DNA of 64,000 nt from Lentisphaerota bacterium (GCA_016873675.1 VGWG01000003.1:3626-67625), one strand, 5' to 3'; numbered from the stretch's first letter, positions 1 through 64,000 are shown. Notes: generated from the sequence alone by a model not told the origin. Numbers and translations are program-made.

Positions 1-1191
<1,191 letters not shown>

Positions 1192-1232
1192 CGCCTGCGT
1201 CCTTCATTTCATCGTGCGTATTTCAAATGGTT

Positions 1233-1859
1233 TCACGGGGCGGGGCATGAGGCCCGGTCCGTCAGTCCGGCCATCACCGTCTCGGCCAGGGCGTCACAGA
1301 CAAACGGCAGATTCCGGATGATCGCGGCATGTCCTTCCGCATTGGCCAGATCGCTCACACCCTTCACGAGGTGGCACGCCGCGCCACGTTCCCGGCAGAG
1401 GCTGACGACCGCAAATCCCTCCATGTCCACCAGCTCCGCAACTGTGGCGAGCGCCTGCCGCCGTCTGGCATCGAAGACCGGCTCGCCGACCGTCGCGAGA
1501 CGCGCCCGCTGCAAGCCCATCCAGGGACCCGTGGGCAGGCTCACCCCGGCGGTGGTCGTGCCCGCCAGCCATGCGTCGCCATCCAGCGCCTCGCTCACGG
1601 AAAACAGCGCGCCCGGCTCGCCACCGCCCAAGGAACCGCAAATGCCCGTGTTGATGACTCGGTCCGCATCCGGCTGGTCGAGCGCATACGCCGCCGCCCG
1701 CCGCGCTGCGGCGGCGCCCATGCCGCTGACGACAATGAGCCCGCCACCGGCCAATGCGAAGCGCCACGTGTCGAAGGGCCGCGCGGGAATGGGTTCGGCC
1801 GCCAGTCGCTCCAGCAACGGGCGGGCTTCCAGGTGGGTGGCAAGGAGCACGGCAATCAT
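1233..1859 (-). CDS. PNP/UDP-1 family nucleosidase. It resembles an MTA/SAH nucleosidase or a futalosine hydrolase (MqnB).
   Basis: 208 aa with MIAVLLATHLEARPLL, GMGAAAARRAAAYAL, VINTGICGSLGGG and DMEGFAVV, all typical of the nucleoside phosphorylase-I fold. There is a 4-nt overlap with the upstream gene. Confidence 0.6.
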   Translation of the reverse strand: MIAVLLATHLEARPLLERLAAEPIPARPFDTWRFALAGGGLIVVSGMGAAAARRAAAYALDQPDADRVINTGICGSLGGGEPGALFSVSEALDGDAWLAGTTTAGVSLPTGPWMGLQRARLATVGEPVFDARRRQALATVAELVDMEGFAVVSLCRERGAACHLVKGVSDLANAEGHAAIIRNLPFVCDALAETVMAGLTDRASCPAP

Positions 1860-2230
1860 GGTGATGTCTGTTCGGCGTCATCGGCCGATTTGGCTTTGAA
1901 ACGGAGGCACAGATCGGTCGCCTGGGTTTCTCGGTTCGTGATCCCGCACCGCTGGCTGAACGGATTGACCACAAAATGCGCGCACCACCCGCAGCATGTG
2001 CGGCGTTCGTCGTCGGCAAAGATATTCAGCAGAGACGGCTTATCCGCCGCCGTGAATACCTTCGGCCGCTCGGCGGCGGCGGCAAAAGGCGCGGCGTCGG
2101 CATAGCGATGACCGCACGCCGTGCAGACCACCTCCTCGCCGACCCGCTGAAAACCCTCGTAAACCGGCTCGATCCGCGCCCACGCGGTCTGTCCGCACGC
2201 CGTACATTCGATTTCGCGAGAACTGCCCAT
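1856..2230 (-). CDS. Small CxxC zinc-ribbon-like hypothetical protein.
   Basis: 124 aa with two CxxC pairs (CTACGQ...CTACGH) plus CCGWC. It is translationally coupled (ATGA) to the downstream nucleosidase gene. Confidence 0.45.
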   Translation of the reverse strand: MGSSREIECTACGQTAWARIEPVYEGFQRVGEEVVCTACGHRYADAAPFAAAAERPKVFTAADKPSLLNIFADDERRTCCGWCAHFVVNPFSQRCGITNRETQATDLCLRFKAKSADDAEQTSP

Positions 2231-2367
2231 AACGGCCGATAGCTTAGCCTATTATCGCCGCTTCGCGCAATTCGCAATCTTGAACGATACGTCGCACCCG
2301 GCAGCGAACCGTGTCGCGCTTCGTGCTCTTCCCGTCCACCAACCGCTCAGGCCGACTCGCTCGGACG

Positions 2368-3576
2368 TTAGAGAAACCGACTGATCGACTCCCCCAGCCG
2401 CTGCTCCAGCCACGGCGTCACCTTCCACAGGTCGCGCAGCGCGCGATATTCCGCAACGGCGTCGCCCTGACCGGGCGCCACGCCGTATTCGGCTCGAATC
2501 AGGAGGTTCTTGGCGGTCGCGTCGTGCGTGACGAATTCGACGATCTTCACACGATAGCCCAGGATGCGAAGCATTTGCGCGCGGAAAGTGTCGGTGAGCA
2601 GGTCGGCCAGCCGTTCGCGCAAAATGCCGTGCCGCAACATCGCCTTCATGGCTCCGCCCCCCGACAGCCCTTTGTTGAGTTCATGCTGGCAGCACGGCGC
2701 GCAGAGAATCCGGGGGCATTTCCACTCGACCGCGCGGGCCAGCGCCTCGTCGGTCGCCGTGTCACAGGCGTGCAGGCTGATCGTCAGGTTGGGCCGTACG
2801 TCCAGCGTGCTGTCGGCGAGTTCCCCCGCGACAAAGCGCACATCCTCATTCACGCCGAGATCGGCCGCCAGCCGTCGCGCGGCGGTGATCAACTCGACAT
2901 TGCGATCAATGCCGCGCACCTTGACGGAGCGCTTCCGCGCGTGCGTCAGATAACAATAGGCTGCAAACGTGATGTAGGCCTTGCCGCACCCGCAATCGGC
3001 GATGATGATCTCGTCCTCGGACCCTTTCCCGTCCGCGTCCCCGACCGTCGTGTCCAGAATCCGAAGGAACGCATTGACCTGATCGTATTTGCCCCGCATC
3101 GACGCCTTGATCCGGCCATCGGCATCGGCAATGCCCAGCGCTTTCAGCAGCGGCGCGGAATCAAAGTCGGTCAGCGGCTGTTGCTTGACCCGGTCGTGCG
3201 GCAGCGCCTCTTCGGCCTCGCGCGCCAGCGGCTTGCTGCGGGAGACCAGCTCCCGTCCCTTGTGCGTCACGCGGATATGGAGGTCGGCCGAGGCCGTCTG
3301 CACGTGCAGCTCGCGCGCGCCCGGCTGGCGGATGACCTCCTCGATGGCGGCGCGCGCGTCGGCGGCGTCCAGATTGGTGACGGTGATCCGGCCCGCCTCG
3401 CCCGTTTCGGCCTGCAGCACCCGCCCGGTCTTCAGCTCGACCGGCCGGAAACTCACGCGCGACAGGCGCCCGCCGTAACGCGCGACCTGCGTCAGCCGCA
3501 TAAAACCCGGCTCGTCAAACACGCGGCTACGCACCTCGTCTGCCAGCACCGCGCTCAATCCATCACTCGCTCCCAT
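2368..3576 (-). CDS. Class I SAM-dependent methyltransferase.
   Basis: It carries the SAM-binding motif IIADCGCGKAYITFAAY. The longest ORF runs to 3645, but a start at MGASDG (about 3576) avoids overlap with the upstream gene. The start is uncertain. Confidence 0.65.
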   Translation of the reverse strand: MGASDGLSAVLADEVRSRVFDEPGFMRLTQVARYGGRLSRVSFRPVELKTGRVLQAETGEAGRITVTNLDAADARAAIEEVIRQPGARELHVQTASADLHIRVTHKGRELVSRSKPLAREAEEALPHDRVKQQPLTDFDSAPLLKALGIADADGRIKASMRGKYDQVNAFLRILDTTVGDADGKGSEDEIIIADCGCGKAYITFAAYCYLTHARKRSVKVRGIDRNVELITAARRLAADLGVNEDVRFVAGELADSTLDVRPNLTISLHACDTATDEALARAVEWKCPRILCAPCCQHELNKGLSGGGAMKAMLRHGILRERLADLLTDTFRAQMLRILGYRVKIVEFVTHDATAKNLLIRAEYGVAPGQGDAVAEYRALRDLWKVTPWLEQRLGESISRFL

Positions 3577-4783
3577 GTCCGCTCCCTTGCGCCAGCCGTT
3601 CGAACCGGGCGGCCGCCTGCGCCACAAACGCCCGTTTTTCCACATACGATCCGGGAAAGAACGCCCCTTTGAATCCGGCGAGCACCAACTGTTTCACGCC
3701 CGCAATGTCGAGTTTGCAGCAATCCGCCACGCGGCACAGTTCCGCCGTCACCGTCGTGTGCGAGACCAGCCGGTTGTCGGTCGCCACGGCCACCGGAAGC
3801 TGCCGTTCGATCATCCGGCGCACCGGGTGGTTGGCCAAATCGCCACCCAGCTCAGGCATGGTCTGCAGGTTGCTCGTCGGGCAGACCTCGATCGTGATGC
3901 GCCGCGTGGCGATGTATTCGACCAGCGCGTTGACATACCCCTCGCGGTCGGCGATGGCGGCGCTGGCGATCCGGTCCGGGGCAAAAAGCCAGGTGCCGTG
4001 CCCGATTCGCTCGGCATGGCAGAGAGTGATCGCCTCATAGATCGATTCGGGGCCGTACGCCTCGCCCGCATGAACGGTCTTGCGCAGAAACCGGCTGTGC
4101 GCCTCCTGATAGGCGGCAGCGTGGTGCCCGGCGCGGTAGCCGGCCTCTTCACCCGCGAGGTCAAAACCCACAACGGGGAGGCCGTCGCGGTCGCGGCTAG
4201 CCACGGCCACCCGCGCCATCTCCTGGGACGCCAGGGCCACGATCTGCTTGTGCGGCATGCTGGGAAAGGCATCGAGCAGGGCGTCGTAATAGCCGCTCAT
4301 CCCCCGCTGAAAATTGCGCATCGCGCAGCAAATGATGCCCGATACGAACGGCATGTCCGCGCCGGAAGCCACAGCCACGCTGGCGCGGAAGTGACGCGCC
4401 GCCCGCGACAGCCCCGCCGCCACAGCCTGCAACACCCCGCCCAATTCACAGCCGCGCGTGACGAGCAACTGGGGCGCCAGCCGGACCTCCATGTAGCGCA
4501 CCCCATCGGTGATCGCATCTTGCGCCAGCTCATACGCCACCCGCTCAAGGGCCTCGCCATCCCGCATCACGGCGCAGGTATACTGAAACCCCTGCAAATA
4601 ATCGGCCAAGTCACGGTAAACCGGCTTGAACACCAGCTCCCGCAAGCCCGCTGGCGACTGAGAGGGAAGCGCAACGCCCCGTTCCCGCGCCAGCTCGATC
4701 AACGTCTCCAGACGCAACGATCCGTCCAGATGGACATGAATGTCGCTCTTCGGCGCCCGCGTGATCAGTTCGTGTAACGTCAT
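3563..4783 (-). CDS. add: Adenosine deaminase (amidohydrolase superfamily).
   Basis: 406 aa with HVHLDGS, HAGE...GP, ERIGHG and CPTSN, the hallmark ADA metal-binding motifs. Confidence 0.8.
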   Translation of the reverse strand: MTLHELITRAPKSDIHVHLDGSLRLETLIELARERGVALPSQSPAGLRELVFKPVYRDLADYLQGFQYTCAVMRDGEALERVAYELAQDAITDGVRYMEVRLAPQLLVTRGCELGGVLQAVAAGLSRAARHFRASVAVASGADMPFVSGIICCAMRNFQRGMSGYYDALLDAFPSMPHKQIVALASQEMARVAVASRDRDGLPVVGFDLAGEEAGYRAGHHAAAYQEAHSRFLRKTVHAGEAYGPESIYEAITLCHAERIGHGTWLFAPDRIASAAIADREGYVNALVEYIATRRITIEVCPTSNLQTMPELGGDLANHPVRRMIERQLPVAVATDNRLVSHTTVTAELCRVADCCKLDIAGVKQLVLAGFKGAFFPGSYVEKRAFVAQAAARFERLAQGSGHGSE

Positions 4784-4820
4784 GTGTAGAGAGTATACAA
4801 TGCCCGCCTCTCGGCCGCCA

Positions 4821-4850
4821 GTAATTCTAATTTTGGTAATTCTAATTTTG
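4821..4850. repeat. Perfect 2x15-bp tandem direct repeat (gtaattctaattttg x2) in an AT-rich promoter region.
   Basis: Read directly from the sequence. It lies 38-67 nt upstream of the add start codon (minus strand) and shows a local GC drop. Confidence 0.8.
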
Positions 4851-4894
4851 GTCGTCGATATCGGTAGCCAAATCGGCGTCTAGCGTGGCGTTTG

Positions 4895-5860
4895 TTAGCA
4901 CGATGCCTGTTCTTCTTGCTTCCCCGCGTCGCGCGGATATTCGCGAAACCCGACAGCCCACCCCTTATCCTGCCAAAAGTGCTTTTCATATGCCGCATAC
5001 CAATCGCGCGCCAGATCGGGCCAGAGCTCCGGCGCGAAAATCAGCGTGTGCGAATTGCCGGTGCCGCGGCTGCATTCAAAAACCTGGCCGGTGCGGTAAT
5101 CAGCCACGTAGGGCGGCAACCCGTGTGAGTCGAGCATGGGACCGGTAAAGGCACGCCGTTCGCGGTTCACGAAGTCGCGCACGTCCAGATCGAGCAGCGC
5201 CGCCGCCCGCTGGATGCAAGCCACGGCGCAAATGACGTCGATCGGATAGCACTCGCCCGGGTAATCCTCGATCAGGCCCGTGGGCGATGCGTCGAGCGTG
5301 GCGCGCAGCGTCTGGACCTGGTCGCGCAGCAGGGGCAGGTGTTGGCGGTCACCGGTGAGGCGGGTGTAGCTGGTGACACCGGCGATCAGCAACGACCGGA
5401 AGAAGCAGTTCTGGTTGTGCAGATAGTCATCGCCCCAGTGCTGCCGCACCCAGGTGTGATGCACCGGATCGAGGATCACGGCTATCGCCGCATCAATCGC
5501 CGGCCGCGCATAGACCGCCGGCGCCGGACCGCGACGGGCCGGGTTCTGCTTCTCCCAATCGGCCTGCAGCGCTTCCGTCGCCCACAGATAGAAGACCGAA
5601 CCGAAGATCGGCCATTCCGTCCGCGGCACATCGTGCAGCGGTAGATGCCCGGCGCGACCCGAAGCGATCCGTTCGCGCGCCCACGCCGTGAAGCGCGGCG
5701 CCAGCGTGCGATGCAACAGCCAGGCCTGCTGCGGAATCCCCGGATCGCGCAAGGCCGGATCGCACAGGTTGACGCAGACGATCACCCGGGCACCAGAAAG
5801 AAATAGAACGCCCCCGCCGCCAGCGCCCCCGCATACACCTGCCGAACCCGCCGCCACCAT
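4895..5860 (-). CDS. Hypothetical protein. The N-terminus is low-complexity and Gly-rich, so the start is uncertain.
   Basis: 321-aa ORF in the same orientation as, and 48 nt downstream of, the B12-rSAM gene. No motif was recognised. Confidence 0.4.
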   Translation of the reverse strand: MVAAGSAGVCGGAGGGGVLFLSGARVIVCVNLCDPALRDPGIPQQAWLLHRTLAPRFTAWARERIASGRAGHLPLHDVPRTEWPIFGSVFYLWATEALQADWEKQNPARRGPAPAVYARPAIDAAIAVILDPVHHTWVRQHWGDDYLHNQNCFFRSLLIAGVTSYTRLTGDRQHLPLLRDQVQTLRATLDASPTGLIEDYPGECYPIDVICAVACIQRAAALLDLDVRDFVNRERRAFTGPMLDSHGLPPYVADYRTGQVFECSRGTGNSHTLIFAPELWPDLARDWYAAYEKHFWQDKGWAVGFREYPRDAGKQEEQASC

Positions 5861-5908
5861 TCATCTCGGCTCGACGCATCATTCATGTTTCTTTCCTTCC
5901 CAATTAGA

Positions 5909-7351
5909 CTACGTTGTCATACGTTGGCCGGATAGGCGCGGCGCTACGCGCCCGCCGTGTGCATCATCCTGCCGGTCCCGTAGCAACCGACCTACTGGCT
6001 GCTCGGGTTCGCCGCCATAGGCGACCCACTTGGCCAAGCGCGCCACATTACGCATCCCCACCAGATGTCCCAGCATGGAAGCCGGGCGGCCAAATTTCCG
6101 GTAGAGGAGATTGAATTCCAAATATGCCCGCACCTGGGCCGTCGCGGTTGGCCAACGACGTGCGATCCCTTCCCAGGAGTAGAACCGGCGGTACATCCAC
6201 CGATGCCCCTGCTCCAGGTCTGTCGCCGACATGCGCGCCGGGCGAAAAACGGCGTGTGCCGTGTTGTAGTGTTCGTAATCGCGATCAATAATACGTCCTT
6301 CGGATGCCAATTGCGTGTGCAGCACGGTCCCCGGATATGGAGTGAGGATGTGCGCCGTCATGGAGGAGACGCGATTGCGCAACAACCAGTTCAACGTGTC
6401 GGGAAAGACATCCGGCGTGTCCTCATCAAAACCAAACACCATGCTGGCGTTGACCAACATGCCGCGCGCATGAATCCGGGCAATGGTGGCGTCATACTCC
6501 TCCGGCCGGTTTTGACCCTTTCCGCACCCCTGCAGGGCGGCGCGGCGCACGGTTTCAAAACCAATGAACAGACTCTTGCAGCCACTGGCCGCCATTTCGT
6601 CGAGCAAGTCCTCGTGTCGGCCAATGTCCGCCGAGACCGCTGTGTGCCACGTCAGATTCAGCGGCCGCAGCGCAGCTACTAATTCTCGTGTCTGTGCTGG
6701 ATTTCCCAGAAAGTTGTCGTCAATGAACATCACATGTCGCGTGCCCAGACTCTCGATCTCGCGCAGCACATGGCTGACGGGTTTCATGCGATACCGTGCG
6801 TCAATATTGGGAGAGCTGTTATAGCAGAAAGAACAACGCCACGGACAACCGCGCCCGGCTGTCAGCGTATTGGTAAACAGGTAACGTTGGGCATCGAGCA
6901 GTTCCCATCGTGGCACAGGGGAATCGGCCGGATCGACCAGTCGTGTGTTGCGATAGCATCGCTGCAGACACCCGGCCTCGACATGTTGCAGCAGTTCCGG
7001 CCATAAATACTCGGCTTCGCCAATCACCACGGCATCACAGTGCAGCAGGCAATCCTCCGGACAGGCTGTTGGATGAATGCCACCCATCACAACCGGGATG
7101 CCACGCCGCCGGTAGTCGGCCGCGATACGTGAAGCTCGAAGAAACGTATCGGCCTTGACCGTGATGCCAACCAAATCCGGCGTATCACTCCAATCCAGCG
7201 GCTGCACGTTCTCGTCCACCACTGTTACCCGATGCCGGTGGGGGGTCAGCGCGCCCAGCACCAGCAGGGCCAGCGGCGGTGCCATATGCGTCTTCCAGTC
7301 CGAATCCATCGGACGCCGCGTCACGGCCGGCGAGATCAGTTTGATCCACAT
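5909..7351 (-). CDS. B12-binding-domain radical SAM protein (class B radical SAM).
   Basis: 480 aa. The N-terminus has a cobalamin-binding-like region (GIPVVMGGIHPT). It is followed by CPWRCSFC (a CxxxCxxC radical SAM cluster motif) and a C-terminal region. Confidence 0.8.
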   Translation of the reverse strand: MWIKLISPAVTRRPMDSDWKTHMAPPLALLVLGALTPHRHRVTVVDENVQPLDWSDTPDLVGITVKADTFLRASRIAADYRRRGIPVVMGGIHPTACPEDCLLHCDAVVIGEAEYLWPELLQHVEAGCLQRCYRNTRLVDPADSPVPRWELLDAQRYLFTNTLTAGRGCPWRCSFCYNSSPNIDARYRMKPVSHVLREIESLGTRHVMFIDDNFLGNPAQTRELVAALRPLNLTWHTAVSADIGRHEDLLDEMAASGCKSLFIGFETVRRAALQGCGKGQNRPEEYDATIARIHARGMLVNASMVFGFDEDTPDVFPDTLNWLLRNRVSSMTAHILTPYPGTVLHTQLASEGRIIDRDYEHYNTAHAVFRPARMSATDLEQGHRWMYRRFYSWEGIARRWPTATAQVRAYLEFNLLYRKFGRPASMLGHLVGMRNVARLAKWVAYGGEPEQPVGRLLRDRQDDAHGGRVAPRLSGQRMTT

Positions 7352-7367
7352 GGTTGTGTTTTCCTCA

Positions 7368-8117
7368 CTATCGTGGCGCGCCCAGGGCTCCGAGCCACGG
7401 ACACATCACCTGAAACCAGAGATGCTCGAAGAAGTTGCTGGAAAAGGCGGCCGGATTCCAGAACGTGATCGCCAGATCCGGGCGTTGCACAAATGGACTC
7501 AGCAGCCAGGCGCACTGCGTGCCGACCAATCCCGTGGTCAGCACCCACGCCACCAGCACCCGCCACGCCACGCCGCAGTTCGGGGTCAGCGCGCGCAGCA
7601 GGCGGAACAAGCGCGCGTAGCCGACCACCCCGGCACACCCGACACTGATCACCAGCGCTGACAACAACACGCGATACGCCGCCAGGCCTCCGGACGCCTC
7701 CGGTCGCGGCGCCTGCGTGACCAGATAGGCCACCACCGGCGACAGCGACGCCAGCAGAACGGCGGTGATGGACATCGCCCCCAAGACACACCGACGCAAC
7801 TGCCGCACCGAGAGACCGCCGCCCAACAGCCAATTCAGCATGGTATTTGCCGCCACGCTCAGCCAGACCACGGCGTGCAGCATCAGCGGCATCTTGATGG
7901 CTCCGTACAGCGCCTGCCAGGGCGATCGCCAGCAGCCAAATGCCGCGCCAAACGCCGCCATGCCGAGAACAATCAGCAGGCTCCAGCCGAGGGAGAACAG
8001 CTCCGTGCTACGGTCTTCGCGCAACGCATCGACCAACGATTTCTCCATGCGGCACAGCCGCACGGGATCCATGGCCCTGCGTAGACCTCCGCTGGCACCG
8101 TTGCTTGGTCCGCACAT
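7368..8117 (-). CDS. Polytopic membrane protein, one of a tandem paralog pair. Possibly Yip1-like.
   Basis: The start was chosen at MCGPSN (8117), which has an aaggag RBS 8 nt upstream. The longest ORF runs to 8195 but would overlap the upstream gene by 56 nt. It is clearly similar to the next gene (LGMAAFGAAFG versus LGMAAYGVVVG, and others). Confidence 0.5.
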   Translation of the reverse strand: MCGPSNGASGGLRRAMDPVRLCRMEKSLVDALREDRSTELFSLGWSLLIVLGMAAFGAAFGCWRSPWQALYGAIKMPLMLHAVVWLSVAANTMLNWLLGGGLSVRQLRRCVLGAMSITAVLLASLSPVVAYLVTQAPRPEASGGLAAYRVLLSALVISVGCAGVVGYARLFRLLRALTPNCGVAWRVLVAWVLTTGLVGTQCAWLLSPFVQRPDLAITFWNPAAFSSNFFEHLWFQVMCPWLGALGAPR

Positions 8118-8139
8118 CTGCGCTGCTCCTTTGCGTCTC

Positions 8140-8880
8140 CTAATTAAACCAGGCATGCAGGAAGAAATCCCGCGGCGCAAAATCCCATCCCTCAAAGGGT
8201 CCCATCAGCGGCCGCAAGGTGGTCGTCATCTGGAGACACACGACGACAAAGATGATGCACCAGACCGGGAGCGCCTGCATGAACGTGCCGTTTAAATCGA
8301 CCAGCCAACCGCCCAGTCGCCGTAGCGCAAACACGCACGAGATCAGCCAAAGCAGAACATGCATTCCGCCCATAAAGCCGGCGGAATGCGTGGACTGCGT
8401 GAAGATCCACGCGACCGGCGCAAAGCCCGCCATCAAAACCACCAGCAGAGCCAGCGAAGCAGCCAGCAACCCGGTCAGATCGCGCGCCGACTGCCGGCCG
8501 CCGGACAGGCAGAGCAGAATGTAAAGACTGGGCCAGCAGATTACAGCGGACGCCAGCAAACCGCCTGCCAGTTTCACCGGCACAATCGCGATCTGCATGT
8601 CACCCGGAAACAGCCCCACGACTACGCCGTAGGCCGCCATGCCCAGAAGCCCCATGACGGTGAGTTGCCGCGTCAGGTATCCGCTGTCGGCGCCGGTCAA
8701 ACCCGCCGCCAGGCGGTCGGGTTGCTTGAGCAACGCATCCAGAATCGCGCCCCAACCGCGTATCGGACGACGGTCAACAACACGGACCGGAAACCCTAGA
8801 AGCGGCGGCGGAAGTTGCTGATCGAGAACATCTTCTGCGCCGATGCTGTTGTCTTTGACAGGATCTTGTTCTGTACTCAT
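8140..8880 (-). CDS. Polytopic membrane protein, paralog of 7368-8117.
   Basis: Start at MSTEQD (8880), giving an ATGA overlap with the upstream gene. It has multiple hydrophobic helices and similarity to the preceding ORF. Confidence 0.5.
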   Translation of the reverse strand: MSTEQDPVKDNSIGAEDVLDQQLPPPLLGFPVRVVDRRPIRGWGAILDALLKQPDRLAAGLTGADSGYLTRQLTVMGLLGMAAYGVVVGLFPGDMQIAIVPVKLAGGLLASAVICWPSLYILLCLSGGRQSARDLTGLLAASLALLVVLMAGFAPVAWIFTQSTHSAGFMGGMHVLLWLISCVFALRRLGGWLVDLNGTFMQALPVWCIIFVVVCLQMTTTLRPLMGPFEGWDFAPRDFFLHAWFN

Positions 8881-10040
8881 GATGGATCTCCTTTGCATTG
8901 CGGCCGCCACAGGCCAAAGACCATGGCCACGGCTGCACACTCCCAACCAAACGGGCCATACCCGGCAAATCCCAGCAACGGCATCTCGAAGACGTAGAAG
9001 CGACCGACATACGGCACGTCATAGACCCAGCGCGCCAAGCTGTACATGTTCCACATCTCCCAAAAACCTCCGCAGATCACCGCCGCCAGAGAAAGACGCA
9101 CGAGCGTGCGCCAGTCGCCGCGTCCCAGATCATCAAACAGCGTCTCCTGACCCGCCGCCGCCAACAACCCGCACAGCACGGCCAGCGGGGCCAGCCAGAG
9201 CAGTGGAAAGAGCACATTCGGAAACACGGGCAGGAGAAAGAGTCCGGCAGCCCCTGCCAGCGCAAATCCTGCGCCAGCCAGCCGCGGACGCGCAAACCGA
9301 ATGCGGCCCCAATCCTCCAGTCCGGCGGTCAGACGCGGCATCGTGGCCAGCCAGTCGTGCGTGCCCAGCACCGCCGGCAGCACCGTGGTGAAGGAAAGCG
9401 TGGCCATGAGCGCATACTCGAACGGCGAGAAACGTTCCACGTTCTGATAGAACCAGTTCTGCACGCTGCGATTGAGAAACTCGAATCCCCACCAGAAAAC
9501 CGCACTGCAGGCCGCCAATCCCGCGAGCGCGGCAGGCCGGCGCGTGAGCCAGCACGCACCCGCGCGGCGTTGCGTCAGCCCCAGAATCGTCACAATGTAC
9601 CCCATCCAAAGGAACACGTAGGTGTGGCGCTGGATCGGCGCGAGCGCCGGAATGCGAGTCCACGCAACCCCCCACGCCATCAGCATCCAGCCGAGTCCCG
9701 CCCAGCCCCATGCGGGCATTCCAAACCGGTCCGCAAAGCGGCCGTGGCGCGTTCCGATCGCGCATGACAGGGGGTCGGCGCGCATCACACGCCACACTAC
9801 CGGCAGAACCACCGCCACAATCGCCAGCGCCAGACCCACCCAAACCCACCCCACAAACGGCGCATGCTGCACGATCACCCGCTGCGGCGGGAATTCGAGC
9901 CAGACCGATGCCGGCAGTCCGACCCAGCGACCACCGGCTACCGGCAGCGCCACGATCAGCGCCAGCGCCAGCACGGCCACCGACAGGCGGCGCGCACGCC
10001 CGTCCATATTGGCAGAGTACTTTGCATGACAGAGTTTCAT
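8877..10040 (-). CDS. Integral membrane protein (387 aa), hypothetical.
   Basis: About 9-10 hydrophobic segments; W/G/F-rich (YVFEMPLLGFAGYGPFGWE). It is translationally coupled to the downstream membrane-protein pair. Confidence 0.5.
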   Translation of the reverse strand: MKLCHAKYSANMDGRARRLSVAVLALALIVALPVAGGRWVGLPASVWLEFPPQRVIVQHAPFVGWVWVGLALAIVAVVLPVVWRVMRADPLSCAIGTRHGRFADRFGMPAWGWAGLGWMLMAWGVAWTRIPALAPIQRHTYVFLWMGYIVTILGLTQRRAGACWLTRRPAALAGLAACSAVFWWGFEFLNRSVQNWFYQNVERFSPFEYALMATLSFTTVLPAVLGTHDWLATMPRLTAGLEDWGRIRFARPRLAGAGFALAGAAGLFLLPVFPNVLFPLLWLAPLAVLCGLLAAAGQETLFDDLGRGDWRTLVRLSLAAVICGGFWEMWNMYSLARWVYDVPYVGRFYVFEMPLLGFAGYGPFGWECAAVAMVFGLWRPQCKGDPS

Positions 10041-10097
10041 GACGTCACCTTGTCTTTCTTATTCCTATCGCCTGAAACCTGACACCTGGTCAACGCG

Positions 10098-10472
10098 CTA
10101 CGCCCGCACCGGCGCTGCCAGCGTCGTGCGCGCTGGCGCGTTTGCTCGCCGGGCCGCCCGGCGGGCCTCCTGCAACACCGACTCCAGTGTCTCCAGATAC
10201 TGGTGAAAGCGCGTCAGGCCTCCTCGCGTCAGCACAATCGTGGTGCGCGGCTTATCATTCACAAAAGCCTTTTGCACGCGAACGATCCCCGCCTCCTCCA
10301 GTGTCTTGAGATGGCGGTTGAGATTGCCGTCGGTCAAGCGGCAGGTGTCGCGCAGTTCCGTAAAGGCGAGTCCGTTGCGGGCCGTGCAGAGCGCCGATAA
10401 AATCGCGAGGCGCTTCGGCTCGTGAAACAGGCGCTCCAAGGCACCGGCCGGGTCATGCAGGGAATCCGTCAT
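10098..10472 (-). CDS. Winged helix-turn-helix transcriptional regulator (ArsR/MarR-like).
   Basis: LAILSALCTARNGLAFTELRDTCRLTDGNLNRHLKTLEEAGIV is a typical wHTH recognition helix. Start taken at MTDSLHD. Confidence 0.6.
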   Translation of the reverse strand: MTDSLHDPAGALERLFHEPKRLAILSALCTARNGLAFTELRDTCRLTDGNLNRHLKTLEEAGIVRVQKAFVNDKPRTTIVLTRGGLTRFHQYLETLESVLQEARRAARRANAPARTTLAAPVRA

Positions 10473-11073
10473 CTGCGGCCTCCTTTTCGTCGTTGCCACC
10501 CCGCAACGCCAGTCCGCCAGCCACTTCGCCCACCCCAAAGACCAGGCCCATGGGGCGGGGGTCGGTAAACTGCAGCCCGGGCATCATCAGGCAGACGGCG
10601 CCCGCGACCAGATAAAAGAACCCCACCAGATACACACCCACCGGCAGATTGCGGCGGTAGGCCAGGTGTACGAGTCCATAGCAGAGCATCCAGACGCCGG
10701 GAAGCAGGTCCATGGCGTCCACCCGCCAGAGCGCAATAGAAAGGGCTCCCCCGACACCCAGCGGCGGCAGCGACTCGAGCGCTGGCACCCATTCGGCCCG
10801 CCGTTGCCAGCGACCCGCCCGGCCCATCCAGAGCAGCAGCGCGCCGTAATTCACGCCGCCTGCAAGCACCAGCACCGCCGCCCACCCCGCCAGATGAACC
10901 AGCGGCGCGTCCGGCGGCGCGAAACGCCCCAATACGGCAGCGCCGATCAGGGCGACGCATCCGCCGATCATGCGCGCGCGGGACGAAAAACCACGGAACC
11001 GCAGACGGTCCTGCACGACCCCCTGCATCTCCCGCACCTGCGCCAGCGCCTCGTGTACACCCCTGTCCGCCAT
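10453..11073 (-). CDS. Small membrane protein (about 5 TM), hypothetical.
   Basis: 206 aa and hydrophobic. It overlaps the downstream regulator gene by about 20 nt, suggesting an operon. Confidence 0.45.
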   Translation of the reverse strand: MADRGVHEALAQVREMQGVVQDRLRFRGFSSRARMIGGCVALIGAAVLGRFAPPDAPLVHLAGWAAVLVLAGGVNYGALLLWMGRAGRWQRRAEWVPALESLPPLGVGGALSIALWRVDAMDLLPGVWMLCYGLVHLAYRRNLPVGVYLVGFFYLVAGAVCLMMPGLQFTDPRPMGLVFGVGEVAGGLALRGGNDEKEAADDGFPA

Positions 11074-11134
11074 GCCAATTCCCCTTTCGACGAAACCAGA
11101 TTAGCAAACGGCAAAGCGCTTTGCAACACAAAGT

Positions 11135-11356
11135 TTAACCGGCATAGATCAACGCAGGGGCCCCGGCGGCTTTCTCCCGCTCGCAGAAGATGCGAATCGG
11201 CTTGATGAAATCGGAATTGAATGTCATGGACGATTTGATTTCAACGGGCATCCATGAGCGCCCGTGCTGAACGATAAGATCGATTTCAAAACCCTTGTCG
11301 TCACGCAATGGGGTCTCTTCCTTTATGCGGGAACGGACAACCCATCCCCGGCGCAA
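11135..11356 (-). pseudogene. Remnant C-terminal fragment of a DUF4143/AAA ATP-binding protein.
   Basis: 73 aa (…GFEIDLIVQHGRSWMPVEIKSSMTFNSDF…) matches only the extreme C-terminus of DUF4143 ATPases. There is no upstream N-terminal part. The region is lower-GC. Confidence 0.45.
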
Positions 11357-11455
11357 ATATCAAGTAGAATCTTAAAAATGCGCTTCACCCCGCTTATCAT
11401 CAAGATAGACAGTCGGTAGGCCCGTCCCTATCGTTCCGCCCGATCAGACTTCGTG

Positions 11456-12622
11456 TTAATTCCTTTGTCTGCCCGCCGCGAGGATTGCATGATCTTCTGC
11501 CAGCGAGATAAGAGGAAATAGTTCGTTGTACTGCTTCTGGATGAACATCGGGGACTTCCGTCGAAATAGCCGCTCTGCCTGTCGATCTGCGATTCGCAGC
11601 GTAATCTGTTCATGTGCACAAAGGACCGGTGACACCTGGCCCAGAAGTCCGGTTGCCTGTCGATTGAGGCACCCGCAGAAATGATTGCAGCGTTCCCGTA
11701 TGGCGCATGGGAGGCATGCTTCTTTCTCCGTCGTATTTTCCAAATACAGTCTTTGGCGGCGCACTTCATCCACACCGGTTCGTACGTCTCCGATGCACCA
11801 CTCCGAATCCCCGCCGTCGCCCACAAACTGAACACAAGGGAAGATGCGCCCTGACGGCGCGATGGAAATCTGCCTACGCCCAAGTTCGCACCGTTCGTGC
11901 CGACAACTTCCCGGAAAGATGTGTCCGGCAATCTTCACATCAAATGGACTGAAATAGAACTTCTCTTCTCTGAGGGTCTGCGTCTCATACCAATCAGCCA
12001 ATTCGCCGTATTGCCGTTCAAGTTCTTTGAGTGCGCGCCGCGACCATGGTGTGCCATAGTTCAGGGAGCAAATCAGGTACCTGAATCCGCAAGCGAAGAA
12101 AAATCGGACAGATTCAGCGTACCACGACACCGTCTCGGGGGTCGTCACTAACATGACCGGCGCGTACGGTTTATGTGCGAGCAGAAGGTCGATGACCGGG
12201 CGCAGTCTTTCAAAGGTTCCGTTGCCCGACGCATCGATTCGATGAACATCGTGTGCGGCCTGCACCCCATCATGACTAAGCGCCACGAATACACCTGCGG
12301 TCAGGGGATCGGTCAGAAACGTCTTGTCGAGCAGAGCGCCATTTGTCGTTAGTTTGAAATGGAACAACTGGCCGGTCCTTGCTTCGATATCCCGACAGTA
12401 ACATATCGTCTCTCTAACAAGATCAGGACGCAACAACGGCTCGCCACCGAAGAATATAATCCCCAAGCTTTGCCCCTGCGACTGTTGCGCGCTGAGCCGC
12501 AGTGCGAGGTCAACTGCTGCTCGGGCCGTATCGGCCGTCATGGTGCCGCCCAGATGCGGTGCCGCGTAACAATACCGACAACGGAAGTTGCATTCCGACG
12601 TCAGATGGAGTGTGACGTGCAA
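11456..12622 (-). CDS. Radical SAM/SPASM-domain maturase (anaerobic sulfatase-maturating-enzyme-like).
   Basis: CNFRCRYCY (CxxxCxxC) at the N-terminus and C-terminal Cys clusters (CLPCAIRERCNHFCGC) typical of SPASM/twitch. 388 aa. GC is lower than the surroundings. Confidence 0.75.
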   Translation of the reverse strand: MHVTLHLTSECNFRCRYCYAAPHLGGTMTADTARAAVDLALRLSAQQSQGQSLGIIFFGGEPLLRPDLVRETICYCRDIEARTGQLFHFKLTTNGALLDKTFLTDPLTAGVFVALSHDGVQAAHDVHRIDASGNGTFERLRPVIDLLLAHKPYAPVMLVTTPETVSWYAESVRFFFACGFRYLICSLNYGTPWSRRALKELERQYGELADWYETQTLREEKFYFSPFDVKIAGHIFPGSCRHERCELGRRQISIAPSGRIFPCVQFVGDGGDSEWCIGDVRTGVDEVRRQRLYLENTTEKEACLPCAIRERCNHFCGCLNRQATGLLGQVSPVLCAHEQITLRIADRQAERLFRRKSPMFIQKQYNELFPLISLAEDHAILAAGRQRN

Positions 12623-12623
12623 A

Positions 12624-13460
12624 TCAGATGACTCCCTGTCCTTTCAGCCATTTCACAAAATCCTGCACTTGTTCGCGCAGCTCCTTTTCGCCAATGTCCT
12701 TAGCGGCTTTCTGTCTTGCTTCCCAGAAAGAGCGCCGTTCAGTATCGGTTGCCTCTTTCTTTGGATAATCCATATTAGGAGCAGAGGCGGCCGGGTCATA
12801 GAACACGGCCACAATGGTCTTTCCTTTTGTGTGAGTTAATCCATTGGTTAGGACTTGCGCTGTGGTTTTGAAATCGAAACTCGACACCGAGCACATGCGC
12901 GTGTGATCCTTCCTTTCCCAGTCGGCGAAATCCTTCCGGGTTACGACCTGGTAAGCGACGTCGTGCTGTTTGTCGTACCCGTCCAACACAAGGTCACGCT
13001 TTTGCGCGTTCGGCTTCTGTTTTCTCTCTTTCGTATTTTCGTCCCTCTCATCCAAGAACCCGAATTGATCGGTTACCGGAACCATCATATCCTTCAGCGT
13101 GAGCGCGTCTGCGGAAAAATCAATCCCCGCCTTTCTGGCCTCATCCTGGACCACTTGCCGTGCTTCGTCTTCAGAGAGGAATACGGGGGGATTCACGGCG
13201 ACACATCCGAAGCCACCCCGGCCTTCTCCGTGGATGAAAAGTGGCGCGACGCGAGGTGCGTCGACTGCCGCGTTCTTAGAGTCGCCAGCAACGGCCGGTT
13301 TCGATATAATCAGAGGGATGACCATGCTCAACACTCCCAGTACGAGGCGGTGCTGCCGCCAGCGTTCTGGAATCCATTGCAGTAGTTCCGGATGCTCCAT
13401 CAGGTATTGACGTGTCGGATAACATGGAGTTGTATATCGTCGGACTATTCGCATTTTCAT
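12624..13460 (-). CDS. Hypothetical single-TM protein (low-GC island).
   Basis: Start taken at MKMRIV (aaggaaa RBS). The longest ORF runs to 13538. There is one hydrophobic helix (LVLGVLSMVIPLII) and no recognisable domain. GC is about 52% versus about 66% in the flanks. Confidence 0.45.
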   Translation of the reverse strand: MKMRIVRRYTTPCYPTRQYLMEHPELLQWIPERWRQHRLVLGVLSMVIPLIISKPAVAGDSKNAAVDAPRVAPLFIHGEGRGGFGCVAVNPPVFLSEDEARQVVQDEARKAGIDFSADALTLKDMMVPVTDQFGFLDERDENTKERKQKPNAQKRDLVLDGYDKQHDVAYQVVTRKDFADWERKDHTRMCSVSSFDFKTTAQVLTNGLTHTKGKTIVAVFYDPAASAPNMDYPKKEATDTERRSFWEARQKAAKDIGEKELREQVQDFVKWLKGQGVI

Positions 13461-13762
13461 TGTTTTCCTTTCATAGGGCAACTCCTTAAGACGGTTGAGG
13501 GTCTTGCCTCCCGCGCAAAGCTGCGCCGACACAGGCACACATCATTTTCCAACATACGCCCTTTATTGTCTGCGCAGCGACATGCCGCACCCAAAACGAA
13601 TACTGCAAGTATGGCACGTTCCAGCGAACTTGTATAGCCCTCAAAAAATCCGATTCGGCGGTGCACTTGGTTTTACGCATTACACTGGAATCCTAGAAGG
13701 TTTTACGCTATCATCATCTGCGTCTTCGCGTTGCGCCTGTACTGAATGTGCGCCCATTTGCC

Positions 13763-15205
13763 ATGAACCATACCGTCATCGCCTGGCTCATTCCCGGCAC
13801 GGCCGCGCTGCTCGGCGCGGCCGTTCTGGCGGGCTGGCTTGCGTTTGATCCGGCGACCGATCTGGTCGTGCATGTTCCCGGCATGGATGGCGAACCCGTT
13901 CAGGCTGGCCCGACGGCGTCCGGGGCCACGGTTCGCATCGGCGATCACTTCCGGGCTGGCGATGGCACCGCCGCCGATCTCCCCGGTTCGTGGCCGGGAT
14001 TCCGCGGGGCCCGCACTGACAACCGGTGCGCCGATCCGGTGGCGCTGGCCGACCGCTGGGAGACCAACCAGCCGCCGATCCTGTGGCAGGTACAACTGGG
14101 CGAGGGCCACGCTGGCGCGGCCATCCATCGCGGCCGCGTCTATGTGCTGGATTATGACGAGACCGCGCGGCGTGATCTCTTGCGCTGCCTCTCTCTCGCG
14201 GACGGACGTGAACTCTGGCAGCGGGGGTATCCGGTGGAGGTTCCGCGCAACCACGGCTTTTCGCGTACCGTCCCGGCCGTAACCGACCGCCACGTCGTGA
14301 CGCTCGGCCCCCGCTGCCATGTCATGTGCGTGGATGCCGTCACCGGCGACCTGCGGTGGGGGCTGGACCTGGTCGCGACGTTCGGCTCCAAAGTCCCCAT
14401 GTGGCATGCCGGCCAATGTCCGCTGATTGTTGACGACACGGCCATCCTCGCGCCAGCCGGTCCCGAGACGCTGATGATGGGCGTGGATTGCGCGACGGGG
14501 CAGATCCGCTGGAAAACCCCCAACCCGGACGGTCTGGAGATGTCGCACGCCTCGATCATGCCTGCGGTAATCGGCGGCGAGCGCATGGTTGTCTATGCCG
14601 CGCTGGGCGGGATGGTCGGGGTCAGCGTCGAAGCTGGGCGGGAGGGCACGCTGCTGTGGTTTACACGGGACTGGGACCGCTCGGTAATCGCCCCCTCCCC
14701 GGTCATCCTGGAAGACGGCCGAATCTTCGTCACGGCGGGCTACGGCGGCGGCGGCATGATGCTCCAGGTGACGCGCGAGGGCGAGACGTTCCGCGTCGCC
14801 ACGCTGCAGACCTTCAAGGCCAACCAGGGATTCGCCTCGGAGCAGCAAACCCCCGTTCAGATTGACGGACACCTGTTCGGGGTGCTGCCCAACGATGCGG
14901 GGCCGCTGCGCAATCAGCTCGTCTGCGTCAGCCCCGATGACGCGCGAACCTTCGTCTGGACGAGCGGACGCGATCGCCGGTTCGGCCTCGGCCCCTACCT
15001 CGCCGCCGATGGCAAGCTCTACGTGCTCGCCGATGACGGAATGCTCACCATGCTGCGCGCGACGGCCGAGGGCTACCACGAGCTGGGGCGGAAACACATT
15101 CTGACCGGTCACGACGCCTGGGGCCCCCTGGCGCTGGCCGGCGGGTTGCTGGTCTTGCGCGATTCCACCCGCATGGTGTGCGTGGATTTGCGCGGAGGGC
15201 ACTAA
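13763..15205 (+). CDS. Secreted PQQ-like beta-propeller repeat protein.
   Basis: N-terminal signal/TM (MNHTVIAWLIPGTAALLGAAVLAG). It has repeated G-x-V/L-Y...D-G...W motifs of PQQ/BamB-like 8-blade propellers. Confidence 0.7.
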   Translation: MNHTVIAWLIPGTAALLGAAVLAGWLAFDPATDLVVHVPGMDGEPVQAGPTASGATVRIGDHFRAGDGTAADLPGSWPGFRGARTDNRCADPVALADRWETNQPPILWQVQLGEGHAGAAIHRGRVYVLDYDETARRDLLRCLSLADGRELWQRGYPVEVPRNHGFSRTVPAVTDRHVVTLGPRCHVMCVDAVTGDLRWGLDLVATFGSKVPMWHAGQCPLIVDDTAILAPAGPETLMMGVDCATGQIRWKTPNPDGLEMSHASIMPAVIGGERMVVYAALGGMVGVSVEAGREGTLLWFTRDWDRSVIAPSPVILEDGRIFVTAGYGGGGMMLQVTREGETFRVATLQTFKANQGFASEQQTPVQIDGHLFGVLPNDAGPLRNQLVCVSPDDARTFVWTSGRDRRFGLGPYLAADGKLYVLADDGMLTMLRATAEGYHELGRKHILTGHDAWGPLALAGGLLVLRDSTRMVCVDLRGGH

Positions 15206-16191
15206 TGCACAAGGGAACGACGCTTCTTTTTCTGGCTGGCGTACTGGCGTGTGCGGGCATCGTGGCCAAGCGGGGCTGCGCGACAGTCCCGCGGGCTGGT
15301 GACCGGATGATCGAAGCCAAAATATCCGCCTACGACGCACAGATTGCCTCCTTGGCCGTGATCGACCCAGCCCTGATCCTCTACCGTGAGGCCCGTCCGC
15401 TGGTGCCTCCCGGACTCACGGTTCTGCGCGCGATCGCGGTGGGTCCCGACGACCGGATCTATGCCGGCGGCGGGAGCAATCTGGTCGTCCTGTCAGCACA
15501 GGGAGAAACCATCCGGAGCCAAACGTTCGACGGCGACATCTCCTGTCTGGCCGTGGACGCGAAGGGCCGAATGTATGTCGGACTCGGCACTGCCGTTCGC
15601 GCCTTTGACGCGGAGGGCCGCCCGACCGCAACCTTCGCCGGTATCGGATCGGATGCGATCATCACGTCCCTGGCGGCCGCCGACGACGATGTGTTTGTGG
15701 CAGATGCCCGGAGCCTGACCGTGCTGCGCTACGCGCCCGACGGCGTTCTCAAGAACACGATCACCGGTCGGCACGGTCACCCGGAGGAGCGCGGTTTCAT
15801 TGTGCCGAGCCCCAGCTTCGACCTCATGCTCGGTCAGGGGGAAACCCTGTGGATCGTCAATCCCGGCCGACACCGGCTGGAGGACTACGCCTTTACCGGC
15901 GAGCGAATCGCCGTCTGGCCGGAGCGCCCCGGGATGGGAATTGAGAATTTCTCCGGCTGCTGCAACCCGGCCCATGTCGCCCGCCTCGCCGACGGCTCGG
16001 TCGTGACCAGCGAGAAGGGGCTCTCCCGTGTGAAGGTGTACGCGAAGCGCGGCGGCTTCACGGGCGTGGTCGCCGCCCCGGACCACTTCGACAGCGCCGC
16101 CGCAGGCTTGGACCTGACCGTGGATTCCAACGACCGGATTTTGGTGTGTGACACCGACCGCCTGCAGATCCGCGTGTTTGAGCTGAAATAA
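15205..16191 (+). CDS. NHL-repeat / six-bladed beta-propeller lipoprotein.
   Basis: TAATG overlap with the previous gene. Lipobox FLAGVLAC. Repeated …DG.IYVAD/…RI.V.D blades. Confidence 0.6.
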   Translation: MHKGTTLLFLAGVLACAGIVAKRGCATVPRAGDRMIEAKISAYDAQIASLAVIDPALILYREARPLVPPGLTVLRAIAVGPDDRIYAGGGSNLVVLSAQGETIRSQTFDGDISCLAVDAKGRMYVGLGTAVRAFDAEGRPTATFAGIGSDAIITSLAAADDDVFVADARSLTVLRYAPDGVLKNTITGRHGHPEERGFIVPSPSFDLMLGQGETLWIVNPGRHRLEDYAFTGERIAVWPERPGMGIENFSGCCNPAHVARLADGSVVTSEKGLSRVKVYAKRGGFTGVVAAPDHFDSAAAGLDLTVDSNDRILVCDTDRLQIRVFELK

Positions 16192-16203
16192 GGGGGGAAC
16201 GCC

Positions 16204-16437
16204 ATGACCACCATCAACGAGACCCGAAGTCGCCGCGAATTCATCCGATTCTGCGGCCGTTTGGCTGTGCTGGGCGGCGCCGCGTACTACGCCTCGCGGC
16301 TGTTCCTCCGCGGCCAAGTTTCTTTGCCCGGACAATCCTGCGAGAACCAGGGGATCTGCTCATCCTGTCGCGCCTACTCCCGCTGCGGCCTGCCGCAGGC
16401 GTTGTCCCGGCGCCGGGCACAGGGGGGCCGCTCATGA
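16204..16437 (+). CDS. Small (77 aa) twin-arginine-signal Cys-rich protein.
   Basis: SRREFIRF followed by a hydrophobic stretch (Tat-like), then CENQGICSSCRAYSRCGLP. There is a strong RBS (aagggggga), and the ATGA overlap couples it to the next gene. Confidence 0.5.
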   Translation: MTTINETRSRREFIRFCGRLAVLGGAAYYASRLFLRGQVSLPGQSCENQGICSSCRAYSRCGLPQALSRRRAQGGRS

Positions 16438-17024
16438 CAACACCCCAAAAAACCGACGCGCTGGCGGCTGGCGTCACCCGCAGACAGTTCATTAAGAACG
16501 GGCTGTGGGGACTGGCCGTGGCCGCCGTCGGCGCCGCCACCGGCCTGTCTGCATCGCGCAGCAGCCGATCATCGCGCGTCTGGCAGATCGATCCCACCCT
16601 GTGCGTGCAGTGCGGCCGATGCGAGACCGCGTGCGTGCTGACGCCGTCAGCCGTCAAGGCGGTTCATGCCTACGCCCTCTGCGGCTATTGCAAGCTGTGC
16701 GGCGGCTACCATCAGCCGCAGGCGCAACGGATTGACACGGCCGCCGAGAACCAGCTCTGCCCGGCGGGCGCGCTTATACGCACGTTCGTCGAGGATCCGT
16801 TCTACGAATACACGATCAACGAGGAGCGCTGCATCGGCTGCGCGGTCTGCGTGAAAGGCTGCAGCCAGTTTGGCAACGGCTCACTCTTCCTGCAAGTGCG
16901 GCACGACCGCTGCGTGAACTGCAACGACTGCGCCATCGCGCGCGCCTGCCCCGCAGGCGCGTTCCGGCGCGTGCCAGCCGACCAACCCTATCTTGTGAAG
17001 GGAGCGCCGGATGCGCACGTTTAA
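16434..17024 (+). CDS. Tat-exported NapG/MauM-like ferredoxin (4x[4Fe-4S]).
   Basis: It has a TRRQFIKNGLWGLAVAAVGAA Tat signal and four Cys clusters: CVQCGRCETAC, CGYCKLCGG...CPAG, CIGCAVCVKGC and CVNCNDCAIARACPAG. Confidence 0.8.
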   Translation: MTTPQKTDALAAGVTRRQFIKNGLWGLAVAAVGAATGLSASRSSRSSRVWQIDPTLCVQCGRCETACVLTPSAVKAVHAYALCGYCKLCGGYHQPQAQRIDTAAENQLCPAGALIRTFVEDPFYEYTINEERCIGCAVCVKGCSQFGNGSLFLQVRHDRCVNCNDCAIARACPAGAFRRVPADQPYLVKGAPDAHV

Positions 17025-18282
17025 AGCTCTGTGGATGGGCGTGGGCGTCTGGGTGACAGCGCTGACGCTCCGGGCGGCGGATCGTTTTCCGCGGCCAGAT
17101 TTCAAAACGGACTATGTGTCGCCCGACCTCCTCCTGCCCGGCGCCAGAGGGCCGCTACTGGAGTGGCTGGACGTCGCGGTTCTGGCTGCGGCTCTGGCGC
17201 TGGCGGGCTGGCTCGCCATCCGGAATCGGTCGCGGCGGGGGTTGGTGCTGCTCACCCTCTTCAGCCTGGGTTATTTCGGCTTCTGGCGACGCGGCTGTGT
17301 CTGCGCCGTCGGCGCCGTGCAAAATCTGGCGCTGGGGTGGGCCGATGCCAGTTGCGCGATTCCGCTGACGGTCATCGCGTTTTTTGTTCTGCCGTTGCTG
17401 GCGACGCTGCTCGTCGGCCGCGTGTTCTGCGCGTCGGTCTGTCCTCTGGGCGCGATCCAGGAACTGGCGTTGTGGCGGCCGATCAAGACGCCCATCTGGC
17501 TGAATCACACGCTTGGCCTTCTGCCCTGGGGGTATCTGAGCGTCGCCGTGCTGTTTGCCGCGACGGGCGCGGGTTTCCTGATTTGCGAATGGGATCCCTT
17601 TGTGGGCTTCTTCCGGCTGGGCGCGCCGTTCCATCTGGCGGTCACGGGCGCGCTGTTTCTTCTGGCGAGCCTGTTCATCGGCCGCCCCTACTGCCGGTTT
17701 GCGTGTCCGTACGGCGCGATCCTTGGGCTACTGTCCCGCGTCTCGCGGCGGCACACGACGATCACCCCGGACGCCTGCGTGCAATGCCGCCTCTGCGAGG
17801 ACGCGTGTCCCTACGGCGCCATCCGCAGTCCGCTGCCCGCCGCCGCGCCCGAGTCGCGCGCGACGGGCGTTCGGCGGCTGGCGCTGATTCTGGCGGCCGT
17901 ACCGCTCATCGCCGTCGCCGCCGCGGCAACGGGATATTTTTTCGGCAATCTGCTGTCGCGGGCGCATCCCCGCGTGGCGCTGGCGCTGGAGATTCATCGG
18001 GATGCGGCGCAGCCCATGAGCCTGGAGCGGGAGGCCTTCTTCACATCGGGCCGTGCGACCGTGGCGCTCGACGCCGAGGCGCGCGCGATTCAGAGGCGAT
18101 TTGCTGTGGGTGGCGTCTTTCTCGGCGCGCTGCTGGCGCTCACGGTTGGGGCTCAACTGATCGGACTGGCGCTCTGGCGGTCGCGAACCGACTACGAGCC
18201 GGACCGGGCGCGCTGCTTCAGTTGCGGCCGTTGCTTCGCGTATTGCCCGGTCGGTAGAAAGCGAAAGGAGTCGCCGAAATGA
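17011..18282 (+). CDS. NapH/MauN/NosR-family membrane polyferredoxin.
   Basis: Several TM helices with CxxC motifs, C-terminal CRFACPYGA and CVQCRLCEDACPYGA (2x[4Fe-4S]), and an additional CFSCGRCFAYCP motif. Confidence 0.8.
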   Translation: MRTFKALWMGVGVWVTALTLRAADRFPRPDFKTDYVSPDLLLPGARGPLLEWLDVAVLAAALALAGWLAIRNRSRRGLVLLTLFSLGYFGFWRRGCVCAVGAVQNLALGWADASCAIPLTVIAFFVLPLLATLLVGRVFCASVCPLGAIQELALWRPIKTPIWLNHTLGLLPWGYLSVAVLFAATGAGFLICEWDPFVGFFRLGAPFHLAVTGALFLLASLFIGRPYCRFACPYGAILGLLSRVSRRHTTITPDACVQCRLCEDACPYGAIRSPLPAAAPESRATGVRRLALILAAVPLIAVAAAATGYFFGNLLSRAHPRVALALEIHRDAAQPMSLEREAFFTSGRATVALDAEARAIQRRFAVGGVFLGALLALTVGAQLIGLALWRSRTDYEPDRARCFSCGRCFAYCPVGRKRKESPK

Positions 18283-20015
18283 CGCCCCCACTTTCTCCAG
18301 CGGAATCGCTGCGCGTGGTCATCGGCCGCCGGCTGGCGGCGGTCTCCGCCGTGTTCATCATCATCGTTTCGCTGTTGATGGCGACGAACCGGTATCTGCT
18401 CAATACCATTGATCCGCTCGATACGCCCGCGCTGAAGACGTTATCCGAAAAGCTGGAGCGGGATGGGGAGAATGCCGAGCTCCGGCAACAGGTGCGCGAA
18501 TTGGACTGGCTGGCCCGCCGGGCGTTCTTCGTGCGACAATGGCAGCTTGAGACCGGCGCCAGCCTGCTGGGCGTTGCGGGTGTCGTGTTCCTGTTGTCAT
18601 TACAGCTCATGGCATCGGGACGCCGCCCCACCCCCACCCCGCAACCCGCTTCCGGCAGGGATAATCGCTTTTGGCGGTCCGCCGCGCGCGCCCGGCGGGT
18701 CATCGCGATTAGCGGGGCGCTGATCCTGCTGGCGGCCTGGGGGCTACACCTCCGGATCGGTGGACAGTCACGGACACCCAATCCCATGCCGACGGCACCG
18801 CAGCCGGGACACTCTCCCGCGACGAATCCCCCCCTCGCTCCTGAAACCCTGATCGAACCGCTCGCAGGCGCTGGCGAGTGGCCCTTCTTCCGCGGACCCG
18901 GCGGCCTGGGCATCGCTCGCGAGGCCGATCCCCCCATCGCCTGGGACGGCGCAACCGGCACCGGCGTACTCTGGAAAACGGAGGTGCCGCGGGGCGGATT
19001 CAACTCGCCCGTGGTGTGGGGCAACCGCGTTTACCTGGCTGGCGCCGATGAACAGACGCGCGAAGTGTACGGGTACGACGCCGACACCGGCGTTCGGTTG
19101 TGGACGGCCGACACCGAGGGCGTCCCCGGAGCACCCGCCACGCCGCCAGAGGTCACCTCGGACACCGGTTATGCCGCGCCGTCGCTGGCCACTGACGGCC
19201 GGCGGGTGATTGCGATCTTCGGCACGGGCGTCATCCTTGGCCTCGACGCCGAGGGCCGCCGCCTCTGGGCGCGCCATCTGGGCACGCCCGGCAATCCCTA
19301 CGGACACGCCTCATCCCTGCTGATTCTGCGCAATCTGGTCTTCGTCCAATTCGACCATACCGGCGGCTCATCGGTCAAGGCGCTGGATGTGGAGACTGGA
19401 CAGGACCGCTGGGAACAGTCGCGGGAGGGCGCGATCTCCTGGGCGTCGCCCATCCTCACGGACGCGGACGGACGCCTGCGGCTGATCCTCTCGGCGGCGC
19501 CGATGGTGGCCGCCTATGACGCCCTGACAGGGGCTGAACTCTGGATGCAGGATGTGCTTAGCAACGAGATCGGCGCGTCTCCCGCCTATGCGAACGGCCG
19601 CGTGTTCGCCGCCAACCGGTACGCCCAGGCCGTCGCGCTCGACGTCGCCTCGGGCGACGTGATCTGGTCGTCCACCGATCTGGATTTGCCCGACGCCGGA
19701 AGCCCCGTCGCCGACGGCAACCACCTCTTCATGCCCACGAGCGACGGGACGTTTTCCTGCATCGCTGCGGCGGATGGTTCGCGGATCTGGCGCCACGAGT
19801 TTGACACGGGCGGCTACGGCTCGCCAATCCTCGCCGCAGGCCGCATCTACTGGATCACCGCCGATGGTCGGACGCGCATCTTCAAGGCCGCCGAAACCTT
19901 TGAATTGATCGCTGAACCGGACCTCGGAGAAGCCAGTGTCTGCACCCCGGCCGCCGTCGGTCGCCGCCTCTATATCCGGGGCGTCAAACACCTGTTCTGC
20001 ATCGGACCGAAATGA
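18279..20015 (+). CDS. Membrane-anchored PQQ-like beta-propeller repeat protein.
   Basis: N-terminal TM (VSAVFIIIVSLLMA) and a Pro-rich linker, followed by PQQ/BamB-like repeats (VYGYDADTGVRLW, VKALDVETGQDRW, ...). Confidence 0.7.
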   Translation: MTPPLSPAESLRVVIGRRLAAVSAVFIIIVSLLMATNRYLLNTIDPLDTPALKTLSEKLERDGENAELRQQVRELDWLARRAFFVRQWQLETGASLLGVAGVVFLLSLQLMASGRRPTPTPQPASGRDNRFWRSAARARRVIAISGALILLAAWGLHLRIGGQSRTPNPMPTAPQPGHSPATNPPLAPETLIEPLAGAGEWPFFRGPGGLGIAREADPPIAWDGATGTGVLWKTEVPRGGFNSPVVWGNRVYLAGADEQTREVYGYDADTGVRLWTADTEGVPGAPATPPEVTSDTGYAAPSLATDGRRVIAIFGTGVILGLDAEGRRLWARHLGTPGNPYGHASSLLILRNLVFVQFDHTGGSSVKALDVETGQDRWEQSREGAISWASPILTDADGRLRLILSAAPMVAAYDALTGAELWMQDVLSNEIGASPAYANGRVFAANRYAQAVALDVASGDVIWSSTDLDLPDAGSPVADGNHLFMPTSDGTFSCIAAADGSRIWRHEFDTGGYGSPILAAGRIYWITADGRTRIFKAAETFELIAEPDLGEASVCTPAAVGRRLYIRGVKHLFCIGPK

Positions 20016-20037
20016 AACCCCGCGAAGGCAACTGCCT

Positions 20038-22446
20038 GTGAGCACCCCGAATATCCAACTGGCTGATCCGGTCCGCGCCGAAGATCTCGACCGAATCCTC
20101 GACGAAACCGGACGCAACAGCGCGGCGGTCATTGCTGTGCTGCAGGGGATTCAGGCGCGGTATCGCTATCTGCCCGAGGCGGCCCTGCGCTACGTCTGCG
20201 ACCATTCCGAAATCACGCCGGCCGCCATCGTCGGCGTCTCGACCTTCTACACGCAGTTTCGACACACGCCCGCAGGCAGGCACACAGTCAGCGTCTGCGT
20301 GGGAACGGCCTGCCACGTCAAGGGTGCCAGTGGCATTCTGGCGGCGCTGCGTCGCCATTTGAAGCTCGCCGATGGTGCCGACACCGACGCCGACCGCCGC
20401 TTCACCCTGCGCGAGGTCAATTGCCTCGGTTGCTGCACGCTGGCCCCTGTGGTGCAGGTGGACAGCGTGATCTATGGCTACGCGACTCCCGAGACCGTGG
20501 GCAACATCCTGCAGGATTTTCTCAACCGGGGAGGCGGACAGGACTCGCGCGGCGCCTCCTCCGATCCGTCGCCAGGTCCGTCAGTCGGCGACATCCGCGT
20601 CGGCATGGGCTCCTGTTGCGTGGCCAGCGGCGCTTCGGAGATCGAAGCCGCGCTACATGACCGCGTGTCGGCGCTGCGCCTCCCCGTGCGCATTCAGCGG
20701 GTCGGCTGTCTCGGCCTCTGCTACGAGGAGCCGGTGATCGAAGTGGCGGCGCACGGGCGCCCGTCGCGCCTGTACACGCGGGTGAAGCCGGAAGATATCC
20801 CCGCGATCTTAACCGCGCATTTTCCCCCGCCCAGCCGCTGGACCCGTCTCCGTCACGCCGCCGGACACTGGGTCGAACAGCTCTACACCGACGCGGCTTG
20901 GACGGGCGCGCATTGCGCTGGCATGGACGCGCGCGACCCCCAGATCGCGCCCTATCTCGACCCTCAAGTGCCGATCGCCACCGAGGGCTGCGGCCAGCTC
21001 GATCCGCTCAGTCTCTCCGATTATTGCGGCGCGCACGGGTTCGAAGGATTCCAAGCGGCGCTGCGGCTGCGCCCTGAGGACGTGGTGCGCCAGATCGCCG
21101 ACAGCGGCCTGCGCGGCCGGGGTGGCGGCGGCTATCCGACCGGCCGCAAATGGGGCGAGGTCGCGCGCGAGGTGAACGACGTCAAGTATGTGGTCTGCAA
21201 TGGCGACGAGGGCGACCCGGGCGCGTTCATGGACCGCATGCTACTCGAATCGTTTCCCTACCGCATAATCGAGGGGATGCTGATCGCCGGATACGCAGTC
21301 GGAGCGACACAGGGCGTGCTCTACATCCGCGCCGAATATCCGCTGGCGATCCGGCGCGTCAGCGCGGCACTCGACGCCTGCCGCGCCGCCGGCTGGCTGG
21401 GACCCCACATCCTCGGCAGCGACTTTTCATTCGAACTCACGATCATGACGGGGGCAGGCGCGTTCGTCTGCGGCGAAGAGACCGCACTTATCGCCTCGAT
21501 TGAGGGCAAGCGCGGCATGCCCCGCATGCGGCCGCCCTATCCGTCTCAATGCGGTCTGCACGGCCGCCCCACGCTGGTGAACAACACCGAGACCTTCGCC
21601 CTGATTTCGTGGATCCTGCGCCACGGGCCCGCCGCATTCGCCGCCATCGGCTCCGCGCGCAGCAGAGGCACCAAGGTATTTGCGCTGGCCGGCAAGGTGC
21701 GGCGGGGAGGCCTGATCGAAGTACCCATGGGGATGACGATCCGCCGGGTGATCGACGACATCGGCGGCGGCATCGCCGACGGGCGCCGCCTGAAGGCGGT
21801 GCAGATTGGCGGGCCTTCCGGCGGATGTATTCCCGAACGGCTTGCCGATACGCCCATCGACTACGAGGCGCTGGTCGAGGCGGGCGCCATGATGGGCTCG
21901 GGCGGGCTGGTGGCGCTCGATGACGCAGATTGCATGGTGGAGATCGCCCGCTTCTTTCTCGCCTTCACCCAGCATGAGTCGTGCGGGAAATGCACCTTCT
22001 GCAGGATCGGCACCACCCGCATGCTGGACATACTCGAACGGCTGTGCGGCGGCACGGGCAAACCCTCCGATCTCGATGAGCTCGAGCGTTTGGCGTCCGT
22101 GGTCAAACGCGGCAGCCTCTGCGGTCTGGGAAAGTCCGCGCCTAACCCGGTGCTCACCACGCTGCGCTATTTTCGGGAAGAATACGAGGCGCACGCCGGA
22201 GGCGTATGCCCGGCGGGCCAATGCAAGGCACTGATCTCCTACCAGATCACCGACGACTGCATCGGCTGCACCCGCTGCGCGCAACAGTGTCCGGTCGGCG
22301 CCATCCCGCCGACCCCGTATGAACGGCACGCGATCAACCCCGAAACATGCGTGCGCTGCGACGGCTGCAGGACGGCCTGCCCGGCCGGGGCCGTCGTGGT
22401 GATGTCCGGAAACAGGATTGTGAAACATGGTTACGCTAAACATTGA
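20038..22446 (+). CDS. Fused NuoE-like [2Fe-2S] + NuoF-like (FMN, NADH-binding, [4Fe-4S]) flavoprotein with C-terminal 2x[4Fe-4S] ferredoxin. It is of the HydB/HoxF/FdhB type.
   Basis: It carries CVGTACHVKGA…CLGCC (NuoE), GRGGGGYPTGRKWG, CNGDEGDPGAF and ESCGKCTFCRIGT (NuoF). The C-terminus has CIGCTRCAQQCP and CVRCDGCRTACP. A GTG start at 20038 avoids overlap; the track ORF begins at 19936. Confidence 0.85.
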   Translation: MSTPNIQLADPVRAEDLDRILDETGRNSAAVIAVLQGIQARYRYLPEAALRYVCDHSEITPAAIVGVSTFYTQFRHTPAGRHTVSVCVGTACHVKGASGILAALRRHLKLADGADTDADRRFTLREVNCLGCCTLAPVVQVDSVIYGYATPETVGNILQDFLNRGGGQDSRGASSDPSPGPSVGDIRVGMGSCCVASGASEIEAALHDRVSALRLPVRIQRVGCLGLCYEEPVIEVAAHGRPSRLYTRVKPEDIPAILTAHFPPPSRWTRLRHAAGHWVEQLYTDAAWTGAHCAGMDARDPQIAPYLDPQVPIATEGCGQLDPLSLSDYCGAHGFEGFQAALRLRPEDVVRQIADSGLRGRGGGGYPTGRKWGEVAREVNDVKYVVCNGDEGDPGAFMDRMLLESFPYRIIEGMLIAGYAVGATQGVLYIRAEYPLAIRRVSAALDACRAAGWLGPHILGSDFSFELTIMTGAGAFVCGEETALIASIEGKRGMPRMRPPYPSQCGLHGRPTLVNNTETFALISWILRHGPAAFAAIGSARSRGTKVFALAGKVRRGGLIEVPMGMTIRRVIDDIGGGIADGRRLKAVQIGGPSGGCIPERLADTPIDYEALVEAGAMMGSGGLVALDDADCMVEIARFFLAFTQHESCGKCTFCRIGTTRMLDILERLCGGTGKPSDLDELERLASVVKRGSLCGLGKSAPNPVLTTLRYFREEYEAHAGGVCPAGQCKALISYQITDDCIGCTRCAQQCPVGAIPPTPYERHAINPETCVRCDGCRTACPAGAVVVMSGNRIVKHGYAKH

Positions 22447-23992
22447 CCGGCGCCCGGTGGACGTGCCTGCTGGAACAACCCTGCTGGTCGCGGCCCGCAG
22501 GCTCGGCATCGCCATCCCAACGCTCTGCTTTCGCGATGGCCTGGAGCACGTCACCTCCTGCATGCTCTGCGTGGTCGAGGACGTCCGGACGGGTTGCCTG
22601 CATCCCGCGTGCTCCACCCCGGTTCAGGACGGCATGGACATCGCGACCGCCAGCGGGACGGTACTGGAGGCGCGCCGCACGGCTCTGGAACTGCTGCTGG
22701 GGGATCATCTCGGCGATTGCGAAGGCCCCTGCGCGCGCGCCTGTGCGGCGGGTATGAACATCCCCGCCATGCTGCGCGCGATCCGCGACGGCGATTTGCG
22801 CGAGGCGATTCGCGTCGTCAAGCGGCACATCGCGCTCCCCGCAGCGCTGGGACGGATCTGCCCGGCGCCCTGCGAAAAGGCGTGCCGCCGCGGCACGCAC
22901 GACGCGCCGGTCGCAATCTGCAGGCTCAAGCGTTTCGTGGCCGACGCCGACCTCGCCTCGCCGGACCCGTATCTTCCCGAGCGCCTGGAATCGAGCGGCT
23001 TCCGGGTGGCCGTGGTCGGCGCCGGCCCGGCCGGGCTCTCCGCCGCCTGCGCGCTCGCGCGCGACGGACACGCATGCACCGTGTTTGAAAAAGGCGACAG
23101 GCCCGGCGGAGGCTTGCGCGCGCCGGAGCTGAGTGACACACTGCCGTCGGCCGTGCTCAACGCCGAAATCGCGCAAATCGCCCGCCTCGGCATGACCTTT
23201 GAGACCGGCGTGGAGATCGGCGTCACCTGCTCGCTTCACGACCTCAAACAGCGTTTTGACGCAATCATTCTGGCGTGGGGTGCCAGCGCATCCAGCCTCC
23301 TGGACCCCCTCGGACTCGAAAGTGGTCCGCACGGGATCACAGCAAACTGGAGAACCCACCGCACCGGCGACCCCGTGATCTTTGCGTGCGGCAACGCGGT
23401 GGTGCCTGGCCGACTGGCCGTGCGGGCGGTTGCGCAGGGACAGGCCGCCGCCCTCGCGGTCGGCCAGATGCTGCGCGGCGAGGCGGTCGTCGGAACGCGG
23501 CACCGCTACAATCACCGGCTCAGCGCTGCCCTGACGCCGGACGAGCTCGCGGCTTTCATGACCGGAACTGCGCCGGGGCCACGCACGGAGCCTGCGGATC
23601 ACGCGACGGGCGGCTACTCAACGGACGAGGCACCCGGAGAGGCGGCGCGGTGCCTCCACTGCGATTGCCGCAAACCCGAGGCCTGCCAATTGCGCCGCTA
23701 TGCCGACGACTACGGGGTGAATCCGCGCGGCTGGAAACCGGCCCATCGGCGTCCGGTCGAGATCGTGCGACACGGCAACACCGTCTACGAACCGGGAAAA
23801 TGCATCGCCTGCGGCATCTGCGTGCGCATCGCCAACGCCGCCCGGGAACCGCTGGGCCTAACCTTCATTGGCCGAGGCTTTACCGTGCGGATCGGGGTTC
23901 CCTTCCATGAGTCATTGGAGAAGGGATTGAGCCAAGTCGCCGCCGCCTGCGTTGAAGCCTGCCCCACCGGCGCGCTGGCCCATGACCGGTGA
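22427..23992 (+). CDS. [2Fe-2S] ferredoxin domain fused to a GltD-like NAD(P)H-dependent FAD oxidoreductase (glutamate synthase small-subunit family).
   Basis: The N-terminus has a NuoG-like 2Fe-2S (CFRDGLEHVTSCMLCVV). CPAPCEKACRRG is GltD Fe-S motif. VAVVGAGPAGLSAACALA is a Rossmann FAD/NAD motif. There is a C-terminal Cys cluster. Confidence 0.8.
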   Translation: MVTLNIDRRPVDVPAGTTLLVAARRLGIAIPTLCFRDGLEHVTSCMLCVVEDVRTGCLHPACSTPVQDGMDIATASGTVLEARRTALELLLGDHLGDCEGPCARACAAGMNIPAMLRAIRDGDLREAIRVVKRHIALPAALGRICPAPCEKACRRGTHDAPVAICRLKRFVADADLASPDPYLPERLESSGFRVAVVGAGPAGLSAACALARDGHACTVFEKGDRPGGGLRAPELSDTLPSAVLNAEIAQIARLGMTFETGVEIGVTCSLHDLKQRFDAIILAWGASASSLLDPLGLESGPHGITANWRTHRTGDPVIFACGNAVVPGRLAVRAVAQGQAAALAVGQMLRGEAVVGTRHRYNHRLSAALTPDELAAFMTGTAPGPRTEPADHATGGYSTDEAPGEAARCLHCDCRKPEACQLRRYADDYGVNPRGWKPAHRRPVEIVRHGNTVYEPGKCIACGICVRIANAAREPLGLTFIGRGFTVRIGVPFHESLEKGLSQVAAACVEACPTGALAHDR

Positions 23993-24348
23993 GTCAGGGC
24001 GGCCACATGGCCGTGTTGCGTTTCGCAAGCAATCCAACCAGCAGGAAGAGTCTAATCACCACTGGCCCCAGGGCAAAACGATCACGCTGGCCGAGCCTAT
24101 TCCTTCACCAGGCTAGTGGCTGCCGGTGGAGGGATCCTCTAACGGAGCTTCCGGTTCTGGAGGCGATGGGCAATGTCAAGACACGGTAATGGGGCGGTCG
24201 TTCTTGCTTGACGCATCCTTTCCGGTTCTGCTAACGTCTCACTTCCAAACGTGCGCTTTCAGCCCGGTTCACAGCGGGCGCGTGATCACGCCGTATGAGA
24301 AGCGATTGCGTATCACGGAGTGGACCACGGAATAAACGGAGAGAAGCC

Positions 24349-26727
24349 GTGTACTTTAAGAAACTCCATCATCCGGGCAATTTTGTGTTCGCTGACTCGT
24401 TCACCGCTGGCCGGTTGGGCGCAGGGAAAACGAAACTTCGGGCGAATGTGCAGGACTTTGGCGGCAACATTTTCCGGTTGCAGGTTTCCGACACGCGTTG
24501 GGGCACCAATTTGAGCCAGGCGGAGCTTGCGCCGGAAAAGGCCGTCGCCGTACCGGCCTCCGGCGCATGCAAGGCGGCTTTTTCCAAGGCCGCGCGCTTC
24601 ACGTTGTCGGATGCTGATGGCGCCGAGGTTCTTGTCGGCCTGGAGTCGGGTTCATTCGGCATTTGCGGCCAGGCCTGGATGATGCAATTCGAGTATGACG
24701 ATGTCCTTCGGTTCTATGGCTTTGGCGAGAAAGTATCGCCTGATCTGGAAAAGACCGGCCTGCGGACCAAGTTCTGGAACACCGATGTCATGAGCGATTT
24801 TGCGTGGGAGGATCTCCAACGCGCGAGGACCGATCCGCCTTATGTCTCCATCCCGTACCTGGCCATCCGGACGGCGCGAGGGTGGGTCGGCATACTCGTC
24901 AACAATCCCTTTGCCGTATTTGCCTGCGCAGGCGGTTCATTCGAGGAAAGCATTTCAACGGCTGGAACCACAAGGCCGAGACGATTCTATCTGGGCTCCG
25001 ACGACGGCATGCCGGAAGTCTGGTTTCTAACCGCCGGGTCGCTGGCCGAATTGACCCGCCGCTACCAGTTCCTGGTCGGAACGACACCCCTGCCGCCACT
25101 CTGGGCTTTGGGGCATCATCAATGCCGCTGGGGCTACGAAAGCGCGCAAGATCTTGCCTATATTAAAAAGCAGATGGCGCTGCATGATATTCCGAACAGC
25201 GGATTGTGGCTGGATATTGACTACATGGACGGGTACCGCGTCTTTTCGTGGAACAGCACCCACTTCCCCGATCCCGTCAAGGATCTCGCCGCGCTTCAGG
25301 CCGATGGCCAGCGCGTGGTGCCGATCCTGGACCCCGGCGTGAAAGACGAAACTGGCTATGGCGTGGCCGAGCGCGGACGGAAAGCTGACGCCTTGTGCCT
25401 GACCCCGGAAGGGACCCCTTACCAGGGCTTTGTGTGGCCCGGAACGACGCTTTTTCCCGATTTTTCAACGCATGCAGGGCGCAACTGGTGGGCCCGCGAG
25501 GTGCGGAAGTTTGCAGCAAACGGACTGGACGGTGCCTGGCTCGACATGAACGATCCCTCCGTGGGCGCGGCCGAGCTCGACCCGATGCGGTTCGACAAAG
25601 GCCAACTGCCCCACGCGGCGTTTCACAACCAGTACGCCACAGGCATGGCAAAGGCCTCGCGCGAAGGCTTCCTGGCGGCCCATCCGGATCGACGCCCCTT
25701 CTTGCTGTGTCGCTCGGGGTTTATCGGTTCACAACGCTATACCGCGCTCTGGACTGGCGACAACATGTCCAACGATGCCTACCTGACGGCGTCGATCCCC
25801 TGCGTGCTCAACCTGGCGCTATCCGGCGTGCCGATGTGCGGGCCTGACGTGCCCGGCTTTGTGGGCGCGGCAGACGAATGGCTGGCCCTGCGCTGGTACC
25901 AGCTCGGGTTCCTGTTCCCGGTGTTGCGCAATCATTGCTGCAAGAGCGATCGTGCGCAAGAGCCCTGGACCTTCACGAAACCGGTTCGCGAGATGATCGC
26001 CCACCTCATCCGCCTGCGCTACCGCCTGATGCCGTACCTGTACAATCTCTGGATAAACCAGGAACAAACGGGCGACGCGGTCTGGCGTCCTCTTTTTTAT
26101 GATTTTAAGGACTCCAGCGACATGCCGCTCGACCGCATTAACGACCAGTTTATGGTGGGGCCTGCCCTCATGCAGGCACCCCTCACCCACAGCAACCCAC
26201 ACGCCTGTTCACGCGATGTGATCCTGCCAGCGGGCGACTGGTACGACTTGCGCACCGGCGAATGGCTGACAGGCCCGGCCCGAGTCCGCGTCGAAATGGG
26301 GCAGTTCCAGACGCTGATGTACGCGCGTGGCGGCGCGCTGGTGCCGATGCTGCCGGAAGCGCCGACGACTCACCGCATCGCGATGGACCAGATTGACATG
26401 CACTGCTTCCTGCGGGACGGGCAAAGCGCCACATTCTGTTACGGTGCCGACGACGGCGAATCGTTCGCGTACACGAAGGGTGTTCGCAGTACGATAACCC
26501 TCACGGCACGCATGCAGGGAACAACGCTCTACGCCGACACTTCGGGGGCAACCGCTGCCTGGAAGCCGCTGAAGATCCGCTTCGTGGTTTATGCGCCCGT
26601 GGAACGGCTGATCGTCAACGGACGAAACGAGAAACTCGGACCCTTTACCTGGCGCGTCACGGGCAAGGAACTGCCTTGTTTGCGCAGCCTGCGGGCCGTG
26701 GGTTCAGGGACACGCACACCCGGCTGA
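24349..26727 (+). CDS. Glycoside hydrolase family 31 (alpha-glucosidase/alpha-xylosidase-like).
   Basis: WALGHHQCRWGY, LWLDIDYMDGYRVF, WPGTTLFPDF and GAWLDMNDP are GH31 catalytic-region motifs. A GTG start at 24349 has a ggagag RBS. The track ORF begins at 24295. Confidence 0.8.
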   Translation: MYFKKLHHPGNFVFADSFTAGRLGAGKTKLRANVQDFGGNIFRLQVSDTRWGTNLSQAELAPEKAVAVPASGACKAAFSKAARFTLSDADGAEVLVGLESGSFGICGQAWMMQFEYDDVLRFYGFGEKVSPDLEKTGLRTKFWNTDVMSDFAWEDLQRARTDPPYVSIPYLAIRTARGWVGILVNNPFAVFACAGGSFEESISTAGTTRPRRFYLGSDDGMPEVWFLTAGSLAELTRRYQFLVGTTPLPPLWALGHHQCRWGYESAQDLAYIKKQMALHDIPNSGLWLDIDYMDGYRVFSWNSTHFPDPVKDLAALQADGQRVVPILDPGVKDETGYGVAERGRKADALCLTPEGTPYQGFVWPGTTLFPDFSTHAGRNWWAREVRKFAANGLDGAWLDMNDPSVGAAELDPMRFDKGQLPHAAFHNQYATGMAKASREGFLAAHPDRRPFLLCRSGFIGSQRYTALWTGDNMSNDAYLTASIPCVLNLALSGVPMCGPDVPGFVGAADEWLALRWYQLGFLFPVLRNHCCKSDRAQEPWTFTKPVREMIAHLIRLRYRLMPYLYNLWINQEQTGDAVWRPLFYDFKDSSDMPLDRINDQFMVGPALMQAPLTHSNPHACSRDVILPAGDWYDLRTGEWLTGPARVRVEMGQFQTLMYARGGALVPMLPEAPTTHRIAMDQIDMHCFLRDGQSATFCYGADDGESFAYTKGVRSTITLTARMQGTTLYADTSGATAAWKPLKIRFVVYAPVERLIVNGRNEKLGPFTWRVTGKELPCLRSLRAVGSGTRTPG

Positions 26728-26872
26728 TCGGCGCGTTTTTTCAAGCCGTCCAGCCTTCGCACGCTCGCCACGAAACGAGGTCACGCATGCCGGGCATGCC
26801 CTTCAAGCATGAGGGGCATCCACGTCACGCCAGCCGCCAACCGAAGATGGACCGCGACGACCCAAGCCATCC

Positions 26873-29800
26873 TCACTGCGGCGCGGTGCGCGCGGCGCGC
26901 GCGCCAAAACGGCCGGTGCGGTCACAGTCAATACGATTAAACTTACCGAGCACCTCGTACATCTGCTCCGGCTGGACCCAGATCCCGATAATGGACGGTC
27001 CCTGCCACTGCCCCATGGAGACGCTGTCGCCCATGGCCGACCAGGGCCAGTCGTCCGGCACCGTGGCGATCCCCTTTCCATGGGTTCCCGCAAACGCCTT
27101 GGCGGGACCGCCATAACTCCGAATCAAAGCGGGCCATTCCTGCACACAGCCACTCAGGCTCAGATCCGGAATGCCCCAGTAGGAGGCGCCATAGTTCCCG
27201 AACGTCTTCGCCAGGCTGGGATCGGTCCCGAGCCCGACCGCAGGGCCGCATACCGCGCCCGTCCAGGCATCCGCTTCTCGCGCCACCGCCCGTGGCCCGC
27301 GACACGCCTTTTCATATTCCAGGCACGTCGGCGGACGCAACCCCGCCCAGGCCGTATAGGAAATGATATCAGGCCAGGACAGAAAGTTGCAGGGACGTTC
27401 CGGTTGCTTCGCGACAAACACCCCGTCCTCCGTGCGCGTAATGGTGTAGCCGTTGATGTCGGTGAGGTCGAGTCCGTAGCGCCAGACGTTCCCATTGCAC
27501 AGCGCGGTGTACCGTCCATGGTTATAGGCATAGGGCTTCTCACCGGGATTCGCGGTATTGAGCAGCGCCACGTACTGTCCCTGGCTGATCGGGTTCTTCA
27601 TGACGTAAAAGGCGCGGTAGCCATTCGGCCACGTCGCCCTCTCCGGCGCGCTGTTGGTCGCGCCCAAATACCCGCCCTCCCGTGTGGCGTCCGCCGTGTT
27701 GATCAGCGTCAACGGCCCACCAAAAACGCTTTTTGACTGGAACGGCCCTTCTGGCACGTAAACCATCTCGACGGCATAAACCTCGGGCTTGATCGTGGCG
27801 GGATCGGTGACGCCATCGGCAGTGTGTAACCAACGAACGGCAATGTTCTTGAACGCATTCGCCCCCCGTCCGACGGTTTTCCGAGAGATGAAAACCCCCA
27901 TGCCGCGCGCGCCATCGTCACTCGCGCCGACTTGCAGGGCGGCATCCGCCGGAACCGCGTGGTGCGTGGCATCCGTGTCGAGCGTGGCGTGCGAGAACGC
28001 GCTCGCCCCAGGGGGCAGGAACTTGACGAAAACCCAGGCGGCGTCCCAGCTTTCGATTTTGAGCGGCTTCCCCGTCACGTTTTTGTCGGCCGGCTCCTCC
28101 CATGCCGCGCGCCAGGAGTTGTCCCATGCGAGGTCGAACGTGATCGTGCGGAAGGGCTCCGCACCGGCCGTCACTTTGATATTCGTAACCTTGACGGAAT
28201 CCGCATGCGTAACCGCGACAGGCGCCGCTGTCGCAACGGGGCCTGGCTTCGGCGAGCCCCCGCCGCCGGAACGACGCCGCGGGCCGGACGGACCCACCAG
28301 GCGAATGGCGTTGCGCGCGTGTCGAGTGCCGCCCATGTGTTCGCCCCCAATCCAGGTCCGTTCCGAGATCAGAGCCCCCCTCATTCCCGTATGCGTTGGC
28401 TCACCCCACTCTTTCGGAGCCGTTTCAAAGGCGGGGGCGTTTTTGATTCGTTTCGGCGGGGCACCGGGCTTGCCGGCCGGCGTTCGGCCGTCACCCGGCG
28501 TACCGCGAAACGCACGCCCCGCGAGACTGCCGATCCGAAAGGCTTGTATTTCCGCGAAGTCCGGGAGTCCCCAATAAGTCGCACCGGCAGATTGCCGGTC
28601 ACTGTCGGCGGTCAGCATATTCCCCACGCGGGTTGCTTGGCCTTCGTCCAGAATCAGCCCGCCATCATACCGTTCGGTAGGCATGCCGAGATCGAGCACT
28701 TTGTTGCCCTTCTTCCATTTTTTGGTGAGGGCCTTGTTGTCGCTCACCTCACCCCAGGTCAATTCCCGGACCACGGCGCGGGCCGGGCCGCGACACGCCT
28801 TTTCGAACTCCAGCTCCGTCATCGGCCGCAACCCCGCCCAAACCGCGTACGAGAAGTAGTCTGCCGTGGAGAGATAACTGCAGCGGCGGAACGGCAGACG
28901 GGCGGTGTACACCGGCGGCTTGACATACTTCGAACGGGGATCCGCCATCGCATCGGCTAGAAACGCATGATCACCGTCCATCGTCTCGGACGCGTCCGGC
29001 TTCCCGGCCATGGTCTCCAACTTCGGAGCGGTGGCCGGCGCTTCCGCCGAAGAATGGATCGTGAATCCATCCAGTTCCCGCACAACAAAAGACGAGTGAC
29101 CGGCGATCCCTGGCATCGTGATCTCTTCCATGTCGCCCATACCGCCCTCGGGGTCCCAGCTGTCGCCGCTGATGAAGGCGCGGGTGGCGGCGACATCGGG
29201 CGGAAGCGAATTCAGAAAATCGGCGTACTGACCCTGTGTCGTCGGGTATTTCATACAATAGAAACCCTCGTAGCCGGTTGGATATTCGTCGTTCAGCGTG
29301 CCGGGCGTTCCGATGGACGTGCCGCCGGCCATTCGTTCCGCGTAAGTAAGTGTGCCCCAGAGTTGGCCGGCGACCGGGCCCAATCGCCGCGCGCGGGTTC
29401 CGTCGGCCACAGGTTTGTTCCACTCGGCATCGACCAAGAACGGAATCGTCGGGCCTCCGCGCCATGCGCCATCGGTCAGATTTCCGAGCGGATATCCATC
29501 AGCCGATTTAGCAACGGGCACTGTTGGTCCGTCCGTAAATGGAGGAAAGCCCGGATCGGCGCCGCATCCGACTCGGAACGGCCCTTCGGGCACATAGATC
29601 ATCGCCACCACATGCGCCTTGATCGCGGCCTGGGTCGGGTCCACTTTGTCGGTTCCGTGCAACCACCGCAGTTTTACACCCTTGAAGTTGTTCGCGCCAT
29701 GCCCGATCGCAGCGCGGTGAATATAGACCCCGAGTCCGCGGTCCCCCCCGATCGTCACGCCGACGGTGTTGGTCGCCCCGGCGGGCATCACGTGATGTGA

Positions 29801-30202
29801 GCCATCGGTGTCAAGAGACGCATGTTGCCAGTGGTTCCGTTCGATGCTCTCCTTGGAATCCTTATTGGGCAGGAACTTCAGAAACACCCAGGCGGCATCC
29901 CAGTTCTCGACTTCGATATCCTTGCCCGTGCAACTCGTTGCGGCTGGCTCGACCCACTTTGCCCGCCAGGACCATGACCACGACAGGTCAAACGTCACAT
30001 AACTGTAGTCCTTCGTCGCGGCCTCCCATTTCACGTTCGTGACCGCCAGGTCATAGGTCGGCGCGCCCTTGAACCGAGCGGCGGCATCGTCGTCGGCCGC
30101 GAGGCACGATGCGCCCAGCCACAACACCAACCCCGTCGTCAGTCTCACTACCCCGCGTGCGATTGGACTCCTGCCCCCCGTTGGATCATTCATCTCTCTC
30201 AT
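26873..30202 (-). CDS. Secreted two-module protein. Each module has an N-terminal Trp-rich beta-rich region plus an FGE/SUMF1-like domain.
   Basis: Signal peptide. Module 1 has TFDLSWSWSWR…ENWDAAWVFLKF and AVWAGLRPMTELEFEKACRGP. Module 2 has TFDLAWDNSWR…ESWDAAWVFVKF and TAWAGLRPPTCLEYEKACRGP. Confidence 0.7.
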   Translation of the reverse strand: MREMNDPTGGRSPIARGVVRLTTGLVLWLGASCLAADDDAAARFKGAPTYDLAVTNVKWEAATKDYSYVTFDLSWSWSWRAKWVEPAATSCTGKDIEVENWDAAWVFLKFLPNKDSKESIERNHWQHASLDTDGSHHVMPAGATNTVGVTIGGDRGLGVYIHRAAIGHGANNFKGVKLRWLHGTDKVDPTQAAIKAHVVAMIYVPEGPFRVGCGADPGFPPFTDGPTVPVAKSADGYPLGNLTDGAWRGGPTIPFLVDAEWNKPVADGTRARRLGPVAGQLWGTLTYAERMAGGTSIGTPGTLNDEYPTGYEGFYCMKYPTTQGQYADFLNSLPPDVAATRAFISGDSWDPEGGMGDMEEITMPGIAGHSSFVVRELDGFTIHSSAEAPATAPKLETMAGKPDASETMDGDHAFLADAMADPRSKYVKPPVYTARLPFRRCSYLSTADYFSYAVWAGLRPMTELEFEKACRGPARAVVRELTWGEVSDNKALTKKWKKGNKVLDLGMPTERYDGGLILDEGQATRVGNMLTADSDRQSAGATYWGLPDFAEIQAFRIGSLAGRAFRGTPGDGRTPAGKPGAPPKRIKNAPAFETAPKEWGEPTHTGMRGALISERTWIGGEHMGGTRHARNAIRLVGPSGPRRRSGGGGSPKPGPVATAAPVAVTHADSVKVTNIKVTAGAEPFRTITFDLAWDNSWRAAWEEPADKNVTGKPLKIESWDAAWVFVKFLPPGASAFSHATLDTDATHHAVPADAALQVGASDDGARGMGVFISRKTVGRGANAFKNIAVRWLHTADGVTDPATIKPEVYAVEMVYVPEGPFQSKSVFGGPLTLINTADATREGGYLGATNSAPERATWPNGYRAFYVMKNPISQGQYVALLNTANPGEKPYAYNHGRYTALCNGNVWRYGLDLTDINGYTITRTEDGVFVAKQPERPCNFLSWPDIISYTAWAGLRPPTCLEYEKACRGPRAVAREADAWTGAVCGPAVGLGTDPSLAKTFGNYGASYWGIPDLSLSGCVQEWPALIRSYGGPAKAFAGTHGKGIATVPDDWPWSAMGDSVSMGQWQGPSIIGIWVQPEQMYEVLGKFNRIDCDRTGRFGARAARTAPQ

Positions 30203-30352
30203 CCTTTCCCTGTGTCGGACGGATCTGACCGAACCATCCCCCCTTCGTGGCTTTGCGGCCTTCTGTTCAATATTCTTTTCGCTCCAAATCCTTCCCTCAA
30301 TTCGATTGATTCAATTCGTAAGGGACTACGCTAAAGGATTCTTCGCCTTCCT

Positions 30353-31852
30353 TCAGGGAGCCGTGCGCACGGCGCGGAACTTGCGAAAGTCGACCCGCTC
30401 CTTGTCCACCCGTACGGCATTGAAACGGTCGGACACGCGCGCGCGATTCCATTCCGGATAGGTCGTACATCGCATGCCTGATCCGATTCCATCGTCCTGT
30501 GGCCAATCCGCCGGCAGGGCCACCGATCCAAGGCCATGAGAGCCTTTGAACTTGCGTCCCGTCGCATTGCCGACTGTCACCACGCATTCGCTCATCGTGT
30601 CCCAGCCTTTGCCCGCTTCCCAAAGCCAGACTTGGAAGGCAGAGACACCCCAATAGGATGGGCCGGCTTCTTCCGGAATGGGAGGGCGGGGCCCCCGCAC
30701 AATCTTCTCCATTTCCAGTTCCGTCATCGGGCGCAGCCCCGCCCAAGCCATGTACGCCGCCATGTCCGCCCAGAGGAGCCGTCGTAAACCCGCCCCATTC
30801 CGAGCGCCACCCGCGTGCCACGTGTACACATAATTCGGGGACACACCCGAACGCTCGATGCTCTTGATCTCCGGACTCCAGCGGGCATCCGCCTGTGCCG
30901 GAGTCAACGTTTCCAGGAACTCGGCATAGCGCCGGGGCGTGAGGTGCTGCTTCATACAGTAAAAGGCCCGATAACCGTTGGGGAAAGCGGCAGGAATCTC
31001 GCCGCCGTCCTCCGGTTGGACGCTCTGCGCCCAGAGCTTGCCCGGCTGACGTCCGGTCGGGATCGCGTCAGCGCTCTTCACGCGGTACGGTGGATTACTC
31101 AAGCCATCCTCCGTATAGGCGTAGAACACACCTGTCTCTGTGCCGCCGGTGCCCAGGTAGAACGGCCCTTCAGCCACGTAGACCATTTCGAGGCCAAACG
31201 CCCGGATCTGCGCCCGCTGAATATCAGGGATATCCGGGATGCTCGTCAGGTCCAGAATCGCCGTAACGCCTCGGGCCTCGGCCCGACCTGCACCGTTCTT
31301 TGCCCGCCGCAGAAACAGACCCGTGAACCCGCCTGCCCCGAGCCCCGTCGAGGGATCATTGCCACGCGGCACAAGAAACTCCAACTGTGTCTCAACGCGC
31401 TCACGCGCAAAGAAGTCGAGACTGCGCTCCATGTCGCCCGACTTGCCGAAATCCGCCCGTCCCAGAAGATACCACGGCAGGAAACCGTCATTACTCGGCT
31501 GGGCAGACGGGGGTGTCGCCTGACCATAGCCTTTTGGGTTCAGCACCCGGTCGGCAGCCAGGCGGACGTGGCGCCATTCCGCCTGGGGATCATTGGCCCG
31601 AACCTTGAAAAAGACCCACGCCGCGTCGTGGTTGACCTCGTGGCGCCAGGAGCCATCCCAGGTAATGTCGAAACGAATCGTTGCGGTCTTGGCGTCACGC
31701 GCAACAACCGTCAGGTTCGTGAATCGCACTTCCGGGTCAAAGTGTCCCTCTGCGTGCACAGGCGAGACCGGAAAGGCCAGTTTGGAGGCCAGCAGCGCGC
31801 AAGCGATCCGGGCATAGGCAACGAACAAACGTTTGCCAGGCAATAGATTCAT
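30353..31852 (-). CDS. Secreted single-module FGE/SUMF1-like domain protein; paralog of its neighbours.
   Basis: Signal peptide, FDITWDGSWRHEVNHDAAWVFFKV and MAWAGLRPMTELEMEKIVRGP. Confidence 0.7.
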   Translation of the reverse strand: MNLLPGKRLFVAYARIACALLASKLAFPVSPVHAEGHFDPEVRFTNLTVVARDAKTATIRFDITWDGSWRHEVNHDAAWVFFKVRANDPQAEWRHVRLAADRVLNPKGYGQATPPSAQPSNDGFLPWYLLGRADFGKSGDMERSLDFFARERVETQLEFLVPRGNDPSTGLGAGGFTGLFLRRAKNGAGRAEARGVTAILDLTSIPDIPDIQRAQIRAFGLEMVYVAEGPFYLGTGGTETGVFYAYTEDGLSNPPYRVKSADAIPTGRQPGKLWAQSVQPEDGGEIPAAFPNGYRAFYCMKQHLTPRRYAEFLETLTPAQADARWSPEIKSIERSGVSPNYVYTWHAGGARNGAGLRRLLWADMAAYMAWAGLRPMTELEMEKIVRGPRPPIPEEAGPSYWGVSAFQVWLWEAGKGWDTMSECVVTVGNATGRKFKGSHGLGSVALPADWPQDDGIGSGMRCTTYPEWNRARVSDRFNAVRVDKERVDFRKFRAVRTAP

Positions 31853-31889
31853 AACTTTTTTCCTTTCTCCGCCAGTAACCCTCTGCTGG

Positions 31890-34800
31890 TTACTCCGGCT
31901 TGGTCACATCCAACACCAAATCATCCATAAGTTTGCCATCCTTGGCATCGCGAAACAGAACAAAGACGTTCGCCAGATTTTCGGGCTTGTCCCCATTCGC
32001 GCGACATTGAACCAGCATCGTGTTTCCGCCCTTGCGCAGGCGGAAGGTCTTCCCCTGAACGAAGTCGGAGGACTTTCGGCGTTCCTGCGCTTCGAGATGC
32101 GTATCGTACACGACATCGCCGTTGACCCAGACACGTCCGACAAAGGGCTTCGATCCAGGCGGCATGCCAAAGTCTTTACTCGCCAGCACCTTGTTGTCCA
32201 GCCAGGTCCATCCGACGGTTTCGCTCCCCACTTGAATGACCGCATCACGGTCAGCGGGCGCTGTGATGCGCGTCGCGGCGAGGACAATCGTATTCGCATC
32301 CGGCAACGGGTTGAGCTTCCCAAGCCACAGGCTGGCGCCATTTATGACCTGCTCCCAACGCTCGGGCAGTTTGCCGGACTGGAACACGTCGGCCGGTGCC
32401 GCCGCCCAGGCCGGATCATCGGATGCGGATTTTTTCTCGGGCTTCTTCATTCCGGAATTGCCCAACAATGCGTCCAGATCGTCTCCACCCCCCGGCGTCT
32501 GTGATTCATCGTTCACATCCATCGACGGACCTTTCTTCGGAAGTTGGCGTCGCCCGACCCACCACCGCGATTGAGCCCGAAGCTCTGCGGCCGTGTCGCC
32601 AGCCTGGGGAGCGCCACTGCCGACAGTAACCTGATAGCGGATCGAATAGACACCCGGGGAGACCGCCTGGCCTGGTACGGTCAAGGTTGTGCTGGCCAAG
32701 CCGCCAGGCGGGATATCGATGCGCCGATTCGTCTCGGACATCACCATACCTTGCGGCGGTTGGATCTCGATGGTCGCGGGGTGAGCGCGGTCGGTGGCAT
32801 TGGTGATCAACAGCGGCACCGCGCCACCGGTGATCACACCGACAACAGGCGGCGCCGGTGTCAACAGGGGATCTGGCAATGGCAGCCGAACCCTCTGCTC
32901 GGCCAGCACGTTGCCATCGGGCGTCTGGATCCGGCAAGACACCATCTGAACCTTGCGGATCGATCGCGCGGTCTGGCGCGTCAGCACGGTCAGTATCCGG
33001 AACGACGTACTGCTATCAGGCGCGGCTGTGAAAGCGCGCGATGCGGGTCCTTCCGGGAAACACGCGTCGGGCAGCGGCGACGCCAGTTCGACCTTCAGCG
33101 CCTTGCTTTCGGCATTGCGGAACTGTCCGGCGAGATAGAAAACGATGATGTCGGCGTTGCGCAGATCGGGCAGTGGATCCAGCTCAAGCTGGCTGTTGCT
33201 GAGCGGTTCTTTCTCTTTCTTTGCTGCCGTGGGCGCCAAGGCCGGCGCCGTACGCGCACCACGCCAGCCTTCGAAGTCATTGCTCGGAAGTGAGACGGCT
33301 TGATCGAGTATCGCGCGGCTCGTCGAGGTTTTGGAGCGGTAGGATGTGCGCGCCTGAGAGGCTTGATTGCCGAAGCAGGCGCCGCGCAGCATGATTCCAT
33401 TCCCTTCCGGCGGAGGCCAGTCGGCCGGCGCCTTCGTCACACCTCGCCCGTGCGTACCCGCGAAGCGGCGTCCGATGGCATCGCCCACCGAAACCGTCTG
33501 CTGGAATGGTCCACCGAGGTTCAGCAGCCGAATGCCCCAATATCCCGGACCGACCTCATCCGGGTTGGGTTGGCCTGGGCCGCGACAGGCTTTCTCATAT
33601 TCCAGTTCCGACATCGGCCGCAATCCCGCCCAAGCCCCGAACGCCGCGCCCTGCCACCAAGTCAACCCCACCCCTTTGGAGGGAGAGTATTTAAGGCAGA
33701 CAGGCCAATCTCCCCCGTGGAAGGCATGTGCATCCGACTGAACCTCGGACTGCATTTCGAGAAATCCGGCGAACTGGCCTTGTTTGAGCGGGAATTTCAT
33801 GCAGTAGAAAGCCTCGTAGCCAGTGGGGAACGCAGCCGGAATTTCGCCCGCATCTGTCGCGTCCGGCGTGACGCCCAAGGCCCAGAGCCGACCTTCCTGC
33901 GGACCGGTCGGGATGGCTCCGCTGTCCATAACTTGATACGGCCGTGTGTTCTGGCTGCCGTCGGTATATTGGTAGAACCGATTAGGCTCTGTCCCGCCCG
34001 ATCCCAGATAGAACGATCCCTCCGCCACATAGACCATTTCGATGCCGAAGGGTTGAATAGCGGTGTTCGGTGCCTGCGCATCGCACACGACCGTGACGCC
34101 CTTCGCCGATAGTGGCCCCGTGCCCGGCGCGGTGCGGCGCAGAAACACACCGGTGAAACCGTCCGGGCCGTCGGGCACAACGAATTCCAGCTTGGTTCCC
34201 GTCTCCTGGCCGTAGCCTGCGGGATTCAAAACCTGATCGGCGGCCAGCCTGACGTGATGCCAGTTCGTCGCGCCTTCACTGCGTGCCTTGAAGAACACCC
34301 AGGCGGCGTCATGATTGGTCGCGTTCCGCCACGATTCGTCCCAGGTAATGTCGAATCGGACCGTCGTTGTTTTGGCATCGCCTCGCTCAACCGCCACATT
34401 GTCGATGCGGAGCGCTTGATGGAACAACGTCTGCACCAGGCGCTTGAATTCGTCACGGCTCTCGGCGGGGGTGCTTGGCCTGGCAGTGCGCACACATCGA
34501 AAGCCCATGAATGATTTGTCTTTCAGTGATCCACGATCCGATACGCGCAAACAGGTTGGTGGGGACCACCAGCCGAAAACACCACATCCGCGAAGCAGAA
34601 AACTCGTCTCCCGAAGACGCCAGGCTGAATGCGTGATCGGGATGCCGTCACCATGCGTGCCCGGGAATTGACGCCCCAGTGGATTGCCGATCGTAACCGT
34701 TGGCTCAAACAGGTTTCCCGTTAACTCCATGATTCCCCAGTAGGAGGCACCCGCTCGGACCCGATCACTGTCCGGCGTGGCAAAAATTCCGCACCGTAGC

Positions 34801-36455
34801 GGCCGATTGATCTCGTTGATGGCATGGGAAACTTCTTTTCCGTTGTGCACGCTGCGCATGGTCGTCCCTGCCCAGGCGGCATTGCCGCGTTCCGCGTCGG
34901 GGCCGTTGGCGCCTTCCCAGACAACCCTTTCATTGGGCGTATAAGGGTCAACCACGGCATATCCGTCTTGAGGTGGCAGGGGCGCATTCGACCCGGCAAG
35001 CTTGTCCGTACCCCAGGCATATTCGCCGGGCACGGGCTTGAGCGGTCCGCGGCAGGCCTTCTCATATTCCAGTTCCGTCATAGGACGCAGCCCCGCCCAG
35101 GCGGCATACCGTGCGCCATCCAGATAACTGAATCCGTCGCAGGCCAGGTAGGGCGCGTCCGTGTCGTAAAGCGCCGGGGTTCCGGCAACGGCGACCTTGA
35201 TCCCGTGATGGCCAGAGCCCATGGCCCCCATCACGGCCGCTTGCTGTTTGCTGCTCAGTGTGTTGAGAAAGGCCGTGAATTCGCCCTGCGAGATTTCATA
35301 TCTCATGCAGTAGAAAGCGGCAAATCCCTTGGGAAACCCGGACGGGAGTTGCCGTCCCAGAATGCTGCTAAAGTCGTCAGCCCCGCGAATGCCGTCGCGG
35401 TTGCCAAGATACTTTGGATTCGCTCCGCCCAGCGTGAGCGCGGCTTCGCTTTCGATTCGGAACGGTTCGGTTCCGTTGCCGGCCGATAACTGGGCGGCAA
35501 CAATGGGTAACTGTTTTTTGGGGTACCCGCTAGCCGACAAATTCTCTTTCGCGGGAGGCTCCTTCTTCTTGGCCGACGGGTCGGCTTTCGGTGCAGGTTC
35601 CGACGCGCTCATTTCGTCGTCCTCGGGCGCATCTAACTCCGCCACGAGTTGGCTCTCATCGTTGGTTGCGACCACACCGTCGCCCACCCAGAAGGCCCCC
35701 TCCGGAACATAGACCATCGGAATGGCGAAAAGCGCGATCTCAATCCCATCGCTGGCGCTCTGTTTCGTCGCCGTCCCAGCTAGCGCGACATTCAACGCCT
35801 TCTCGAGATCGGGATCTCCCGCCGTGACACCCCCGCCGAAACTGGGGCCGCGCCCCCCCTTGACCTCCTGCGGGCGGGCCTTGCCCGCCGCAGCCACGGT
35901 CACCTTGTCGAGGCTGGTGACTCCATCCGCGCCGTGCAACCAGCGCAGGGTGACGCCTTTCCAGTTGTTCGGCCCGCTGCCGGGCGCATCACGATAAACA
36001 AAGACCCCGAGGCCACGCTGGCCGTCGTCGGTCGTGCCAACATCCAACCTGGCACCCGCAGGAACACCATGATGGGCGGCGTTCGTCGAGAGCGTCGCGT
36101 GCGACCACCCGTCAGCGCCAGGCTTGTGAAACTTGACGAACACCCAGGCTGCGTCCCAGTTTTCAAATTTTGCCGGACCTTTGCCGCCAAGCCTCGCATC
36201 CGGTTCGTCCCACACCGCTCGCCACGAGTGGTCCCAGGCGATGTCGAAAGCGATCATGCCGGAGCCTTTTTCGCCCGTCGGCTTGCTGATCACACTGCTG
36301 ATCCGGATGGGGTCAGCCTTGCCTGTGCCTTGAAACCGAGCGTCGGCAAAGCCTGCTTGGCCGACAGCGGGAGCCGTGGCCAACGCAAGTGCTCCGAATG
36401 CCAAGAGCAAGCCGCTGGACCGCTCCAGTTGCCGCGTGGACGATAGTTTCTTCAT
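31890..36455 (-). CDS. Secreted 1521-aa protein with two FGE/SUMF1-like modules plus an unassigned C-terminal domain of about 520 aa.
   Basis: Signal peptide MKKLSSTRQLERSSGLLLAFGALALA. It carries IAFDIAWDHSWR…ENWDAAWVFVKF with AAWAGLRPMTELEYEKACRGP, and VRFDITWDESWR…NHDAAWVFFKA with FGAWAGLRPMSELEYEKACRGP. Confidence 0.7.
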   Translation of the reverse strand: MKKLSSTRQLERSSGLLLAFGALALATAPAVGQAGFADARFQGTGKADPIRISSVISKPTGEKGSGMIAFDIAWDHSWRAVWDEPDARLGGKGPAKFENWDAAWVFVKFHKPGADGWSHATLSTNAAHHGVPAGARLDVGTTDDGQRGLGVFVYRDAPGSGPNNWKGVTLRWLHGADGVTSLDKVTVAAAGKARPQEVKGGRGPSFGGGVTAGDPDLEKALNVALAGTATKQSASDGIEIALFAIPMVYVPEGAFWVGDGVVATNDESQLVAELDAPEDDEMSASEPAPKADPSAKKKEPPAKENLSASGYPKKQLPIVAAQLSAGNGTEPFRIESEAALTLGGANPKYLGNRDGIRGADDFSSILGRQLPSGFPKGFAAFYCMRYEISQGEFTAFLNTLSSKQQAAVMGAMGSGHHGIKVAVAGTPALYDTDAPYLACDGFSYLDGARYAAWAGLRPMTELEYEKACRGPLKPVPGEYAWGTDKLAGSNAPLPPQDGYAVVDPYTPNERVVWEGANGPDAERGNAAWAGTTMRSVHNGKEVSHAINEINRPLRCGIFATPDSDRVRAGASYWGIMELTGNLFEPTVTIGNPLGRQFPGTHGDGIPITHSAWRLRETSFLLRGCGVFGWWSPPTCLRVSDRGSLKDKSFMGFRCVRTARPSTPAESRDEFKRLVQTLFHQALRIDNVAVERGDAKTTTVRFDITWDESWRNATNHDAAWVFFKARSEGATNWHHVRLAADQVLNPAGYGQETGTKLEFVVPDGPDGFTGVFLRRTAPGTGPLSAKGVTVVCDAQAPNTAIQPFGIEMVYVAEGSFYLGSGGTEPNRFYQYTDGSQNTRPYQVMDSGAIPTGPQEGRLWALGVTPDATDAGEIPAAFPTGYEAFYCMKFPLKQGQFAGFLEMQSEVQSDAHAFHGGDWPVCLKYSPSKGVGLTWWQGAAFGAWAGLRPMSELEYEKACRGPGQPNPDEVGPGYWGIRLLNLGGPFQQTVSVGDAIGRRFAGTHGRGVTKAPADWPPPEGNGIMLRGACFGNQASQARTSYRSKTSTSRAILDQAVSLPSNDFEGWRGARTAPALAPTAAKKEKEPLSNSQLELDPLPDLRNADIIVFYLAGQFRNAESKALKVELASPLPDACFPEGPASRAFTAAPDSSTSFRILTVLTRQTARSIRKVQMVSCRIQTPDGNVLAEQRVRLPLPDPLLTPAPPVVGVITGGAVPLLITNATDRAHPATIEIQPPQGMVMSETNRRIDIPPGGLASTTLTVPGQAVSPGVYSIRYQVTVGSGAPQAGDTAAELRAQSRWWVGRRQLPKKGPSMDVNDESQTPGGGDDLDALLGNSGMKKPEKKSASDDPAWAAAPADVFQSGKLPERWEQVINGASLWLGKLNPLPDANTIVLAATRITAPADRDAVIQVGSETVGWTWLDNKVLASKDFGMPPGSKPFVGRVWVNGDVVYDTHLEAQERRKSSDFVQGKTFRLRKGGNTMLVQCRANGDKPENLANVFVLFRDAKDGKLMDDLVLDVTKPE

Positions 36456-36633
36456 CGCATCTCCTTAACGATTCATGCGGGACATTGTTTCATTTTCGGG
36501 CTCTTTGTGCAAGGACCTTTGCAGACTCTGAATTCCAGGTTGACAAGCGGCGCCCGGATTCGGTAGGCTTGCGGTCTCGTTCGTTTTCCGTCTTTTGTTC
36601 TTTTGAGTCCGCGTTAGGGAAGGATGTGGGATC

Positions 36634-37338
36634 GTGACCGTCATGGAGCCATTGCTGGCATTGCAGGAGATTGATGGGCGCATTCGGGCTTTGCAGCAGG
36701 AGATTCAAGATCTGCCCGAGCGCAAAGAGCAGGAGAAGTCCCGTCTGAAGGGGGCGCTGGGCGTCCTCGCAGCCGCCCAGTCCAATCTGAAGATTACGCA
36801 GCTCACCCTAAACGCCGCCGAGGGCGAGGTGACCAACCGCAAGGAGCGGCTGGAGAAACTGCGACAGCAGCAGCAAGCGCTGAAGACCAACCGGGATTTC
36901 CAAGCCATGACCCACGAAATCACGCGGGCGATGGAGGAGGTTGAGCAGTGCGAGGCGCGGCAAATCGCCCTGATGGATGAGGTCACGCCGGCTGCGGCCC
37001 GTGTGGCGGAGGCACAGGCGAAACTCAGCGACGAGACGGAGATCGTGAACCGTTATCTGCAGGAGCTGGACCGGCGCATGGCCGACGGGCAGACGGAGTT
37101 GAGCCGGTGTCTGGCCGAACGGACCGACGCTTTGAAGGCGGTGACATCGCAACAGGCGCTGCTGGCCTACACCCGTCTGCTGCCGAAGCGCTGGCCGGTG
37201 CTCGTCCCGCTTGAGGGCGGCACGGTCTGCGGCGGCTGCCATCTGACTCAGCCCCCGCAAATGGCGCATCTCGTTCGGCGTAACGCGGGCATTGTGTCCT
37301 GCCAAACGTGCGGGAGGATTTTGTATTCGGCCGATTGA
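36634..37338 (+). CDS. C4-type zinc-ribbon/coiled-coil protein (DUF164/COG1579 family).
   Basis: It begins MTVMEPLLALQEIDGRIRALQQE and has a long coiled coil. The C-terminus has CGGCH…CQTCGRIL (zinc ribbon). Confidence 0.7.
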   Translation: MTVMEPLLALQEIDGRIRALQQEIQDLPERKEQEKSRLKGALGVLAAAQSNLKITQLTLNAAEGEVTNRKERLEKLRQQQQALKTNRDFQAMTHEITRAMEEVEQCEARQIALMDEVTPAAARVAEAQAKLSDETEIVNRYLQELDRRMADGQTELSRCLAERTDALKAVTSQQALLAYTRLLPKRWPVLVPLEGGTVCGGCHLTQPPQMAHLVRRNAGIVSCQTCGRILYSAD

Positions 37339-37349
37339 CTCTGACAGGT

Positions 37350-37728
37350 TCGCAGGAGGTGACCGACCGCCCGCGCGCGGGAGACCGCTGCACGGGAGGA
37401 AAGTCCGGACTCCAGAGGGCGGGATGCCCCGTGGTTAACGCGGGGAAGGCGCTGCCATATCGGCGCCGATGGAAAGTGCCACAGAGACATACCGCCGACG
37501 GCTTCGGCCGTCGGTAAGGGTGAAAAGGCGGTGTAAGAGACCACCGGGCGGTTGCGTAAGCGCCGTCGCCAGGCAAACCCCATCCGGAGCAAGACCAAAT
37601 AGGGAGTTTCAGGCGCTGCCCGCGCCGCCCGGCTTCGGCCGGAAGACTCCGGGTTGGTCGCATAGTCGAATGGTCGGGTGGACGCCGCAAGGTATCCAAC
37701 AGAATCCGGCTTATGATCCTCCTGCGGG
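37350..37728 (+). ncRNA. rnpB: RNase P RNA, bacterial type A.
   Basis: GGAAAGUCCGGACUCCAGAGGGC (P4 and flanks), AAGGGUGAAAAGG and ACAGAAUCCGGCUUA are universally conserved RNase P RNA blocks. The P1 stem is GCAGGAGG…CCUCCUGC. It lies directly downstream of the Zn-ribbon gene. Ends are +/- 5 nt. Confidence 0.9.
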
Positions 37729-37737
37729 CCTGTCACT

Positions 37738-38955
37738 TTAGCGCATGGTGATTGTGCTGTCACATCGTTCGCCGGGACGGCTGCCGGTGACGGTGAGAAG
37801 CACCCGGATACTCTGTGCATCGGCGGGGATCGTGAGCGGTGTGCCGGTCTGGCCCTGCACCCAGAAGATCCGGCGCATACCGGTCGCGGCATCACAAACG
37901 ATTTGGATGGTCATGTCGCGGTACAGGATGGACTGGGTGAACACCTGCGGGCGTGCCTTGCCGCATTGAACGATGATCTGCACGGCAGGACCGGTGTCCC
38001 TGCTGGGTGCCAGAGCCTTGGAGGTGATCTGGAACGTCGCCTCCAACTGTTTGGCCGACGGGACCAACCAGCGAATCGCCTTGCCCATCCACACGAGATC
38101 ACGCATATCGACGGACCGCTGGGCGACCACGCGCACCCCATCGGCTCGGATCTGGCCGAGTTCCTTGTCAAACGTGAGCGACAGTTCGTCGGGCAGGTCG
38201 GGATGGTCAAAAAGCGATCCCTCCTGAGCGTAGCTGGCGACTTTATCGAGCGTCCACGTGCGCCAGGGGGCTTCGGCCCGCGCGCCGGATGTTTCCTCAG
38301 CCGGACCGCCCTGCATGGGCGGCACCCGTCCCAACCGTTCAAGCGCGCGGCTTTCGATCGCGACGAACAGCTGATTCTCGGCCAGCATCTTGCGCCAGTA
38401 ATCGGCCTCCTTTTTGACGAGCACCGCATCGGAGATGCGGTTGCGGATCGTCAGATCTTTGATGATCGCATCGAGCCGTGCGGTGAGCCGCGCGGTGAGA
38501 TCGGCAAGCTGCTTGTTTCGAAGTTCGGCCTGGTCCACTCGGCTCTTCAGATAGGCGTCCTGCAACTGGCGGAGCACCGCAGGCGTTTTGACCAGCGCGG
38601 ATTCGGGCATCTCGGGAACCAGTTCAAACGGATCGGCGTCGCCCGTGATGGCCTTGATGAACCGATCCGTCTCATCCCTGATGGCCAGAATGCCTTCCAG
38701 ATCACCGGCGTCCTGCAACCTGCGTCTGACCACCGCGAGCTGGTTCGTGTAATTACGCGGCGGAGCGGCCACCATTTCCTCGTGCTGGCTTTGGATCTTG
38801 GCGCACTCGGCATCAAACACCGCCAGCGCTTGGACGACTTCGGGGTGCGTTCCGTTCTGGGCGGCTGCGGACACAGCCAGCGCAAGTGCAGCGCACAGCG
38901 CCCCACACCCGGTCAAGGCCGCACGAACTGGTTGAAGAATAGTCATAATGGGCAT
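37738..38955 (-). CDS. Hypothetical secreted protein.
   Basis: Start at MPIMTIL with a signal peptide (AALTGCGALCAALALAVSAAAQ). It is alpha-helical and charged; no domain was recognised. It is divergent from the sigma54 regulator gene. Confidence 0.5.
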   Translation of the reverse strand: MPIMTILQPVRAALTGCGALCAALALAVSAAAQNGTHPEVVQALAVFDAECAKIQSQHEEMVAAPPRNYTNQLAVVRRRLQDAGDLEGILAIRDETDRFIKAITGDADPFELVPEMPESALVKTPAVLRQLQDAYLKSRVDQAELRNKQLADLTARLTARLDAIIKDLTIRNRISDAVLVKKEADYWRKMLAENQLFVAIESRALERLGRVPPMQGGPAEETSGARAEAPWRTWTLDKVASYAQEGSLFDHPDLPDELSLTFDKELGQIRADGVRVVAQRSVDMRDLVWMGKAIRWLVPSAKQLEATFQITSKALAPSRDTGPAVQIIVQCGKARPQVFTQSILYRDMTIQIVCDAATGMRRIFWVQGQTGTPLTIPADAQSIRVLLTVTGSRPGERCDSTITMR

Positions 38956-39186
38956 GCTCTCGTAAAAAAACGTCAGAAAATTATCACAAGCGGCGGACGG
39001 ATTCAACCTAAAACCGACACCCCTTGCAATCGCTTTCCCTCGACCGCAGGCTCGCCTCTTTTTCCTATGCTTGCAATTCTCACCCAGTCGCGATATCCTC
39101 AATCCCGAAAAACGGTGGAGTCGTGATCATGATGTCTTGTGTCTTTGTGACTTTTCCTGCTTGAAAAATACACATACGGAGCCGAT

Positions 39187-40593
39187 ATGCCTTCGGTCTT
39201 GATAGTTGACGACGAACCGCGGATTCTGACGTTGCTCAGCAGCCTGCTCAAAACGAACGCGATCGAGTCCGTCTCGGCGCGGGACGGCACGCAAGCGCTG
39301 AAAGCCCTCACCGAGCAGACGTTTGACTGCATCGTTTCCGATATCCGCATGTCGCCCATGGATGGCATGGAGTTGTTCCGCAAAGTGTGCGTCGCGAACC
39401 CGGATATCCCTTTTGTCATGCTGACGGCGTACGGCACGGTTGAGAGCGCCATCGAGGCCATGCGTCTGGGGGCCTTTGATTATCTCACCAAGCCCTTCAA
39501 GATCGACGACTTCCTCACGGTGATCCGTCGCGCCATCGCGTACAAAAGCGTCGTCGGCAATCAGGCGCAGGTGCCGATCACCGCCGAGCAAACCCGGTTC
39601 GAACATGTCATCGCGGAAAGCGATCCGATGAAGAAAGCCTGTGAGGTGGTGAGGCGCGTGGCCCCCACCGACGCCACCGTCCTGATCGAGGGAGAAAGCG
39701 GCACCGGCAAAGAGGTCATCGCGCGCGCGCTACACGAGAACAGCCTGCGCAAAGACAAGCCATTCATTGCCGTCAACTGCGCCGCCATCCCCGAGAATCT
39801 GATGGAGTCGGAAATGTTCGGCCACATCCGCGGCTCATTCACCGGCGCGACCACCGATAAGATGGGGCTCTTCGAGGCCGCAAACGGCGGCACCCTCTTT
39901 CTGGATGAGGTCACGTCCCTGCCGTTGGCGCTGCAGGGCAAGCTCCTCCGCGTCCTGCAGGAGCAGGAGATCCGGCGTGTCGGCGCCACCGCATCCATGA
40001 AAGTCGACGTGCGGGTGCTCGCCGCCTCAAACGCGAAACTCGAGGAGAAGGTCAAGAAAAACGCCTTCCGGCAGGATCTGTACTACCGCATCGCCGTCAT
40101 CACCATTGACCTCCCTCCGCTTCGCGAGCGGATCGCGGACATCCTCCCGCTCGCGCGGCATTTCCTCTCCTGCGAGACCATCCGGGGCCGCGGCGAACAC
40201 CGCCTCTCCCGGGAGGCGGCCGACATTCTGATCCGGCATGTGTGGCCGGGCAATGTCCGAGAACTCGAGAACGCCATCCGCCACGCCGTCACGTTTGCCG
40301 ATGGCGACGAGATCACCCAAGACCTCCTGCCGCCGCGGATCGTCTCCTCGGCCGCGAGCAACCCCACCCCGGCCATCGCCGCATCCGAGGTGGAAGCCGC
40401 CAGCGATTGTTACCGCAACCAATCGCTCCGCGCCTTCCTGCGTGAGAAGGAGAAGGAATACCTCGAACAGATTCTTTCCAAGTCCAACGGCAACAAGGAG
40501 AAAGCGGCCAAAGCCCTCAAGATCAGCCTCGCCACCCTCTATCGCAAACTCCCCGAAGGCGAAGCCAGCCCGTCGGTCGATGATCAGGAGTAA
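39187..40593 (+). CDS. Sigma-54-dependent response regulator (NtrC/Fis family).
   Basis: REC domain (LIVDDEP…D…), AAA+ sigma54-interaction domain ([21 protein letters not shown]) and a C-terminal Fis-type HTH. Confidence 0.9.
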
Positions 40594-40599
40594 GAATCA

Positions 40600-41877
40600 A
40601 TGGCGTACGAAGTGCTGGCCCGAAAGTGGCGTCCCGCGCAGTTTGACGATGTGGTGGGGCAGTCGCATGTGACCCGGACGCTGAAGAACGCGATCGAGAG
40701 CAACCGCGTGGCGCATGCGTATCTGTTCGTGGGGCCCCGCGGCATCGGCAAGACCACCCTCTCGCGCATTTTCGCCAAAGCGCTCAACTGCCTGGCGTCG
40801 GACAGGCCCACCATCACTCCGTGCGGCGTCTGTGACCTGTGCCGCGAGATCGCGACGGGAAATTCGTTTGACGTGCTGGAAATCGACGGCGCGTCGAACA
40901 ACGGGGTCGATCAGGTGCGCGACCTGCGCGATCAGGTGCAGTTCGCCCCCGCCAGGGGCCGCTTCCGCATCATCATCATCGACGAAGTTCACATGCTGTC
41001 GGCCTCCGCGTTCAACGCGCTGCTCAAGACGCTCGAGGAGCCGCCGCCGCACGTCAAGTTCATCTTCGCCACCACCGAGGGCGACAAGATCCCGCCGACG
41101 ATCATCTCGCGCTGCCAGCGCTTCGACCTGCGCCGCATCCACACCGCGCTCATCGTCGAACGGTTGCGCATGATCTGCGAACAGGAGCATGTGGCGATCA
41201 CCGACGACGCCCTGCTGGCCGTGGCCCGCGGTGCGGACGGCGGCATGCGCGACGCCCAGTCCGCCCTGGACCAGTTGATCTCATTCAAGGGCGATACGCT
41301 CACGGAGGACGACGTCCTCGCCGTTTTCGGCCTCGTATCGCGCCGGTCGCTCGAAACGCTCGCCGGCCACATCCTCACCGGCGGCCTGGCCGACATCCTC
41401 CGGCTGGTCGCCCTGTTCGATAGCGCCGGCAAGGACCTGCGGCGGCTCGTCGCCGAGTTGCTCGACCATTTCCGCAACCTCCTCGTGTTCCAGCATGTCG
41501 GCGCCGATGCGGGGAGCCTCGACGCCACCCCGGAGCAGATTCACACGCTGGCCCTGCAAGCCGAGACGTCCGACCCGGCGCGCGTGTTGAGGGTGGCCGA
41601 GATGCTCGCCGAAACCGAAGGCCGACTGCGCCATGCGCTGAACGTACGCACCCTGCTCGAGACCGCCCTGATCCGCTGCGCGCGCGCCAGTACAACCGTC
41701 ACCCTGGAGGACGTGATCAAGCGACTGAACGCGATCCGGAGCGCCGAGCCGCCGCCCGCCGCCCCGGCGGCGCCCGAGCGGAATCCGGCGGCGCGGCGGC
41801 AGCAGGTTTTCGACGATCCGGCGGTCAAGCGGGCGATGGAGCTCTTTGACGGAGACGTGGTCGGCATCGAGGAGTGA
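40600..41877 (+). CDS. dnaX: DNA polymerase III subunit gamma/tau, short 425-aa form.
   Basis: KWRPAQFDDVVGQSHV, GPRGIGKTT, CGVCDLCREI (Zn module) and DEVHMLS. Confidence 0.9.
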   Translation: MAYEVLARKWRPAQFDDVVGQSHVTRTLKNAIESNRVAHAYLFVGPRGIGKTTLSRIFAKALNCLASDRPTITPCGVCDLCREIATGNSFDVLEIDGASNNGVDQVRDLRDQVQFAPARGRFRIIIIDEVHMLSASAFNALLKTLEEPPPHVKFIFATTEGDKIPPTIISRCQRFDLRRIHTALIVERLRMICEQEHVAITDDALLAVARGADGGMRDAQSALDQLISFKGDTLTEDDVLAVFGLVSRRSLETLAGHILTGGLADILRLVALFDSAGKDLRRLVAELLDHFRNLLVFQHVGADAGSLDATPEQIHTLALQAETSDPARVLRVAEMLAETEGRLRHALNVRTLLETALIRCARASTTVTLEDVIKRLNAIRSAEPPPAAPAAPERNPAARRQQVFDDPAVKRAMELFDGDVVGIEE

Positions 41878-41888
41878 GGCGGGGCGTG

Positions 41889-42656
41889 ATGCAAGGCGTG
41901 AAGAAGAACCGGCTCGACGCCATCGTCGTGGCGCGCGGCCTCGCCGCGAGCCGCGAACAGGCGCAGCGGCTCATCCTCGCGGGCGCCGTGCGGGTCAACG
42001 GTCAGGTCGCCGCCAAGGCGGGGCACACCTTCGATGACGATGCCGTGATCGAGCGGACCGCGCAGCCGCGCTTTGTCAGCCGCGGCGGCGATAAGCTCGA
42101 GGGCGCCTTCGCCGCCTTCCCGATCACCGTCGCGGGACTCGACTGCGTGGACGTCGGCGCCTCCACGGGCGGCTTCACCGACTGTCTCCTGCAGCATGGC
42201 GCGGCGCGGGTCGTGGCGGTGGACGTGGGACGGGCGCAGTTGCACGGACGGCTGCGGCAGGATCCGCGGGTCACCGTGATCGAGGGGTTGAACGCGCGTT
42301 ATCTCACGCCGGCGCATCTCCCGTTTGTGCCGCAGTTCGGTGTGACCGATGTCTCGTTCATCTCGCTGCGGCTGATCCTGCCGCCGCTGGCCGCCGCGCT
42401 GGCGCCGGGCAGCGGGCTGATCTCGCTGATCAAGCCGCAGTTCGAGGCCGGGCGCGGCCAAGCCCCCAAAGGCGTCGTACGCGACCCGACGGTGCGCGAG
42501 GCGGTCGTGGCCGCGATTCGCGCCTTCGGTACGGGCGTGATCGGACTGGAATGGCTGGGGGTCGAGACGTCGCCGCTGCTCGGCCCCGAGGGCAATGTGG
42601 GGGTTATGGCCTATTGGCGGACACCGGGAAGAAAACAACGGGAGGCGAACGCATGA
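41889..42656 (+). CDS. tlyA: TlyA-family 16S/23S rRNA (cytidine-2'-O)-methyltransferase.
   Basis: An N-terminal S4-like domain (RLDAIVVARGLAASREQAQRLILAGAV) precedes an FtsJ-like methyltransferase (VDVGASTGGFTDCLL). The start may instead be the GTG at 41874. Confidence 0.8.
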   Translation: MQGVKKNRLDAIVVARGLAASREQAQRLILAGAVRVNGQVAAKAGHTFDDDAVIERTAQPRFVSRGGDKLEGAFAAFPITVAGLDCVDVGASTGGFTDCLLQHGAARVVAVDVGRAQLHGRLRQDPRVTVIEGLNARYLTPAHLPFVPQFGVTDVSFISLRLILPPLAAALAPGSGLISLIKPQFEAGRGQAPKGVVRDPTVREAVVAAIRAFGTGVIGLEWLGVETSPLLGPEGNVGVMAYWRTPGRKQREANA

Positions 42657-43513
42657 AACGGGTCGGCGTGATGGTCAATTGTCGCAAGGCGCATGCCGCA
42701 GAAGCCGTGCGTCTGGTCGCAGCCGAGGCCGCTGCGGCCGGGCTGGAACTGCTGGCCGACAGCCGGGCCGCCGTCGTCGCCGGCGCGGTGCCGCTGTGCC
42801 CGCTCGCGGACTTCCAGACGCGCGTCGAAGCGGTGCTCGTTCTGGGCGGGGATGGCACGGTGCTCGAGGCCGCTCGCCAGTTTCAAGGCCAGGATCTGCC
42901 GCTCATGGGACTGAACATCGGGTCGCTCGGCTATCTCACCTGTGTCGGCGACGCCCAGTTCGGCGAGGCGGTTCGTGCCCTGCGACACGATGCCGTCACC
43001 CGTGATCGGCGCTCGACCCTCGCCGGCCGGATTGCTCGGACGGGCCGGGACGGGGAGGAGCTGGCAGATGCCCTCAATGAAGTCGTGATCAGCCGCGGCG
43101 CGGCGGGCCGGCTGATCTGGCTCGATCTGGAACTCGACGGCGAAGCGGTGATGACGACGGCCTGCGACGGCCTCGTGGTCTCCACGCCCACGGGCAGCAC
43201 TGCCTATGCGCTGGCGACGGGCGGGCCGATCCTCCTCCCCGCGACACCCGCGCTGGAGATCGCCGTGATTTGCCCCCACTCCCTCTCCTTCCGGCCGCTG
43301 GTGGTGCCCGACTCGACGACCGTGGCGATCCGCCTGGCGCGGGCCTCCGCCGCCGCTCCGGTGGTCTCGGTGGACGGTCAGGACGACATCCCGCTCGCCT
43401 TCGGCGACCGGGTCGAACTGCGGCGCAGCCCGCGCGGCGTGACCCTCCTCCATCTCCCCGGTTACAACCCCTGCTCCGTGATGAACCGCAAACTCGGCTG
43501 GGGCGGCCGGTGA
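42653..43513 (+). CDS. nadK: NAD(+) kinase.
   Basis: It starts MKRVGV (ATGA overlap with tlyA). GGDGT motif (VLGGDGTVLEAAR); NEVVISRG and DGLVVSTPTGSTAY. Confidence 0.85.
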   Translation: MKRVGVMVNCRKAHAAEAVRLVAAEAAAAGLELLADSRAAVVAGAVPLCPLADFQTRVEAVLVLGGDGTVLEAARQFQGQDLPLMGLNIGSLGYLTCVGDAQFGEAVRALRHDAVTRDRRSTLAGRIARTGRDGEELADALNEVVISRGAAGRLIWLDLELDGEAVMTTACDGLVVSTPTGSTAYALATGGPILLPATPALEIAVICPHSLSFRPLVVPDSTTVAIRLARASAAAPVVSVDGQDDIPLAFGDRVELRRSPRGVTLLHLPGYNPCSVMNRKLGWGGR

Positions 43514-43537
43514 TCCGGGAGGCGGGAGGCGCAGCGC

Positions 43538-44206
43538 TCACGCCTTCAGTCCGGGCAGAAACTGCAGCGCATCCTGGACGGGGCGGAAGCTCCGACGGTG
43601 CTGGGGACAGGGACCGTGGCGGAAGAGCGCCGCGATATGGTCGCGCACGCCATACCCCTTGTTCGAGTCAAACCCGTACGCCGGATAACGCGCCGCCAAT
43701 TCTTCCATATGCCGGTCACGCAGCACCTTGGCGACCACGCTGGCGGCGGCGATGAGAAAGCTTTTGGCATCGCCCCTGACAATCGCGGTGGATGGGCAGG
43801 GAAGTCCCGAAACCGGCAGGCCATCGACCAACACGTGGCCGGCCAGCAGCGGCAGCGCCGCCACGGCGCGGCGCATCGCCAAGTGGGTCGCGCCCAAGAT
43901 GTTGAGGTCGTCGATCTCGGCAGGGCTGCACCAGCCGACGCCGATTTGGATGTCGGGAGCGCACGTCAGGAGGTCGTAGAATGCGGCGCGACGGGCGGGG
44001 GTGAGCTGTTTGCTATCCGTCAGACCGGCGAGCGGTCCCGCATAGGCGCGTTCGGCCGTAAGCGGCGCCATCGTCACGGCGCCCGCCACGACCGGGCCCG
44101 CCAGCGGCCCCCGGCCGGCCTCGTCCACGCCGGCGAGCACCTGGTCGGGAAACCTCCGCCACCAAACCCGTTCCTCGGCCAGCAAATCAATGGGAATGCG
44201 GAGCAT
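43538..44206 (-). CDS. rnhB: Ribonuclease HII.
   Basis: GVDEAGRGPLAGPVV, DSKQL and LIAAASVVAK. Confidence 0.9.
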   Translation of the reverse strand: MLRIPIDLLAEERVWWRRFPDQVLAGVDEAGRGPLAGPVVAGAVTMAPLTAERAYAGPLAGLTDSKQLTPARRAAFYDLLTCAPDIQIGVGWCSPAEIDDLNILGATHLAMRRAVAALPLLAGHVLVDGLPVSGLPCPSTAIVRGDAKSFLIAAASVVAKVLRDRHMEELAARYPAYGFDSNKGYGVRDHIAALFRHGPCPQHRRSFRPVQDALQFLPGLKA

Positions 44207-44236
44207 ACCCGGCCTGTCGCGATCACGCTGTCCGGC

Positions 44237-44584
44237 TCACGCCTGGCGCAGGCGGGCCTTTTTGCCGGTCAATTCGCGCAGATAATAGAGCTTCGCCCGG
44301 CGGATCTTGGACGAACGCTCGATCTCGATCTTTTCGATAAAAGGCGAGTTCACGGGAAAGACCTTCTCGACGCCGACGCCAAAGGAGATGCGGCGCACCG
44401 TGAACGTCGCCGTGGCGGCCTTGCCGCCGTCGCAAGCGATCACCGTTCCAGCGAAGACCTGCACGCGTTCCTTGTCTCCTTCTTTGATCTTAACGTGTAC
44501 GCGCACGCTGTCGCCGATTTTATACGACAGCGGATCCTGCTTCATGGACTCTTTGTTGATCGTGTCAATCGCGTTCGCAATCAT
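44237..44584 (-). CDS. rplS: 50S ribosomal protein L19.
   Basis: 115 aa. [27 protein letters not shown]…[21 protein letters not shown]. Confidence 0.92.
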
Positions 44585-44614
44585 CGTGTTTCTCCTCGTT
44601 CTGCAAATCCGTTT

Positions 44615-45322
44615 TTATCCGTTCGTTGTCGCCGGCCGCGCGGCCAGTAAATCCGGCCTGCGCGCCGCCGTCCGTTCAAGCGCCTCACGCCGCCGCCAAG
44701 CTGCGATCGTGCCATGGTCGCCGCTCAGCAGCACATCCGGCACCCGCAGCCCCCGGTATTCAGGCGGGCGGGTGTACTGCGGATGTTCGAGCCGATTCTC
44801 CGTGAAGGACTCGTCCTGCGTCGCCTGAGGTCCGCCGCCCAGCACGCCGGGCAGCAGCCGCACCACCGCGTCAATCACCACCGCCGCCGGCAGCGCGCCG
44901 TTCGTCAGCACATAATCGCCGATCGACAGCTCATCCGTCACGCACGCCTCGCGCACCCGCTCATCCACCCCCTCATAGTGGCCGCAGATGAACACCAGGT
45001 GCGTTTCGTGCGCCAGCCGCCGCGCCTCGCCCTGATCGAACCGGCGTCCCGAGGGGGACATCAGGATCACCCGCGAGGCCGGAGTCCGCACCGCATCCAC
45101 CGCCTTCATCACGGGCTCGGGCTTCAGAATCATCCCGGGCCCCCCGCCGTATGGCCGGTCATCCACCGTCCGGCGCACATCCTGCGAATAGTCCCGCAGG
45201 TCAATGGTCCGCAGTTCCACCGCCTTGAAATTCACCGCCCGCTTGATCATGCTTTCCGCGAAGAAGCCGGCCAGCATGCCTGGGAACACGGTGATCACAT
45301 CAATGCGCAGGGGGGTTGCCAT
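44615..45322 (-). CDS. trmD: tRNA (guanine37-N1)-methyltransferase.
   Basis: It starts MATPLRIDVITVFPGM. DDRPYGGGPGM and FICGHYEGVDERV. The longer ORF to 45433 would overlap rpsP. Confidence 0.9.
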   Translation of the reverse strand: MATPLRIDVITVFPGMLAGFFAESMIKRAVNFKAVELRTIDLRDYSQDVRRTVDDRPYGGGPGMILKPEPVMKAVDAVRTPASRVILMSPSGRRFDQGEARRLAHETHLVFICGHYEGVDERVREACVTDELSIGDYVLTNGALPAAVVIDAVVRLLPGVLGGGPQATQDESFTENRLEHPQYTRPPEYRGLRVPDVLLSGDHGTIAAWRRREALERTAARRPDLLAARPATTNG

Positions 45323-45351
45323 GGGGGTCCGATCCCCGCCCGCCGGGGCGT

Positions 45352-45606
45352 TCAAGCCTGAACGGCGGCGCGTTTGCCGCGACGCACCAGATTGGCGACG
45401 GTTTCGCTCATCTGGGCGCCCTGGCTCCGCCAATAGTCAATGCGTTCCTGATCCAGCTTGTAGTTCTCTCCCTCGAGCTTGGGGTCATACCACCCCAGCA
45501 TCTCAAGGAACTTCCCGTCGCGCGGCGAACGCCCGTCCGCCGCCACGACGCGATACGACACACAGTTGTTGCAACCTGTCCTGCGAAGTCTGATTTTGAC
45601 TGCCAT
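45352..45606 (-). CDS. rpsP: 30S ribosomal protein S16.
   Basis: MAVKIRLRRTG…YRVVAADGRSPRDGKFLEMLGWYDP. Confidence 0.92.
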   Translation of the reverse strand: MAVKIRLRRTGCNNCVSYRVVAADGRSPRDGKFLEMLGWYDPKLEGENYKLDQERIDYWRSQGAQMSETVANLVRRGKRAAVQA

Positions 45607-45752
45607 TGCTCCTCCATGAAACCCGTACTATAGCATCCCCGCCGTCGGCTGGCAAGCGCAATTCTGACCCCATTCTGACCTTCCGTATTTCCTGTTGACT
45701 CATCTGCTATTCGCGAATATCGTATGGGCGAGAATGGGTCAGGGGAATACGC

Positions 45753-46034
45753 GTGAAAAGGCTTCATCTACACGTATTTGGCCGGGTGCAGGGGGTGGGG
45801 TTTCGCTTCACCTGCTGCCGCCAGGCGCGTGCGCTGGGGTTGTCCGGCTGGGTGCGCAACCTTCCTGACGACAGCGTGGAGATCGTCGCGGAGGGTTCCC
45901 CCGCCGCTCTCAAAGCCCTCAGCGACTGGTGCCACCGGGGTCCGACCTTTGCCGAAGTCGAACGCATCACCGAGACTCCCGAACCCGCGCTTGGGGACAT
46001 GACTGCGTTCGAAATCAAAGACCTGCTCTTTTGA
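45753..46034 (+). CDS. acyP: Acylphosphatase.
   Basis: 93 aa. VFGRVQGVGFRF…GWVRNLPDDSVEIVAEG matches the acylphosphatase signature. Confidence 0.85.
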   Translation: MKRLHLHVFGRVQGVGFRFTCCRQARALGLSGWVRNLPDDSVEIVAEGSPAALKALSDWCHRGPTFAEVERITETPEPALGDMTAFEIKDLLF

Positions 46035-46060
46035 TAGCCACCCCCCTGTTGCCGGGGAAG

Positions 46061-46085
46061 AAAGGCCATGAGAATGGCCTTTTTG
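46061..46085 (+). terminator. Rho-independent terminator after acyP.
   Basis: AAGGCCAT-GAGA-ATGGCCTT hairpin followed by TTTT. Confidence 0.7.
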
Positions 46086-46089
46086 AAGC

Positions 46090-46174
46090 TGGTGCACCCG
46101 GAGGGACTTGAACCCCCACGCCTCTCGGCATAAGAACCTGAATCTTACGTGTCTGCCAATTTCACCACGGGTGC
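46090..46174 (-). tRNA. tRNA-Leu (anticodon CAG), class II with a long variable arm; CCA is encoded.
   Basis: The reverse complement folds as GCACCCG acceptor, 3-bp D stem, anticodon stem TAAGA/TCTTA with loop TTCAGGT, 13-nt variable arm, and T arm GGGGG-TTCAAGT-CCCTC. 85 nt. Confidence 0.85.
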
Positions 46175-46328
46175 GAACATTGCGCGGATAATGACAAAAA
46201 AACGGCCACCCGTCAATGTGAATTTGAATCGGTGAATCTGAATGGGCTCAACCGACGTCACGCGCCGACCGTCTGGACCCATCGGTCGAAGGCGTGGCCG
46301 GGCCCGTCGGCAAGCCGGTGTTTGAGGG

Positions 46329-46550
46329 CTACAAGGCGCGAACGACGGTGATCTCGGGATCGACCGACTCGCGGAGCGCCCGTTCAATGCCGTGCTTGAG
46401 CGTGGCGGCGGCGTGGGGGCAGCAGCCGCAGGCGCCGCGCAGCTTGAGGGTAACGGTCTTGCCCGCGATCGATACGAGTTCCAGATCGCCCCCATCGGCC
46501 TGCAACAGGCCGCGGAGTTCTTCGAGTTTTACTTGGATGGCTTGGTCCAT
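46329..46550 (-). CDS. NifU/Nfu C-terminal-domain Fe-S cluster scaffold protein.
   Basis: GGDLELVSIAGKTVTLKLRGACGCCP is the Nfu CxxC motif. Start at MDQAIQ. Confidence 0.75.
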   Translation of the reverse strand: MDQAIQVKLEELRGLLQADGGDLELVSIAGKTVTLKLRGACGCCPHAAATLKHGIERALRESVDPEITVVRAL

Positions 46551-46750
46551 GGCTGATCCTTTCATCACGTGAGCGGCGTCATGCGCTCATTCGAGCGCCC
46601 GTACTTAAACAGATTTTGCAGCGCTTGTCCACTTCCAACACTGTGGATTCGCAATGCTTGTTTCTGGACTTGCCCCGCGTGACGGTTTGTGATTACATGT
46701 GCCCAAGGGAATCAGGAACCGGAGCACACACCTCCTCAAAGGGCTGACGT

Positions 46751-47194
46751 ATGCAGGATCCGGGAGCGGTTATCGAAGTGGATGAGACGGGCGAACCGAT
46801 CACGCGGGTGGATCTGCAGCTCGAACGGGAGAAAATCCAGCTCGAGCGTGAGCGAATGGCGCTGGAGCGCGAGAAGCTGGTGACCGAGCGCGAACGGTGG
46901 AAGCTGGAGGATGGCTGGCGGCAGGCCAGCGAACGGGTCGTTAAGATCCGGATGGGCACGGTGTTCTTGATCGGCGCCTGCTGCATACTCCTCGGCTATG
47001 TGATGGGCGGCATCTGGCTGGCCTCGCAGCAGGAGCATCTGCGCGAGAAACGCGAGGCCGTTGCCGCTCACCGGCGGCAGGAGCTGGTCCGGGCGTTGAG
47101 GGCCGACACCAACAGCGCCAGCCGCGCGGAAACGCTGCTCCAGACGCTTCAGGGACGCGACGGATCGGGCGGCATCCTGCTGTTCCTGGACTGA
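46751..47194 (+). CDS. Hypothetical coiled-coil protein with one TM helix.
   Basis: ELEREKIQLERERMALEREK coiled coil and a hydrophobic helix (VFLIGACCILLGYVMGGIWLA). Confidence 0.45.
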   Translation: MQDPGAVIEVDETGEPITRVDLQLEREKIQLERERMALEREKLVTERERWKLEDGWRQASERVVKIRMGTVFLIGACCILLGYVMGGIWLASQQEHLREKREAVAAHRRQELVRALRADTNSASRAETLLQTLQGRDGSGGILLFLD

Positions 47195-47203
47195 GGGCGT
47201 ACC

Positions 47204-48568
47204 ATGAGCGCTTTCAAGGCCTACGACATCCGCGGGGTCTACGGCACCGACTTTGACGCAGAAACGGTCTACCGGATCGGACGCTGTCTGCCGGAGCTGC
47301 TGGGCGCGCGTCGGGTGTTGGTCGGGCGGGACGCGCGGCTGTCGTCGCCCGCCATGCGCGACGCCCTCGTCCGCGGCCTCACCGAGGCGGGATGCGCCGT
47401 CGATGATTTGGGGCTCAGCACCACGCCGATGGTCTATTATTTCACAGCCATCGACGGTTACGACGCCTCGGTGCAGATCACCGCGTCTCACAATCCGGCG
47501 GACTATAACGGTCTCAAAATCTCTCGGCGTGAGGCTGTCCCGGTGGGCTATGCCACCGGCCTGTGCGAGCTGGAGCGCCGGATTGGAGCGGCCGGTCTCC
47601 CGCCGCCGGCCGCGCAGCTTGGCGCGTACCGCCTGATCGACCGCACCGCCGCATTTCTTGCCTTCCTGCGGACCTGGCTGCCCGACCTTTCGGGGCTGCG
47701 GCTCGCGATCGATTGCTCCGACGGCATGGCGTCCCTGCTGGTCCATGAGCTGTTCGGCGACGGGACGGTCTATCTGAACGACACTCCCGACGGCCGGTTC
47801 CCTCACCATGCGCCCAATCCGCTGGAGATCGAGAACTGCGCGGCCCTCATGGCCGTGGTGAGGGCGCGCCACTGCGACGCGGGCGTGATTTTTGACGGCG
47901 ACGCCGACCGGGTGATGTTTATCGACGAAACGGGCGCATTCATCCAGCCCGACCTGCTGATTCCGATCATCGCGCGCCGTTTTCTCCGCGCCGAGCCCGG
48001 GGCGCGGGTGATCCACGACATCCGCACCTCGCGCGGCGTGATCGAGGCGCTTTGCGCCGACGGCGCCGAGCCGGTGATCGGCAAAGTGGGCCACGCCTTC
48101 GCCAAGGTCCTGCTGCGCGCCTGTGGCGCGGTATGCGGCGGCGAACTGGCGGGCCACTACTACTTTCGCGATTTCTGCTGGTGCGACTCGGGCGAGCTGG
48201 CCGCGCTCATCGTCCTGGGCCAGTTGGCGGCGGCCCGCCGTTGCGGCGAAACCTTCAGCGACCTCATCGCCCCCATCCGGCGTTACGCCACGACCGGCGA
48301 GGTCAACTTCCGCGTCGAGCGGAAAGACGACGCCATCCGCGCCGTGCGCGCCGCCGCCGAGTCGCACGGCCCGCCAACCACGGTCTATGACTTCGACGGG
48401 CTGCGCCTGGAGTTCCCCGCGTGGTGGATCAGCGTTCGGCCCTCCAACACCGAGCCCTACCTGCGGCTGATCATCGAGGCCGCGACGCCCGAAATGCTCG
48501 CCACCCGCCGCGCGGAGCTGGAGGCGGCGCTCGGGCCGTTTCTGTTGTCCCGCGCGGCTCAGGTGTGA
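47204..48568 (+). CDS. Phosphomannomutase/phosphoglucomutase (alpha-D-phosphohexomutase family).
   Basis: MSAFKAYDIRG, active-site TASHNPADYNG and GDGDADR. Confidence 0.88.
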   Translation: MSAFKAYDIRGVYGTDFDAETVYRIGRCLPELLGARRVLVGRDARLSSPAMRDALVRGLTEAGCAVDDLGLSTTPMVYYFTAIDGYDASVQITASHNPADYNGLKISRREAVPVGYATGLCELERRIGAAGLPPPAAQLGAYRLIDRTAAFLAFLRTWLPDLSGLRLAIDCSDGMASLLVHELFGDGTVYLNDTPDGRFPHHAPNPLEIENCAALMAVVRARHCDAGVIFDGDADRVMFIDETGAFIQPDLLIPIIARRFLRAEPGARVIHDIRTSRGVIEALCADGAEPVIGKVGHAFAKVLLRACGAVCGGELAGHYYFRDFCWCDSGELAALIVLGQLAAARRCGETFSDLIAPIRRYATTGEVNFRVERKDDAIRAVRAAAESHGPPTTVYDFDGLRLEFPAWWISVRPSNTEPYLRLIIEAATPEMLATRRAELEAALGPFLLSRAAQV

Positions 48569-48603
48569 CATACTACCCGGACTCTTTGCAAGGAGGCACG
48601 CTC

Positions 48604-50454
48604 ATGTCTGTGACAACCGTTTGGGATGACCTGATTCCGGTGCCGCGCCGCGTCGAGGCGCAGGCTGGCGTGTTCGCCGGGAACGGCGGGGTGATCGCGC
48701 TCAGTGGCCCGGTCGCCGAACTGCTGCCCGCGCTCCAGGCGTTGGAGGCGGACTTCGGTCCGGCGTGGCACCCGGCTGTCAATCCGCCGTCGGCCGACGT
48801 CCAGCGCGCCGCCGTTCGGATTGAGTGTCAGCCGGGCAGGCATCCAGCGCAGGGGTACGCGCTGCACATCGGCGTCGACTCGGTCACGATCGACGCCTCC
48901 GACGCGGCAGGGCTGTTTTATGCGGCAATGGCGCTGCGTCAGATGCGGCGGCTCACGGGCGGGGCGCTGCCCGCCTGCCGCATCACCGACCATCCCGACT
49001 TCCCTGTGCGCGGCGTGATGCTCGACATCAGCCGTGACAAGGTGCCGACGATGGCGACGCTGTTTGCGCTGGTGGATCGCCTCGCGGAGTGGCGTATCAA
49101 CCATCTGGAGCTCTACACCGAACACACGTTTGCCTATTCCGCCCATGCGGCGGTCTGGCAAGCCGCCAGCCCCATGACCGCCGAGGAAATCCGCAGTCTC
49201 GATGCCTATTGCAAAACGCGCTGCGTGGCACTGGTGCCCAACCAGAACTCGTTTGGCCATCTGGAACGGTGGCTCACGCATGATGCCTATCGTCCGCTGG
49301 CCGAGTGCCCGGACGGCGGCTTCCTGTTCCCGTGGTCCAAGACCCCGTGTCCGCACCCGTTCAGCCTGTGTCCAACCGACTCCGCGAGCGTGGCCTTCCT
49401 TCGCGGGCTCTACGCGGAGCTGCTGCCGCTGTTCACCGCGCCGCTGTTCAACGTCGGCTGTGACGAGACATGGGATGTCGGCTGCGGGCGGTCCCGTGAT
49501 CAGGCGGCGCGCATCGGGCGCGGGCGGGTCTATTTCGACTTCCTGCTGGAAATCCACAAGCTGGTTTCGGCGCACGGGCGCACGATGACCTTCTGGGGCG
49601 ACATCATCATCCATCATCCCGAGCTGGTGCCCGAGCTGCCGCGGGACGTCATCGCGCTGGAGTGGGGCTACGAGGCGGACCACCCCTATGCCGCGCATGG
49701 CGAGAAATTCGCGGCCGCAGGCATTCCGTTCTTCGTTTGTCCCGGCACCTCAGCGTGGAACAGTCTGGCGGGGCGCGTGACCAATGCCCGGGCGAATCTG
49801 GTGTCGGCGGCCGAGAACGGGCTCCGCCACGGCGCCTCGGGCTATCTGATCACCGACTGGGGGGACAACGGCCACTGGCAGACACTGCCCGTGAGCCTTC
49901 CGGGGTTCGTGACGGGCGCGGCGGTCTCGTGGTGTCTGGCCGCCAACCGGAACCTGAATCTGGCGGCCGTGCTCGACCGTCAGGTCTTTCAAGACGCCGC
50001 CGGCGCGCTCGGCCGGGTGACGCTCGACTTGGGCGATGCCTACCTGCGCTGCGGCCGGCAGCTCTCCAACAGCACCGAGCTGTTTCACATTCTCTGCAAC
50101 GGACGCGACCGGCAGCCGGGGGCGGGTGTCACCGATGCCACCTTGGCGGTGGTGGCCGAAACGGCCGCCCGCGCCGCCGCCGCCGTCGAGCAGGCGCGGT
50201 GCGCGGCACCCGACGCGCACGCGATGGAAGAGGAGCTGCGCCAATCGGCGCATCTCGTGGCCCATGCCGCCTCGCGCGGCCGCGTTCTGCTTGCAGGCAC
50301 GCTGACCGACGCATCCACGCGCACCGCACTGCGCCGCGACTGGGAGGCGCTCGTCGCCGGGCACAGCCGCGTGTGGCTCGGGCGCAACCGTCCCGGCGGC
50401 CTTGCCGATAGCCTCGCCCGGTTTGACCGGGCGGGCGGAGACTATGCCCCATGA
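48604..50454 (+). CDS. Glycoside hydrolase family 20-like (beta-N-acetylhexosaminidase-like).
   Basis: aggagg RBS then ATG at 48604. RGVMLDISRDKVP, LVPNQNSFGHLE, FNVGCDETWD and ITDWGDNGHWQ resemble GH20 TIM-barrel blocks. Confidence 0.6.
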   Translation: MSVTTVWDDLIPVPRRVEAQAGVFAGNGGVIALSGPVAELLPALQALEADFGPAWHPAVNPPSADVQRAAVRIECQPGRHPAQGYALHIGVDSVTIDASDAAGLFYAAMALRQMRRLTGGALPACRITDHPDFPVRGVMLDISRDKVPTMATLFALVDRLAEWRINHLELYTEHTFAYSAHAAVWQAASPMTAEEIRSLDAYCKTRCVALVPNQNSFGHLERWLTHDAYRPLAECPDGGFLFPWSKTPCPHPFSLCPTDSASVAFLRGLYAELLPLFTAPLFNVGCDETWDVGCGRSRDQAARIGRGRVYFDFLLEIHKLVSAHGRTMTFWGDIIIHHPELVPELPRDVIALEWGYEADHPYAAHGEKFAAAGIPFFVCPGTSAWNSLAGRVTNARANLVSAAENGLRHGASGYLITDWGDNGHWQTLPVSLPGFVTGAAVSWCLAANRNLNLAAVLDRQVFQDAAGALGRVTLDLGDAYLRCGRQLSNSTELFHILCNGRDRQPGAGVTDATLAVVAETAARAAAAVEQARCAAPDAHAMEEELRQSAHLVAHAASRGRVLLAGTLTDASTRTALRRDWEALVAGHSRVWLGRNRPGGLADSLARFDRAGGDYAP

Positions 50455-52388
50455 TTCCGTACGAAAAAATCCTCAATCCCGAGCAGCGGCAGGCCGCGAC
50501 CGCTGGCGACGGCCCGATGCTCGTGCTAGCTGCCGCTGGCACGGGCAAGACCCACACCATCGTCTATCGCGTGGCCTATCTCCTCGAGCGGGGCGTGCCG
50601 CCGGATGCGATTTTGCTGCTGACCTTCACCAACCGCGCCGCACTGGAGATGCTCGAACGGGCGCGGACGGTGTGCGGCGACGCCGTCGGCGGCGTCTGGA
50701 GCGGCACCTTCCACCATGTGTGCAATCGCTTCCTGCGCCGCTATGCCGACCGGCTCGGCTTCCGCAACGACTTTACCATTCTGGATCGCGACGACGCCCG
50801 TTCGCTGATTGAAGGCTGCGTGAAGGAGCTGCGTATCCAGTCGAAGGACTTTCCAAAAAAGGATGTGCTCGCCAGCTTGTTCAGCAACGCCGCCAGCCGG
50901 GGTCTGGCCATCGGTGACGTGATTGACGAGAACCTCGAGGCGCTGCGGGTGGACGTCGCCGACATCATCCGCGTCGGCGAGGCGTACGCAGCCCGGAAAG
51001 TCGGTTTGCAGGCCATGGACTTTGATGATCTGCTGACCCACGGGCTGCGGCTCCTCACCGAGCATGCCGACATCTGCAGGGGCTATCAGGAGCGATTTGA
51101 GCACATTCTGGTCGACGAATATCAGGACACCAACGGCCCGCAGGCGAAGCTGGTGGATCTGCTCGCCGCGCAGCGGCGCAACGTCATGGCCGTCGGCGAC
51201 GACTTTCAGTGCATCTACTCCTGGCGCGGCGCCGACTTCCGGAACATCATGGATTTTCCCAAACGCTACCCGTCGTGCGCGCTCGTCACGCTCGAGCGCA
51301 ACTACCGCAGCGGGCCGGAAATTCTGGCGGTGGCCAATGCGTGCATTGCGAGGAACCCCGACCAGTTTCAAAAAGTGCTCCGGGCGACGCGGCCCGAGCG
51401 GGCCAAGCCGCGGGTGCTCCGGCTGCGCGACGGCAACGAACAAGCCGATGCGGTGATCCGGCTGATCCGCCGCTACCGCGACGACGGCTACCGCTTCGCC
51501 GATATGGTTGTGCTCTATCGCGCCCATTTCCATTCGATCGAATTGCAGGTTGCCTTGGGGCGCGCGGGCATTGCCTGCCGGATCACCTCGGGCGTGGGGG
51601 TGTTTGAGCAGGCGCACGTCAAAGACGTGCTGGCGATGCTGCGGGTCTGCGCGCGTCCCGATGACCGCCTGGGCTTTGATCGCCTCCTGGGGATGCTGCG
51701 CGGCGTGGGCATCAAGACACTGGATGGCTGGTGGGCCAAGCTCGGCGAGCGATTCGACGCCGCCAACCCGGCGCAGCGCCAGACGCTGGCGGCGCTGATG
51801 CGGCCGTCTATGCGTGGCGAGTGGGAGCCGATCGAGAGGCTTCTCGCGGAGTACCACGACGAGGGACTCGCTTCCAACGGCGGGGAGTTGATCGAGCGGT
51901 TTTATGAGCGGTTCTACAAGACGTACCTGGCCCGCACCTACGAATTCGCCGACCGCCGCGCCGAGGATATCCGGGAACTCGAGGTCCAGATCATGCGCGC
52001 AGCCAGTGTGCCTGCCTTTCTCTCGGAGGTGGCGCTGCTGACCAATGTGGATCACGAGTACAACCGCCGGAATCGCGGCGAAGAAGAGGATGCGGTGCAA
52101 CTCGGCACGGTCCATCAGGCCAAGGGGCTGGAGTGGCCGGTGGTCTTTGTGATCTGGGCCACCGAGGGGATGTTTCCCTCGAGCCGCACCTTGGACGATC
52201 CGGGTGGCGATGCCGAAGAGCGCCGGCTCTTCTACGTCGCCGTGACCCGCGCCCGCGACGAGCTGGTGCTCGCCGTTCCTGAGATCCGCCGCACCCGCGA
52301 CGGCGGCATGTTTTTCTGCAAGCCCTCGCGGTTCATCAGCGAACTGCCGCGCGGACTCGTTCGGGAGTCTTTTGGCACCCGGATCTAG
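50451..52388 (+). CDS. UvrD/PcrA/Rep-family ATP-dependent DNA helicase.
   Basis: LNPEQRQAA, AAAGTGKTHT (Walker A), VDEYQDTN and helicase C-terminal motifs (VHQAKGLEWPVVFV). Confidence 0.9.
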   Translation: MIPYEKILNPEQRQAATAGDGPMLVLAAAGTGKTHTIVYRVAYLLERGVPPDAILLLTFTNRAALEMLERARTVCGDAVGGVWSGTFHHVCNRFLRRYADRLGFRNDFTILDRDDARSLIEGCVKELRIQSKDFPKKDVLASLFSNAASRGLAIGDVIDENLEALRVDVADIIRVGEAYAARKVGLQAMDFDDLLTHGLRLLTEHADICRGYQERFEHILVDEYQDTNGPQAKLVDLLAAQRRNVMAVGDDFQCIYSWRGADFRNIMDFPKRYPSCALVTLERNYRSGPEILAVANACIARNPDQFQKVLRATRPERAKPRVLRLRDGNEQADAVIRLIRRYRDDGYRFADMVVLYRAHFHSIELQVALGRAGIACRITSGVGVFEQAHVKDVLAMLRVCARPDDRLGFDRLLGMLRGVGIKTLDGWWAKLGERFDAANPAQRQTLAALMRPSMRGEWEPIERLLAEYHDEGLASNGGELIERFYERFYKTYLARTYEFADRRAEDIRELEVQIMRAASVPAFLSEVALLTNVDHEYNRRNRGEEEDAVQLGTVHQAKGLEWPVVFVIWATEGMFPSSRTLDDPGGDAEERRLFYVAVTRARDELVLAVPEIRRTRDGGMFFCKPSRFISELPRGLVRESFGTRI

Positions 52389-52414
52389 ACGATGTTCACT
52401 CTGGAGGATTACCC

Positions 52415-53329
52415 ATGCACTATCCCGACATTGCTACCCTCAACACCCGTTACGGCGCGCGGGGCAGGATCGCGTTCCGCGCGAGCGAGAAGGGACTGCC
52501 CATCGCCGCGCTTGCCGGCGTCACCGGCTCGTGCGAGGTCTCGCTCTATGGTGGCCACGTCCTCTCCTACCGGCCGGCCGGACACCTGCCGGTCTTGTTC
52601 ATGAGCAAGTCCTCACGGTTCGAACCCGGAAAACCGATCCGAGGTGGAATACCGGTCTGCTGGCCGTGGTTCGGCCCGCATCCGGTCGATCCCTCCCTGC
52701 CCGCGCACGGCTTTGCCCGGATCGTCCCGTGGCGGCTCGCGGCGACGGAATACACCTCGCGCAGCGCCGAGATTCGGCTGGCGCTGGACGACACCGACCA
52801 AACCCGCGTCTGGTGGCCTCACCGTTTTTCCCTCACGCTCCGCGTCGCGCTCGAGAATGCGCTCAAGGTGGAGCTGACCACCCGCAACAACGACACCCAC
52901 CCCTTTACGGTGAGTGAGGCCTTGCACAGCTATTTCGGGGTGAGGCAGATTATGGACGTGACCGTGCGGGGACTCGAGGGGGCGGCGTTTACCGACGCGG
53001 TCACCGGCACCGCCGGATGCCCGCAGGAAACGCCGCTGGTGATCCGACAGGAGGTGGATCGCGTCTATACCGACACCGAGGCGGAGTGCGTCATTGACGA
53101 TGCCGGCTTGGAGCGGCAGATTGTCGTGACCAAGCGGGGCAGCCGCACGACCGTCGTCTGGAACCCATGGATCGACAAGGCGAAGCGGATGCCCGACTTC
53201 GGTGATGATGAGTACACGCGCATGATCTGCGTCGAGACCGCCAACGCGCGAGGAAACGCCCTCTCCCTGGAACCCGGCGAATCCCATACCCTCGTCACAA
53301 CGATTTCGGCCGATGCGAAGGCGGAGTGA
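52415..53329 (+). CDS. Glucose-6-phosphate 1-epimerase (aldose-1-epimerase family, YeaD-like).
   Basis: GGIPVCWPWFG, HGFAR and ALHSYF are conserved in D-hexose-6-P mutarotases. Confidence 0.75.
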   Translation: MHYPDIATLNTRYGARGRIAFRASEKGLPIAALAGVTGSCEVSLYGGHVLSYRPAGHLPVLFMSKSSRFEPGKPIRGGIPVCWPWFGPHPVDPSLPAHGFARIVPWRLAATEYTSRSAEIRLALDDTDQTRVWWPHRFSLTLRVALENALKVELTTRNNDTHPFTVSEALHSYFGVRQIMDVTVRGLEGAAFTDAVTGTAGCPQETPLVIRQEVDRVYTDTEAECVIDDAGLERQIVVTKRGSRTTVVWNPWIDKAKRMPDFGDDEYTRMICVETANARGNALSLEPGESHTLVTTISADAKAE

Positions 53330-53330
53330 C

Positions 53331-54830
53331 CTACAGCGCCGGGCTCATGAGATTGAAGAAGTTTTCGAGGTAATGGGCGTAGCGCGGCCGCGCGCGCCAG
53401 GCCGCGAGGGTGATTTCATCGGCGCGGGCAAAGTCGTCCAGCAGGGTCTGCTTGAGCCGCGCGGCAAATTCCGGATCGAACGCCACGAGCGTGGTTTCGT
53501 AGCTAAGCCGCAGACTGCGCGCGTCGAGGTTGGCGCTGCCGATGAGCGCGATCCGGCCATCAACCACCAGCGCCTTGGCATGGATGAACGGCGGGCGGCG
53601 CAGGAAGAGACGCACCCCGGAAAGCAGCAGCTCGTCATAGGACGCGCGGGCGGCCCAGTCCACCGACGGATGGTTGTTGACCGCCGGGAGGAGCACCTTG
53701 ACGGCGACGCCGCGGAGGGCGGCGGCACGAAACGCCCGCCTCAAATCTTCGGAGAGTACCAGGTAGGGCGTAACCACCAGCACTTGATGGCGGGCGGTTC
53801 CGAGCAAGGTGAACAGGGCGTCCACCAGCGGCTGCTCGATGGCATTGGGGCTGGCGTTGAGCAATCGCAGAGGCGTCTTCCCGGCAGCCTCAGACTGAGG
53901 GAAATGTCCGGGGACCAACAGCGCGCGGGCGTCCTCGTCGCACATGTAGAACCAATCGCGCAGGAAGGTGTATTGCAGTTCCAGCACGGCGGGACCGCAG
54001 ACGCGGAAATGATAGTCGTGGATCGCCTCGCGGCGCGATCCCGGAAGGTAGACATCGTGAAAATTGACGCCGCCCAGAAAGCCAACCCGGCCATCAATAA
54101 TCAGATTCTTGCGGTGGTTGCGCAGATTGAGCTGAAACTGCCGTTTGATGAGATTGGCCTGGGTGAAACCGACGCAACGCATGTTGGGAACGCGGCTGTA
54201 CCGGCGGAAAAGCCCGGTGAGGTAGGCCGCCCGCGAGCCGTACTGGTCAAACAGCACCCGCACCTGGATACCCGTCCGCGCCTGATCGGCGAGACGGTCC
54301 AGCAGGGCGCGCCCGACGGCGTCACGGCCGATGATGTACGACTGCACATGGATGTGGTGGCGGGCGGCGGCGATCGCCTTGAACATGGCATCGAGCGCCA
54401 GACCGCCGTCCGCGATGACCTCGACCGCGTTGCCGCCGAGCAGTGGATGATCGTGTGCGACGCGGTCGAGGATGGTGTTGACCGCCGCCTCTGCGGAATC
54501 CGGCGCCAGCGGCGGACAGCACCCGGCGCGCAACGCGCGCCAATAGGCCAGCGGCTGTTCCTCCTGCTCGGTCTGAGAGCGGGTCGAGCCGAACCGCACG
54601 TCCGAACGTAGCTTGTGCCAGCCGCGTCGGGGCACGTGGTTGATGCCAAAAGCCAGATAAGTGAGCGGCCCGACAATTGGGAAAAGGCCGGTGACGAACA
54701 GCCACAGCAGCGTCGAGCGGGGTTCGCGCGGCAGCCGCAGACAATGCGCGGCGACCATCAGGAACGCCAGAATGTGGAGCAATGTTCCCAGTTCGAGCGA
54801 CGGCACGTGTTCCATATTTGACAGATTCAT
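53331..54830 (-). CDS. cls: Cardiolipin synthase (phospholipase D superfamily).
   Basis: N-terminal 2 TM helices and two HKD motifs (HRKNLIIDGRVGFLGGVN and HAKALVVDGRIALIGSANLD). Confidence 0.85.
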   Translation of the reverse strand: MNLSNMEHVPSLELGTLLHILAFLMVAAHCLRLPREPRSTLLWLFVTGLFPIVGPLTYLAFGINHVPRRGWHKLRSDVRFGSTRSQTEQEEQPLAYWRALRAGCCPPLAPDSAEAAVNTILDRVAHDHPLLGGNAVEVIADGGLALDAMFKAIAAARHHIHVQSYIIGRDAVGRALLDRLADQARTGIQVRVLFDQYGSRAAYLTGLFRRYSRVPNMRCVGFTQANLIKRQFQLNLRNHRKNLIIDGRVGFLGGVNFHDVYLPGSRREAIHDYHFRVCGPAVLELQYTFLRDWFYMCDEDARALLVPGHFPQSEAAGKTPLRLLNASPNAIEQPLVDALFTLLGTARHQVLVVTPYLVLSEDLRRAFRAAALRGVAVKVLLPAVNNHPSVDWAARASYDELLLSGVRLFLRRPPFIHAKALVVDGRIALIGSANLDARSLRLSYETTLVAFDPEFAARLKQTLLDDFARADEITLAAWRARPRYAHYLENFFNLMSPAL

Positions 54831-55249
54831 GCCCGGTCCTCCGCAGCGTCAAGCGACAAGTCGCCCGCAATCTTCCAGACTGCACCGTCGCGAATCAGGC
54901 TGAGTTTCCGCCCTGGAAAGGCTTCGGGGAGGCGCGCGCGGAGGCGCGTGATCGCCTCCTGCTCAATGGTTGCGCGATCAGCGGCGCTCACCGGCTCCAG
55001 CGTGGAAAACCCGATCGTGAGCACATAGCCTGGCCCGACCTCCGATCCGAAGCCGGCCGTGAAGTTGGCGGTGATGCGGAAGAGCCCGTCATACTGCCGA
55101 TTGCCCGTTGCACCGTTGGCTGGCCGGACCGGGTGCAGGTTGTACAGCTCGCCGAAACGCGCCTCCAACTCCTGATCCACCTCCTGCAAGATCGCATCCA
55201 ACCGCCGTTCCCATTCCTCTACCAAAGGATGTCGCATAGTGTCTACCAT
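54827..55249 (-). CDS. Hypothetical protein (co-transcribed upstream of cls).
   Basis: Start at MVDTMRHPLVEEW. The longest ORF runs to 55357. ATGA overlap with cls. No motif recognised. Confidence 0.4.
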   Translation of the reverse strand: MVDTMRHPLVEEWERRLDAILQEVDQELEARFGELYNLHPVRPANGATGNRQYDGLFRITANFTAGFGSEVGPGYVLTIGFSTLEPVSAADRATIEQEAITRLRARLPEAFPGRKLSLIRDGAVWKIAGDLSLDAAEDRA

Positions 55250-55532
55250 TATAACCCAGCCCGCCAGCCAGCAGCCCGTGTTGCACGGGATGCTGGCTAG
55301 CGGGACCGCGAAATCGCGGACATCGGAGATACGCAAATAATAGCAAAATTTTTCCATCTCTTGTGAAATTTGTGCCTCCTCGACGTTTGATGTTTGGCAG
55401 ACTCATTGCCTCTACCCTGGGGGCATTTACTTTGACAAGCCACCCAAAATAAATTGGATTGCAATGGGAGTTGACAACGATGGGGGGCTATCTGTATGCT
55501 TATCAAGCCCGTTAATAGTGGACTGTAATAAC

Positions 55533-55557
55533 GAGTGGGGTCCACCCACTCTTTTTT
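55533..55557 (+). terminator. Intrinsic-terminator-like hairpin in the nusA leader (candidate attenuator).
   Basis: GAGTGGG-gtcca-CCCACTC followed by TTTTTT, 53 nt upstream of the nusA ATG in an AT-rich region. Confidence 0.5.
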
Positions 55558-55609
55558 ATTGGAAGCCCGATCCCCTTGACCGGGTTCTTTGAAAGCAGGT
55601 TGAACGGCC

Positions 55610-56866
55610 ATGAACAACGAATTGTTGACCGTGATCAGTTACTTGGAGCGCGACCGCGGAGTCGACCGAGAAGTCATCATTCATGCTATTGAGTCGGCGC
55701 TGCAGCAGGCCGGTCGGAAGGGCTTGTCCGGAACAGGCGATACCCGCGTCCAGATTGATCGCAAGACGTTCGAAATCAGGACGTTCGAGATGTGTACGGT
55801 GTCGGATATGGAGATTGGCCACGGTTTTGTCACCCTCCGCCGCGCCCGTGAGATCAACCCCGCCGCGCAACCCGGTGACACCATCGAGGTGGAGGGTCCG
55901 GCGGGCAAACTGGGCCGCATTGCGGCCCAGACCGCGCGCCAGATGATCGTGCAGAAACTCCGACAAGCCGAGCGGGAGAATGTGTTTGATGAATTTAAGG
56001 ACCGGATCGGCGACATTGTCAGCGGCTCGGTTCGCCAGATCATCCACCGCGACCTGATTGTCGAGCTCGGTAAGGTCGAGGCGATCATCCCGGGCAAGGA
56101 GCGGATACCCACGGAGGAGTATCAGGTCGGCGACCGCATCCGTGCCTATGTCCATAGCGTCCAGACCAATGCCAACGGCCCCGCCGTGATTCTCTCCCGC
56201 GCCTGCCCCGAGTTCGTCAAGGCGCTTTTTCGGCTGGAGGTCTCGGAAATCGCCGATGGCATCGTCGAAGTGATGGGCGTGGCCCGCGATCCCGGCTACC
56301 GTAGCAAGATCGCGGTCCGTTCGCACGATGAGAAGGTTGACCCGGTCGGCGCGTGCGTCGGCCTCCGCGGCAACCGCGTCAAGAACATCGTCCGAGAGCT
56401 CTCGGGCGAAAAGCTCGATATTGTCCGCTGGCACGAGGACATCCGCCAGTTCGTGACCCAGGCGCTCGCGCCCGCGCATCTTTCGGAAATCACCATCGAT
56501 CCGAACCTGCCGTCAACTGTGGCGATCCTCGTGGAACCCGACCAGCTGTCGCTGGCGATCGGTCGGCATGGCCAGAACGTCCGGCTGGCGTCGCGCCTGA
56601 CCGGCTGGCGCATCGACATTCAGAAGCGCGAGGCGGCCGAGTCCTTCGAAGAGCAGGTGACCCACGCCATCGATGCGCTGGCCGCGATTCCCGGTATTTC
56701 CCGCGAGGACGCCGATCTACTGGTGACGAACGGATTCCTGACGGCCGACGGCATCCTGACCACCGAGATCCCCTATATTATGGAAGTAACCGGTTTGGAC
56801 GAAACCAACGCCAAGCGCATCTGGGAGGCCGCCGCGGCCACCGCATCCGGAGAGGACGGCGAATAA
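55610..56866 (+). CDS. nusA: Transcription termination/antitermination factor NusA.
   Basis: Conserved N-terminal domain, S1 (GDIVSGSVRQ), KH1/KH2 (GACVGLRGNRVKNIVRELSGEKLDIV). Confidence 0.93.
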   Translation: MNNELLTVISYLERDRGVDREVIIHAIESALQQAGRKGLSGTGDTRVQIDRKTFEIRTFEMCTVSDMEIGHGFVTLRRAREINPAAQPGDTIEVEGPAGKLGRIAAQTARQMIVQKLRQAERENVFDEFKDRIGDIVSGSVRQIIHRDLIVELGKVEAIIPGKERIPTEEYQVGDRIRAYVHSVQTNANGPAVILSRACPEFVKALFRLEVSEIADGIVEVMGVARDPGYRSKIAVRSHDEKVDPVGACVGLRGNRVKNIVRELSGEKLDIVRWHEDIRQFVTQALAPAHLSEITIDPNLPSTVAILVEPDQLSLAIGRHGQNVRLASRLTGWRIDIQKREAAESFEEQVTHAIDALAAIPGISREDADLLVTNGFLTADGILTTEIPYIMEVTGLDETNAKRIWEAAAATASGEDGE

Positions 56867-56870
56867 GACG

Positions 56871-59387
56871 ATGAGAGTATTCGAACTTGCCCGGTCGCTC
56901 AATACGACGAGTGCCGATGTGCTGAGACTGGCCGCCGCCTTGGATATCGAGGCGTCCACGGCGCTTTCACGCTTGGAAACGACTGACATCGCCACCATCC
57001 GTGCCCGGGTCGTCGCCGCGCCCGACACCGACGCCGCCAGCCGCGTCGAGCGCCGGGAGGCGAAGCGCCAAGCCAACGCCGTCCAACGTGCGGCACGCGA
57101 GCGCGTCGAAGCCGACGCGCTCGCAGCCGCCATCAGCCGCTCTCTGGCAGCCGAGGCCGAGGTCCGCGGACTCCCTCCCCCCCAACTGGCGGCGCCCCAG
57201 TTGGTCGTGCAACCGGAAGCGCCAATCCCGACCCCCGCTGCTGCACCTGCGCAACCCGCACCGGTCGCCCCGCCAGCGGTTGTCGCACCGGTCGCTCCAC
57301 CACCGGTTGTCGCACCAGTTGCCCCACCGGCCGCCAAACCCGCCATCCATCCGGCCAGACAGAAAGTGACGCCCCCCCCCGCCAGCGCCGAGGAGCGGAC
57401 CGACCCAGACGAAGAGATTGCCGCTACGTGGAACGCCCGCCCGCCGCCACGCATGGTTGCCAACAAGCCGCCGCCGATAAAACCGTCGCAGACTAGCCGC
57501 GATCACGGCGATCTCGCGCGTCGCCAGCCCCCCTCACGCCCCCCCCCACCACCGCCGATGCCGTTCGGGCGCCCAGCCGCCAACGCTCCCGCGCCCGTCG
57601 AAGCGGAACGCGTCATCCAGTTGCGCGGCGCCACGATTGTCAAGGACCTTGCAGAACTGATTGGGTTGCGCCCCAACCGGGTGATCGCCGACCTCATGCA
57701 CCTGAACGTTCTGGCCTCGATCAACCAGCGCGTCGAACTGGACGTGGCGACCAAAATCGCCGAGAAATACGGCTTCAAGGTCGAAATCGAACGCCAGAAG
57801 CGCTCCACGGAACGCAAGCCGGTCTTGCGCCGTGACGACGCCGACGACGTGATTCCTGACGATAAGCCGGAAGATCTCGTTCCCCGCCCTCCCGTCGTCA
57901 CCTTCCTCGGCCATGTCGACCATGGCAAGACCTCGCTGATGGACCGGATTCGCAATGCCCAAGTGGCCTCGGGAGAGGCGGGCGGCATCACCCAGCATAT
58001 CGGCGCGTACACGGTCGATGTCAACGGCCGACGAATCACTTTTCTCGACACCCCGGGCCACGCCGCCTTCTCGGCCATGCGCGCCCGCGGGGCCAGCCTC
58101 ACCGATATCGCCGTCATCATCATCGCCGCCGACGATGGCGTGATGCCTCAGACCAAGGAGGCCATCAAGCACGCGAAACAGGCCGGCGTCCAGATTCTGG
58201 TCGCCATCAACAAGTGCGATCTGCCGCAGGCCAAGCCCGAACTTGTGCGCCAGCAACTCTCGGGAGAAGGCCTCACCCCCGAAGAGTGGGGTGGCGACAT
58301 CGTCTGTTGCGAGGTTTCCGCCATGACCGGAAAAGGCCTGGATCACCTGCTTGAAATGATTCTGATCCAGGCCGACGTTCTCGAACTCACCGCCAGCCTC
58401 AGTCGGCGCGCCGACGGCTATGTGATCGAGGCGCAGCTTGAACAGGGTCGCGGGCCGACCGCCAGCGTACTGGTCTCGGGCGGCATCCTCCGCGTGGGCG
58501 ACGTCATCCTCTGCGGCGAACATTTCGGGCGGATCCGCGGGCTGATCGACGACCGCGGCCGCAAGGTCAAGGAGGCCACGCCCGGAACCGCCGCGCGCAT
58601 CATGGGCCTTTCCGGTGTCCCCGAAGCGGGTGCCCACTTCCGGGTGATGCTCAACGAGAAACGGGCGCGCGAGTTGGCAGAAAAAGAGACCGAATCGCGC
58701 AAACTCAGCGAGCTTTCGTCGTCGGTGGCCACCTCGCTCGACACGCTCATGCAGAAGTACCAGGAACAGGGCCAGTTGGAAATCCACGTCATCGTCAAGG
58801 CCGACATGCAGGGGTCCTGCGAGGCGATCCAGGATTCGCTCAACAGCATCAAGAGCGCGAAAGTCGCGCTCCAGATCGTCAGCAGCGGCATCGGCCTCAT
58901 TAACGCCAACGACGTCCAGCGCGCGGCCTCGGGCCGCGCCATCATCGTCGGCTTCCACGTCGGTTGCGAACCGGGCGTGCAGAGCCTCGCCCGCCATGAC
59001 GGCGTGCGCATCAGCACCCACCGCATCATCTACGAGCTGATCGACCATGTGAAGCAGGAAATGCTCAACATGCTCCATCCCGAATACAAGGAGATCATCC
59101 GCGGCCATGCCGAGATCCGCGCGACCTTCAACCACGGCAAGCGGGGCATGATCGCCGGCTGCCAGATGCTCGACGGCATGCTGCGGATGGACTCGCGGGC
59201 CCGCGTGTTACGACAGACTCAGGTGGTCTTTGATGGCAAGTTCCTCTCGCTGTTCCACTTTCAGGATGAAGTCGCCCGTGTGGACGGATCGCAGGAGTGC
59301 GGCGCACGCTTCGTCGACTTCGCGGCTTTCGCTGTGGGGGACATCATCGAGTGCTATTCGCTCGAAGAGAAGGAACGGGTGCTCTAG
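56871..59387 (+). CDS. infB: Translation initiation factor IF-2.
   Basis: G domain [25 protein letters not shown] and NKCD. Ala/Pro-rich N-terminal region. Confidence 0.95.
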
Positions 59388-59390
59388 GCC

Positions 59391-59771
59391 ATGGCCGTCG
59401 ACCGCCTGGAACGGGTGAACGCGCTGCTCCGCCGTGAGATCGGCGAGGCGCTCTATCATGTCTTCAACGGCGAGATCGACCTCGCGGCCGTGACGATCAC
59501 CCGCGTCGAGACCGCGCGCAACCTCCGCACCGCCAGCGTCTCGGTGTCGGTCTTCGGCCATGAGTCCGAACGCGGCCGGATCCTGCGCGCCCTCGCCGAC
59601 AAGCATTCCGCGCTTCAGGCCATGATCAACCGCGATTGCCATCTCAAATACACGCCCCGCCTCCGCTTCATACTCGACACCTCAATTGAAAAGGGCGATC
59701 ACATCCTCGCCCTCCTCGGCAAGATGGACGGGGAAGTCGAGGATGAGATGAATCCACCGGAATCAAACTGA
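59391..59771 (+). CDS. rbfA: Ribosome-binding factor A.
   Basis: RLERVNALLRREIGEAL…VTITRVETARNLRTASVSVSV. Confidence 0.9.
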   Translation: MAVDRLERVNALLRREIGEALYHVFNGEIDLAAVTITRVETARNLRTASVSVSVFGHESERGRILRALADKHSALQAMINRDCHLKYTPRLRFILDTSIEKGDHILALLGKMDGEVEDEMNPPESN

Positions 59772-59845
59772 ATGACTTGTCCCGCGACTCGCTTTGATGC
59801 GGGCGCTGACCCTTTACCAGCCACCCTCCACCCTCTGTTATCCTC

Positions 59846-60607
59846 ATGCCCATGATCCGCACCTTCTCCGCCCCGCCACCCGTCGAGTACGGTCCGTTCG
59901 ACGGCTTGCTGCTGGTCGACAAGCCGGCCGGACCGACGTCCCATGACGTTGTCCATAAGATTCGCAGAACCTTCCGCATCGAGAAGGTCGGCCACGGCGG
60001 CACGCTCGACCCGGCCGCGACGGGCCTGCTGGTCATCCTCCTGGGCCGGGCCACGCGCCTCTCCGACCAGATCATGGGGGGCGAGAAAACCTACGCGGGA
60101 GTCCTCCGCCTCGGCACCGTCACCAACTCTCAGGACTTGGATGGCCAGATCATCGCGGAACAGCCCTTCGACGCCGTCACGCGCGATCAGGCCGAGACGG
60201 CGCTCGCAGCCCTCCGCGGCGACATCTACCAGACGCCCCCCATGGTCTCGGCGATCAAGCTCAACGGCGTCCCGCTCTACAAGCTGGCCCGCAAGGGGCA
60301 GGAGGTGGCGCGCGAACCGCGCCTCGTTCACATCTTCCGCTTCGCCATCACCGCCTGGGTGCCGCCGCTGGTCTCCTTCGAGGTGCGCTGCACCAAGGGC
60401 ACCTATGTCCGCACCCTCGCCCACGACCTCGGCCAGGCGCTCGGCTGCGGCGCCTGCCTGCACTCCCTCCGGCGCACCGCCTCGGGTTCGTTCGATGTCG
60501 CCGCCGCCGCCCCGCTTGACGCCCTGCTCGCCGGATCCAAGGAGTCTCTCGCAGCCCGGATCATCCCCTATATGCAAGTCGGCCCGGTCCTGGCCTCCCC
60601 CCGCTGA
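59846..60607 (+). CDS. truB: tRNA pseudouridine(55) synthase.
   Basis: GLLLVDKPAGPTSHDVV, HGGTLDPAATGLLVILLGRATR and catalytic Asp. Confidence 0.9.
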   Translation: MPMIRTFSAPPPVEYGPFDGLLLVDKPAGPTSHDVVHKIRRTFRIEKVGHGGTLDPAATGLLVILLGRATRLSDQIMGGEKTYAGVLRLGTVTNSQDLDGQIIAEQPFDAVTRDQAETALAALRGDIYQTPPMVSAIKLNGVPLYKLARKGQEVAREPRLVHIFRFAITAWVPPLVSFEVRCTKGTYVRTLAHDLGQALGCGACLHSLRRTASGSFDVAAAAPLDALLAGSKESLAARIIPYMQVGPVLASPR

Positions 60608-60659
60608 TTGCGACACACCGGATCACGCTCGCCCATGTCAACCCTGGAGGCATCTGGAA

Positions 60660-61856
60660 TTGAACATCAGGGAAGCATCCGCACCGCGAACCGTCCGCAC
60701 CGGTCTTGACCGCGCCTTGCGCGCGGACGGCGAGGTGTTCCGGGGCAGGCGGCTGGCGGTGTTGTGCAACCGGGCGGCCGTCGACGGAACGGGACGGCCG
60801 ATCGTGGAGGCGCTCACGCAGGTCCCGGACCTGCGCCTGTGCCGCATCTACAGTCCGGAGCACGGGTTTGCGGTGAACGCCGAAGCCGGTGAACACGTCG
60901 GCTCGCGGACCGTCGGGCCGGTGCCGGTGGTCAGCCTGTACGGGGATCGTTCACAACCCTCGGCGGAGGAGCTGGCGACCATTGATTTGTTTGTGGTCGA
61001 CCTCCCCGACGTCGGGGCGCGCTACTACACCTACATGGCCACGATGAAGGCCTGCATGGCTTCCTGCGCGGCCCACGGCGTTCCGATGCTGATCCTCGAC
61101 CGCCCGAACCCGCTGGGCGGCGTGATCCGCGAAGGCGCCGTCGCCGCCGTCTTCGGCTCGCTGGTGTGCTGTGCCCCGATTCCGATCCGCCATGGCCTGA
61201 CGCTGGGCGAGTTGGCCCGTTTCTTTCAAGCCTTGTTCTTTTCTGGAACCGATCTGCGGGTGGACGTTCTGACCGTCGAAAATTGGCGGCGCGACCGGAT
61301 GTTCGCCGAGTGCGGACTGCCGTGGGTGGCGCCTTCGCCGAATCTCCCGGGCGTCGAGAACGCCCTGATGTACGTTGGCTCTTGTCTGTTGGAGGGTCTA
61401 AACCTGAACGAGGGACGGGGAACAGAAACGCCGTTTCTCCTGTGCGGCGCGCCCTGGCTGGCGCCGGAGCCGGTCCTGGCGGAGATCCCCGAGCCGGAGC
61501 GAACAGGCGTGGCGCTGACGGCCGTTCGGTACACGCCCCGTGCGATTTCCGGCAAGGCCGCCAATCCCCGCTATCGTGATGCCGCCTGCCAAGGCATCGC
61601 GATGCGGGTGACCAATCCGCAGGCTGCTCGTCCGCTGACCACCGTCCTCGCGCTCATCGGCGCCATTTGGCGGCGACATCCCGAGTTGGAATGGACGCCG
61701 TTTTTCGATACCTTGGCCGGAGGCCCGTGGATCCGGGAGCAGATCCAGTCAGGGTGTTCATGCTCCGACAGCCTTGTTGGTATCCGGGAGGACCTTGCGG
61801 CGTTCGACACGAAACGGCCGTTGCTCTATGCGCCTGAGCCCCCGGCGAATGGATGA
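60660..61856 (+). CDS. DUF1343-family protein (exo-beta-N-acetylmuramidase NamZ-like).
   Basis: [39 protein letters not shown] and LDRPNPLGG are DUF1343 blocks. The start is a putative TTG at 60660 (ctggagg RBS). The track ORF 59943-61856 is an artefactual in-frame extension across truB. Confidence 0.7.
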
Positions 61857-61943
61857 GCTTCCGGCGTCTCCAAAAAACCTGACTGGTTTTGCTTGCTTGC
61901 CGCCCATGTGCTGGTGTAAGGTATGCGCGTTTCGCATCACACC

Positions 61944-62027
61944 GCTCGGGTGGTGGAATGGCAGACACGTATGTTTGAGGGGCATATGGGGAAACCCGTG
62001 GGGGTTCAAGTCCCCCCCCGAGCACCA
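61944..62027 (+). tRNA. tRNA-Leu (anticodon GAG), class II; CCA is encoded.
   Basis: GCTCGGG acceptor, anticodon stem TATGT/GCATA with loop TTGAGGG, 13-nt variable arm, and T arm GGGGG-TTCAAGT-CCCCC. 84 nt. Confidence 0.85.
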
Positions 62028-62033
62028 CTCTTA

Positions 62034-62085
62034 AACAGCGTAACATGTAAAAACCAAAACATGTTGCGCTGTTTTTTGTTTTTTA
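62034..62085 (+). terminator. Strong rho-independent terminator after tRNA-Leu(GAG).
   Basis: AACAGCGTAACATG…CATGTTGCGCTGTT, a 13/14-bp stem, followed by TTTTGTTTTTT. Confidence 0.75.
62065..62074 (+). promoter_or_regulatory. Putative extended -10 promoter (TGcTATACT) for the ABC substrate-binding-protein gene.
   Basis: tgctatact lies about 125 nt upstream of the ATG at 62199 in an AT-richer stretch. No good -35, consistent with the extended -10 class. Weak. Confidence 0.3.
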
Positions 62086-62198
62086 CTCGGGCTCAGATAT
62101 GGCCCTTCTGGGTTATCGCGGGAATGATTCATTAGGCGCTCAAGCAAAAAATGACCCACGCAATATGCTATACTATCGCCCTGACAGGAGGTTTGCGC

Positions 62199-64000
62199 AT
62201 GCGTTACCTACGCCCCAGTCTCTCCCTCGCCGCCGGGCTCGTCCTCTTCACGGCCGCCTGTGCGCGGGCCGATGAGCAGTTCCCCAAGCCCGATTGGACT
62301 GATCGGCCCAGCCCGCTTGCGTCTCCCCACGCCATCCCGGGCGGCGCAATCACCCTCTCCGGCATCCAGCCCAAGAGCTTCAACGGCTACCTCGATAATT
62401 TCCGCTCCACTCAGGAGGTTTTCGACATGATGTACGAAACCCTCCTCGGCACCGATCCCCTCACGACCGATCTCGTTCCGGGACTGGCCAGCCGGTGGAC
62501 GGTCTCGGACGATAAGCAGACCTTCACCTTCCACCTCGATCCTGCCGCTCGCTGGTCCGACGGCAAGCCCGTCACCGCCGCCGATGTCCGCTGGACCTTC
62601 GACGCGATCATGGATGCCAAGAACGAAACCGGCCCGCACAAGGTGTCGCTCGGCGTCTTTGCCCCGCCCGAAGTTGTTGACGAGCGGACGGTCCGCTTCA
62701 CGGCCCGCGAGGCTCACTGGCGCAATCTCCTCGCCGCAAGCGGATTCGCCATTCTTCCCCGCCACGCATTTGAGGGGCTTGATTTCAACACGATCAACTT
62801 CGAGTTTCCCGTGGTCTCCGGCCCCTACCGCTTTGCGGCGATGCGCGAAAACAGCGATCTGCGCCTGGAACGCCGCGCCGACTGGTGGGCCCGCAACCGC
62901 CCGTCAAACGCCGGCATCTACAACTTCCAGACCCTCATCTACCGCTTTTTCACCGATCAGGACAACGCCTTCGAGGCGATGAAGAAGGGCGACATTGATG
63001 TCTACGCCGTCTATACCGCCCGCATCTGGGCCAACGAGACCCGCGGTCCCCGCTTCGACAACAACTGGATCGTCCGCCGCCGCGTGCGGAACCACAACCC
63101 CGTCGGATTCCAGGGATTTGGCATGAACCTGCGGCGCCCGCCTTTCGACGACCTGCGCGTTCGCCACGCCCTCGCCGCCCTCCTCGACCGCGAAACCCTG
63201 AACAGCACACTGATGTTCAACGCGTATTTCCTGCATCGCTCCTATTTTGAGGATCTCTACGACGCCCGCACCCCCTGTACCAACACGCTCATCGCCTATG
63301 ATCCCGTCCGAGCCTCGGCCCTGCTGAAGGAGGCCGGTTGGGCCGCCAACCCCAAAACCGGCGTCCTCGAGAAGGAGGGCCGACCGCTGGTGATCCGCTT
63401 CCTGACCCGCGACGGCGGAGGCGACCGCTTCCTGGCCATCTATGCCGAAGCCCTCAAAAAGGCGGGGATCGACCTCGTCATCGAGCGCAAGGATTTCGCC
63501 TCGTGGATGCGCGACATGGATGCCTTCAATTTCGACATGACCTGGTGCAGTTACGGCAGCGGACTCTTCCGCGACCCCGAACACATGTGGCACTCGCGAG
63601 AGGCCGACCGCCCTGCGGGCAACAACATCACTGGCTTCAAGGACTCCCGCGTCGATGCCTGGATCGAGAGCCAGAAGACCGAGTTCGACCCCGCCCGCCG
63701 CAACACAATCCTCCGCGAGATCGATGGCGTCCTCGCCTCCAGCGTCCCCTTCGTCCTCCTCTGGAACAGCGATGCCACCCGCCTCCTCTACTGGGATAAG
63801 TTCGGCATGCCCGACACCGTCCTCTCCAAATACGGCACGGAGGGCGCCGTCGTTGCCTACTGGTGGTTCGACCCTGACTCGTCCGCCGACCTCAAGACGG
63901 CCATGACCGCCGGCAAGCCCCTCCCCGCGCGTCCCTTTGAAGTTGATTTCGACACGGTCTTCAAGGCAACGGCCCCCGTCCGAAAGAAGGCGGACACGCC
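62199..64000 (+). CDS. Family-5 ABC transporter substrate-binding protein (oligopeptide/nickel/MppA-like), 3'-truncated by the window.
   Basis: aggagg RBS then ATG at 62199. Signal peptide MRYLRPSLSLAAGLVLFTAACA. Length over 600 aa. Conserved SBP_bac_5 blocks (GPYRF…, W…DG.P.TA.DV). Confidence 0.75.
   Translation, partial: MRYLRPSLSLAAGLVLFTAACARADEQFPKPDWTDRPSPLASPHAIPGGAITLSGIQPKSFNGYLDNFRSTQEVFDMMYETLLGTDPLTTDLVPGLASRWTVSDDKQTFTFHLDPAARWSDGKPVTAADVRWTFDAIMDAKNETGPHKVSLGVFAPPEVVDERTVRFTAREAHWRNLLAASGFAILPRHAFEGLDFNTINFEFPVVSGPYRFAAMRENSDLRLERRADWWARNRPSNAGIYNFQTLIYRFFTDQDNAFEAMKKGDIDVYAVYTARIWANETRGPRFDNNWIVRRRVRNHNPVGFQGFGMNLRRPPFDDLRVRHALAALLDRETLNSTLMFNAYFLHRSYFEDLYDARTPCTNTLIAYDPVRASALLKEAGWAANPKTGVLEKEGRPLVIRFLTRDGGGDRFLAIYAEALKKAGIDLVIERKDFASWMRDMDAFNFDMTWCSYGSGLFRDPEHMWHSREADRPAGNNITGFKDSRVDAWIESQKTEFDPARRNTILREIDGVLASSVPFVLLWNSDATRLLYWDKFGMPDTVLSKYGTEGAVVAYWWFDPDSSADLKTAMTAGKPLPARPFEVDFDTVFKATAPVRKKADT

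Follow-up and report, generated by a model that had tools for sequence, protein, structure and literature searches.

A seven-gene cassette combines a predicted Bfu-type NuoE–NuoF fusion and a GltD-like protein without an NAD(P)H-binding subdomain with NapGH-like proteins and β-propellers

Introduction

What does a HydB-like NuoE–NuoF fusion serve when it is encoded beside a GltD-like protein, with NapGH-like proteins and β-propellers as its partners? This question is raised by a Lentisphaerota locus that we analyzed in a 64 kb window, the whole stretch of DNA under study (64,000 nucleotides). Two overlapping ORFs lie on its + strand at 20038–22446 and 22427–23992, with the same coordinates as in a sequence-only reading of this DNA, the interpretation of which is partly supported. 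The domain identities that it assigned, a NuoE–NuoF fusion and a 2Fe-2S/GltD-like protein, were borne out by Pfam and NCBIfam, but it considered the missing hydrogenase or formate dehydrogenase to be the anomaly. This is not the case: in the Stn and NfnABC transhydrogenases, the GltD domain is itself the third-substrate site, at which NADPH is converted, and the lack of a hydrogenase or formate dehydrogenase is therefore not by itself anomalous. The decisive anomaly, which that reading overlooked, is that the GltD-like protein lacks two parts: the Rossmann subdomain that binds NAD(P)H and the FdhF-like domain.

ORF 1 resembles the core of bifurcating enzymes

ORF 1 (20038–22446, + strand) has a GTG start and encodes 802 amino acids; the longest version of the ORF begins at 19936. 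Domain, PDB and Cys-ligand evidence identifies the product as a soluble BfuC–BfuB fusion of the NuoE–NuoF type, BfuBC being the core of the Bfu family defined earlier (PMC9304861, PMC11829005). Pfam and NCBIfam place a NuoE 2Fe-2S domain at nt 20089–20517 (PF01257, E 5e-49), a thioredoxin-like 2Fe-2S/B5 region at about 20590–20823, the NuoF FMN/NADH and B1 part at 21004–22194 (PF01512, PF10589 and TIGR01959, the last with 450 bits) and a C-terminal 2×[4Fe-4S] B3/B4 domain at 22234–22407, all on the + strand. The top PDB matches of ORF 1 are, in this order, Tsib NfnB (9n5u_B, E 2.6e-205), Csac NfnB (9bov_B), StnB (8oh5_B) and HydB. The NuoF part scores 687–566 bits against NfnB, StnB and HydB, 415 bits against FdsB and ~350 bits against Nqo1/NuoF, which upholds the earlier assignment of this domain as HydB-like and not of the complex I type. 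Respiratory complex I NuoEFG was rejected as an identity for the pair: ORF 1 carries additional cluster domains at both ends and scores 350 bits against Nqo1 versus 687 against NfnB, and nuo genes are lacking among the large ORFs of the 64 kb window (Pfam).

Every Cys ligand column common to HydC+HydB and NfnC+NfnB is kept in our alignment of ORF 1. The NuoE-like BfuC domain, fused to the N terminus of BfuB, contains the C1 [2Fe-2S] cysteines C87, C92, C129 and C133, and the B1 [4Fe-4S] ligands C649, C652, C655 and C695 align with those of HydB and NfnB. Further columns correspond to the N-terminal thioredoxin-like B5 (193–194/224/228), a predicted B2 (Zn) site (724/729) and B3/B4 (741/744/747/751 and 771/774/777/781). 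These B2–B5 columns, common to HydB and NfnB, are kept in all seven cassette sequences compared, and the NuoEF copies of the cassette form one clade in a neighbor-joining tree. From these motifs, ORF 1 is predicted to be a Bfu core with the full cofactor-motif set. Its C-terminal two-[4Fe-4S] domain corresponds to the ferredoxin-binding domain of HydABC, Stn and NfnABC and may, by analogy, have the same role here.

The GltD-like subunit has lost its NADPH subdomain

ORF 2 (22427–23992, + strand) encodes a short BfuA of 521 amino acids, classified by domains, PDB matches, alignment and an AF2 model as Stn/NfnA-type without the NADPH domain. It comprises a 2Fe-2S domain (nt 22427–22654, PF13510 Fer2_4), a GltD two-[4Fe-4S] domain (22718–22951, PF14691 Fer4_20), an FAD-type Rossmann fold (23003–23476) with the deletion junction at about 23294–23341, and CxxCxCx5C and CxxCxxC...CP clusters (23651–23977), all on the + strand; the NuoG-type ferredoxin domain PF22117 is among the matches of the ORF. 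Its PDB sequence matches are 9bov_A, 8oh5_C and 9n5u_A (Csac NfnA, StnC and Tsib NfnA, respectively). Query residues 2–295 align to chain residues 4–296 and residues ~300–517 to ~445–671, leaving ~150 amino acids without a counterpart in short BfuA (~297–445 of 9bov_A, ~291–451 of 8oh5_C). Inside the missing block lies the GGGNTAMD motif, which is confined to the long forms in an alignment of short and long GltD proteins. The AF2 model (pLDDT 87) gives Foldseek TMq values of 0.85–0.89, with 681–704 alignment columns for 521 residues. The protein stops right after the NuoG-type ferredoxin domain, at residue 521, and has no FdhF/NuoG-like C-terminal domain. Both the NADPH subdomain and the FdhF-like domain are missing from all of the best 120 homologs (517–563 amino acids).

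Short BfuA keeps the Cys motifs for a complete predicted FAD-to-FMN iron–sulfur wire, consisting of the FAD fold, the two GltD [4Fe-4S] clusters, the CxxCxCx5C [4Fe-4S], the [2Fe-2S] and one NuoG-type [4Fe-4S]; the family also lacks one [4Fe-4S] of the ferredoxin domain. The structure paper on Stn assigned a linear path FAD-C7-C6-C5-C4-C3-B1-FMN and considered C1/C2, together with the FdhF domain, to be a remnant off this path (PMC10482914). By analogy, the clusters kept in short BfuA would fit this linear path, and the missing cluster, which would map to C2 of Stn, was probably an off-pathway branch.

The Cys ligands of the clusters kept by short GltD are all invariant, and so are GxGxxG, D/E221 and G227–G228 in 120 of 120 sequences. 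From this invariance of the ligands and of the ADP-binding GxGxxG...D/E, we conclude that selection acts on the orphan end. In the flavin ‘GD’ motif, however, the ribityl-binding Asp is poorly kept (D 23, N 44, A 21, G 18 and S 13 of 120), making the FAD occupancy or chemistry of short GltD uncertain.

The closest relatives are StnABC of Sporomusa ovata (8oh5/8oh9; PMC10482914) and NfnABC (Nfn-Bfu), known from Caldicellulosiruptor saccharolyticus (9bov) and from Thermococcus sibiricus (9n5u), with E values of 1e-195 to 1e-205 for the NuoF part and 6e-74 to 8e-93 for the GltD part, in addition to the above TMq range. They share the motifs of the same BfuBC cofactor set, an identically placed GltD insertion, with the N-terminal [2Fe-2S] before it and the NuoG-type clusters after it, and the same kinds of cluster in the FAD-to-FMN chain predicted here. 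In contrast, Stn and NfnABC have an NADP(H)-binding second Rossmann subdomain, an FdhF-like tetramerization domain and the off-pathway branch, all lacking in the cassette family, where BfuC is fused to BfuB and the ‘GD’ Asp is not conserved. Moreover, they form stand-alone three-gene operons, whereas the cassette pair sits with membrane and periplasmic partners. On sequence grounds, descent of short BfuA from the Stn/NfnABC large subunit appears to be the best explanation.

Membrane and periplasmic partners form a conserved cassette

NapGH-like proteins and propellers had been named as the partners of the pair, and we could confirm them in a cassette whose gene order is kept across many phyla. 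It starts with PQQa, a β-propeller with an N-terminal membrane anchor (13748–15205, PF13360 PQQ_2, E 2e-17), followed by a six-bladed NHL β-propeller with an N-terminal anchor (15178–16191, PF01436), a periplasmic NapG-like polyferredoxin that has a TAT signal and Cys motifs for four [4Fe-4S] clusters (16434–17024, TIGR01409), a NapH-like integral membrane Fe-S protein (17011–18282, PF12801 Fer4_5, E 2e-17), PQQb, a BamB-like eight-blade propeller behind three TM helices (18279–20015, PF13360, E 8e-38), NuoEF and short GltD, all on the + strand. From the NapG-like gene through short GltD, the genes in the window overlap or are at most 22 nt apart, and the NapH-like stop and the PQQb start overlap by 4 nt. 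A weak terminator-like hairpin directly after the last gene (23999–24014, + strand, 6-pair stem and T-rich tail) is the probable operon end, although such sites are no more frequent than expected from shuffling; it is followed by a 300-nt gap with a drop in GC and then by a GH31 gene.

The gene order is kept in at least ten phyla (Planctomycetota, Verrucomicrobiota, Lentisphaerota, Bacteroidota, Armatimonadota, Latescibacterota, Hydrogenedentota, Calditrichota, Gemmatimonadota and Firestonebacteria), and ~20 fully covered loci from many phyla contain all seven genes in it. The cassette is also present in lineages usually regarded as aerobic (Chthonomonadales, Fimbriimonadaceae). The flanking genes are unrelated, and insertions between NuoEF and short GltD are occasional. 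Of four look-ups that started from PQQa, two recovered the NuoEF/short-GltD pair, and another reached a contig that contains the cassette start and ends within the NapH-like gene. In Kiritimatiellia, short GltD has no adjacent NuoEF and is also apart from NapGH; no NapGH was seen upstream at locus L009, and a Cloacimonetes contig carries PQQa alone.

Scans of ORF 1 and ORF 2 predicted no TM segment in NuoEF or short GltD; the location signals of the other products are the TAT signal of the NapG-like protein (TIGR01409, 18.9 bits versus a cut-off of 16.7), at least six TM segments in the NapH-like protein and the N-terminal anchors of the propellers. PQQa, with one hydrophobic N-terminal segment (residues 10–28), is the best-conserved periplasmic component: homologs more than 50% identical are still found at rank 120, across phyla. 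Its invariant residues include H169, C224 (GQCP), M265, S266, H267, E365, R471 and D472, and its similarity to PDB entries (BamB, quinoprotein ADH) is weak or marginal. The NHL propeller (AF2 pLDDT 90) retrieves generic NHL folds (TRIM2, Brat) in Foldseek and has homologs annotated as hypothetical throughout; it contains an invariant F-x-G-C-C-N-P motif, with C261, C262, N263 and P264 invariant and H266 near-invariant in 38 sequences. PQQb matches BamB in the PDB (E 7e-11) and has TM segments at residues 19–37, 96–114 and 142–160.

The NapG-like protein matches the MauM/NapG and NapG models weakly (napG 22 versus a cut-off of 179), and its Cys motifs are kept in 16 orthologs. The NapH-like protein has two CX3CP and two CxxCxxCxxxCP motifs, which are kept in 17 orthologs (CX3CP included), and reaches 56 bits against TIGR02163 napH, under the cut-off of 213. 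By analogy, these two proteins are predicted to work like NapGH, yet they fall outside the equivalog. NapGH, NosGH, MauMN and other NapH-like systems (PMC8238504) likewise combine NapH-type CX3CP and [4Fe-4S] motifs with a TAT-exported four-cluster ferredoxin, and serve periplasmic enzymes, some of them β-propellers (NosZ, NirS, ExaA, MADH). Unlike these systems, the cassette scores far under the NapH/NapG equivalog cut-offs, has two extra C-terminal TM helices, lacks an FMN-binding domain and, among the large ORFs of the 64 kb window searched with Pfam, nap, nos or mau catalytic genes, and brings its own NADH-type head on the cytoplasmic side, in place of the quinol pool or alongside it.

A proposed electron route and its rivals

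The reading that we prefer, and to which we give an even chance, is that a Bfu-derived NADH (± ferredoxin) head sits on a NapH/NapG-like conduit serving periplasmic propeller enzymes. In a redox system of the cell envelope encoded by all seven genes, NuoEF and short GltD would be the cytoplasmic head; ORF 1 would supply the NADH/FMN site with B1 and C1 on its flanks, the Zn-type site, the N-terminal thioredoxin-like cluster and the predicted ferredoxin-binding domain. The loss of the NAD(P)H-binding subdomain, the FdhF-like domain and one ferredoxin-domain cluster excludes short BfuA as an NADPH transhydrogenase. Its flavin/Fe-S end would be an orphan electron port, which most likely contacts the co-encoded NapH-like membrane protein at the cytoplasmic [4Fe-4S] clusters of the latter. 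From NADH, perhaps together with reduced ferredoxin in a confurcating reaction, electrons would pass through the NapH-like protein to the TAT-exported NapG-like protein and on to the membrane-anchored periplasmic propellers PQQa, NHL and PQQb, whose conserved Cys, His and Met residues suggest a periplasmic redox reaction. Docking, electron direction, FAD occupancy, ferredoxin use or bifurcation, and the periplasmic substrate are elements that we infer; bifurcation or confurcation with docking on a polyferredoxin, as suggested earlier, appears plausible.

There is precedent for such a conduit: NapH-like proteins are modular links that carry electrons across the membrane to oxidoreductases outside the cytosol, the propeller enzymes NirS and ExaA among them (PMC8238504). 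A BfuABC head on a membrane complex exists as a concept in the predicted Nuo-Bfu and Mbh-Bfu of Schut et al. 2022 (PMC9304861), but these use complex-I or Mbh-type proton-pumping arms, whereas the cassette has a NapH/NapG-like pair and periplasmic propellers. The text and supplement of PMC9304861 do not mention a Bfu head on NapH/NapG-like proteins and propellers, and we found no description of this system in the literature. Several observations speak against our proposal: among solved structures, PQQb is most closely related to BamB scaffolds, not to redox enzymes, and PQQa has marginal similarity at best; the flavin ‘GD’ Asp is not conserved; linkage is broken at the Kiritimatiellia, L009 and Cloacimonetes loci; and ferredoxin-dependent confurcation is less expected in Chthonomonadales and Fimbriimonadaceae, usually regarded as aerobic. 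Transmembrane electron movement by NapH-type proteins is itself unsettled, which also counts against it.

In the NapGH of E. coli and Wolinella, NapH is generally regarded as the quinol-interacting subunit. The system could be a non-bifurcating alternative NADH:quinone oxidoreductase, in which the orphan FAD end of short GltD passes its electrons to quinone at or within the NapH-like protein, and the NapG-like protein and propellers form a separate quinol-oxidizing periplasmic branch, as in NapGH. We consider this unlikely. The conserved CX3CP motifs, the presence of the cassette in aerobic lineages and the general view of NapH as quinol-interacting (PMC8238504) agree with it, and a flavin left open once the NADPH domain was lost could convert between two- and one-electron transfer toward quinone. 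However, the ferredoxin-binding C-terminal domain of BfuB, B5 and the Zn-site Cys are strictly kept, which a plain NADH dehydrogenase would not need, and non-bifurcating NuoF homologs lack B2–B5 (PMC9304861).

A rather improbable alternative is a soluble cytoplasmic enzyme made up of NuoEF and short GltD whose function does not depend on the upstream genes. It would be either an NADH:ferredoxin oxidoreductase or a Sud/Sfr-type reductase of small molecules (polysulfide, Fe(III)) at the exposed flavin, and gene order would reflect co-regulation only. SudA and SfrB, relatives from the GltD family, reduce non-nicotinamide acceptors, and the absence of TM segments from the pair and the isolated short GltD of Kiritimatiellia are in line with such an enzyme. 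It is harder to reconcile with a seven-gene order kept across more than eight phyla despite unrelated flanks and occasional insertions, with the overlapping or closely spaced NapH-like, PQQb, NuoEF and short GltD genes, and with the recovery of the pair in half of the PQQa-started look-ups.

Very improbable is a role of the pair as the diaphorase part of a hydrogenase or formate dehydrogenase whose catalytic subunit would lie at another site in the genome. In its favor, separate catalytic subunits occur in type 2 and 3 Bfu enzymes (PMC9304861). Nevertheless, Pfam detected no [FeFe]-hydrogenase, NiFe or molybdopterin protein among all other large ORFs of the 64 kb window, a six-frame scan of the window revealed no H-cluster motif, and phmmer, run with both domains, detected neither an H-cluster nor an FdhF-like gene in the ±10 kb around ~27 syntenic loci; the earlier statement that hydA and fdhA are absent nearby thus holds. 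These searches also set the cassette apart from the electron-bifurcating [FeFe]-hydrogenase HydABC (7q4v, 8a6t, 7p5h), with which it shares the HydB/HydC-type core with all Cys columns and the N-terminal [2Fe-2S] of HydA. In HydA-type subunits, moreover, the ferredoxin-like domain has a second cluster on the way to the catalytic site, and short BfuA lacks this cluster. Finally, an ordinary Stn/NfnABC-type NADH-dependent ferredoxin:NADP+ transhydrogenase is hardly credible: StnBC and Bfu-type NfnAB are the top sequence and fold matches of both subunits, but the family-wide deletion of the NADPH Rossmann subdomain with its GGGNTAMD-type motif already contradicts it, and the tetramerization domain is missing as well.

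We return to the Bfu-derived head on a NapH/NapG-like conduit as the preferred reading of the cassette, pointing to an undescribed route that would wire cytoplasmic NADH to periplasmic chemistry.

Organization of the gene cassette

Two overlapping forward-strand ORFs account for the HydB-type NuoEF and 2Fe-2S/GltD pair that a sequence-only reading had placed at 20038-23992, and their domains match that description. ORF 1 (20038-22446, +) encodes an 802-aa NuoEF fusion starting from a GTG; it is overlapped by ORF 2 (22427-23992, +), which encodes a short GltD protein of 521 aa (both by Pfam/NCBIfam). Five co-oriented genes precede them: PQQa, a PQQ_2 propeller (13748-15205, +; Pfam), an NHL propeller (15178-16191, +; Pfam), a NapG-like polyferredoxin with a TAT signal (16434-17024, +; NCBIfam), a NapH-like membrane protein (17011-18282, +; Pfam/NCBIfam and TM segments) and PQQb, a second PQQ_2 propeller with three TM helices in front (18279-20015, +; Pfam and TM segments). 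From the NapG-like gene through the short GltD gene, adjacent ORFs overlap or lie at most 22 nt apart. Downstream of short GltD there is a weak hairpin and then a 300-nt gap; a promoter scan returned no match, and terminator-like sites were no more numerous than expected by chance. A protein of the window is identical to one from a Lentisphaerae MAG. Three antisense ORFs overlie the cassette on the reverse strand (13703-15340, 545 aa; 21427-22617, 396 aa; 22436-23602, 388 aa), and we consider them high-GC artefacts rather than genes because of their Arg/Ala/Gly-rich composition and 67% GC.

Across the 64 kb window, Pfam searches of every other large ORF revealed no hydrogenase, molybdopterin or NiFe gene, and a scan across all frames of the window found no H-cluster motif. 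Nor does any H-cluster or FdhA-type gene lie within 10 kb of the cassette loci searched, about 27 in all, which agrees with the earlier claim that the pair has no catalytic hydrogenase or formate dehydrogenase (FDH) partner.

Elsewhere in the window, two giant proteins (26873-30202, −, 1109 aa; 31890-36455, −, 1521 aa) each contain an FGE-sulfatase domain (PF03781), and the 1109-aa protein is apparently duplicated internally, with WDAAWVF(L/V)KFLP occurring twice in the translation. Two radical SAM proteins are encoded in the reverse-strand region 5912-12643, a B12-binding one at 5912-7405 and another at 11459-12643; they are interleaved with ORFs without a Pfam match, and the region may represent a cluster for peptide or metabolite modification. 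GC content falls to 0.55 at 12-14 kb.

Conservation across phyla

Similarity to ORF 2 yielded 49 loci, whose ORFs we compared with the seven cassette proteins of the window. Wherever the flank was long enough (about 20 loci), the seven genes are co-oriented and their order is kept, which bears out the NapGH-like and beta-propeller partners proposed from the sequence. The cassette occurs in Planctomycetota/Phycisphaerae, Verrucomicrobiota, Latescibacterota, Firestonebacteria, Hydrogenedentales, Bacteroidota (Prolixibacteraceae, Lentimicrobiaceae, Bacteroidales) and Armatimonadota (Fimbriimonadaceae, Chthonomonadales), with about 50% identity between the cassette proteins of different phyla. With PQQa as query, it was also recovered in Calditrichia and one further MAG, and a Gemmatimonadetes contig shows the start of the cassette before the contig ends.

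There are exceptions. In Kiritimatiellia, a short GltD without NuoEF adjoins a glycosyltransferase, a PQQ-like protein and an ABC/FtsX pair; one locus (L009) has no NapGH upstream; a Cloacimonetes contig (L051, 4666-10645) carries PQQa alone amid GT4, GT2 and methyltransferase genes; and in a few loci unrelated genes separate NuoEF from short GltD. NuoE and NuoF form two ORFs, split or frameshifted, at L007 1588-3949, and a Planctomycetota PLA4 locus (L026, 4723-7650) lacks PQQb and has a longer NuoEF ORF directly after the NapH-like gene. Two contigs titled as 'Akkermansia sp.' and 'Akkermansia muciniphila' MAGs carry the cassette (L005, 1260-11563; L006, 955-11593); their short GltD shares 89% identity with the Lentisphaerae-type protein of the window, and the contigs are probably mis-binned or mislabelled.

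A recurrent module lies beside the cassette at L002 11586-20957, L008 11490-20948, L053 from 20431 and L003 8669-16924. It consists of a PQQ-like protein of ~390 aa, a GT4 glycosyltransferase, an ABC_tran protein with an FtsX permease of ~1100 aa, and two further PQQ_2 propellers. The Kiritimatiellia short GltD is located within such a PQQ-like/GT4/ABC-FtsX module. Together with the Cloacimonetes PQQa context, this neighbourhood hints at a tie to envelope glycan chemistry.

The NuoEF fusion

ORF 1 begins with a NuoE-type thioredoxin-like [2Fe-2S] domain (PF01257, E 5e-49), continues through a further thioredoxin-like Cys cluster region into the NuoF FMN/NADH and [4Fe-4S] domains (PF01512, PF10589; TIGR01959, 450 bits) and ends in a 2x[4Fe-4S] ferredoxin domain. 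A search of solved structures returned NfnB of Thermococcus sibiricus NfnABC (9n5u_B; E 2.6e-205, 687 bits), C. saccharolyticus NfnB (9bov_B; 681 bits) and S. ovata StnB (8oh5_B; 653 bits), then NiFe- and FeFe-HydB (610-566 bits), FdsB (415 bits) and complex I Nqo1/NuoF. With about 350 bits for the last against 687 for NfnB, a complex I placement was not seen, as the sequence-only reading had expected.

These NfnB and StnB chains belong to the electron-bifurcating Bfu family, in which BfuB is NuoF-like and BfuC NuoE-like, with metal and Fe-S sites designated B1-B5 in BfuB and C1 in BfuC. As references for an alignment of the cassette NuoEF copies we took authentic HydC+HydB and NfnC+NfnB pairs, drawn from the fetched loci. 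Every Cys ligand column that is shared is present in NuoEF: those of C1, the thioredoxin-like B5 and B1, two at the B2/Zn site and eight at B3/B4. The B2-B5 sites separate bifurcating BfuB from non-bifurcating NuoF homologs (Schut et al. 2022, PMC9304861), and the later NfnABC structure assigned the minimal bifurcation site to FMN-B1-C1 (PMC11829005). Judged by these definitions, the retention of all ligand columns therefore argues that ORF 1 is a complete BfuC-BfuB core in one polypeptide and not a complex I subunit. In a neighbour-joining tree of the NuoF portion, the cassette copies all group in one clade, apart from the HydB and NfnB sequences of Firmicutes and Synergistetes loci. NfnC in NfnABC is anchored by an FdhF-like domain (PMC11829005); the BfuC-BfuB fusion may offset the loss of that domain.

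The short GltD protein

ORF 2 starts with a Fer2_4 [2Fe-2S] domain and a Fer4_20 domain, the latter typical of GltD, DPD and NfnB, followed by a single FAD-type Rossmann fold and a NuoG-type ferredoxin domain. Its closest matches among solved structures are C. saccharolyticus NfnA (9bov_A; E 8e-93), StnC (8oh5_C; E 1e-85) and T. sibiricus NfnA (9n5u_A; E 6e-74), and its AlphaFold2 model (pLDDT 87) matches the same three chains in Foldseek at query-normalised TM 0.85-0.89. The HMMER alignment is split (query 2-295 to chain 4-296; query ~300-517 to chain ~445-671), and the Foldseek alignments spread 521 residues over 681-704 columns. Multiple alignment against long forms (Synergistetes, Deltaproteobacteria and Gammaproteobacteria loci) shows a gap of ~150 aa that takes out the second Rossmann fold, including the GGGNTAMD-type motif. 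The FdhF-like domain is absent as well.

In Stn/NfnABC, catalysis on the third substrate takes place in the GltD-like domain, with NADPH bound between two Rossmann folds beside the FAD; electrons run along FAD-C7-C6-C5-C4-C3-B1-FMN, and C1/C2 with the FdhF-like domain form an off-pathway remnant needed in tetramer assembly (PMC10482914). Because that GltD domain is itself catalytic, a NuoEF and GltD pair without a hydrogenase is a known architecture. The sequence-only reading was right in calling the system new and in naming its partners, but missed the key reason: judging by these alignments, the real anomaly is the missing NADPH-binding fold of short GltD, not the absent hydrogenase. The bifurcation that it put forward is putative. 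The cassette pair carries the motifs of the Bfu core and differs from the Stn/NfnABC transhydrogenases in lacking two of their defining features, the second Rossmann fold and the FdhF-like domain.

The first ferredoxin motif of short GltD lacks its fourth Cys and the second motif its first two, so one of the two ferredoxin-domain clusters is lost, which we infer to be the off-pathway C2 of StnC. The clusters left suffice for the entire FAD-to-FMN wire, and all their ligand Cys are invariant in a 35-sequence alignment. Among the best 120 homologs, six Cys columns were examined; C465, C508 and C512 are present in every sequence and C165 in 108. The GxGxxG motif, an acidic residue (D or E) at the end of beta-2 and the GG pair G227/G228 are each found in 120/120, whereas the Asp of the flavin 'GD' motif is kept in 23 (N in 44, A in 21, G in 18, S in 13). 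Flavin binding is therefore likely, and the chemistry at the flavin uncertain. A pseudogene or assembly artefact was dismissed, given that these 120 homologs are all equally short (517-563 aa) and the ligands invariant. We likewise rejected the idea that a gene lying between NuoEF and short GltD (L009, L013, L014, L020) provides the NADPH domain in trans, because the inserts vary by locus and none is GltD-like; judged from sequences alone, they resemble SGNH-hydrolase-like, NAD-dependent-epimerase-like and tryptophanase-like proteins.

Membrane and periplasmic partners

The NapG-like protein has a twin-arginine signal (TIGR01409, over cut-off) and four conserved [4Fe-4S] motifs. With six or more TM segments, the NapH-like protein bears a conserved pair of CX3CP motifs and also two CxxCxxCxxxCP motifs, of which the latter follows two extra TM helices; it scores well under the NapH equivalog cut-offs and gave no useful match to solved structures.

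PQQa is the most conserved cassette protein (>50% identity across phyla), with invariant residues including H169, C224, M265, S266, H267, E365, R471 and D472. A single-sequence search of solved structures gave no match for it, and a profile search gave marginal BamB/quinoprotein matches; for PQQb, likeness to BamB was the sole result. The NHL protein is a generic six-blade propeller whose model matches only generic NHL folds in Foldseek. At aa 258-266 it has an invariant F-x-G-C-C-N-P followed by a near-invariant His. Vicinal Cys pairs are unusual; one with redox relevance occurs in quinoprotein methanol dehydrogenase, and the motif could be a metal or redox site. The conservation in PQQa and the NHL protein looks less like that of scaffolds than like that of active or metal-binding sites.

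Discussion

Bfu enzymes are a major means for anaerobes to balance NADH, ferredoxin and third-substrate pools. To our knowledge, all characterised members end in a soluble catalytic site acting on H2, formate, NADPH or aldehyde. In the most likely mechanism for the cassette, NADH would be oxidised at the FMN of the Bfu-derived head, which probably still meets ferredoxin, given that it keeps the ferredoxin-binding C-terminal domain together with every bifurcation-associated site. The conserved wire would let the head exchange electrons with an orphan flavin/GltD end that has no nicotinamide pocket, and the sole conserved candidate partners of that end are the cytoplasmic clusters of the NapH-like protein. 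From there, the TAT-exported NapG-like ferredoxin would connect to the periplasmic propellers, for export or import of reducing power and possibly with bifurcation. A comparative study described NapH-like proteins as modular elements that connect extracytosolic oxidoreductases, among them the propeller enzymes NirS and ExaA, across the membrane (PMC8238504).

In its fullest form, a speculative and on balance rather unlikely reading, the cassette would encode the first Bfu-type flavin-based confurcating enzyme with a transmembrane polyferredoxin as 'third substrate'. NADH and reduced ferredoxin would jointly export low-potential electrons via the NapH/NapG-like proteins to a new class of periplasmic metallo-beta-propeller reductases, with the invariant His/Cys/Met/His set serving PQQa and the invariant CCNPxH motif serving the NHL protein. 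Such a system would occur widely across PVC, FCB, Armatimonadota and phyla related to them. The most likely mechanism itself has four main rivals. A non-bifurcating NADH:quinone oxidoreductase would place a quinone site at the same multi-spanning NapH-like protein; against it stand the B2-B5 ligands of NuoEF. A soluble enzyme merely co-regulated with the upstream genes fits the zero hydrophobic segments of both NuoEF and short GltD, and has to be weighed against the conserved gene order. The pair could also serve as diaphorase half to a hydrogenase or FDH encoded elsewhere, an unlikely reading in view of the lost ferredoxin-domain cluster and of the absence of such a gene from the window and from within 10 kb of the cassette loci. 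A canonical transhydrogenase is effectively excluded by the deletion of the NADPH subdomain.

Literature searches returned no account of the seven-gene cassette or of a BfuA lacking the NADPH domain, and no match for the gene combination. A paper on Hydrogenedentota Bfu mentions none of the cassette's partners, and the Bfu-family supplement lists the cassette phyla only in the Nuo-Bfu clade. The family paper counts 17 BfuB clades without assigned function and predicts membrane-bound Bfu forms with complex-I or Mbh-type arms only (PMC9304861).

The cassette branch has dropped the soluble catalytic site, yet the entire wire stays under selection, in synteny with an Fe-S conduit across the membrane and with periplasmic propellers that are very highly conserved. 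It is thus a testable candidate for a new delivery of cytoplasmic reducing power to the periplasm, and a function-orphan seven-gene cassette in environmentally abundant polysaccharide-degrading phyla is a priority for biochemistry. It may also suggest what some of the many unassigned members of the Bfu family do.
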